A stretch of DNA of 29,699 nt from a virus (taxonomy: Duplodnaviria > Caudoviricetes): the IMG/VR virus record IMGVR_UViG_3300036982_000212, positions 1 through 29,699 of that record. The stretch is one strand, 5' to 3'. The notes under the pieces are model-generated. The model ran no database searches. It saw only the letters and a program-made list of their open reading frames with translations, and had not been told where the DNA came from. Of this stretch, positions 1 to 29,699 are shown piece after piece. Made by a program: the position numbers and the translations under genes. Each line of letters starts with the position of its first letter. Within the stretch, counting starts at the first letter, position 1.

Positions 1-2074
1 CAATAGTACCAGCCACGATGTCCTGAATCTGCTCCTCGGACATACCGGCCTGCACGGCGGAGATACGCTGCGTCTCGGCTTGGTAAGCCTTGATTTCAGC
101 CTCGTAGTCCTTCCGCTGCTGCTCCTGCGCCTCGATAGACTTGGCGACGTTCTGCAGCATCTGGTGCATCTGCTCCATCTCCTGCCCCATCGCTTGAATC
201 TGCTGATTCGCGGCTTCCAAGGCGGGATTCTCGTCGTTGTCTTGCAGCAATTTGGGGTCAATCGTCTTCTGCAGACGCTTCGCCATTTCCTGAGCACCCG
301 GCCAGTCCATGTTCTTCACGAACAAGTCACCAGCCACCTGCCACAACTGCGGGTTGCCCTGCAGAATCTGCGACATGGCTTCCATCGACTCCTGACGCTT
401 GGTCATGTACGACGGGCCAGTAGTCACGCAGACATCGTACTTGCCGACAGACGGATTGTAGATTTTCTCAATCACAATGCCGTTTTCGTCCACGATTTCG
501 CGGACAGGCTCGGGCTGCTGGGGGTCAATCCGCGCAGTCTTTGTCTCACCGTCAATGCCGATGATGCGGGCAATGCGCTGGGTGTCGTAAATCTTGGGGA
601 TAAGGTCAACAAGTTGGCGCGTGACGTAGCGGATGGCGCGAGCCAGGTTGTCAACGTAGTGGTATGTGCCGGTGTCGCCTTGCCGTTCACGCGCCAAAAT
701 TGCCTTGCCGGAACGCTCGTTAGAGGTCGCGCCAATGCTTGAGTCGTACTGTCCAGTGGTGGCCTTGATGTCGTCAGACGCACCAGCCTTAGCCTGCAGC
801 AGTCCCGAGGACGCCATAGGCGGCTGTGCGCGTGATGGCAGCGGCAACACCGAACCCGAGCCGTCCGTAACGTCAGGGTTGACCTCAAGGTACGGCCAGT
901 TGTTGGTGTTGGCAGTCTTCCACTGCTGCTCGTAGCCCTCAAACTGCCCACCGTAACCAATAAACGGGGCTTTCGGGGCAAGGGCAAGCATCTCGGCTTC
1001 TTGGGAAACCCAGTAGTTGTACATCCGCTGGGCATCCTTGGCATTACGCACAAGACCCGAAACGTACATCCGACCGTCAATTTCCCACTCGTTGCCAACC
1101 ACGCGGACAACCGGAATAGACTCACCAACCCAGTCCTGACACTCCAGCATCTGGTAACCGTTGGTCTTGCACCACTTTACGGTTTTCACGTCCGTGGGAC
1201 GCTGGCGCAGGATGGGCATACCCATCGCCTCGGCACGCTTGGCCTCGGGCGAACCCTGAATAGCCGTGACGTTACCGGGGTACAGGTTGAGCGTCTTGCG
1301 CTCATGCTCGATGTAGAAGTATTCAGCGATACGGACGGTTCTGTCGCTAATCCACTGCGACAAACCTTGGTCGCCGATACCCCGCGTCATAATAGACGAG
1401 ATAGGCTCGGCATCCGGAAACTGCCGTTCGTACTCATCCATCGTCAGGTCTTCAGTGATGAAGCACCACTGGGCATCCGACCCGCAAGGGTCTTGGATGG
1501 TGGGGTCCATGTACACGGAAAACGAGTTACGGATGCGCTGAATGCGAATGTCTTGGTCAAAGGTGTTTTCATCGCAGTACTCGGTGAGTACGCGAATGTA
1601 ACCCTCGCCGTAGGTGACTTGGTTGTCACAGGCGGTGTCGTAGGCAACGTCGGCATCTGAGATGTACTCAATGTGCCGCACGATGCCGTCAAATATCTCG
1701 GCGACCTGTAGGTCAGCCTTGTCATCCACGGGGATGACTTTTCCCGAGGGCCGGTTCTGCCGTTGGTCGTTGGTGACCTGACGAACGTGCTGCGGCAGCT
1801 TATTGATGGTCAGACAGGGGCGAGCATTGATGGTCTGCCCCTGCACCGACCCTCGGGTCGCTAGTACGTCTGCGGGCCACTGCCACTGGTTGTCAGGGCT
1901 AGCGGCGAGGAATCGCAAATCGTCCAACTCGTCTTCGCGGGAATCCGCATACGCAGAAACAGCCTGCGTAAAGCGAGTCCGAGCGACGGCGAGGATGTCA
2001 GTGGCATCCTTGTCACGGCGGGAGGATGGGCTATTTGCCACCCGTGCCGCGCCAATCATGCCGGTGTCTGCCAT
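1..2074 (-). CDS. P22-like portal protein (3' end beyond the left edge of the window)
   Basis: Absent from the ORF track because it runs off the edge. Read from ATG at 2074: MADTGMIGAARVANSP...DELDDLRFLAASPDNQWQWP...ARPCLTINKLPQHVRQVTNDQRQNRPSGKVIPVDDKAD; the RPCLTINKL...NDQRQNRP signature is typical of P22-like portals. The frame is consistent at the left edge and the gene lies downstream of terL. Confidence 0.92.
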   Translation of the reverse strand, partial: MADTGMIGAARVANSPSSRRDKDATDILAVARTRFTQAVSAYADSREDELDDLRFLAASPDNQWQWPADVLATRGSVQGQTINARPCLTINKLPQHVRQVTNDQRQNRPSGKVIPVDDKADLQVAEIFDGIVRHIEYISDADVAYDTACDNQVTYGEGYIRVLTEYCDENTFDQDIRIQRIRNSFSVYMDPTIQDPCGSDAQWCFITEDLTMDEYERQFPDAEPISSIMTRGIGDQGLSQWISDRTVRIAEYFYIEHERKTLNLYPGNVTAIQGSPEAKRAEAMGMPILRQRPTDVKTVKWCKTNGYQMLECQDWVGESIPVVRVVGNEWEIDGRMYVSGLVRNAKDAQRMYNYWVSQEAEMLALAPKAPFIGYGGQFEGYEQQWKTANTNNWPYLEVNPDVTDGSGSVLPLPSRAQPPMASSGLLQAKAGASDDIKATTGQYDSSIGATSNERSGKAILARERQGDTGTYHYVDNLARAIRYVTRQLVDLIPKIYDTQRIARIIGIDGETKTARIDPQQPEPVREIVDENGIVIEKIYNPSVGKYDVCVTTGPSYMTKRQESMEAMSQILQGNPQLWQVAGDLFVKNMDWPGAQEMAKRLQKTIDPKLLQDNDENPALEAANQQIQAMGQEMEQMHQMLQNVAKSIEAQEQQRKDYEAEIKAYQAETQRISAVQAGMSEEQIQDIVAGTI

Positions 2075-2080
2075 ATGCGG

Positions 2081-2497
2081 TTACAGGCAGTGAATGACAG
2101 CGAAGTTCAGCACCACGGCTTCGGCCAACGCAGTAGCAGCCGTAGTGTTGCGCAGCACGATAACCGCCGAGCCAGCGGCAAGGCTGTCAACCCACACCTG
2201 ATACGAGTTGGCAGTGTTGCCCGTGGACAACTGCACAACGAGGATGTCGTTGACGCTAAGGTTGTCGTTGTTAAACGTGAACGACACGTTGGTTACGCCC
2301 GCAAGGCTGGCAGCGTTCATCGTGATACGGCCAGCCGACTTGTTCAGCGAGACGGCAGTACTCTTGCTTGTGGCCTGCGTGACGGTGCCTTGAGCGTCGG
2401 TCGTGTAACCAAACTCGTCGGAGGCGAGAACCTTGTCCGCGCCGATGATGTTCTGGTCTTCGTAGGCGACGCCAATTGGCTTCGTGTTAACGGTCAT
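2081..2497 (-). CDS. Small Ala/Thr/Val-rich putative virion structural protein
   Basis: ATG at 2497 lies 2 nt after the terL stop (MTVNTKPIGVAYEDQ...). Beta-strand-like composition; located between terL and portal. Confidence 0.7.
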   Translation of the reverse strand: MTVNTKPIGVAYEDQNIIGADKVLASDEFGYTTDAQGTVTQATSKSTAVSLNKSAGRITMNAASLAGVTNVSFTFNNDNLSVNDILVVQLSTGNTANSYQVWVDSLAAGSAVIVLRNTTAATALAEAVVLNFAVIHCL

Positions 2498-2499
2498 TT

Positions 2500-4032
2500 T
2501 TAGGCTCCCATCCAAGAATTGCTGACAGTGCCGTCCCTGTAGGTTCGGACGGGGTTTCGCGCAGTATACTCCCGATGCGCCACAGGGAAAGCAAAAGTTA
2601 CCGCGATGGCATCCGCAGCGTCCGGGGAGGGTAGTCCACGGGACTTCATGTCCTTTTTGCTTTCGAGCTGGATAGCCCCCGAGGAGTCGATAATCTTGCG
2701 GGGGTTGACCAAGTCAGACTTGAGTTGCCGGTCCTCCTTCATAGAGGCGGTCTTTAGCCAGTCCCGCATGGCACCCCATATCTCGGCGCGCTTGTTTTTC
2801 CACGCCACGGGATTCTTGGCCTTCCAGCCAAAGTTCACGCCCCGGACCTTGTACTTTTGCTCGGTTAGGCGGTCTAGGATGCCGTACCCCAGCCCGCCTT
2901 CGTCTATCACCGTCAGGGTAGGCCGGAAGTCCTCAATCGCCTCAATCACCCGCCCAACGATAGCCATCGTGTCCTCACCGGAGTACCGGCGGATAGCGAC
3001 CAAGTCGCGCCCCTTCCGCACCGCAATTACGGTGGAGTCTAGTCCCCCACGGGCGGGGTCTACCCCGATGACCACGGCAGCGTTCTCGTCCTTGTAGGCG
3101 GGGCGCTTAAACGCCTCATCCACCCAGTGGGCAGCGATAAACTGGTCGTCGCCGGAGGACGGGAACTCCCCGTACACCTCAACCTTAGCCTGGGGTGAAT
3201 CCTCGCCGTATTCCTCAATGATTTGCTTGTAGACAGCGTTGTCGGTGCCTTCTACGTCTAGCGAGTTGATGCTACGGGATGTCCAAAACGCGCGTTTAGC
3301 GTTAAAACACTCAAAAAAGTAGCCGTTAGGGCGGCGGGGGTTAGAAAACGCCATCCAAAAGCGGTTTGGCGTGTTCTCGGTGAAAAAACCTTGGCTAACG
3401 TCCCAGATTGCGTCCGGAATACCGCTGGCTTCGTCAAAAATGACCATCACGCCGTCGTGGTTATGCACACCAGCGTAGGAATCTGGGTTCTCCGCAGACC
3501 ACAGGCGGCCTTCTACCGACCAGTAGCGCGTACCCTTACGCAAATCACGCTCTACCAACTCCGCAACCCACTTAGCGGGCATGACACGGGTAGCCGATAT
3601 CTCAAACCAGTGGCTGTTTATCAGCATCGCCAGCCACTTAGTGATTTCCGCCCATGTCACCGAGCGCAACTGGGCTTCCGAGTTAGCCGAGACGATGATG
3701 GTAGACCCGATGCGGGTAGTGACCATCCACAGGATGAGCCACGACACTAGTGCCGACTTGCCGATACCGCGACCGGAGGCAACCGCCAAGCGGAATACAT
3801 CGAATGTTTCCGCGTCTACCTTGCCGTTGTTCGCCGCGATGTGCGTCTTCAGGTCACGCAACACCTCCCGCTGCCACTTACGCGGTCCACGGAAGTGTTC
3901 TAGCGGCGTACCCTTTTCACCCCACGGGAAGGCGAAGTTTACGAACGCCTCTGGGTCGTTGGCTATGGCGGGTGACCATAGTTTAGCCATGAGCAATTGC
4001 TCATCGGCAGAGGAGTATCGCGGTTCCTGCAT
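2500..4032 (-). CDS. terL: Terminase large subunit
   Basis: 510 aa with Walker A (ASGRGIGKS), Walker B (VIFDEASG), coupling motif (FSNP) and RNase H-like nuclease acidic motifs (IGVDPARGG, SPDAADA). Confidence 0.96.
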   Translation of the reverse strand: MQEPRYSSADEQLLMAKLWSPAIANDPEAFVNFAFPWGEKGTPLEHFRGPRKWQREVLRDLKTHIAANNGKVDAETFDVFRLAVASGRGIGKSALVSWLILWMVTTRIGSTIIVSANSEAQLRSVTWAEITKWLAMLINSHWFEISATRVMPAKWVAELVERDLRKGTRYWSVEGRLWSAENPDSYAGVHNHDGVMVIFDEASGIPDAIWDVSQGFFTENTPNRFWMAFSNPRRPNGYFFECFNAKRAFWTSRSINSLDVEGTDNAVYKQIIEEYGEDSPQAKVEVYGEFPSSGDDQFIAAHWVDEAFKRPAYKDENAAVVIGVDPARGGLDSTVIAVRKGRDLVAIRRYSGEDTMAIVGRVIEAIEDFRPTLTVIDEGGLGYGILDRLTEQKYKVRGVNFGWKAKNPVAWKNKRAEIWGAMRDWLKTASMKEDRQLKSDLVNPRKIIDSSGAIQLESKKDMKSRGLPSPDAADAIAVTFAFPVAHREYTARNPVRTYRDGTVSNSWMGA

Positions 4033-4373
4033 TACTCTACGCTGGCGTAGGGGGACGGCATCTGCCCGTACATACTGTTCAGCGCGTTCTGCCCACGGTA
4101 CGGGCGCATACCACGGTTACGCATAAGCGGCTGCTGCTGTTGGCGCATACCCATCTGCGGGTAGCCCATCATCTGCGGCATCATCTGCCCGTAGGGTTGC
4201 GCAAAAGCCCCACCATAGCCCATACCCCCACTGCCACCAACAGTAAAAGGGTCACCACCGTACGAACCAGGCAGCACCATAGAGTTCTGACCCATACCAG
4301 AGGATTGACCATACTTAGGGGTACTCACAGGCATTTGGTAGTTAGGCATTCCGCCAAAGTTGGGATAGTTCAC
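4032..4373 (-). CDS. Low-complexity G/M/Q/P/Y-rich hypothetical protein
   Basis: GTG start overlaps the upstream stop (GTGA), preceded by a GGAGG RBS; its TAA overlaps the terL ATG (TAATG). It fills the terS-terL gap exactly. Confidence 0.75.
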   Translation of the reverse strand: MNYPNFGGMPNYQMPVSTPKYGQSSGMGQNSMVLPGSYGGDPFTVGGSGGMGYGGAFAQPYGQMMPQMMGYPQMGMRQQQQPLMRNRGMRPYRGQNALNSMYGQMPSPYASVE

Positions 4374-4789
4374 GCTACGTCCTCCGCAACAATCACGCGA
4401 GACTGTGCAGCCTCTAACGCCGCAACAATACTAATCTTCTGGTACACGTCCACGCTCACCTCCGACCGTGCCGTCCACCCAAACTGATGCTGCAACACCG
4501 ACAACGCAGCCTTGGCATCCCCGCCCTCCGCAGCCGAATACACAGTACGGCTAACGGCCAACTCTGCATCTGCACGACCCTTCTGCTCTGCCAGTTCGGC
4601 AATGGGGTCCATCTGGCACAACCGCCGATACTCACTAGGCAGCATCCCCGCAGCAAGGGCAAGCGAGTCACCCTTTAGCCCGAGACGTGCAGCTTCGTAG
4701 ATACCCTCCAGTGCCTCAGGGGTGGCACGCAACTCACGGGCAACCACAGGGATACTGCGGAACACAGTGGGGATGGTTGCGAGGTTCAT
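4370..4789 (-). CDS. Putative terminase small subunit
   Basis: 139 aa, helical/HTH-like N-terminal half, GDAKAALSVLQHQFGW segment resembling small terminases; first gene of the packaging operon. Confidence 0.7.
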   Translation of the reverse strand: MNLATIPTVFRSIPVVARELRATPEALEGIYEAARLGLKGDSLALAAGMLPSEYRRLCQMDPIAELAEQKGRADAELAVSRTVYSAAEGGDAKAALSVLQHQFGWTARSEVSVDVYQKISIVAALEAAQSRVIVAEDVA

Positions 4790-4800
4790 GGGGGGAGATT

Positions 4801-4806
4801 AGCATA
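4801..4806 (-). promoter_or_regulatory. Possible -10 element (TATGCT) of the late/packaging promoter
   Basis: TATGCT just upstream of the terS ATG, preceded by a T9 tract. No consensus -35 and no Shine-Dalgarno sequence. Confidence 0.35.
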
Positions 4807-4879
4807 CAAAAAAAAATTGTTCACGGGGGTACCGTTACAGTCACGGCCCTTGCGTCGGACCTACCCGGGGGGGATGGCG

Positions 4880-4976
4880 TGCTGCACTGCCGCATGGATG
4901 TTGCATAGCAACAATGCTGCATTGCGTCATGCGTGCTGCACTGCGTCATGCATAGCGTAGTGCTGCACTGCAGCAT
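4880..4976. repeat. Array of five degenerate 16-bp palindromic repeats, consensus TGCTGCA(C/T)TGCnnCAT
   Basis: TGCTGCACTGCCGCAT 4880-4895, TGTTGCATAGCAACAA 4899-4914, TGCTGCATTGCGTCAT 4915-4930, TGCTGCACTGCGTCAT 4934-4949, TGCTGCACTGCAGCAT 4961-4976. Confidence 0.85.
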
Positions 4977-5203
4977 GGCCAGTCACGTTCGCATCATGCG
5001 TGCCAGGCTAGCGTGCCAGTGCGCAGTGTCATGCGCTAGTGTTAGGTGAACAGTACTAGCAGGGTAGCAGTACAAGGGAAGTGAGTAAAACCCGTTTACC
5101 CTAAAAAGGGTTGTCACTTAGAATTTCACTGTGCGCGTGCGCATGTGTGTGTGAACATCCACAGTTATGTTGGTAGATGACCTTTTTCAGGGCAAACCAA
5201 CAC

Positions 5204-5222
5204 TGTACAAACTTTTTGTACA
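5204..5222. promoter_or_regulatory. Operator-like inverted repeat TGTACAAA-CTT-TTTGTACA
   Basis: Perfect 8-bp arms ending 6 bp upstream of the early -35 box. Confidence 0.55.
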
Positions 5223-5228
5223 AACCCC

Positions 5229-5257
5229 TTGCACATACACTTTTAGTAGTGCATACT
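5229..5257 (+). promoter_or_regulatory. Sigma70-type early promoter
   Basis: -35 TTGCAC (5229-5234), 17-bp spacer, -10 CATACT (5252-5257), AT-rich upstream. Followed by a GCCGC/GCGGC hairpin, a GGGAG RBS and ATG 5297. Confidence 0.75.
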
Positions 5258-5296
5258 TCCCCCATGCCGCAATTCAGCGGCGAATGGGAGAACGAG

Positions 5297-5446
5297 ATGA
5301 ACAAGCTTTTGAATGCATTCCGCGCAGAACCTACTGAAGTAAACCGCGCCAAGCTCGCCAAGTACCTGCAGAAGCATATGATGGCTCTTTGCCTGGCAAG
5401 CTCTGCAGAGATTGCGTTCCTGAAGTCGCACGGGTTTGCGGTATGA
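5297..5446 (+). CDS. Early hypothetical protein (49 aa)
   Basis: RBS GGGAG at 5286-5290; MNKLLNAFRAEPTEVNRAKLAKYLQKH...; ATGA overlap with the next gene. Confidence 0.75.
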   Translation: MNKLLNAFRAEPTEVNRAKLAKYLQKHMMALCLASSAEIAFLKSHGFAV

Positions 5447-5676
5447 ATCTCGCTACTCGCACTGATATGCAAACCGCATACCGTCAAAAATTCGCTAAGC
5501 GTGCAAACGAGTCTGTAGCCTTTTGGCTTGCTCGCATCAACTACGCTATCGCGGACATCCATGCAACATTCCCGCTGCACTCGCACGATAGCGAGTATGC
5601 GCAGCGCTTGTATCTTGAGCTGGATGAAGCTCGCGTTGCATTCCAACAAGCAAACCGCGTAAAAGTGGCCGCATGA
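5443..5676 (+). CDS. Early hypothetical protein (77 aa)
   Basis: ATGA coupling at both ends; MNLATRTDMQTAYRQKFAK...KVAA. Confidence 0.75.
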   Translation: MNLATRTDMQTAYRQKFAKRANESVAFWLARINYAIADIHATFPLHSHDSEYAQRLYLELDEARVAFQQANRVKVAA

Positions 5677-5807
5677 TTCCCGTAGGCTATCGTCCCATCC
5701 GCATCGCCAGCAACAAGCCCGCCATGCCGCGTTATGTGCTTGTTGCCTGGCTCGTTGCCTGTTTCATCCTGTACTGTTTCGCAGAGTACCACTACCCTAG
5801 CCTGTAA
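5673..5807 (+). CDS. Small predicted membrane protein (44 aa)
   Basis: Below the ORF-track cutoff. ATGA-coupled; MIPVGYRPIRIASNKPAMPRYVLVAWLVACFILYCFAEYHYPSL has one hydrophobic segment. Confidence 0.65.
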   Translation: MIPVGYRPIRIASNKPAMPRYVLVAWLVACFILYCFAEYHYPSL

Positions 5808-5880
5808 CCTTTCTGCTAGCGCATTGGAAACAGTGCGCTATCGGGAATCGTTCCACTAACACTATGCGCCATGCGCGCGA
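5797..5880 (+). promoter_or_regulatory. Structured leader element, copy 1 (long hairpin plus short hairpin before the RBS)
   Basis: TAGCGCATTG-GAAA-CAGTGCGCTA stem (5817-5840), then TATGCGCCATGCGCGCGA; homologous to 7154-7234. Confidence 0.7.
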
Positions 5881-5891
5881 AAGGACGAATT

Positions 5892-6668
5892 GTGAAATTA
5901 CTGAATGTTGACGCGAACGCAAAGACAATTAAAGGCCAAAAACGCGGTTTCATGACTGCAGTTTTGTACCTGTCGCCCGGTAACCTGTCCGGGACTGAAC
6001 TGTGCGCCATGTCCAAACTTGCAGGATGCCGCGTTGCTTGCCTGTCTACTGCAGGACGTGGTGGTATCGCCGCCGGTCGCGCAGTGTTTACCGCGCCTAA
6101 TGGCGATACGTTGCCAGACAATGCAATCCAGCACGCCAGGCTTGCGCGCACTGCACTATTCCTGAATGACAATGCAGCATTCATGGCGCAATTGGTGCGA
6201 GAGATTACCGCATTCGTTGCCAAAGCAAAGCGTGCAGGATTGGTGCCTGTTGTACGCTTGAATGGTACTAGCGACATTCGTTTCGAGGACATTCCCGTAC
6301 AAGGCAAGGCTAACGTGTTTGCACTGTTTCCGCGTATTCGTTTCTATGATTACACCAAACTACCCAACCGTAGGCGTGCCATTGGTGTGCGCAACTATTC
6401 CCTAACCTTTTCCTATTCCCATGTACCTGGGTTTGCGCCTGTGGTAGCGCGTGCTGTCGCCACCTATGGTGCCGGTGTTAACTACGCTGCCGTGTTTGCA
6501 GGTAAGACGCTACCGGCACACTTCCTAGGCCGTGCTGTGGTGAATGGTGACGAATCCGATTTGCGGTTTCTGGATAAGCCTGGCGTTGTCGTGGGTTTGA
6601 CTGCTAAGGGTAAGGCGCGTCGCGACACGTCTGGTTTTGTGGTTCCGCGCCAAGTGGTGGCCGCATGA
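5892..6668 (+). CDS. GP88-family (radical-SAM-like) phage protein
   Basis: GTG at 5892 after an AAGGA RBS. Motifs LYLSP...LCAMSKLAGCRVACLSTAGRG (C-x7-C-x3-C), RLNGTSD, FYDYTK, LTFSYS and NGDESDLRFLD, recognised as gene-product-88-like. Confidence 0.75.
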   Translation: MKLLNVDANAKTIKGQKRGFMTAVLYLSPGNLSGTELCAMSKLAGCRVACLSTAGRGGIAAGRAVFTAPNGDTLPDNAIQHARLARTALFLNDNAAFMAQLVREITAFVAKAKRAGLVPVVRLNGTSDIRFEDIPVQGKANVFALFPRIRFYDYTKLPNRRRAIGVRNYSLTFSYSHVPGFAPVVARAVATYGAGVNYAAVFAGKTLPAHFLGRAVVNGDESDLRFLDKPGVVVGLTAKGKARRDTSGFVVPRQVVAA

Positions 6669-6877
6669 CACTATCCTACGTATACGTACCTGGTCGCACT
6701 GTTTACCGTGTCCGTGACTGGCACGATAACGTCACAGTGCGCATAAACCACTATTCCGCGCGCTACAGCGTGACAATGCTGGATAACGATAGCGGCAACG
6801 TCCTACCTGTGGCGCGCACGTACTCGCGGTTTACGGATGCGTTGGCGTACGCTACTAGCCTAATGAGTGCCGCATGA
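6665..6877 (+). CDS. Early hypothetical protein (70 aa)
   Basis: ATGA coupling at both ends. Confidence 0.7.
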   Translation: MTLSYVYVPGRTVYRVRDWHDNVTVRINHYSARYSVTMLDNDSGNVLPVARTYSRFTDALAYATSLMSAA

Positions 6878-7152
6878 GCTGGTATACCCGTTTTCGTCCC
6901 ATGTCACCGGCCCCGTATACCGCCAACGGCGAGCCGTTTAGCCTGCTATGTATTGGTGACTGTGGCGGTACTGTGGCCAGTACTGCCGCATTCTGTGACG
7001 TCACCGACAAGCCTGGCGCATTCTACTGCCAATCCTGTGCCGCGCGTTATGCGTGCGAGGGATGCATGGGCCGTGGCTGGCATGACGGCATAGTGACAAT
7101 GGAAGAGACGCAATGCGGCCATTGTGCCGGTACTGGTATTGATTACCGCTAG
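6874..7152 (+). CDS. Cys-rich putative zinc-binding protein (92 aa)
   Basis: CIGDC, CQSC, CEGCMGRG and CGHCAGTG; the last two are DnaJ-type CxxCxGxG repeats. Confidence 0.7.
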   Translation: MSWYTRFRPMSPAPYTANGEPFSLLCIGDCGGTVASTAAFCDVTDKPGAFYCQSCAARYACEGCMGRGWHDGIVTMEETQCGHCAGTGIDYR

Positions 7153-7153
7153 C

Positions 7154-7234
7154 CTAGCCTAACCTGTTAGCCCATTGCCTGCAGTGGGCTAGCGGGTAAC
7201 CGTTAGGGTTATAGTTATGCGCCATTGTGCGCGA
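7154..7234 (+). promoter_or_regulatory. Structured leader element, copy 2
   Basis: TAGCCCATTG-CCTG-CAGTGGGCTA stem (7168-7191), extended by CCTAAC/GTTAGG, then TATGCGCCATTGTGCGCGA; homologous to copy 1. Confidence 0.7.
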
Positions 7235-7244
7235 GGGGTAAACC

Positions 7245-7682
7245 GTGAAAACGTACATTGTGGAAACTACAGACGGGGAAAAAGTCCGTCAACCGTACCT
7301 GTCAACTGCAAATGACGTGCGCCATGCTTTGAGGGAGTGGCTAGGGGACATGGGGACCGAGCGTGACGTGCAGCGCATCTACGCGAATGCGCGCGTCATG
7401 GAGGCCATAAGCTGGTCCGAATACGGGCAAGGCTTTAAGTTTATCAACCGCTTTGAACCATTGGACTACTTGGTAACGCAGTTGGATAGTCCAGAATGCC
7501 AAGCGCTAGAAGCTTGGATTTTGGAGAATGACGTGCGGAACCAGCGTGCGCCACTAGGGGATTCCATCATGGCCGCCTGGCTTGCTAATGCCGATGAATC
7601 GCAAGGCATAGTTGAAATTCCGGCCCGTTGGTCCGTTACTGGCGTGCCGGTGACGTTTGACGTTTGGGGAGCCGCGCCATGA
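7245..7682 (+). CDS. Early hypothetical protein (145 aa)
   Basis: GTG start after a GAGGGG RBS; ATGA overlap with the next gene. Confidence 0.75.
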   Translation: MKTYIVETTDGEKVRQPYLSTANDVRHALREWLGDMGTERDVQRIYANARVMEAISWSEYGQGFKFINRFEPLDYLVTQLDSPECQALEAWILENDVRNQRAPLGDSIMAAWLANADESQGIVEIPARWSVTGVPVTFDVWGAAP

Positions 7683-7852
7683 CGCCAGTGTCACGGCCAG
7701 CCTGCCCCGTCTGCTACCGGGCCGGTGCGATACCCTGCCCCTTTACGGATGCCAGCCTACCCTGTCTGCACTGTGACGGGACCGGGTTCGACCTTTACTG
7801 GCTAGGGCCGGACCTGCCAGCATGGGAGCCCGCCCCGTGCTGTACTTGCTAG
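7679..7852 (+). CDS. Small DnaJ-type zinc-finger-like protein (57 aa)
   Basis: ATG 7679 with a GGGAG RBS; CPVCYRAG and CLHCDGTG motifs. Confidence 0.6.
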   Translation: MTPVSRPACPVCYRAGAIPCPFTDASLPCLHCDGTGFDLYWLGPDLPAWEPAPCCTC

Positions 7853-7899
7853 GCCTGCTACTAGCCGCTGCCATTGCCGAGCTGTTTGACATAGGCTAA
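7837..7899 (+). CDS. Possible 20-aa hydrophobic peptide
   Basis: GGGAG at 7824-7828, then GTG; MLYLLGLLLAAAIAELFDIG; ends just before the terminator. Confidence 0.4.
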   Translation: MLYLLGLLLAAAIAELFDIG

Positions 7900-7924
7900 C
7901 CTTCTCTCGCGTGTCGATATCTTG

Positions 7925-7952
7925 CCCGGCCTAACCCGCCGGGTTTTTTTTT
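7925..7952 (+). terminator. Rho-independent terminator of the early operon
   Basis: CCCGGC-CTAACCC-GCCGGG hairpin followed by T9. Confidence 0.92.
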
Positions 7953-7954
7953 GC

Positions 7955-9367
7955 CTACTGCACCAGCCGCAAGCTCGGAAACAGGGTTTCCAATGCGTCC
8001 CGGCACTGCGCGCTATTCATCGTGCTATAAACGCTATCGGGCGCGGTATATATTGTGCGCTTATTCGGATTGCGTGCGGTTCCGATATGGCCGCGATTAG
8101 TCCAGCCCGATAATGCCATTACGCCAGTTAATACGTTAACAGGGATAATCCCACGATTAATAATCGGCTCTATCTTGCGCGCAATATCACCCCACGGACC
8201 GCCGATAATACCTTCCGCGAACACTCCGCGCCTGGCGCGAACGTCCGCCAAGAGCGTTTCTTCCACTGATTCCTGCCGGACATTGAGCAATCTACGCTTT
8301 GCTTCCGTCATGGGAGGGGGCGCAGCCGGATTGAATGCCCCTAGGGCGCGCTGGGAGAGCGTATAAGCCACGTTTCCTATGCCCCCGCTACCGTACCACT
8401 GCCACAGGGCGCTAGCGGCTTCCTGCGTCATCTTGGGCGCATCACTCCAAAGCACGAACCAGCGCCGGTCGTCGTCGGATAGGTGGATAGCGTCGCGGAA
8501 GTTGCTCATGGCGATGGGCAAGCCCCGATTTAATGCAGGGTACGGGTGCTGCATTTTCCGATTAACCATTATCAACTCTGGGGGCGCGGCACATAATACC
8601 TTCATAAACTCTTCCACCGCCCGTTTATCGCGATTTACTCCCCGGCGTAATTCATTTAGCAGCAATACTTCATTTTCCAACGCATAACCGAATTGGCTGA
8701 TAATGTCCTCGCCACGGACGACGGCGACGTTCTGCAATTGGGGACCGCCCACGGCTTGCAGGAACGGGTGGAGGGCGGAGTCCTTGCCGGAACCGGGGTG
8801 GCCGGCTATCAGGATGCCGTGATTGATTTTGCGGTCCGGGTGCTGGAATTTGAAGGCCAGACAGTCCAGCAAGTGATTACGCTCCCAGTCACAGGGGAGC
8901 AATCCGGCTAGGTGGTCCAGCCAAGGGGACGCATCACCGGCTACCGGCTGCACTCGGGCGTTCCGCCACAGGTTCCCCCATGCTTCCCCGTGCCGTTCTA
9001 GCAACGCACCGGCACCAGGCGCATACGTCAACCCGGCGGCTATCACGCCACCCATAGCGGCGCGGTTCTCGTCAAAGCTGTTACTGGCATGGATTGGACC
9101 GCCAGTGTGGATACTGATGCACTTGACGTGCCGGTAGTGGGCGTTGAATGACTGCCGGGTGATAGGGCGACGGTTCACCAAGTCGAAATACCCGTCAGCA
9201 TCGGCAAGGTAGGCAAACCGGCTGAACCACTCGGCTACCGGCAGCGTGGAGATGTCACGGGCGGCTACGGCTTCAGCGGCCTGTAGGATGCTCGCTGATG
9301 TCTCGCCTGCGCTTGCCATGCGCTGTGCGGCGGCGGCTAGGGCTTCCGATAGGGGCTTGTCGCTCAC
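7955..9367 (-). CDS. DUF5906/D5-like (SF3-type) primase-associated helicase with no evident primase domain
   Basis: GTG 9367 (GTGA overlap, GGAGG RBS). Walker A GHPGSGKD, Walker B LLLNEL, MSN...IHLSDDDRRWFV motif and PPMTEAK motif. Confidence 0.75.
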   Translation of the reverse strand: MSDKPLSEALAAAAQRMASAGETSASILQAAEAVAARDISTLPVAEWFSRFAYLADADGYFDLVNRRPITRQSFNAHYRHVKCISIHTGGPIHASNSFDENRAAMGGVIAAGLTYAPGAGALLERHGEAWGNLWRNARVQPVAGDASPWLDHLAGLLPCDWERNHLLDCLAFKFQHPDRKINHGILIAGHPGSGKDSALHPFLQAVGGPQLQNVAVVRGEDIISQFGYALENEVLLLNELRRGVNRDKRAVEEFMKVLCAAPPELIMVNRKMQHPYPALNRGLPIAMSNFRDAIHLSDDDRRWFVLWSDAPKMTQEAASALWQWYGSGGIGNVAYTLSQRALGAFNPAAPPPMTEAKRRLLNVRQESVEETLLADVRARRGVFAEGIIGGPWGDIARKIEPIINRGIIPVNVLTGVMALSGWTNRGHIGTARNPNKRTIYTAPDSVYSTMNSAQCRDALETLFPSLRLVQ

Positions 9368-9678
9368 GAGATATCGACCTCCCGAAGGGTGTACCGGCCC
9401 GTTTTTCCCTTCGTCCAACCCTGCACAAGAATCTTCCACCCGGCTTCCCGCAAAAGGGGCAGGGCAGGGCTATCCATCATCTTTTTTATGCGGGCTGAGA
9501 CGTTGCTGCCGGAGGTGGATTGTACCCCACAAGTCCCCTCAGGGCCGACGCAGACGATGTCGATGATGCCGAACAGGTCTTGCCGAATACGGGCGTGGGG
9601 GTTCCACTTTTCCACTACGGCAACAAGGGGGAACCGCTTGCGCAGGTCGGCAAGGGAGCGTTGCGTGGGGCTGCTCAC
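9364..9678 (-). CDS. Putative PD-(D/E)XK-type nuclease / Holliday junction resolvase-like protein
   Basis: GTG 9678 is coupled to the upstream stop; pattern VEKWN...QDLFGIIDIVCV...GVQST. Confidence 0.6.
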   Translation of the reverse strand: MSSPTQRSLADLRKRFPLVAVVEKWNPHARIRQDLFGIIDIVCVGPEGTCGVQSTSGSNVSARIKKMMDSPALPLLREAGWKILVQGWTKGKTGRYTLREVDIS

Positions 9679-10109
9679 GCTAGCACCGCCATGTCCACGG
9701 TGAAGCCTGGCGTGCCATCGGGGTCGTCCGGTATGCGCACGCCGACGATGCCAAAGTTCTGCGACTTCTCGCGGGGGTTGCCTTGCCCCAACCACGTCCA
9801 CGGGTGACGGGTCTGGTGGGGGGTCAGGCGGTAGTTAGCCATGATGTAGGCGGTCAGGGCGGGCATCCGGTTGGGGTTGATGACGGGTGAGGGTGTGCTG
9901 CTCAGGATGCGCTGAAAGTCCTCAATACCGGGCGGCTGCTTCATCCCGTTCATCACGGACAGGCCGTTGATGACGGTTTCGTCGTCCACGCGGTCCACCG
10001 TCTGCGCCATCGCTAGAGGCATTCCACGGGGGTACATGGCGGTAAGTTTCTCGCCAAACATCTGGACCATGCGCTTCCAGACGCGCTCGGCACGGGGGGT
10101 CAAATTCAT
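9675..10109 (-). CDS. Putative lambda P-like replication protein (helicase loader)
   Basis: ATGA-coupled directly downstream of the initiator; N-terminus AERVWKRMVQMFGEKL. Assignment is mainly positional. Confidence 0.5.
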   Translation of the reverse strand: MNLTPRAERVWKRMVQMFGEKLTAMYPRGMPLAMAQTVDRVDDETVINGLSVMNGMKQPPGIEDFQRILSSTPSPVINPNRMPALTAYIMANYRLTPHQTRHPWTWLGQGNPREKSQNFGIVGVRIPDDPDGTPGFTVDMAVLA

Positions 10110-10741
10110 TTGCGGCTCCATGTGGTGGCACGGTTGCGGCGTTCGCCAGCGTTCCGTAGCCATGAGTTAAACGTGCGACTCCAGTCAGCCTTCACTTTCC
10201 CCTCGCTGAGAAAGTAATCACGAAACTTCATCAGTTCATCGTAGAGCACCACGCCCATTTCCTTGGCAAGGTGTTCGTGTTGGATTTCATGACACCAATC
10301 GTCGGGCAGCCGGGTTCCGGTTGCTTTACGTTCAGCAGACTTTTTTTTCGTTGCCCCCCGTGAGGGGGGATTAAGGGGGGTTTCTCTACTCTCCCTCTCC
10401 TCTCTCTCTAGACAAGCATCCTGCAAGCAACTTGCTAGCATCACGCTAGCATCATCCCCTTCAACATTGAAAAAACCCTTGTCAATCAATGGCTTGAGTC
10501 CCTGCGCCAACTCATTATCAGTCAACCTGAGACGATACGCCACGCCATCGTAAGCTTGGTCGATGGTTCCGTTGTCGTACTCGCTTGCCAACAGCCACAA
10601 GCATGGTGCTAGCGCCTTGCTAGCAACAGGCAAGCGCATAAAGTCAGGGTCATCAAGCAGGGAACGATACAACTTTATCCAAGGTGGCCGCCTGGTCTTG
10701 TAGTGCTGAAACGCACCCCAGTTTTTGGGCGTCAATTTCAT
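10106..10741 (-). CDS. Replication initiator (lambda O analogue; replisome-organiser-like N-terminus, DnaT-like C-terminus)
   Basis: NWGAFQHYK...PPWIKLYRSLLDD at the N-terminus; internal iterons and a purine-rich tract; RLPDDW...KFRDYF...KADWSRTFNSWLRN at the C-terminus. Confidence 0.8.
   Translation of the reverse strand: MKLTPKNWGAFQHYKTRRPPWIKLYRSLLDDPDFMRLPVASKALAPCLWLLASEYDNGTIDQAYDGVAYRLRLTDNELAQGLKPLIDKGFFNVEGDDASVMLASCLQDACLEREERESRETPLNPPSRGATKKKSAERKATGTRLPDDWCHEIQHEHLAKEMGVVLYDELMKFRDYFLSEGKVKADWSRTFNSWLRNAGERRNRATTWSRK
10381..10456. repeat. Putative replication origin: four 11-bp iterons plus a CT/AG tract
   Basis: CAAGCATCCTG, CAAGCAACTTG, CTAGCATCACG, CTAGCATCATC (10413-10456), next to the pyrimidine tract at 10381-10409, inside the initiator gene. 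Confidence 0.7.
10598..10641. repeat. Second array of four 11-bp iteron-like units
   Basis: CAAGCATGGTG, CTAGCGCCTTG, CTAGCAACAGG, CAAGCGCATAA. Confidence 0.55.
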
Positions 10742-11295
10742 GGCGCACCTTTGCTGTTTCTTTTTTCCTTTTCGACGTTCAATTCGTGCTCGCTCGGCAG
10801 CTGGCAACAGCCGTAGTAGTCAAACATCAACCCAGTCAAAAACCCTATTTCTCGCAACTCTTCACCAGTCGGCTTTTCATTCCCGCCGTTCCATCCCCAA
10901 ATCGCATCAATGATGCCTTGGCAATAATCTTCATCATCCCAAAGTTCAATTTCCTGATGCTCTCTGTCCTGATTCATCCACTCATCAAAAATCATCCCGT
11001 GGATGTACCCAAGAACTTGATTCAAAACGGGCGTGTTAAAGTTTTTCATGCTGACCATCATGGCCGACTGCAAACGATGCCGAGTCTCATGGCACTTTTC
11101 ACAAAGAACCATCAACTCCTGGTTGCTGTAATTCCAAACTTCACGGCCCTTGTGATAAATGACGTGATGCACGTTGAGCGTGTTTTCCTTGCTGCCACAA
11201 TCTTGGCACTGAAAATCCGCTGCACTCAAAACCTCTAGCCGCTTTTTCTGCCATTTAGGACTGCGGTACTGTTCACTGTACGTTTTCTTAGCCAC
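10738..11295 (-). CDS. HNH endonuclease-domain protein
   Basis: GTG 11295 with a GGGAG RBS. SPKWQKKRLEVL...CQDCG...LNVHH...LMVLCEKCH; visibly more AT-rich than its neighbours. Confidence 0.8.
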   Translation of the reverse strand: MAKKTYSEQYRSPKWQKKRLEVLSAADFQCQDCGSKENTLNVHHVIYHKGREVWNYSNQELMVLCEKCHETRHRLQSAMMVSMKNFNTPVLNQVLGYIHGMIFDEWMNQDREHQEIELWDDEDYCQGIIDAIWGWNGGNEKPTGEELREIGFLTGLMFDYYGCCQLPSEHELNVEKEKRNSKGAP

Positions 11296-11515
11296 TCGAT
11301 TCTCCCGTTGGTTGCTGATTGTCGCGGCACCGTTTGACCCTCTCCCGAAGGCGCTGCTGGTAGGCACTAACCCTTGCCCGATTGCAAACTACGCAAGCGT
11401 TCGTGAGCGTGTACCTTTCTGTGCCATGTCCGTGCTTGCAGGGCTGACCTTGGTAACGAACCTTGCCCGCCTCCACTGCTTTCCATCTCTCCGCAAGCAT
11501 TGCTGCTGAAGACAT
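11288..11515 (-). CDS. Small Cys/His zinc-binding phage protein
   Basis: YQGQPCKHGH..ERYT....CVVC motif; AAGGAG RBS. Confidence 0.7.
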   Translation of the reverse strand: MSSAAMLAERWKAVEAGKVRYQGQPCKHGHGTERYTLTNACVVCNRARVSAYQQRLRERVKRCRDNQQPTGESSG

Positions 11516-11532
11516 AATAACTCCTTTTGCTT

Positions 11533-11560
11533 ATACTACACTAACTGAGTCGCTAATCAA
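11533..11560 (-). promoter_or_regulatory. Possible internal sigma70 promoter for the replication genes
   Basis: TTGATT-16 bp-TAGTAT in the only intergenic gap of the leftward operon. Confidence 0.4.
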
Positions 11561-11568
11561 GCGTGACG

Positions 11569-11775
11569 CTAGCCCTTCTTGTAGCCCGTCAGCGTGTAGG
11601 ACGCCCACTTCTTGCTTTTGCGGTGAACCATCTCGGTTTCCACCGTGTAGCCTTCGGCGCGGATGTTAAAGATGATGGCGGCTAGCCGGAAGCACCCAAA
11701 CTTCGCTAGTGCCTGAATGGGCGTGATGGGCTTGCCAGTTAGCAAGTAGGCGCGGACATCATTAATCTGGCTCAT
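11569..11775 (-). CDS. Winged helix-turn-helix protein (HTH_39-like)
   Basis: MSQINDVRAYLLTGKPITPIQALAKFGCFRLAAIIFNIRAEGYTVET pattern. Confidence 0.8.
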   Translation of the reverse strand: MSQINDVRAYLLTGKPITPIQALAKFGCFRLAAIIFNIRAEGYTVETEMVHRKSKKWASYTLTGYKKG

Positions 11776-12043
11776 GGGTCACCTCCACAGTCTCAAACGC
11801 CCCTTCGCTGGCAACCTGCGGCGGGTGCGTGATTGCGCCCTTTATGGCCGCCAAACCCAGCGCCCACGGCGGCAACGGGCAATCCGCAACAAGCACTTTG
11901 TTGGTCATGCGCTCGAGCTGGAATTGGTGACCGGAAGGCACGTTGTCCTCCCGCCAGGCGCTAACGGCCTGCGTGGTCAGGCCCAAGGCCCGAGCGACAC
12001 GCTGCGCGTTACCGAACAATGCAATGACTTCTGACTTTTTCAT
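11762..12043 (-). CDS. cro: Cro-like repressor (P22 Cro/YdaS type)
   Basis: MKKSEVIALFGNAQRVARALGLTTQAVSAW...VP....FQLERMT; first gene of the leftward operon; GAGGG RBS. Confidence 0.85.
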   Translation of the reverse strand: MKKSEVIALFGNAQRVARALGLTTQAVSAWREDNVPSGHQFQLERMTNKVLVADCPLPPWALGLAAIKGAITHPPQVASEGAFETVEVTHEPD

Positions 12044-12070
12044 GTTTCCCTCAAAAAAGATTGGACAGGG

Positions 12071-12129
12071 GGGTTGACAACAACAACCCTTGAGTGCAAC
12101 CTTAACACATCACTTGAATTGGTCAAGTG
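12071..12129. promoter_or_regulatory. Divergent promoter/operator region
   Basis: Rightward TTGACA(12074)-17 bp-CAACCT; leftward TTGACC-16 bp-TAAGGT. Inverted repeats GGGTTG-N7-CAACCC (12071-12089) and CACTTGA-N5-TCAAGTG (12111-12129) cover the two -35 boxes. Confidence 0.7.
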
Positions 12130-12145
12130 GAACGGGAGAAACAAA

Positions 12146-12280
12146 ATGACGCATGAAGAAATCATGGACGCGCTGCTGGCACTGCTCGACGCAGTCCTGC
12201 ACAACGAGCCGACTCCGGCTCTCATGTTGGAGAAGGCCCGCGAGGCTCTCCGCCTTTTAAATCAGGTGGGCTTCCAATGA
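12146..12280 (+). CDS. Hypothetical protein (44 aa)
   Basis: GGGAG RBS, ATG 12146, ATGA overlap downstream. Confidence 0.7.
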   Translation: MTHEEIMDALLALLDAVLHNEPTPALMLEKAREALRLLNQVGFQ

Positions 12281-12741
12281 GCATCATTGCCCTGCGCACT
12301 GACGGCGAATACACGTGGCTCGAAATTGAGGGCCAGTCGTTCTTCATCACGCCGAACCCCGAGCACGCCGAGGAAATTTGCATCCGCTGCGTGGAGGACT
12401 TGGAGTTCCTGCGCGAGACGGTCAAGCGCAAAATCAACGCCATCAAGTACCAATCGGACGACGCCGCTGACGTAAAAAATTCCAAGGTGGAGAAGTTGGA
12501 GCGTGCGCTAGCCAACGTAGGCGTAGGCGTGTGCGACCACATTGAGGAAGTGCATTACGAGGGCGTAGACCTCGTCATCGGCTATAACTTTGACCATGAC
12601 GAGTGCCACCGTAACAGCCCCGCCTACCTTGAAGTGATTAGCATCACCCACCGTGGGCAGGACATTACCGGGCTGATTGACCTGCTGGGCGGTCCTGCGG
12701 GCTTTGACAAGATTGCCGACTTGCTGGAGGGCGATAAGTGA
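12277..12741 (+). CDS. Hypothetical protein (154 aa)
   Basis: Coupled at both ends; phage-like codon usage. Confidence 0.75.
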   Translation: MSIIALRTDGEYTWLEIEGQSFFITPNPEHAEEICIRCVEDLEFLRETVKRKINAIKYQSDDAADVKNSKVEKLERALANVGVGVCDHIEEVHYEGVDLVIGYNFDHDECHRNSPAYLEVISITHRGQDITGLIDLLGGPAGFDKIADLLEGDK

Positions 12742-12929
12742 TTGGCATCATTGAGCCTGAAGTGTGCCTTGACCATCTAAGCCAGGCTCTTGCCTGCGCG
12801 GGGTTGGAAATGGTGCAGACCAGCGAGTCGGTCATCATCCGCGTGTCCGACGCTTATAAGCATTGGGGCTGGACTAGCATCCACACCGTTCCGCCCCTCA
12901 TCCGTTTTCAGGGGAAATACCATGAGTGA
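12738..12929 (+). CDS. Hypothetical protein (63 aa)
   Basis: GTGA overlap with a GGAGG RBS. Confidence 0.65.
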   Translation: MIGIIEPEVCLDHLSQALACAGLEMVQTSESVIIRVSDAYKHWGWTSIHTVPPLIRFQGKYHE

Positions 12930-13539
12930 CAATCCAAACCAGCAAGCCGCGTGGCTGTTAGAGCGCGTGGGCTTTGTGACTGCTAGCCAGTTCAAGCACC
13001 TGCTGCCCGGCAAGAAGGGTGGTTACCTTGCCGCCCGCGACACCTACAAGTGGCAGCTTGTGACCGAGCGGCTGACTGGCCGCGCTACGGAACACTACGT
13101 CAACCCGGCGATGCAGTGGGGTATCGACCAAGAGGGCTTTGCGCGGGCTGAGTTTGTGCAGCGTATGCGGCTCATGGTGGACTTGGTCGGCTTCATTAAG
13201 CACCCGACGCTGATGTGCGGCGCGTCTCCGGACGGCGTCATCAACGGCGGCGATGGGTTAGTGGAGTTCAAATGCCCGACCACGAACACGCACTTGCAAA
13301 CCATCATGGACGGCATGGACCCCATGCATATGCCGCAACTGCAGGGGCAGATGTGGATGACTGGCGCGAAGGAAGTGTACTTCTGCAGTTACGACCCGCG
13401 CCTGCCAAAGGGCATGGATTTCTTTGTAGACCGTATTGACCGCGACCAGGCGTACATCGACACGCTGGAGACTGAGGTCTGCAAGTTTCTGAACGAAATA
13501 AACGACACGATTGCCACCCTACAGGAGAAGGCAAAATGA
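12922..13539 (+). CDS. Lambda-exonuclease/YqaJ-family exonuclease
   Basis: WLLERVGFVTAS, AMQWGIDQE, GASPDG, LVEFKCP and QLQGQMW motifs. Confidence 0.93.
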   Translation: MSDNPNQQAAWLLERVGFVTASQFKHLLPGKKGGYLAARDTYKWQLVTERLTGRATEHYVNPAMQWGIDQEGFARAEFVQRMRLMVDLVGFIKHPTLMCGASPDGVINGGDGLVEFKCPTTNTHLQTIMDGMDPMHMPQLQGQMWMTGAKEVYFCSYDPRLPKGMDFFVDRIDRDQAYIDTLETEVCKFLNEINDTIATLQEKAK

Positions 13540-14108
13540 TGAACCTTGACCACAGCAACGCCGCACTGTTTGCCGCGCTTGCACTTGCCCAGTCGGAAGT
13601 AGAAAACGCTACCAAGGGCAGCACCAACCCGCACTTCAAGTCAAAGTACGCTGACCTCGCCGAGGTGCTGAACACCGTGCGCCCGGTCTACAGCAAGCAT
13701 GGCATTGCCATCATCCAGTCCACGGGGTTTGACGGCGTGATGGTGTCGGTCACCACGGCACTGGTCCACAAGGAAGGCGGCTACGTTACCTCTGTGGCGT
13801 CCTGCACGCCCGCCAAGACGGACGGCCAGGGCGTGGGCAGTGCTACGACCTATTTGCGTCGTTACAGCCTTGCAGCGGCCTGTGCGGTCGCCCAAGAGGA
13901 TTTAGACGGCAACGACTCTGCGCACAACCGTCCGGCACCTGCACCTGCCAAGCCGAGCAACCAGTTGTTGGACCTGCTGGCGGCTACCGAGGATGCGACT
14001 AGCGAGGAAGTCCTCCGCAACCTGTACAAGGCGACCGAGAGCCTTGTCGAGCATGAGAAGGGCGAGGCCCGCAAAGCCATCGTCCAGAAGCGTTCCACCA
14101 TCAAGTAA
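13536..14108 (+). CDS. erf: ERF-family single-strand annealing protein
   Basis: NPHFKSKYADL and GSATTYLRRYSL...EDLDG motifs. Confidence 0.93.
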   Translation: MMNLDHSNAALFAALALAQSEVENATKGSTNPHFKSKYADLAEVLNTVRPVYSKHGIAIIQSTGFDGVMVSVTTALVHKEGGYVTSVASCTPAKTDGQGVGSATTYLRRYSLAAACAVAQEDLDGNDSAHNRPAPAPAKPSNQLLDLLAATEDATSEEVLRNLYKATESLVEHEKGEARKAIVQKRSTIK

Positions 14109-14116
14109 GGATAGAA

Positions 14117-14506
14117 ATGAACATCATCACCATCACCGGGCGCGTCGGTCAGGACGCCGAACTCCGCCAGACCCCGCAGGGCCGCGCTGTTGCCAACTTC
14201 AAGGTCGTCGTGGACGTAGGGTTTGGCGACAAGAAGCACGCCCTGTGGATTGACTGCTCCATGTTTGGGCAGCGCGCTGAGAAGGTCGCCAAGTACATCA
14301 CCAAGGGGACTCCGGTCACCGTGTACGGGCAGTTTGACCTGCGGACGTACACCACGAAGAACGGACCAGGCGCGTCCATCACCTGCGATGTGGCCGACAT
14401 TGCTTTGCAGGGCGGTAAGCCGAGTGGGGAGTCTCAGGCTGCGCCCGAGCCTTTCGATGACAAGAAGGCGGCTGACGCTGCGTTTAGTGATGAAATCCCG
14501 TTCTGA
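14117..14506 (+). CDS. ssb: Single-stranded DNA-binding protein
   Basis: MNIITITGRVGQDAELR OB-fold start; acidic DEIPF C-terminus. Confidence 0.96.
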   Translation: MNIITITGRVGQDAELRQTPQGRAVANFKVVVDVGFGDKKHALWIDCSMFGQRAEKVAKYITKGTPVTVYGQFDLRTYTTKNGPGASITCDVADIALQGGKPSGESQAAPEPFDDKKAADAAFSDEIPF

Positions 14507-14528
14507 TTACAGGCGAGAGCTGGTGTGG

Positions 14529-14558
14529 GCAGCGGAACTTTCCGCTGCTTACATTATT
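14529..14558 (+). terminator. Hairpin / probable partial terminator after ssb
   Basis: GCAGCGGA-ACTT-TCCGCTGC followed by TTACATTATT. Confidence 0.6.
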
Positions 14559-14573
14559 GGAAAAGGAAAACAA

Positions 14574-14771
14574 ATGACGCAGGAAGAACAAGTGCAGTTT
14601 GCACGGTACAAAGAGGCAACTCTGCGTGCCGATAGCACCATCACTGCACAGCGCAAAACCATTGCTGCTCTCAATATTACGCTGCAAACGCAGCGGCATC
14701 TTATTGACCTGCTGCATGAGCAAGTCCGCAAGATGGAAGGGCAGATGGAAGAGCTGAGGGCCGCACTGTGA
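14574..14771 (+). CDS. Small coiled-coil hypothetical protein (65 aa)
   Basis: AAGGA RBS, ATG 14574; GTGA overlap with the methyltransferase. Confidence 0.7.
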   Translation: MTQEEQVQFARYKEATLRADSTITAQRKTIAALNITLQTQRHLIDLLHEQVRKMEGQMEELRAAL

Positions 14772-16459
14772 GGTACTTGAGCGTCTGCGCCGGGATTGAG
14801 GCGGCAACCTGCGCGTGGCATCACATGGGCTGGGAACCCGTCGCGTTCAGCGAGATTGAGAAGTTTCCCAGCGCCGTGTTGGCGCATCACTACCCCAACG
14901 TCCCCAACTGGGGCGACATGACCAAATTTAAGGAATGGCCTGATGCAAATATCGATGTTCTCGTCGGAGGAACTCCCTGCCAATCATTCTCAGTCGCCGG
15001 ACTCCGAAAGGGACTGGATGACCCGCGTGGCAACCTCATGCTTACCTTCCTTGCCATTGCTAAACGCTATCGGCCCCAGTGGTTGGTATGGGAGAACGTC
15101 CCCGGCGTCCTATCCAGTGAAGGAGGACGAGATTTTGCCGCACTACTTCGAGGGCTGGATGAACTCGGGTATGGGTGGGCGTACCGAGTGCTTGACGCTC
15201 AGTACTTCGGAGTGGCCCAGCGACGCCGCCGTGTGTTCGTTGTCGGATATCTTGGAGACTGGCACCGTGCCGCAGCGGTTCTTTTTGAGCGCCACAGCTT
15301 GTCAGGGCATCCTGCGCCGAGCCGACAAGCGCGGGAAGGAACTACCGCAAGCACTGCAAGCAGCACTGGAACAGGTGGCTGGCCCGCAGACGTAAGCCCG
15401 ACGTTGAACGCTTGTTTTGGCAGCAAGCAGGGTCAAGAGAATCAGCACATCAATGGTGGAGCCGGAATGTTTGTTCCGGTGGCATTTGATGCATTCAATC
15501 AGGCAGACACCGGCGACCTTTCCAAAACGGTGGCAGCCCGGAACGACCAAGACACGGCAAGCCTCGTGTCCGGGTGCTGGTGGGATGGCGGCGATACGGC
15601 GCCAACCCTTACCAAGCAAAATGCTAGCGGCGCACAGCGAATGCCTGACAAGGCCAACTTTGGGGCAGTGCTGCAACCCATCCCCTACGACCTGTACCAA
15701 ATCACCGCGCCAGTAAACCGTCAGAACCGCAAGCCGGGCGACCCGTGCCATACGCTTGCGCGAGATAACGCAGCGCACGCGGCAGTTGCCTACAACATCA
15801 CGTTTTGCGATGCCAACGGCGTCAGGTCAGACCGTCCCAACGGCGGCTTGTACGTTAACGAAACGGATGTGTCTAGCACGCTGACAAATGCGGGCGTTGG
15901 CACGAATGTTGTGCAACCAGTTGCCATCCAAGGCACGCTCATAGGTCGCGGTGAGAATGCCGGCCCGCAGGGAAGTGGCGCAGATGTCAGTGGGGCGATG
16001 TTTACGCTCACCAAGACGGATGTCCATGCGGTGGCGATTGGTACGGATTGTTTTAACGGTCAAGTCACGGGCGATGTGGCTGCGACAATGGGCACTCGCG
16101 GCAGCAGTCAAAACGCTAGCGGTCCAACAGTGATGCAGCCGGTAGCGCAATTCATCGGCGGCGTTGACTATGAAAACAATGCGCATGGTATGGATGAGGC
16201 TACTGGGCCGTTGTTGAAGGGAAGCCCAACGGGCGGTGGTCGGCCGCTGCCAGCCATTGCTACCGCAATGCAGGTACGCCGCCTTACCCCAGTGGAATGT
16301 GAGCGCCTACAAGGCTTCCCAGACGGTTACACCAACATCCCGTGGCGCGGTAAGCCTGAGTCGCCTGACGGGCCTCGGTACAAGGCACTGGGCAACAGCA
16401 TGGCTGTTCCGGTTATGCGCTGGATAGGCGAACGCATCAACAAAGTGGAGGCACTATGA
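14768..16459 (+). CDS. DNA (cytosine-5)-methyltransferase with a very long modular variable region
   Basis: Motif I (SVCAGIEA), IV (GGTPCQSFS), VI (WENVPG), VIII (QRRRRVF), IX (RRLTPVECERLQGFP) and X (YKALGNS). Confidence 0.95.
   Translation: MRYLSVCAGIEAATCAWHHMGWEPVAFSEIEKFPSAVLAHHYPNVPNWGDMTKFKEWPDANIDVLVGGTPCQSFSVAGLRKGLDDPRGNLMLTFLAIAKRYRPQWLVWENVPGVLSSEGGRDFAALLRGLDELGYGWAYRVLDAQYFGVAQRRRRVFVVGYLGDWHRAAAVLFERHSLSGHPAPSRQAREGTTASTASSTGTGGWPADVSPTLNACFGSKQGQENQHINGGAGMFVPVAFDAFNQADTGDLSKTVAARNDQDTASLVSGCWWDGGDTAPTLTKQNASGAQRMPDKANFGAVLQPIPYDLYQITAPVNRQNRKPGDPCHTLARDNAAHAAVAYNITFCDANGVRSDRPNGGLYVNETDVSSTLTNAGVGTNVVQPVAIQGTLIGRGENAGPQGSGADVSGAMFTLTKTDVHAVAIGTDCFNGQVTGDVAATMGTRGSSQNASGPTVMQPVAQFIGGVDYENNAHGMDEATGPLLKGSPTGGGRPLPAIATAMQVRRLTPVECERLQGFPDGYTNIPWRGKPESPDGPRYKALGNSMAVPVMRWIGERINKVEAL
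14943..15395 (+). CDS. Overlapping alternative-frame gene; putative methyltransferase beta subunit (M.EcoHK31I-beta-like)
   Basis: 150-codon ORF in the +1 frame with an AAGGA RBS 8 nt before its ATG. Protein-like C-terminus SLSDILETG.VPQRFFLSATACQGILRRADKRGKELPQALQAAL. Confidence 0.7.
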   Translation: MQISMFSSEELPANHSQSPDSERDWMTRVATSCLPSLPLLNAIGPSGWYGRTSPASYPVKEDEILPHYFEGWMNSGMGGRTECLTLSTSEWPSDAAVCSLSDILETGTVPQRFFLSATACQGILRRADKRGKELPQALQAALEQVAGPQT

Positions 16460-16620
16460 ACCAAGCCGACTTTGACCTACTAGACCGCATGGCAAACATG
16501 GAAGCCCGGCTCCGCGCCTTGCAGGCCGAACTGGAGCGCGTGGTTATCGACAACCACTTTCTCCGCGAGGAGAACGAGGCGCTGCGGCGCAACGTACACA
16601 AGCCGGAGGTGCTGCGATGA
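16456..16620 (+). CDS. Small coiled-coil protein (54 aa)
   Basis: Below the ORF-track cutoff. GGAGG RBS, ATGA coupling; MNQADFDLLDRMANMEARLRALQAELERVVIDNHFLREENEALRRN... Confidence 0.7.
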   Translation: MNQADFDLLDRMANMEARLRALQAELERVVIDNHFLREENEALRRNVHKPEVLR

Positions 16621-16742
16621 CTGAGTTAGAACTGTTTGGGTACGCCGTGGTTGCCGCTACCAGCATCTGCGTGGCGGTGTGGTTGACGGCAGCGGCGTAC
16701 ATCGTGCTGTCGGTGTGGGAGTGGGCGAGGAGAAGGGCGTGA
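16617..16742 (+). CDS. Small membrane protein (41 aa)
   Basis: GGAGG RBS, coupled at both ends; MTELELFGYAVVAATSICVAVWLTAAAYIVLSVWEWARRRA. Confidence 0.65.
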   Translation: MTELELFGYAVVAATSICVAVWLTAAAYIVLSVWEWARRRA

Positions 16743-17047
16743 AAGCCTGCACCACCTGCCGGGTAATGAAGCCGCTAACGGACTACCGTGACAACGGACG
16801 GGGTGGTCCTCGCGCCCAGTGCCGAGACTGCGGCAACGTAGACCGTGCGCGGTACAAGTCGCTCAAGGCCAAGCCTGTTACCACCAAGCAGGCGGTGCTG
16901 GATGCGAAGAAGGAGTACTACCGGCGGCGCAGGGCGATAGAGAGGCTGCGCTCGGGTAAGTTTGTGGGCGATGGCCCGTGCTGGGTCTGTCGCAACCAGG
17001 CGGTAGGTGAGACGCCCTACCGCCTGTGTATTGTGTGCTTGGGCTAG
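16739..17047 (+). CDS. Basic zinc-finger protein (four CxxC pairs)
   Basis: GTG 16739; CTTC, CRDC, CWVC and CIVC. Confidence 0.7.
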   Translation: MKACTTCRVMKPLTDYRDNGRGGPRAQCRDCGNVDRARYKSLKAKPVTTKQAVLDAKKEYYRRRRAIERLRSGKFVGDGPCWVCRNQAVGETPYRLCIVCLG

Positions 17048-17460
17048 GCCTTGCCCTTCACGCGCTCTACAGAACGGTAAGCGCCAAGGCCCAACATACC
17101 GAACAGCAGCCCGTACAGGTCGCCCAGTTGCAGCACGGGCGGCGCAGGCCAGCCCTGTATGCCGCTAGACCATGCGGCTAGGGGCTGAAATAGGAACTGG
17201 TACGCCAAGCCTGCCACGCAAACCCAGCCTGCGGCGGGCCGCCACCCTCCACGGAATGCGTCCGGTGCAGCGGCTTCCACCTTGTTGATTTCAGTCTGCG
17301 CTAGTGCCAGTTGCAGGTCGGCTTCCAGCACTCTGAACTCACCGGCCTGCTGAAGTTTTAGCAACTCCAACTGAGCAGCGGCTTTCTGGGCAGGGTCAGG
17401 CAGGACACGGTCCAGTACCTTCAGCCCAGCATCAAGCAACCCGCCGATAAGTGGTGTCAT
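17044..17460 (-). CDS. Holin (GTA 3TM-holin-like)
   Basis: LDRVLPDP...GGWRPAAGWVC...LLFGMLGLGAYRSVERVKG; adjacent to the endolysin. Confidence 0.8.
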   Translation of the reverse strand: MTPLIGGLLDAGLKVLDRVLPDPAQKAAAQLELLKLQQAGEFRVLEADLQLALAQTEINKVEAAAPDAFRGGWRPAAGWVCVAGLAYQFLFQPLAAWSSGIQGWPAPPVLQLGDLYGLLFGMLGLGAYRSVERVKGKA

Positions 17461-17924
17461 TTGGAAGCCTCCAGTGCGACGGCAAAGGTACGCCTGAGCC
17501 AGCCCTTGCCAAAGGTGTCGAACCCACGGATGCCGGTGTAGGCAATGGCACGCTCGGTAGAGAACCGCACCACGGCCTCTGGGAGGCGATTAGCGGCGGC
17601 AATGGTGTTGCCCCCCATCACGCCATCCTGAGCAACGCCACAGGCTCTCTGGAGCAGCCGGATAGCCTTGTCACGGCCCATGTTTACGGCGCAGTCAAAC
17701 ACGCACAGGGCTAGCGGGGCGGGAATCTCGTCTGTCCGCAGTTTGTCCCAGTAGTCGCGGCGGTAGATGGCCTTAGCCTCGTCCTCGGTCAGGCGCAGGA
17801 TGTCTACGTCGGGGTAGGCACGCTTGCTGATGCCGAAGCGGGTCTCTCCGCCTGGGTCGCGGGGGTCGTTGACATAGCCGCCCTCATGCTTGAGGACCAT
17901 CGCAACGGCCTGCTCAAAACTCAC
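17457..17924 (-). CDS. Endolysin, glycoside hydrolase family 108, with a C-terminal peptidoglycan-binding region
   Basis: HEGGYVNDPRDPGGETRFGIS, FDCAVNMG, DGVMG..T and FGKGWLRR. Confidence 0.95.
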   Translation of the reverse strand: MSFEQAVAMVLKHEGGYVNDPRDPGGETRFGISKRAYPDVDILRLTEDEAKAIYRRDYWDKLRTDEIPAPLALCVFDCAVNMGRDKAIRLLQRACGVAQDGVMGGNTIAAANRLPEAVVRFSTERAIAYTGIRGFDTFGKGWLRRTFAVALEASK

Positions 17925-18157
17925 TTATCCACCTTGCTGTTGAGCTGGTTGAATATCTTGTCCAGCATCCCCTTCACCTCGGTGATGTCCACGCGGTAAT
18001 CATCCTTACGGACAAACTTCTCGGAGGCATCCAACTGGTGCTGCATGATGCTCTTCTCTAGCGCAGTGTGGTTGTCCCATAGCATCCGTAGGAACCAACC
18101 GGCAACGGAGACGGCGATGGCGAGAAGGGCTTGAAACAGGCTTAGGGCTTCCATCAT
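17921..18157 (-). CDS. Small membrane-anchored coiled-coil protein of the lysis cassette
   Basis: N-terminal hydrophobic helix, then FVRKDDYRVDITEVKGMLDKIF; tandem Met-Met start; directly upstream of the endolysin. Confidence 0.7.
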   Translation of the reverse strand: MMEALSLFQALLAIAVSVAGWFLRMLWDNHTALEKSIMQHQLDASEKFVRKDDYRVDITEVKGMLDKIFNQLNSKVDK

Positions 18158-19860
18158 TGCTCCGCGATAGGACGCGCAATCAAGGCGTTGTAAAGGTAAG
18201 GGTCCATTTCCGGCGCTTCGGCAAATGCGCGGCGAGTGGGGCCGGGAACAGACGCAAGTGCATTACGCTGCGCTCTGTTTGACAGCAGATACCGCTGCGA
18301 CAGCGACCTAGCAGCGGCAGGAGCCACAGCACCTAACGCGCCGCCGGGAAGCCCGGCAACAAGCGTACCAAGTAAGCCGGTGACCGTAGGCGCGCCAAAA
18401 CGATTGATTACGCCGGGCGTACCGATTGAACCTGGCACTGCGGAGTTTACGTTGGGGAACGTGCTAGCAAACTGCGCCGCCGTTCGAAGGTCGCCCGTCA
18501 GTTTGCCTTTGCTTCTGTTTAACTCTGCCGCCAACTTTTTAGCGTCTATTGAACCAGTACCTTCGCGCATAGCGTCTTCTAGCGTGTAACTTATTGCCAT
18601 TCGCTCACGAGCAGCGCGGAAGTCCGCAAGCATTTTAGCGCCCTGCTGACCAGTGCCAGCAAGATGACGCTCAATTTGGTCTTCTAACGCTTTCGCCACA
18701 GCACGGTTTGCCTTGGCAATGTCAGGCTCTCCCTTACGGAATGCTGCCGACGCATTGTCCCGCAAAGACTGTATGCGCTTCATGGCATCTTGCGCGTCAA
18801 AATTGTTGACTAAATTGTCGTCAATGATTTTGCGAACGCTACCGGGTACTGCGTCAGGAAACGATTTTGCTGCGCCAGTGAACTTATCTTCAATATCCTG
18901 CATTGCAGTCAAATAGTCGTTATCAACGGGAACTTGGCCCACCTTTGCTACTGGCTCATATCCTTTTGCCGCTGCTTCAGCGCGCACGGCTTTCATTGTG
19001 TCTGGGGTAAGTTCGTCAGTTTCGCCAATACCTACTGCACGGCGCGCCAATTTGTCAGTTACCTTTTGGTTCTTAGCCGCCGCAATCTGCTGCAACTCGG
19101 TCTTGCCTGCCGCCTGTTCCAAGGCGCGGTTGACCATGTTGGGTTTGACGTTGCCGGGAGGAACAGCGTATCCCTCCGCTTGAGCCGCACGAAACGTGGC
19201 GTCTCGCACAGCGTTTTGAGCGTTAGCCGTATCGCGGGCGGCAACAATTTTCTGTTGCCTTGCGGTAATAGCACTAGGAAGCGCCACGCCTACTGCCATG
19301 CCAGCCAACGGGCTATCAGTAACTTGCGAGGTGGTTTCACCGGCAAATCCGCCCATGCCCGCCCGAAGCGCGTTGACGGACGCTTGCCTAACTGACTGCG
19401 CCGGAGACAACGCACCGCCGGTCAAAGCCTGCAAAGTAGTATCAAGGATTTGCTGCCTCGCTGACATATTATTGGTGTCACGGATAAGCCCTTGCTGCCG
19501 CAAAAAGTTGGTTACCGGCGTTGACGGCTCCTGAACTTCGGGTGCAAGGTCAGGACGACCAAACGCTGTAGCCGCCGTGCCAAATGCCGCTTTACCAAGG
19601 TTGTAGATGTTTTGCGGCGTGCCGTAGATGGCATCGGGGATAGCCGCTAACGCCTTGTATGGCGCGCTGATAGCAACATCTAGCGTAGATGGACGCTTAG
19701 GACCGGCGGGCTTTGCTGGCTTTGCTGACGCGGGCGCGGGCGCACCAAGATGAGGGTTTTGGCGAAGTATCTCCGCTTTTACCTGTGCATCATTTGCACC
19801 TTCTGGGCCTTCAATTTCGTAGGTGTTGCCATCCGGCGCACGCATTTGATAAACGGGCAT
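18154..19860 (-). CDS. Putative DNA ejection/internal virion protein (P22 gp16 position)
   Basis: 568 aa, Ala/Gly-rich and helical; N-terminus APDGNTYEIEGPEGA; last of three ejection-type genes. Confidence 0.65.
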   Translation of the reverse strand: MPVYQMRAPDGNTYEIEGPEGANDAQVKAEILRQNPHLGAPAPASAKPAKPAGPKRPSTLDVAISAPYKALAAIPDAIYGTPQNIYNLGKAAFGTAATAFGRPDLAPEVQEPSTPVTNFLRQQGLIRDTNNMSARQQILDTTLQALTGGALSPAQSVRQASVNALRAGMGGFAGETTSQVTDSPLAGMAVGVALPSAITARQQKIVAARDTANAQNAVRDATFRAAQAEGYAVPPGNVKPNMVNRALEQAAGKTELQQIAAAKNQKVTDKLARRAVGIGETDELTPDTMKAVRAEAAAKGYEPVAKVGQVPVDNDYLTAMQDIEDKFTGAAKSFPDAVPGSVRKIIDDNLVNNFDAQDAMKRIQSLRDNASAAFRKGEPDIAKANRAVAKALEDQIERHLAGTGQQGAKMLADFRAARERMAISYTLEDAMREGTGSIDAKKLAAELNRSKGKLTGDLRTAAQFASTFPNVNSAVPGSIGTPGVINRFGAPTVTGLLGTLVAGLPGGALGAVAPAAARSLSQRYLLSNRAQRNALASVPGPTRRAFAEAPEMDPYLYNALIARPIAEQ

Positions 19861-19869
19861 GACGATTCC

Positions 19870-20988
19870 TTATTTTTTAATGGTCGCCTTGCCCCACCCA
19901 TCTCCACCGCTGTTTGTAGGGGCAGCGGAGGCAGGGGGTGCGCCAACGTCAAGTCCAAGCCCGTATAAGGCGTTCAGGTTTTCTAGCGCAGCAAGGTTGG
20001 CGTCAATGTCAGCGGTGTCTGGGTTAGTAGCCGTGTCCAAGAACAACTTGAGTTCCACGTTACTGTTCATTTGCTGCGCCGACATACCAGTAGCCTGCTT
20101 GATGGCATTAACCAACAGCGGGCGCATATTCTTAATCTTGGTACGCTCAGACTGCGCCGTGGTGCCAATAGCCCCTTCAACGGCCTGCGCCATGCCAGTG
20201 CCTCGCAAACGAGCGCCAATGTTACCTAGTACATCGCCGCCAGGCTGAACCGCCGCGCCTTCTGTGCGTAGCGTTTCGTAAGCGCCGCGCATCTTGTCAA
20301 TGATGGTGCTAAGTTGCTGCTTACCCGGCAAGTTTTTATCCGCCGTCGCCGCGCCAGCGCCAAGTCGCGCTTCCGCTGCTTCGTTAACAGCAGCGTTGCG
20401 TTGGGCAACAGTAAGTTGGCCCCGAGAGATTTCGCGCCCAGCCGCACGGTCTGTCGCCATAGACTGCTGTTCGGCAGTCATGCGATGCTGCGCCACCATA
20501 TCTTTGGCGGTAGTCATCAAATTAAGCACGCCTTCTTTTGACCACGGCGGCATACGGTCTGCCATAGCAGGGTCACGGCTGCGAACAAACTCAACTACGC
20601 GGGCGTATTGGTTTGGGTCATTAACAGCCGCAGGCATCATGGCTTGAGCAGCTTCTAGCGTTTTTGCTTCATACTCGGCTTGCTTTACTTTTGTTTCTGA
20701 CCGATAGCGGTCTCGCTCGGCTAACTTTGCAGCCATGTCAATACCGGGCTGACCAAAGCGAGGCAACTGCTTTTGCACGTCTTCAGCGTAGGGGTCTTCT
20801 GCAGACTGCATAAAGTTAAGCAGTTCAGACTGACGCCGCTGGTTTGTTTGAGCAGTTGCCATTTCCTGTTCAGCAAGCGCATTCTGCCGCTGCATGGACT
20901 GCAACTTCAGTGCGTTGCCATACAGTTCCATTGGCTGCGCCATTTGCGGAGCCTGTGCGCCAAGCGCAATACGAGCATCAATTGGCAT
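19870..20988 (-). CDS. Putative DNA ejection protein (P22 gp20 position)
   Basis: 372 aa, Ala/Gln-rich and helical; MPIDARIALG N-terminus; gene order. Confidence 0.65.
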   Translation of the reverse strand: MPIDARIALGAQAPQMAQPMELYGNALKLQSMQRQNALAEQEMATAQTNQRRQSELLNFMQSAEDPYAEDVQKQLPRFGQPGIDMAAKLAERDRYRSETKVKQAEYEAKTLEAAQAMMPAAVNDPNQYARVVEFVRSRDPAMADRMPPWSKEGVLNLMTTAKDMVAQHRMTAEQQSMATDRAAGREISRGQLTVAQRNAAVNEAAEARLGAGAATADKNLPGKQQLSTIIDKMRGAYETLRTEGAAVQPGGDVLGNIGARLRGTGMAQAVEGAIGTTAQSERTKIKNMRPLLVNAIKQATGMSAQQMNSNVELKLFLDTATNPDTADIDANLAALENLNALYGLGLDVGAPPASAAPTNSGGDGWGKATIKK

Positions 20989-20991
20989 AAC

Positions 20992-21750
20992 TTAACCCCC
21001 CAGCATCGGGTCTTTCCACGCATTCCAGCCAGATTGAATGGCTGCACCTTGCGCGGGAGACGCATATGGATTTAATCTATTAAGCATCTGCTGCTGGGCA
21101 AAGTAATTGCCAATGCTACCAGCCGCTTGACTCATTGCATTGCCCTGCCCAACGTAGCCGGATGCGCGAGCGTTTCCCGCTTGCATATAAGCATCGCCCG
21201 CCGCGTTAGCGTAATTTGCGGAAGCCGCATTTTGCGCGTTAGTTGCGTTAGCGCCTGCCGTCTGCTGGCCCGTCAGCATCTGATACCGCTGGCTGCGGTT
21301 CTGATTGTAGCGGTTGTAGGCGTTCTGGTATTCCTGAGAAGCCATGTCTTGCCCATACCGCCCAGCAGCCTTTAGCGCCTGACCAGACATCATCTTGCCG
21401 CGCATAGCGGCAGTGCGGTCGAGCGATTTTAGCCCCTCCTGTAAACGGAAGGCGTAACCAGGGTCCGCCTGAAAGTCCTCCGTAGAAAAATCGCGCAGCA
21501 TATTGCCGTAGCCCTGCGAGGCGGCATCACCCCCCAAGCCAAACTGGCGCATAAGTTCATCAGTGGTTTTTAAGCCAGCCTGACGGAACGGTTCTTGCCG
21601 GTTTACTTGGTCGTAATACTGCTCGCGCTCCAACTGAGCTGCTTGGTCAGCGGCTTGCCTTTGCGCTTTAGCGGCTTTGCCTGCCGCACTAGATGCCGCG
21701 ACTCCGCCAATGACGGCGCTACCAACAATTGCGGTTGCTATGCCTGACAT
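20992..21750 (-). CDS. DNA transfer/ejection protein (P22 gp7-like)
   Basis: Hydrophobic Gly/Ala N-terminus, AAKAQRQAA, EPFRQAG and DPGYAFRLQEG motifs. Confidence 0.8.
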   Translation of the reverse strand: MSGIATAIVGSAVIGGVAASSAAGKAAKAQRQAADQAAQLEREQYYDQVNRQEPFRQAGLKTTDELMRQFGLGGDAASQGYGNMLRDFSTEDFQADPGYAFRLQEGLKSLDRTAAMRGKMMSGQALKAAGRYGQDMASQEYQNAYNRYNQNRSQRYQMLTGQQTAGANATNAQNAASANYANAAGDAYMQAGNARASGYVGQGNAMSQAAGSIGNYFAQQQMLNRLNPYASPAQGAAIQSGWNAWKDPMLGG

Positions 21751-22610
21751 AAAAACTCCTTAGCCTTAAACTGTATGCCCGATAGGGCCAAGGCTTTCCT
21801 GTAGTCAATAGTGATTTCAGCGCCCAACTCACCGCCCTTGCACCCCGCGATGTCACGCAGCGCAACAAGGTCAATGTCGCCATTCTCTAGCGGAATCATC
21901 ATCGCGTTAGGCGTAAGCGAGTGATTGACGTACCTGCCAGCCTGAGTTCGCAGCCCGGCAAGCCGAGCAGGGCAAATCAAGTCACCAGATTCAAACGCCA
22001 CAGTGGCAAACAAACCTTTGCCCTCAATGGCAGAGTCAGACACCATGACGCTAGTGCAAGGCACTCGGGTTTGGTCGTCAACATTCTCTGACTGTTTGCG
22101 GGCGGTTTCATGGGGGATGCCGCACTGAGACAGCAAATCGAGGTAATCCTGACGGTCAGCAGCGCGAGAAAGGCTTTCCTCGGCTAGTTTAACTGCCGCT
22201 TGCTCTTGCCACGCATCGCTCTTTTCAATGAAATGCGCCTCCACAGCGGCGGCATCGGTAAGGTCAGTGGCGTAAATGTTCTGCCACAAAACATCTTCCA
22301 GAACGTACCCAATTTTGCGACCGGGTTGGCCCACAAACGTCAGCGGCGCGGACAAAGTGGTAGTGCTGCCGTTGTCGTTCAGCATTACTACTTTGCCCGT
22401 CAGCATGACGTTCATGTGAGGGAACTTTTGCTTATGCCCAACGGCTAAAGCGCCCGCAGGCAAAAACACCTGCCGAATAGCAATACCGGGCGCAAAGTAA
22501 TGCACCACAGGGCAATCAACTTGGGGCATGGAAAGCATAGCGGACTCGGCTTGCTCGACGCTTTCATAGGTCTGCAAGGCGTGCATCGCCGTTTCCATTA
22601 GTTCGCTCAC
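21738..22610 (-). CDS. Cupin-like domain fused to a SET-domain (putative protein lysine methyltransferase)
   Basis: N-terminal CPVVHYFAPGIAIRQVFLPAG.LAVGHKQKFPHMNVMLTGKV (double-stranded beta-helix-like). C-terminal SAIEGKGLFA, RYVNHSLTPN, LVALRDI and GAEITIDY (SET signatures). Confidence 0.85.
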   Translation of the reverse strand: MSELMETAMHALQTYESVEQAESAMLSMPQVDCPVVHYFAPGIAIRQVFLPAGALAVGHKQKFPHMNVMLTGKVVMLNDNGSTTTLSAPLTFVGQPGRKIGYVLEDVLWQNIYATDLTDAAAVEAHFIEKSDAWQEQAAVKLAEESLSRAADRQDYLDLLSQCGIPHETARKQSENVDDQTRVPCTSVMVSDSAIEGKGLFATVAFESGDLICPARLAGLRTQAGRYVNHSLTPNAMMIPLENGDIDLVALRDIAGCKGGELGAEITIDYRKALALSGIQFKAKEFLCQA

Positions 22611-22942
22611 GTCACTTCCCGCCCGTTGGACCGGATGTTGATAGCCGAGGCCGTACCCGCGATGGTCGAGATGAACCCGCTGGGAGCAAGCGCCTGGCCG
22701 ACAATCTCAGGGAAGGTGTAGGTTTCCGCAGGCTGCAGCGTCTTGGTCTTCACGATGAGGTTCTGGTTACCCGCCGTGTCTGCCCCGGTGACGAGGTTCA
22801 CGGACAGGGTAGCCGCCGCTGCCGAGTAATTGGTAGCGGTGAACTTGTCGATGATGGCCGTCACGCCGGTAGCCGTGTACTGGGTAGTCTGGCTGTTCTC
22901 CGCAATCTTGGCGGGAATCAGCACTTTTACGTTTACGGTCAC
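22607..22942 (-). CDS. Small beta-rich virion/tail protein (111 aa)
   Basis: Thr/Ala-rich, coupled at both ends, within the tail module. Confidence 0.75.
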   Translation of the reverse strand: MTVNVKVLIPAKIAENSQTTQYTATGVTAIIDKFTATNYSAAAATLSVNLVTGADTAGNQNLIVKTKTLQPAETYTFPEIVGQALAPSGFISTIAGTASAINIRSNGREVT

Positions 22943-23184
22943 AGCAGATTCCTTATGTATTCAACGACGAAGCCGACAGCGGTTGCGCCGCACCCGCCGT
23001 AAATAGTAGCCCACATATCCTCGGGGTCATAGGTTCCCAGCCCAGTTTTCTTGTCCCGGCGCTCCTTGTAGTACCCCAAAAGGGCGGCGAACACCAGTGC
23101 GAAGATGTTGAACAGCGGGTAGAGGCTAGCCGCGACCGCCCAACCGGCGAGGAAGTGGATGATTTTGTCTAGTTGGAGGCGCAT
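22939..23184 (-). CDS. Small membrane protein with DKxxH...KE..D...D..D motif (VanZ/YfiM-like)
   Basis: ATG 23184 overlaps the tailspike stop (TAATG); DKIIHFLAG, YYKERRD and YDPEDMWAT, with hydrophobic segments. Confidence 0.65.
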   Translation of the reverse strand: MRLQLDKIIHFLAGWAVAASLYPLFNIFALVFAALLGYYKERRDKKTGLGTYDPEDMWATIYGGCGATAVGFVVEYIRNLL

Positions 23185-24950
23185 TACAGTACCCCGTCTA
23201 CTTTCCAGTTTACGGTAGCAACATAGCCCGGTGAGCGCGAAGAAACCACGGCAAACTGAAGCTGAGTTTTGGTAACTGCAACTACAATAGCCGATACAGA
23301 ACCATCGCCAGACGCTAGCGAAAAAGACACGTCGGAAGCATTGGGCGTAATTTGAAACGGCTGAGAAAACGTAACCGTCGTGGTTGGCCCAAGGTAAAGA
23401 GAACCGTAGTATGCGGCCCATCCGGATGAAGACGTTGTTGCCGTTCCGCTTTGAGAATCCAATACAACAGAATTGTTTGCGCCCGGCGTAGCTAAAACGT
23501 ATGGCGTTGTAATGTTGCTGTATACGTTAGTGCCAATTTTTACGTCAACGCAAGATGTCAGGCCAATGGCTTGAGAAGTACCGCCGTTGCCTCTAAAAGT
23601 GTTTGCTTCAACAATAAGTGAAGTGATTCCTACTGCGGCGATTCCGTAGCTGTTTGTTACGCCAGGGAGTTGCAATACGTTTCCAGTGATAGATACGTTT
23701 TGTAGCCATGCGCCTGCATCAGTAGAAATTAAATACGCCGTTGGCGTGGCAAGGGAAACGGCCATTTCATTGCCGGAAATAATAACATTTTTAAAAGATG
23801 CTAAGCCAACGCTAACTTTGGTAAACGTAATAGCGCCGGTAGAAAAGTTTTCAATGCTGTTTCCAACAATGTTAACTATGGCGGTATCGGTAGTACCGGT
23901 ATACTCCATAAGATAGCCATACCCGCCGCCAAGCAACTTATTTCCGAGTATTTTTAAACCGCCAGATGTGAGATGACGTATTTGCGCGGCGGTAGTAGAA
24001 GAAGTATTAAAAACGCACGACGAAATAACGGAGTCGCCAGAATCATTGTTGTTAGTGTTATTAACACTAATGCCAGACGCTGTATGCCCACGGAAAAAAC
24101 ATCCGTTAACAATGAAAAAACTAGCGGCTACAAAATCTACGTTTGTTGGAAAGTAACTTATTTCTACGTTTGACAGGTTTGCGAAGGAAGTTTCGCCACT
24201 AGCGGGCAAAAATTGCAGCCCTGCACCAGTTGATTTAAGCAGATTTCCGTTAAGAGTAAAATCTGCAAAGGTAGGAACGCCGGAAGACAACCCTCCGGAA
24301 AGCGTGGTGTATGCGCCTGTAAACTTTATTGCCGCATTACTGCTCGTATCTGTGCAGTTAATAATTGATTTTGTCGGTCCGTCACCAACAATGCCACCTG
24401 CTGAAATTACGATTTGCGAGGTGGTTTTGTAAGTTCCTGAAGGGTAATAAACCGTAGCGCCCGTGGTATGCGCCGCTTGAATGGCAGCCGTATCGTCCGT
24501 TACCCCGTCACCCACGGCCCCAAAGTCCTTCACCGACACCGTGTCACGCAGTTTGGCCTGCACCGTCCGCGCTGTAGCACCAGACCCTGAGTTGATGAAC
24601 CCTACCAAGGACGAACCCGACGAGGCGGCAAGGAGCGCAAGGGCGTCCGTGCTGCTGGAGTCCGAACTGTAGATGTTGTCGTAAGTGCCAATGGTCGCGC
24701 CCGTGGAGGTCTTAACCACGAACTTGTAACCCACGCCGTCCGTCAACCACACTTCGCCAGCCACACGCCCAGCGGCGTTCAGCACGATGGGGTTGCTGTT
24801 GGCAACCAAGCCCGTGGCGCTGGTGTAAGTGGTCTGCGGGGTGGAGGTGCCAGCCGCATAAGTGTAGACCAGGCCACCGGACAGCACCGTGCCGGAATCG
24901 GTGAAGAACTGCCAGCCAGCGCCAGCCAAAAGGGAGAGGGAAACGCTCAT
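23184..24950 (-). CDS. Tailspike with pectate-lyase-like parallel beta-helix
   Basis: ATG 24950 (ATGA overlap). N-terminal particle-binding region (QFFTDSG.VLSGG.VYTYAAGT), VSVKDFGAVGDGVTDDTAAIQAA, and Asn-ladder repeats (ILGN, IVGN, ISGN, ITGN). Confidence 0.9.
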   Translation of the reverse strand: MSVSLSLLAGAGWQFFTDSGTVLSGGLVYTYAAGTSTPQTTYTSATGLVANSNPIVLNAAGRVAGEVWLTDGVGYKFVVKTSTGATIGTYDNIYSSDSSSTDALALLAASSGSSLVGFINSGSGATARTVQAKLRDTVSVKDFGAVGDGVTDDTAAIQAAHTTGATVYYPSGTYKTTSQIVISAGGIVGDGPTKSIINCTDTSSNAAIKFTGAYTTLSGGLSSGVPTFADFTLNGNLLKSTGAGLQFLPASGETSFANLSNVEISYFPTNVDFVAASFFIVNGCFFRGHTASGISVNNTNNNDSGDSVISSCVFNTSSTTAAQIRHLTSGGLKILGNKLLGGGYGYLMEYTGTTDTAIVNIVGNSIENFSTGAITFTKVSVGLASFKNVIISGNEMAVSLATPTAYLISTDAGAWLQNVSITGNVLQLPGVTNSYGIAAVGITSLIVEANTFRGNGGTSQAIGLTSCVDVKIGTNVYSNITTPYVLATPGANNSVVLDSQSGTATTSSSGWAAYYGSLYLGPTTTVTFSQPFQITPNASDVSFSLASGDGSVSAIVVAVTKTQLQFAVVSSRSPGYVATVNWKVDGVL

Positions 24951-25732
24951 AGCAGGTTCACCTGTGAAACAGTCAGGACTACCGAGTAGGTAGCCGGGAT
25001 AGCGGGCGGTCCAGCCGCCGCCGCCACGTAGGGAATGGTAACGCTGGCCGAGGTCGGACACCACACAATTTCGACATACTGCCCAGCATACAAAGTCAAG
25101 AAGAAGTTCCAGCCTTTGATGTCGTGGCCGTCTACGCCGCCGTGGCGATTTTGAATGGACAGCTTGCCGTTGGAGCCAGCAACGTCTACCCCGTCCACCC
25201 GCAGCCAGATGTCTACGTCCTGCAGGGAGGCGTCCGAGTTTTCCAACTGGACGCTGAACTGAAGGTTGTACACCCCGGCGTAGGTAAAGTAGACGCGGGA
25301 GGTGGTCGTGCCGATGTACACGCCACGGGAGATGTCCGTGGTGTTGTAGGTCAGCGCGACGGGGGTATTGGCGGCAGTTGACTGCGTGGTAGTGTCAAAA
25401 AATGACCCGTACCGGAGGGTTTGCACCTCAAGGGGGATGGGGGTCAAATACAGCGCATCTACGCTGCTCTGGAGCGTCGCTATGGCGGCGTCCGAGGAAA
25501 TGGCTGGGGGTAGTACCTCTAGCCCGTGTACGCCCGCAGAGAGGGCTTCCGTGCCGTCCGCAGGGGGGCCAACCTGAAGGTCGGTCAGGGAGATGGTGCT
25601 AGTACCGCTGCCCGTTAGTGTGTACAGGTTGATGAAAAACCGATACCACTCCCGCGACATTAGCCCCGTCCGCTTGTCGATGAAATCGACTCGGGGGGCG
25701 GGGATTTGGGTGATGTCAGGTAGGCTAGCCAT
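24947..25732 (-). CDS. Tail protein (P22 gp26 needle position) with a C-terminal jelly-roll-like knob
   Basis: PAPRVDFID..TGLMSREWYRFF N-terminus; AGVYNLQFSVQL...IWLRVDGVDVAGS C-terminal domain. Confidence 0.7.
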   Translation of the reverse strand: MASLPDITQIPAPRVDFIDKRTGLMSREWYRFFINLYTLTGSGTSTISLTDLQVGPPADGTEALSAGVHGLEVLPPAISSDAAIATLQSSVDALYLTPIPLEVQTLRYGSFFDTTTQSTAANTPVALTYNTTDISRGVYIGTTTSRVYFTYAGVYNLQFSVQLENSDASLQDVDIWLRVDGVDVAGSNGKLSIQNRHGGVDGHDIKGWNFFLTLYAGQYVEIVWCPTSASVTIPYVAAAAGPPAIPATYSVVLTVSQVNLL

Positions 25733-27257
25733 TGGTGCCACTGATAATCAGTTCAGCACCAAGGATAACTACCTTCACAGGGTCAGTGCCGGAAATCTCG
25801 TACACGCGGTCGCGCAACTTGGTGGTCATGCCAAGGCGGCGGAAGATGACGCGCTTGCCGTACTGACCAATCTTGCCCATGCTGGCCCAACGCTCGTTAG
25901 ACCATGTGTGACCACCGTCATCCGAGAAGCGGAGCATGACCTGGGGGTCGCTGCCCAGCACCCCGTAGTCCGAGATGAGCAGGTCTACGCCGGACTCGGT
26001 GAGCAGGGTAACGTCCGTTTCCGTGGTCAGGGTGACGTAGGCCGAGGCGTCAAACAAGTCCAAACCGGACAGCCCCACGCCCGACTCGCAGTCTAACTGG
26101 AGCGAGTGGTGGGTGGTGCGCTTCAGTTCGTTTTGTCCCGTGGGCAGCGCCCGCCACGACCGCAGCCACTTCTGCGGCTCACCGTTGTCAGCGTAGACGG
26201 ACAGGTCAAGGACGTACACGTTGCCGTTTTCAAAGTCGCCAACGTGGGGGTCATTGTTGTAGGCGGCGTGGCAGCTGCTGCGGTGGCGTACAAACTCGCC
26301 CAAGGAGAACCCGGCGCGCTCATGCCAAGAGTTGACCGCTACGTCGTACACCCAAGTCTTGCCAGCAGTGGGGAAAATCAGCACATAAAATGCGTGGCCC
26401 TCTTGCTGATATGTATAAGCAATGGCGTCCGAAATAGTGCCGTAAGACTGGATGGCGTACTCAATTGCATGAGTAGAAACGCGCTGTCCCGTGTATCCGT
26501 TGGCGCGGTAGACAAGGCCTTGCCCCCGAGCGTCAGCACCCAGCCAGAAGATGCCATTGTCCAGCTTGGCAACCGAGTACGGGGCAATGCAGCCGATTTC
26601 ATTGAACGCGCCTTGAATGCGGGTCAGCGGGAAGTCCGCTTCGCCCGAGTTGTACCAAACTTCCGTGGAGTCCGTGCCGAACAGCCACAGTTCGCGGTGG
26701 TCTACAATGAGCGACACCAGTCCGTCAGGCGAGCCTTCAGCGGACGCAAAGTCCAGCGGGTCTACCGACAAACCGTCCAGTAGGGAGGTAATCCACACCG
26801 TCTGGCTGTTGGGCTGGTTGAATACAAAGTAGCCGTCAAGGTAGCCTACGTTTACCGCGCCCTCAAAGTCAGGGTCGGTAATCTGGGCAAACACGTCGGT
26901 GTTGTAGTTGTAGATGAACCCGTCAGGGTTGCAGGCGATGAACAACTGAGTGCCGTTGTCCGCCATGCTCACAGCGCCAGTACCCGTCACCGTACCCTTT
27001 AGGGTGGCGACGTAGCCGGTGGTCATCTGGTAGAAGCCCGTACCCGAAACGACGTACAGGTAGCCGCCGTGCGACCACAGGCCACGGATAGGGCCATCCC
27101 CTACGGTAGCCACTAGGCGCAAGCCAGGCGCACGGTTCAGGAAGCCGGGTTCCTTACCGCCTTCAGGCACGGCTTCTGGGAACAAGTTGATGCAACGGTT
27201 GTCGGCGGCGTTAACCGACCGAGCAACGTACGCTGCCCCGAGGATGGGGGTCTTCAA
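25725..27257 (-). CDS. P22 gp10-like tail hub / DNA stabilisation protein
   Basis: 510 aa with a TTG start overlapping the upstream stop; DPLDFASAEGSPD, LWLFG..STEVW, YQQEGHAFYVL.FP, SDDGGHTW and RRLG motifs. Confidence 0.9.
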   Translation of the reverse strand: MKTPILGAAYVARSVNAADNRCINLFPEAVPEGGKEPGFLNRAPGLRLVATVGDGPIRGLWSHGGYLYVVSGTGFYQMTTGYVATLKGTVTGTGAVSMADNGTQLFIACNPDGFIYNYNTDVFAQITDPDFEGAVNVGYLDGYFVFNQPNSQTVWITSLLDGLSVDPLDFASAEGSPDGLVSLIVDHRELWLFGTDSTEVWYNSGEADFPLTRIQGAFNEIGCIAPYSVAKLDNGIFWLGADARGQGLVYRANGYTGQRVSTHAIEYAIQSYGTISDAIAYTYQQEGHAFYVLIFPTAGKTWVYDVAVNSWHERAGFSLGEFVRHRSSCHAAYNNDPHVGDFENGNVYVLDLSVYADNGEPQKWLRSWRALPTGQNELKRTTHHSLQLDCESGVGLSGLDLFDASAYVTLTTETDVTLLTESGVDLLISDYGVLGSDPQVMLRFSDDGGHTWSNERWASMGKIGQYGKRVIFRRLGMTTKLRDRVYEISGTDPVKVVILGAELIISGTNG

Positions 27258-27499
27258 AACGCATCCTCAAAAATGTATTGCGGGCAATCGTCAATCCAAA
27301 TGTCCGCTTTTACAACAGAAGATTTTGCCTTACGGGATGTGTAAATGACCGGAAGGCTTACGCTTTCAACAGGTTCGCTAGGCATACGCATCGTAACTAC
27401 AAAAACATCATGGCCTCGCGCTAACGCATCGCAGGCAAACCCATCCCACAGAACGGGGTCTGCGGTGTAGGTTTTGTCGTAATCAAGTGCAATACGCAT
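27254..27499 (-). CDS. Minimal HAD-superfamily phosphatase-like protein
   Basis: Motif I IALDYDKT, II VVTMR, III K and IV WIDD in 81 aa; TGATG and TTGA overlaps with its neighbours. Confidence 0.75.
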   Translation of the reverse strand: MRIALDYDKTYTADPVLWDGFACDALARGHDVFVVTMRMPSEPVESVSLPVIYTSRKAKSSVVKADIWIDDCPQYIFEDAF

Positions 27500-28239
27500 C
27501 AATAGTTACCGGCAAAGATGTTGAACCTTTGCCTGGTCCCCACGATGCTGTACGGGATGGACATGACATCGCCGGGGTTGTTGATGCGCTTCAGGTTCCG
27601 CTTGCTGGTCATGGCAATGCGCTGCACCTGCGGCGAAGGCTCCACGCCAAACTCAGGCGCAATCTCACAAGCAAGGTTGTAGCGAAACGCACGTAGGTAA
27701 CCCGGCGGGAACGCCAGCGTCGTAGACAGCGTGGCAGGCTGCGTCAGCGGGTCTACCGAGATGAAGTGCCACTCCAGCGCCCGCGTAGGCACGGGGTAGA
27801 TGTGCATATCAATGTTCGGGTAATTGGTGTTAATCCACAGCACCTGCGGGTACGAGGACGTTACGGTCTTGACCGCAATGCCGTCGTACTGCTGCTGGTT
27901 GATGATTTTGATGCCATACGAGATGCCCGAGGACGGGTCAATAAAGTATGTGCTGTCATCCAACTCAATGGGGCGGCTACCAATGAAGTCACCCGTGGGA
28001 CCAAGCGTCTGGCTCAACTGACCCGCAGGCCAAGTAAACACTTGGTCTTGCGTGGTGAAGATGGACAGGCGCTCGGTAGACCACGAGTCAATCATCTGCT
28101 GCATGGCGACGAGCGCATCGTCAGCGGTGGCAGCCGAGGGTGTCTCGCCTTCAGCAAGCATCCCGATGAGCCGCAGTGCGCCGTTAATGAGTTCACCAAC
28201 AGTGGGCTGCGTGGGCGACAGTGGAAGGATGATGGGCAT
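27499..28239 (-). CDS. P22 gp4-like head-tail adaptor
   Basis: TVGELINGALRLIGMLAEGETPSA...ALVAMQQMIDSW and PPGYLRAFRYNLACEIAPEFG; lies upstream of the gp10-like gene. Confidence 0.85.
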   Translation of the reverse strand: MPIILPLSPTQPTVGELINGALRLIGMLAEGETPSAATADDALVAMQQMIDSWSTERLSIFTTQDQVFTWPAGQLSQTLGPTGDFIGSRPIELDDSTYFIDPSSGISYGIKIINQQQYDGIAVKTVTSSYPQVLWINTNYPNIDMHIYPVPTRALEWHFISVDPLTQPATLSTTLAFPPGYLRAFRYNLACEIAPEFGVEPSPQVQRIAMTSKRNLKRINNPGDVMSIPYSIVGTRQRFNIFAGNY

Positions 28240-28248
28240 GGTGGTTCC

Positions 28249-28908
28249 TTAATTTGCCATCAACACAACCCAATTCGTCCCATTGGACTGAATGTGGGCA
28301 AACTTCCCCGCCGTAGCAGCAAGAATTGCTGTCCCTGCGGCACCGCCCGCTAGCGGAACTACGTTAGAACTTGCGCTGACCACCGTAAATGCGGCGGTCG
28401 TTTTTAGGATAAACACACGCCCGGTATATGACGCTGCGTCAGGCAAAGTGACTGTGCAAGTGGCACTGCCGTTAAAAATTAACGCATAGTCGGTAGAAGT
28501 AACCGTATAGGTTGCCCCAGTTTGCGTATTAGGCGGCGAAAACGGTTCAGTAGCCAATTCCTGAATGGCGTTCTGTACGTTGGTAGCGGCAATGGTGCCG
28601 AAGGGCGTGAAGGACACCGTAGAGGCTGCTACAGCCCCAATGTCGGCGGGGTCGTACAGGATGAAGTCGGTGTAACTCTCGGCTACGAAATTGGTAGCCG
28701 TAATGGACAGGCTGTAGCGCCCGTTAGCGGCGTAGAAGGCAAACTCGCCTAGCGAGTTGGTCGTAACCGTGTTGGAAGGCAGTACCCCGGTTCCGTTGCC
28801 GCTGTAGATGGTAGCGGGCGTCGTGGTGCCGTAAACGTAGACCGCGACGGACGCGCCGACAATCACGTTGCCGAACTTGTCCTGTAGAACATTCTGATAC
28901 TGCTGCAC
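28249..28908 (-). CDS. Putative virion fibre/decoration protein (219 aa)
   Basis: Thr/Ala/Gly-rich; GASVAVY..GT...ATIYS and GEFAFYAANGRY, linker ATNVQNAIQEL, and TVTLP.A...GR.F..K...SNGTNW domain; GGAGG RBS. Confidence 0.7.
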   Translation of the reverse strand: MQQYQNVLQDKFGNVIVGASVAVYVYGTTTPATIYSGNGTGVLPSNTVTTNSLGEFAFYAANGRYSLSITATNFVAESYTDFILYDPADIGAVAASTVSFTPFGTIAATNVQNAIQELATEPFSPPNTQTGATYTVTSTDYALIFNGSATCTVTLPDAASYTGRVFILKTTAAFTVVSASSNVVPLAGGAAGTAILAATAGKFAHIQSNGTNWVVLMAN

Positions 28909-28911
28909 GGT

Positions 28912-29097
28912 TCAGCCCTCGGAGGCGTATTTGGGGGGTCGTCCTCGACGGCGAGCAGCAAGCTCATTGACCGGAGCCGCCTCGGCAGGCGTGTCGGGAT
29001 TGTACCGCGACCAGCCGTTCTTTTCATCTGCCGTGGCCTCAACCTCGCTGATAGCGACTTTGGTGCCGTGGACAGGGTGGGATAGGTAGATGACCAT
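28912..29097 (-). CDS. Small protein with a C-terminal AT-hook motif
   Basis: 61 aa ending RRRGRPPKYASEG. Confidence 0.75.
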   Translation of the reverse strand: MVIYLSHPVHGTKVAISEVEATADEKNGWSRYNPDTPAEAAPVNELAARRRGRPPKYASEG

Positions 29098-29105
29098 AAA
29101 GGGTC

Positions 29106-29123
29106 AGGGGGCCGAAGCCCCCT
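29106..29123 (-). terminator. C(UUCG)G tetraloop hairpin (weak terminator or stabiliser)
   Basis: AGGGGGC-TTCG-GCCCCCT on the minus strand; no immediate U tract. Confidence 0.55.
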
Positions 29124-29135
29124 TTCCCAGTGCCG

Positions 29136-29525
29136 TTAGGCGATGCGGTACAGCGTCCAAGCGCCGTCACCCGTCTTGCGGGCGCGGAACAAGGCCGAGG
29201 TAACGGTCGCAGCGGTCAGCGTGCCGACGATGGTCCAGCCGGTGCCAGCCGCGAGGGTCAGCGTGCTGCCCGCCGTGTTGACAAAGCTGACTTCAAAGCC
29301 AGCGTCAACCTTGCTGTTCGTCAGCGTCGCTTCCAGCAGCGCCACCGTGGGCAGCGTCTGGGTGCCTGGCGTGCTGCTGCACACCACGATGCCCGAGAGC
29401 AACTGAGCGACCGTGAGCGTGGCAGCGGCAGTTGCCGTCGCCGGAGCGCCCTGAATAACCATCGTGGATTCAGAGACGTTGCCGTCCGTGAACTGGTAGC
29501 CACCACCAACCTGAGAAAGAGCCAT
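29136..29525 (-). CDS. Putative capsid decoration/cement protein
   Basis: ATG 29525 with an AGGAG RBS; Ala/Thr-rich; immediately downstream of the coat gene. Confidence 0.7.
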   Translation of the reverse strand: MALSQVGGGYQFTDGNVSESTMVIQGAPATATAAATLTVAQLLSGIVVCSSTPGTQTLPTVALLEATLTNSKVDAGFEVSFVNTAGSTLTLAAGTGWTIVGTLTAATVTSALFRARKTGDGAWTLYRIA

Positions 29526-29547
29526 TGTGAATACTCCTGAAACTGAG

Positions 29548-29582
29548 AATAAGGTAAGCAACCCCGGCTGTTACGCCGGGGT
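29548..29582 (-). terminator. Hairpin after the coat gene
   Basis: ACCCCGGC-GTAACA-GCCGGGGT followed by TGCTTACCTTATT. Confidence 0.55.
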
Positions 29583-29595
29583 CACGGCAGGGCTG

Positions 29596-29699
29596 TTAGC
29601 CCCACATCCGCGCAGCACCCTGCGGACGGATAACCGAGTAGCCGTACAGCACGTCGATACGGCAGGGCATACGGTCGTTGTTGATGTCGTACTGGCGCA
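29596..29699 (-). CDS. P22-like major capsid (coat) protein, 3' end only
   Basis: RQYDINNDRMPCRIDVLYGYSVIRPQGAARMWG* matches the C-terminal pattern of P22 gp5-like coat proteins (R.DVLYG...RP). Confidence 0.85.
   Translation of the reverse strand, partial: RQYDINNDRMPCRIDVLYGYSVIRPQGAARMWG

Follow-up and report, generated by a model that had tools for sequence, protein, structure and literature searches.

The window, i.e., the whole stretch of DNA analyzed here (IMGVR_UViG_3300036982_000212, 29,699 nucleotides), is a 29.7-kb phage contig that makes up the entire assembly. Its genes include those for a portal protein (phrog_156), a terminase large subunit, a primase and a replication protein. 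Its nearest annotated terminase relatives are DSL-LC05 and MW202483 (68–69% identity); the MW202483 portal is annotated as P22-like, and the window phage is described here as having a P22-like portal. Eight open reading frames form a plus-strand operon (5297..7852) that is flanked by two minus-strand genes, a terS-like gene (4370–4789), named from its position before terL, and the primase gene (7955–9439). A candidate sigma70-type promoter, TTGCAC-17-CATACT, precedes the operon (5229..5257, plus strand). It is below the threshold of the promoter scan and absent from the scan listing; we infer it from the relative L569, which carries TTGACA-16-TACAAT, a much better promoter match, at the matching place. 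An intrinsic-terminator-like hairpin with a U-tract, found by the terminator scan, closes the operon (7924..7952, plus strand). Gene layout, candidate promoter and terminator point to a polycistronic transcript.

Inside the operon lie two hairpin units. The gene behind copy 1 encodes a GP88-family protein (5892..6668, plus strand; PF17338, phrog_1617) and the gene behind copy 2 a 145-aa protein (7245..7682, plus strand) that matched no Pfam or PHROG family. Their GTG start codons lie 48 and 50 nt, respectively, past the 3' RNase III cuts predicted below. A 57-aa cysteine-rich protein (7679–7852) with a weak Anti-TRAP Pfam match (E 1e-4, under the gathering score) is retained at the operon end in several relatives. 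Three operon gene junctions (5668–5676, 6660–6668 and 6869–6877) have GCCGCATGA in common, with a similar sequence at 7674–7682. This junction reads Ala-Ala-stop overlapping the next ATG, recurs several times in L569 and could mark another cassette border or serve translational coupling. In both plus-strand gene blocks, a short hairpin lies between a promoter-like site and the first RBS (5261–5288 and 12111–12130), a possible 5'-terminal stabilizer. Imperfect direct repeats occur in the non-coding gap ahead of the operon (4877–4979) and within the replication-protein gene (10412–10635), presumably the position where lambdoid origins lie. A 563-aa ORF (14768–16459) with a long repetitive insertion presumably resembles a cytosine methyltransferase, judged by its motifs.

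Architecture of the two hairpin units

The first-pass annotation had described a duplicated structured leader in two intergenic regions (5797–5894 and 7154–7247), and all motifs that it named are present there. Copy 1 is not entirely intergenic: the upstream ORF stops at TAA 5805–5807, i.e., the first 11 nt are coding. Each unit consists of a long hairpin, H1, followed by two short ones, H2 and H3. Two hairpins per copy had been noted before, H1 and H3; the small H2 between them had been missed.

H1 of copy 1 (5810..5847, plus strand) has a 10-bp core (5817–5826/5831–5840) with a GAAA loop, a C·U mismatch at position pb4 (5816·5841) and a 6-bp lower stem. In copy 2 (7162..7197, plus strand), the core (7168–7177/7182–7191) carries a CCUG loop and is followed by U·G at pb4 (7167·7192); here 16 bp are continuous, with an internal loop and further pairs below. 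The main stem hence exists as annotated and is longer than had been thought, with 16–17 stacked positions; in copy 1, the C·U mismatch lies beneath the core. Between the copies, one upper-stem pair changes from G-C to C-G while the U·G pair is retained and the loop differs (GAAA versus CCUG), in agreement with the compensatory change claimed.

H2 of copy 1 (5844..5854, plus strand) coincides with the predicted new 5' end; with 4 bp and −2.4 kcal/mol it is weak, and the local minimum free energy structure opens 1 nt earlier than 5844. The 6-bp H2 of copy 2 (7195..7212, plus strand; −6.4 kcal/mol) opens 1 nt past the predicted new 5' end and shares sequence with the 3' strand of the lower stem of H1. 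H3 has 5 bp in both copies. In copy 1 (5865..5879, plus strand) the SD-like GAAAGG begins with the last G of H3, and in copy 2 (7218..7233, plus strand) H3 abuts the SD-like GAGGGG. A hairpin directly ahead of the RBS had been reported for both units, as had the common gene start GTGAAA, and both are found.

The two copies aligned with a local score of 59, compared with a maximum of 37 in 2,332 other 100-nt windows on both strands and of 28 over 2,000 shuffles. Indels hid the pair from a generic repeat finder, and blastn at word size 7 likewise gave no link between the copies. When the window was searched with a covariance model of both and related copies, no third copy emerged: the model returned the two copies with their reverse-strand shadows, and the next match had E 2.5. 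The core hairpins have z-scores of −6.1 (copy 1) and −5.7 (copy 2) on the plus strand. For the full ~100-nt regions of copies 1 and 2, z was −2.2 and −3.0 on the plus strand versus −1.2 and −0.3 on the minus strand. Structure at the RNA level on the sense strand, as argued previously, is thus borne out by a plus strand that folds, a minus strand that folds poorly and viral leaders that lie on the U·G strand (see below).

Related elements and the core in other genomes

Searches by pattern and with the model brought the family to 19 elements, spread over 10 distinct contigs that include the window. Operon genes, terS or the primase link most of the contigs to the window; contig L544 is tied to the family solely via the element and one downstream gene. 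In an alignment of 15 sequences, 95.9% of cells pair, and two-sided changes occur at 9 of 21 pairs, three of them in H3. None of 500 shuffles was as high for pairing or two-sided changes, in a control that ignores kinship and uses a structure derived from the same 15 sequences; family P-values overstate independence, because the members are related and the set was picked by patterns from the window copies. Covariation among homologues, proposed as a check in the first-pass annotation, is strong both in the family and in the viral contig set described below.

The start codon lies 47–51 nt past the predicted cut in 13 of the 15 members, and a comparison of the 13 downstream proteins of sufficient length sorted them into 8 unrelated groups. 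In contigs from four other sequencing runs, genes are lost or replaced at the element borders. The joints in relatives, 5888>6761, 6853>7150 and 7234>7678, the last with 364 other letters, rest on contigs matched at 80% likeness, some with short sides. L569 has other genes behind both element copies. From the unrelated downstream groups, the fixed start spacing and the gene loss or replacement at the borders, we conclude that the unit is a gene-independent leader. One contig of run X6 matches 5616–5880, continues with about 240 other letters and resumes at 5863, i.e., the H3 segment (5863–5880) is repeated. In another X6 contig, the gene after copy 2 (7234–7678) is swapped for the 364 other letters. 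The X6 joints suggest insertion of gene-plus-leader units.

Changing gene content at these joints, the 8 unrelated protein groups and the other genes in L569 would also fit a DNA-level palindrome or a recombination cassette border that serves gene shuffling and not RNA processing. We consider this very improbable, because U·G pairs are retained solely on the sense strand, folding of the minus strand is poor and the loop varies in length and sequence. Moreover, shared leader homology alone can give swapping, and the supporting joints come from the contigs of 80% likeness with their partly short sides.

The full-element pattern returned 8 loci in viral contigs, of which only 2, on one contig, were real. 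Among metagenome contigs, 11 of 28 loci had the full stem; the other 17 lacked it and were dropped as chance matches. A relaxed hairpin scan of 80 loci of GP88 relatives was empty, and the model applied to 46 GP88 loci found weaker, longer-loop hairpins right after GP88 in four, plus one marginal match (E 0.19). These four (L030:5068–5161, L035:3609–3706, L039:1699–1792 and L040:4433–4529; 24–37 bits with the model) are longer leaders in another phage group. The element therefore does not travel with GP88. At the 79 loci of primase relatives, the model matched only the 2 closest. In the closest terminase relatives, DSL-LC05 (searched over the whole record) and MW202483 (20000–38801 only), the element is absent, and annotated phages gave no meaningful DNA match. 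Rfam 15, which the first-pass annotation had proposed to search, contained no covariance-model match over either copy at E ≤ 5, and on 20 related loci it gave just two chance-level miRNA matches. We found no description of the motif or its class in literature that covers older and subscription papers thinly. The earlier suggestion of an undescribed cis-regulatory RNA holds in part, given sense-strand RNA-level structure, strong covariation and the lack of an Rfam match.

The core itself also stands ahead of ribosome-binding sites in many other viral contigs. A viral scan with three stem pairs left free, covering 26 of 64 collection parts, yielded 121 loci in 94 distinct contexts. All three free positions were paired in 49 of the 94, compared with 5.9 expected (maximum 17 in 5,000 permutations). 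Where enough flank was present (47 matches), an RBS and start codon followed 25–60 nt downstream in 38 cases on the U·G strand and in 2 on the other strand. The lower stem had a mean of 12.2 bp versus 5.1 in flank swaps. As controls, we replaced the U·G pair (db2). With C-G, 36 of 77 matches in the whole collection were fully paired and 16 were leaders; with U-A, the numbers were 22 of 92 and 4 in 55 of 64 parts. The fully paired fraction was similar for U·G and C-G (P = 0.54), and leader numbers scaled by our own arithmetic were about 96 for U·G, 16 for C-G and about 5 for U-A. For the 4-nt-loop pattern, we estimate about 300 stored viral stretches, with about half of the sampled matches fully paired. 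With a 3-nt loop and similar flanks, the same core recurs on several contigs of two proteobacterial MAGs (L492, L493, L502–L504, L515, L520 and L525); we regard these copies as a cellular or mobile repeat.

In cellular genomes, the same core was fully paired in 60 of 82 matches and was followed by a U-tract in 24 of 50, i.e., it was terminator-like. The core alone is hence not diagnostic. An intrinsic terminator or attenuator between genes would agree with these cellular matches and with a small hairpin with a T-rich tail that the terminator scan lists at 7189–7206. We give this explanation hardly any credence for the phage units: a U-tract is absent after H1 in both copies and after the core in all 47 viral matches, the scan gave 4 sites versus 3.4 expected by chance, and the clear terminator at 7924–7952 already closes the operon.

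Putative RNase III register of the long hairpin

RNase III sites like those of the T7 early transcript had been the first interpretation offered. The T7 hairpin L108:5861 fits the numbering of PMC1540722, with a GCAA loop, U12:G27, C13:G26, 9:30 as pb2 and a 28-nt product. With the register of this source, cuts are predicted at 5815/5816 and 5843/5844 in copy 1 and at 7166/7167 and 7194/7195 in copy 2 (plus strand). Both copies match the T7 R1.1 register at db1 (U-A), db2 (U·G), pb1 (G-C) and pb2 (A-U). Between the 5' cut and the loop, where 11 bp are expected, both have 10 pairs plus pb4. Together with 14 and 16 predicted lower pairs with internal loops, the 10-bp core gives about two helical turns around the cut. 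Among the aligned family members, the distal box is U-A in 15/15 and U·G in 14/15, which is partly built into the search patterns; pb1 G-C and pb2 A-U/U-A occur in 15/15. Three further family variants have A-U at pb1 in the distal-box register.

The T7-like reading thus stands for pair pattern and geometry, with two proximal-box positions off the E. coli in vitro optimum and the cutting itself predicted. The in vitro consensus of uR1.1, the minimal R1.1 substrate, has A-U at pb3 and A-U/U-A rather than G-C/C-G at pb4 (PMC1540722); pb3 is U-A in both copies and in 15/15 members. At pb4, copy 1 has C·U, as has native R1.1, and copy 2 has U·G, neither the optimum nor an antideterminant. The family has no A-U/U-A at pb4 (0/15), and instead C·U in 4, U·G in 4, G-C in 4, C-G in 2 and U·U in 1. 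Among in vivo E. coli duplexes, pb3 is U-A in 8/85, and pb4 is U·G in 0/85 and G-C/C-G in 21/85 (PMC6212723). For the loop, PMC1540722 reports no requirement in an RNase III substrate.

G-C/C-G at pb4 lowers cleavage 7–14-fold in vitro and leaves binding unaffected (PMC1540722). RNase III might hence bind the units and cut them poorly or not at all, with pb4 as a catalytic antideterminant, so that they act as a regulatory binding site or a graded cut; the 6/15 family members with G-C/C-G would fit. We find this quite unlikely, as the window copies carry C·U and U·G and the in vivo E. coli sites tolerate G-C/C-G in the proportion given above. Moreover, the broad class favors A-U: across 31 viral clusters, pb4, which the pattern left open, has A-U/U-A in 18 cases and G-C/C-G in 6, whereas the remaining free positions have 21 and 55, respectively (P = 7e-5). 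Such depletion of G-C/C-G is expected from the pb4 antideterminant.

We scored the hairpins with the in vivo E. coli pair matrix (PMC6212723 Table S4; 24 positions, threshold −25.5), using a column heuristic of our own that differs from that of the authors. Copy 2 was above the threshold (−24.9) and copy 1 (−26.0) and T7 R1.1 (−26.5) were below, on a matrix that, like the consensus, is that of E. coli and may not match the RNase III specificity of this phage's host. Only 9/15 family members passed. The R1.1 register was the best of 11 for both copies and for 12/15 members. Compared with permuted pairs, the upper 11 pairs scored better in copy 1 (p = 0.024) and no better in copy 2 (p = 0.46). 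In a blind matrix scan of the window, the copies, read in the R1.1 register, ranked 4 and 12 among 1,488 predicted hairpin loci, i.e., three hairpins outscored one copy and eleven the other. In the control scan of T7 1–8000, intergenic hairpins took the top 4 of 398 ranks, one each before genes 1.3 and 1.1 and one, on both strands, before gene 0.3. Searched with a degenerate motif plus a 10-bp pairing rule, the window yielded its two copies and nothing else, and T7 1–20000 yielded three intergenic hairpins. We take R0.3, R0.5 and R1.3 to be T7 early intergenic sites, assigned by position before genes 0.3, 0.5 and 1.3; the T7 records V01146 and NC_001604 are without RNase III site annotation. 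Similar box preferences are seen in the B. subtilis RNase III motif (PMC11780869) and are therefore not peculiar to E. coli.

Like T7 R1.1/uR1.1 (PMC1540722), the window units are intergenic hairpins upstream of an RBS in a polycistronic operon. They share the 10-bp core, the short free loop, the U-A/U·G distal box, G-C at pb1, A-U at pb2 and, in copy 1, C·U at pb4, with similar matrix scores in the same register. In contrast to T7, the window phage has a P22-like and not a T7-like portal, pb3 is U-A, and the units add H2 at the predicted cut and H3 before the SD; the three T7 hairpins have no helix opening at the H2 offset. T7 hairpins have internal loops or mismatches below the core, whereas the lower stem of the window units is nearly continuous, which makes double-strand cutting plausible. 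T7 R1.1 has an asymmetric internal loop. Such a loop is absent at the predicted cuts of the window, where the copy 2 stem is continuous and copy 1 has one C·U mismatch. Internal loops can restrict RNase III cutting to one strand (PMC1540722). Given the differences at pb3, at pb4 and in the asymmetric loop, and with cleavage itself a prediction, we regard the units as a variant of the R1.1-type processing signal and not as a strict member.

The two-helical-turn stem is also found in E. coli in vivo double-cleavage substrates (PMC6212723) and in the B. subtilis motif (PMC11780869), as are A-U at pb2, G-C at pb1 and an enrichment of U·G in the distal box. Those substrates are mostly host mRNA stems of loose sequence, whereas the window unit has a near-invariant core that is reused across phages.

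The hairpin at the predicted cut

The opening position of H2 coincides with the predicted 3' cut in 12 of 31 viral clusters with independent flanks, in a test with the pair span limited to 22 nt (null 5%, P = 2e-8). Within the family, this was found in 9/19 members exactly and in 15/19 within 1 nt, and among cellular same-core hairpins in just 2/39. A first version of the test that allowed long-range pairs gave 4/19 for the family and 11/31 for the broad class. The first base after the cut is G in 19/19 family members. Three members in which the UA/AU pairs lie one step closer to U·G keep this G and the distance from H2 to U·G. In copy 1 and three relatives, H2 has little stability (−2.4 kcal/mol or weaker).

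Protection of the processed end is the likeliest role of H2. A precedent is the S. aureus cspA 5' UTR, where an RNase III cut leaves a 52-nt leader with a short 5'-terminal hairpin that stabilizes the mRNA (PMC3386247). In the window phage, a leader of about 50 nt with a 5'-terminal hairpin would likewise result from a cut in a leader hairpin. The cspA leader is a single chromosomal primary leader, shown experimentally and with a gain in translation, whereas the window unit is a repeated intercistronic phage unit and its processing is predicted. Alternatively, H2 could stack on H1 and lengthen the RNase III substrate; coaxial stacking is mentioned for RNase III substrates (PMC1540722). The predicted opening of the SD after the cut rises from 0.31 to 0.55 in copy 1 and from 0.43 to 0.44 in copy 2. 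SD release by cleavage was ruled out as a general role, being inconsistent across 13 members.

A structured leader might also act without any RNase III cut, i.e., it could stabilize the message or tune translation by its folding or by binding another phage or host protein. Three conserved hairpins right before the SD, invariant core letters that could form a protein site, and pb3 and pb4 off the E. coli optimum would agree with such a role. It is nonetheless unlikely in our view, since the invariant pairs are those that RNase III reads and the loop is free. Furthermore, the H3 loops vary among family members, and neither G-C depletion at pb4 nor the start of H2 at the predicted scissile bond would be expected from a leader of this kind.

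We therefore propose as the probable reading, modeled on the T7 early message, that both units are plus-strand leaders cut by host RNase III, which leaves a leader of about 50 nt that likely starts with a protective hairpin. The conserved, covarying H1 on the sense strand places the predicted cut 47–51 nt ahead of the start codon (13/15); by comparison, its U-A and U·G pairs correspond to the RNase III distal box and its G-C and A-U pairs to the proximal box, spaced as in T7 R1.1. A transcript from the putative host-type promoter would be cleaved on the 3' side, 3 nt beneath the core (5843/5844 and 7194/7195), with probable 5'-side cuts at 5815/5816 and 7166/7167. H2, which statistically begins at the cut position, may then shield the new 5'-monophosphate from RNase E-type attack and, alternatively or in addition, may stack on H1 and so complete the RNase III substrate. 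Stability and level of each gene block could in this way be set independently, and the common leader would permit gene swapping behind it. T7 messages have ten RNase III sites, and T7 grows without RNase III (PMC6938266); the effect in the window phage may hence also be modest.

More tentatively, and with somewhat less than even confidence, we suggest that the units represent a widespread, uncatalogued phage "cut-and-cap" module. In such a module, an RNase III site with a near-fixed core would be fused to a hairpin at the scissile bond, downstream messages would be capped against 5'-end-dependent decay, and gene-plus-leader units would be exchangeable cassettes. The mechanism itself is old, as illustrated by T7 messages, which RNase III punctuates, and by the trimming of cspA-type leaders, and we claim no field-changing result even if the proposal is true. 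New would be its wide use by non-T7 phages through one searchable 24-nt core, with a hairpin locked to the predicted cut. If true, the module would yield a rule for annotating phage genomes, a natural collection of RNase III substrates with differences at pb3 and pb4, and compact parts for adjusting mRNA stability in operons.

Follow-up and report, generated by a model that had tools for sequence, protein, structure and literature searches.

Among the loci of a family of phage cupin genes, the presence of a SET domain in the gene before the first ejection-type gene covaries with residue 3 of the protein encoded next: this residue was small (G/A/S) in 193/222 SET-bearing loci and bulky (F/W/V/L/M) in 125/129 loci with a cupin only. 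The window, by which we mean the whole stretch of 29,699 nucleotides that was analysed (a 29.7-kb linear virus record with an estimated completeness of 79%), holds one of these loci, in which a cupin-SET fusion of 290 residues precedes a P22 gp7-like protein. The covariation, and the candidate substrate that it names, is what is new here. Our preferred though tentative reading is that the fusion protein binds the gp7-like N-terminus and would methylate its free alpha-amine, on Ser2, before packaging. That the enzyme is active appears highly probable and that its partner is the gp7-like N-terminus appears probable, while the Ser2 alpha-amine as methyl acceptor is inferred. The choice, the loading and the first exit of ejection proteins are poorly understood, and we found no settled function for the slot before the ejection genes, whether it is taken by T7 gene 13, by P22 gene 14 or by the cupins that are mislabelled 'short tail fiber'.

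The late genes of the window lie on the minus strand and are of the P22 type: they comprise those for terminase, portal, a gp4-like adaptor, a gp10-like head-closure protein and a tailspike, followed by three genes in ejection-protein positions, endolysin and holin. The gp10-like protein, as judged by its profile match, marks a short-tailed P22-type tail module. The cupin-SET ORF is read from 22610 to 21738 and starts with GTG; a plus-strand reading of 21738..22610 was discarded, that frame being full of stops. Its 13-nt overlap with the gp7-like gene, as originally described, is present in the sequence: the AAGGAG site lies 5 nt ahead of the gp7-like ATG, and the codon of Cys288, the sole late cysteine of the 290-residue protein, is shared with that ATG. 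The coupling to the upstream gene also stood, in the form of a GTGA overlap with a 111-aa ORF, but the identification of the latter as a tail gene found no match in Pfam or PHROG. Likewise, the 372-aa ORF had no Pfam or PHROG family above cut-off and the 568-aa ORF no family match in the same scans. The gene overlaps suggest that the cupin-SET protein and the ejection proteins are likely made from one coupled transcript. The coordinates are collected in Table 1.

Table 1. Features of the cupin-SET locus and its surroundings (positions in the window)
Feature	Position	Strand	Basis
Cupin + mini-SET gene, 290 aa	21738..22610	minus	phrog_34170, E 1.4e-87, residues 4-279
Cupin barrel, residues 28-131 (H59, Q61, H65)	22218..22529	minus	profiles, model, alignment
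Three-helix linker, residues 132-180	22071..22217	minus	model helices 132-148, 150-163, 167-174
Mini-SET domain, residues 181-275	21786..22070	minus	GxG, R-T-x-x-G-R-x-x-N-H, E-x-T-x-D-Y-R
AAGGAG ribosome-binding site of gp7-like gene, inside SET gene 3' end	21756..21761	minus	sequence
P22 gp7-like first ejection protein, 252 aa	20992..21750	minus	phrog_598 (DNA ejection), E 7.6e-32
gp7-like codons 1-3 (Met-Ser-Gly), proposed recognition site	21742..21750	minus	comparative pattern; chemistry inferred
372-aa ORF, putative second ejection protein by position	19870..20988	minus	gene order as in P22
568-aa ORF, putative third ejection protein by position	18154..19860	minus	holds Lys/Ala/Pro tract
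111-aa ORF upstream of SET gene	22607..22942	minus	sequence, GTGA overlap
P22 gp10-like head-closure protein	25725..27257	minus	phrog_578, E 7.5e-133

The proposed fusion of a cupin-like and a SET domain was borne out by sequence profiles, by an AlphaFold2 model built from 101 sequences (pLDDT 90.9, pTM 0.86), in which both folds were found, and by BFVD, a viral structure library. A VIA-align comparison of the model with 48,161 solved chains aligned residues 29-131 with cupins (Z up to 10.0, rmsd 2.0 over 83; PpnP 10.0, HP0902 9.8, DddK 9.4) and residues 178-271 with SET domains (MLL1, Z 9.6, rmsd 3.5 over 91; EZH2, Z 9.4; SET8, Z 9.0, rmsd 1.9 over 79). These Z values are middling, but the sequence profiles and the viral structure library gave the same assignments. 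The Pfam SET profile (PF00856) matched residues 224-270 with 27.4 bits (cut-off 22.4, E 4.8e-6), and a profile of the family matched the MLL1, EZH2, vSET and SETD8 chains (best E 5e-8); a single-sequence search of the PDB with the 290-residue protein returned chance matches alone (E 0.06 or worse). The SET signatures occur in the order first described: GKGLFA (197-202), RYVNHSLTPN (226-235) and GAEITIDY (263-270), and the post-SET cysteine cluster is indeed absent. Catalytic residues are conserved among the homologues: N229 and H230 are invariant in the 222 SET loci, the terminal tyrosine Y270, E265 and G199 are each kept in 221, and R221 in 218. By profile, fold and motifs the domain is a member of the SET superfamily.

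The domain is nevertheless reduced with respect to its solved relatives. GxG and NH are separated by 29 residues in 205/210 loci and by about 64 in MLL1, which makes the substrate-binding insert shorter by about 35 residues, and in 184/222 SET loci the stretch between GxG and NH is without any aromatic residue. In known SET enzymes this insert (SET-I) helps to build the peptide groove and the lysine channel, and an aromatic SET-I is typical of protein-lysine methyltransferases; here it is absent. Because the insert is short and poor in aromatics, a normal lysine channel looks unlikely in this mini-SET domain. The motifs for SAM binding are kept, and therefore cofactor binding looks intact while substrate recognition would have to differ from that in known SET enzymes; the linker or the cupin could supply a substitute for the missing part. 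Since one defining feature of the protein-lysine methyltransferases is lacking, the protein is not to be classed as one. The mini-SET domain has in common with PBCV-1 vSET (A612L; PDB 1n3j), MLL1, EZH2 and SETD8 the fold and the GxG, RxxNH and ExxxDY motifs and, like vSET, it is small and without a post-SET zinc cluster. Compared to these four, it i) has A-R-x-x-G-x-R-T with conserved arginines in place of the insert; ii) carries an acidic pre-SET element of two helices and is partnered by a cupin; and iii) resides in a bacterial virus, with no histone target and no conserved substrate lysine found in the alignment of gp7-like proteins. The last two helices of the linker (D152, D155, D179) accompany the SET domain in every architecture seen, and D179 is kept in 215/222 SET loci.

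For the N-terminal domain, described at first as cupin-like and containing histidines, the fold was upheld and a canonical four-ligand metal site was not. The strands span residues 35-114 of the model in a double-stranded beta-helix, and alignment with TM1459-type cupins places H59, Q61 and H65 at the metal positions and Lys99 at the expected motif-2 histidine. A canonical cupin metalloenzyme was rejected because neither H-x-H-x3/4-E nor the motif-2 histidine is found and because positions 59, 61 and 65 vary across the family; a non-canonical site of two or three ligands is possible in the window's protein. In databases this cupin family is labelled 'short tail fiber' or 'tail fiber adhesin'. 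A function as tail fibre or adhesin, as the PHROG labels would have it, does not fit the cupin fold and the size of 130-190 aa, and was rejected. The available text of PMC8703784 states that the annotation in phage phiAp1 lacks experimental validation.

The environmental phage family to which the protein belongs is large and very common. Of 5563 candidates 1044 passed an E-value of 0.001 as family members, and with a profile of the linker plus the SET domain the numbers of cluster representatives retrieved were 2658 (E 1e-3), 934 (E 1e-10) and 200 (E 1e-30). The 150 matches listed comprised 109 cupin-SET proteins, 7 SET-cupin proteins and 34 proteins without a cupin, some of them probably fragments; these cupin-less proteins included one SET-SET tandem and one mini-SET domain inside a protein of 1549 aa. 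A search for shorter homologues yielded 14 proteins, cupin-only or SET-only pieces, several of which were probably cut by contig ends. Over residues 12-138 the 290-residue protein matches two phage cupin families of PHROG, and of 63 phage records with a match 8 span 80% or more of the query, the others among the matches listed being cupin only. Full-length orthologues are present in the cultured phages P26218 of Rhodoferax (gp30, 51% identity) and PH1 of Pseudoalteromonas (gp49, 30% identity), both in the same gene position, both followed by a gene that starts M-S-G and both annotated as hypothetical; a term search in the available text of the P26218 genome paper (PMC4657236) gave no mention of a methyltransferase. 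Our literature search, with thin coverage of subscription journals, found no study of the cupin-SET family.

The survey of relatives that the original prediction had called for found the slot before the first ejection gene occupied by cupin-only, cupin-SET or SET-cupin genes. The cupins of PHA00672 and PHROG 12032 and 24280 (RSK1 ORF13, phiAp1 ORF43, BA3, VPMS1) are homologous to the N-terminal domain and lie in the same slot; they are without SET, keep His61 and precede a protein with a bulky residue 3. In 8/10 cupin-only phage records examined, as well as in RSK1, the cupin gene precedes the first ejection-type gene, and in the other two (H4/4, DES1) it precedes short genes with the same kind of N-terminus. 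In phiAp1 and SnaP-R1 the cupin gene stands where T7 has its gene 13; gene 14 of P22 is placed in the same way, ahead of gene 7. T7 gp13 (PF11090) and P22 gp14 (DUF2824), for which these family names were the only ones found, thus share with the cupin-SET protein the slot, before gp14 and gp7 respectively, but not the fold, which we take to be GNAT-like in both; the 290-residue protein had no match to PF11090 or PF11039, and its Pfam scan gave SET alone. The SET domains of the RSK1 and the BA3/PH1 lineages form separate supported clades.

The next gene was defined as the first ATG within -45 to +60 nt of the cupin ORF that opens a frame of at least 60 aa with a small or hydrophobic start. Duplicates, truncated ORFs and loci without such a gene were dropped (21 rows in the first scan, 3/55 in the second, and 17 rows plus 46 loci already in the set in the last), and the starts of L192, L445 and L484 were reassigned manually, by which L445 became a member of the bulky class. 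The pooled set comprised 351 loci (222 SET-bearing and 129 cupin-only), the window included. By architecture, residue 3 was small in 181/193 cupin-SET, 12/29 SET-cupin and 4/129 cupin-only loci. Within the first 262 loci the separation was nearly complete (G/A/S in 155/155 cupin-SET, bulky in 97/100 cupin-only, Phe in 7/7 SET-cupin). The later scans, which targeted loci with SET first and bacterial genomes, gave small/bulky ratios of 26/12 for cupin-SET, 12/10 for SET-cupin and 2/27 for cupin-only loci, on the basis of which the strict rule that a C-terminal SET always means a small residue 3 was rejected. The association is one-sided: a small residue 3 is seldom found without SET (193/197 have it), and SET itself does not require a small residue. 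The 29 SET loci with a bulky residue 3 consist of 12 cupin-SET loci, 10 of them from one lineage, and 17 SET-cupin loci; an inactive SET domain as their cause was not supported, since NH is intact in 29/29. The cupin itself follows the same division, with His61 present in all 154 loci with a bulky residue 3 versus 57/197 with a small one.

Clustering at 60% cupin identity left the association in place (small in 54/64 clusters with SET versus 4/46 without; Fisher p 3e-16, a test that ignores ancestry). Closely related loci show the change most clearly. In the sister pair L027/L046 the ejection proteins are 90% identical over residues 4-90 and start with MSGI (SET) versus MAWV (cupin-only); in L253/L250 the cupins are 92% identical and the next proteins start with MSAV versus MSVV; and residue 3 flips as well in L281/L231 and L146/L049. 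In the RSK1 lineage the G-I/L-S/T tail is kept and residue 3 alone changes, from F/L to A/G. Moreover, 12 of the SET-first loci have a small residue 3 though their SET domain does not adjoin the next gene, and in some of them W or F is pushed to position 4. As a control we took residue 3 of the second downstream gene, which was small in 25/167 SET versus 29/104 non-SET loci and thus gave no such effect. The 13-nt overlap was rejected as the cause of the pattern, because the cupin-only loci L131 and L435 share it and yet have Trp, and because SET loci with junctions of -4, 0 or +1 keep G/A/S.

It is rather improbable, in our estimate, that SET is a mobile passenger acting as a methyltransferase on a host protein or metabolite late in infection, with the residue-3 pattern due to linkage and shared ancestry. 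Such a passenger would agree with the occurrence of SET in four or more architectures and with the SET loci that lack the shift. It would also agree with the tests on tree-independent pairs, which fell below significance: the two traits change 17 and 15 times on the cupin trees, and on well-supported branches, from short alignments with many open forks, there were 5 pairs in the first set (4.7 the same way, 0 opposite, p 0.0625) and 6 in the later set (4.0 the same way, 0 opposite, p 0.125). There was also a crossover within the ejection gene, close to its start: between L017/L021 and L295 the body of the ejection protein is 89% identical, whereas the cupins and some 15 N-terminal residues are different. 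The N-terminal tip can thus be carried along with the upstream gene, an outcome that linkage by itself would produce as well. Three points argue beyond linkage: in the RSK1 lineage single residues change while the scaffold is kept, 12 SET-first loci have a small residue 3, and turnover proceeds within the two residue classes and seldom across them. The absence of any pair in the opposite direction and the negative second-gene control also speak against a passenger.

The original prediction saw in the protein a system for protein modification and named Lys/Ala/Pro tracts as speculative substrates. The first part is supported as far as the folds, the SAM and tyrosine motifs and the fixed slot before the first ejection gene go; the second failed for AAGKAAKAQ of the gp7-like protein. 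Both tracts occur in the window's proteins, but among 132 aligned gp7-like proteins, all from cupin-SET loci, K25 of AAGKAAKAQ is kept in 49/132 and K28 in 37/132, and no lysine column exceeds 51/132. A first stretch of 45 residues free of lysine is found in 74/222 SET versus 18/129 cupin-only loci. With its lysines poorly kept and early lysines absent more often in SET loci, the tract was rejected as the methylation site. What the comparison of loci singles out is residues 1-3 of the gp7-like protein and not a lysine, and the data on cupin and SET loci gave no pointer to host targets. A lysine methyltransferase for ejection or other virion proteins, in which the cupin holds the substrate N-terminus and SET reaches a nearby lysine, has the following in its favour: nearly all characterised SET domains methylate lysine, the closest solved relatives are H3K4/K27/K20 enzymes, and the ejection proteins of the window do carry lysine tracts. 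We regard it as unlikely in view of the unconserved lysines of the gp7-like protein, the missing aromatic insert and the similar lysine content of the second downstream gene (0.067 in SET versus 0.060 in non-SET loci).

The mechanism that we tentatively prefer runs as follows. Host methionine aminopeptidase would expose Ser2 of the gp7-like protein, the cupin likely grips the N-terminal tip, and the mini-SET domain would methylate the alpha-amine of that tip, for which no long lysine channel would be needed. The methyl groups may stand in for the Trp, Phe or Val side chain of the cupin-only phages, which combine a bulky residue 3 with the cupin His61; with SET present both could be lost. The two would then likely be interchangeable ways of finishing or handling one N-terminal tip, possibly for procapsid loading, for protection against aminopeptidases or for insertion in the outer membrane. 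Mini-SET domains that occur without a cupin, in tandem or inside the 1549-aa protein count against a reading centred on the N-terminal tip, and so do the bulky SET loci with intact-looking motifs. With somewhat more reserve, we suggest a generalisation: short-tailed phages could carry, before the first ejection protein, a swappable 'tip-finishing' gene in which SET has been repurposed as an N-terminal methyltransferase that replaces the route by a bulky residue and a His61 cupin.

Methylation could also strike another atom or form of the same N-terminus, namely the alpha-amine or the sulfur of a retained Met1 or the side chain of Ser2, which we hold for slightly more improbable than lysine methylation itself. 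The covariation data would be the same, the Met of K-to-M histone mutants is known to be bound in SET channels, and residue 2 is Ser in 188/193 cupin-SET versus 85/129 cupin-only loci. However, residue 2 is S/A/T/G/V, the set that allows removal of Met by methionine aminopeptidase, in 350/351 loci, some SET loci whose residue 3 is small have Ala2, Thr2 or Gly2, and the gene overlaps partly force Ser codons.

A non-catalytic escort has about the same low probability as the lysine methyltransferase: the cupin, with or without SET, would bind the hydrophobic N-terminus of the pore-forming ejection protein and deliver it to the procapsid, and SET, perhaps with bound SAM, would merely reshape the binding groove. 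Covariation shows contact and not chemistry, and cupin-only genes are found in this slot as well, also where T7 has gene 13. In addition, T7 gp14 is described as water-insoluble in the available part of PMC8954989, and P22 gp7 as loaded via its N-terminal part in that of PMC8402733. Against an escort, the near-invariance of NH, GxG and the terminal tyrosine over 222 divergent loci exceeds the usual need of a passive groove, and the residue-3 effect is also seen when SET precedes the cupin.

The proposed reaction, a SAM-dependent methylation of a free N-terminal amine that is read through the first residues, is that of NTMT1/2, METTL13 and PrmA, and PrmA, like the cupin-SET protein, pairs a recognition domain with a catalytic domain; according to the accessible text of PMC10293735 these enzymes all have the seven-beta-strand fold and not that of SET, which counts against our preferred reading. 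The domains of our protein are SET and cupin, and the likeness is hence one of working and not of homology. If true, a SET enzyme with alpha-amine specificity would represent a new reaction for SET domains; the phage itself would encode a step in the maturation of the protein by which the host outer membrane is opened, and the annotation of a very common environmental phage family would be corrected. The residue-3 rule specifies a substrate and a position and comes with natural swap pairs, and an orthologue is carried by a phage in culture, P26218, whose Rhodoferax host is harmless.

P22 gp7 is matured differently, through cleavage by the host OpdA, after which the new end could be sequenced. 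The consulted portion of PMC8402733 reports that gp7 is processed at its N-terminus, that the mature end reads Lys-Gly-Gly-Lys-Gly and that loss of the leader is tolerated. A sequenceable end argues that mature P22 gp7 is not blocked by acetylation, and P22 thus falls outside any general rule of capping for the slot. T7 gp14, which as far as the available part of PMC8954989 goes exits first and forms the outer-membrane pore, starts with Met-Cys-Trp and in this resembles the next proteins of the cupin-only class.

The phage loci L017 and L021 encode ejection proteins that are 89% identical to that of L295 (residues 4-90), while the cupins encoded directly upstream of them share 32% identity. 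A crossover lies about 15 codons inside the ejection gene, by which the slot gene (the gene directly before the first ejection gene) and the N-terminal tip of the ejection protein were exchanged together. The main exception to the pattern, according to which residue 3 of the next protein is small (G/A/S) with a SET domain and bulky (F/W/V/L/M) at cupin-only loci, is a single long-branch cupin-SET lineage of 10 loci (L454, L503, L504, L509, L511, L515, L516, L518, L528 and L534). It has kept both Phe at residue 3 and His61, the cupin position retained in all bulky-residue-3 loci, and its SET domain carries Gly in place of A215.

The genes next to the cupin-SET genes of L380, L488, L512 and L525 encode proteins of 839-1124 aa, not gp7-sized, which still start with M-S-G or M-S-S; the residue-3 rule may be tied to gene position and not to the protein family of the next gene. 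Two cupin-only genes were found outside the usual slot, in Alteromonas phage H4/4 (L137:3372-4072, between RNA polymerase and portal) and in Xanthomonas phage DES1 (L138:3444-4168); the respective next genes encode 84 and 102 aa and start with M-S-F and M-S-W.

The phages L302, L303 and L304 have a related gp7-like gene, but no cupin is annotated immediately upstream of it; its place is taken by small hypothetical ORFs or by a gene for a tail-collar protein, and the slot gene may thus be dispensable or replaced. In PHROG (12032 and 24280) and in RefSeq phage records, the cupin family is commonly named 'tail fiber adhesin' or 'short tail fiber protein', which looks like a propagated misannotation.

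The linker-plus-mini-SET module also occurs in other architectures: internally (residues 410-528) in the 1549-aa protein P0277, the rest of which has no family match; as a SET-SET tandem in P0152; and C-terminally in the 545-aa protein P0145, whose cupin is preceded by a 270-aa N-terminal domain without assignment.

Further genes in the window
Coordinates	Strand	Feature
2081-2515	-	144-aa beta-rich ORF, phrog_18251 (unknown function), flanked by terminase and portal
14768-16459	+	C5 cytosine DNA methyltransferase, 563 aa, long middle region without match
22939-23421	-	160-aa ORF without match, overlaps end of tailspike

The methyltransferase gene comes after the genes for YqaJ exonuclease, Erf and SSB (12790-14506), and the 160-aa ORF lies in the kilobase where the window's GC content is lowest (23001-24000; 0.48 versus about 0.57).
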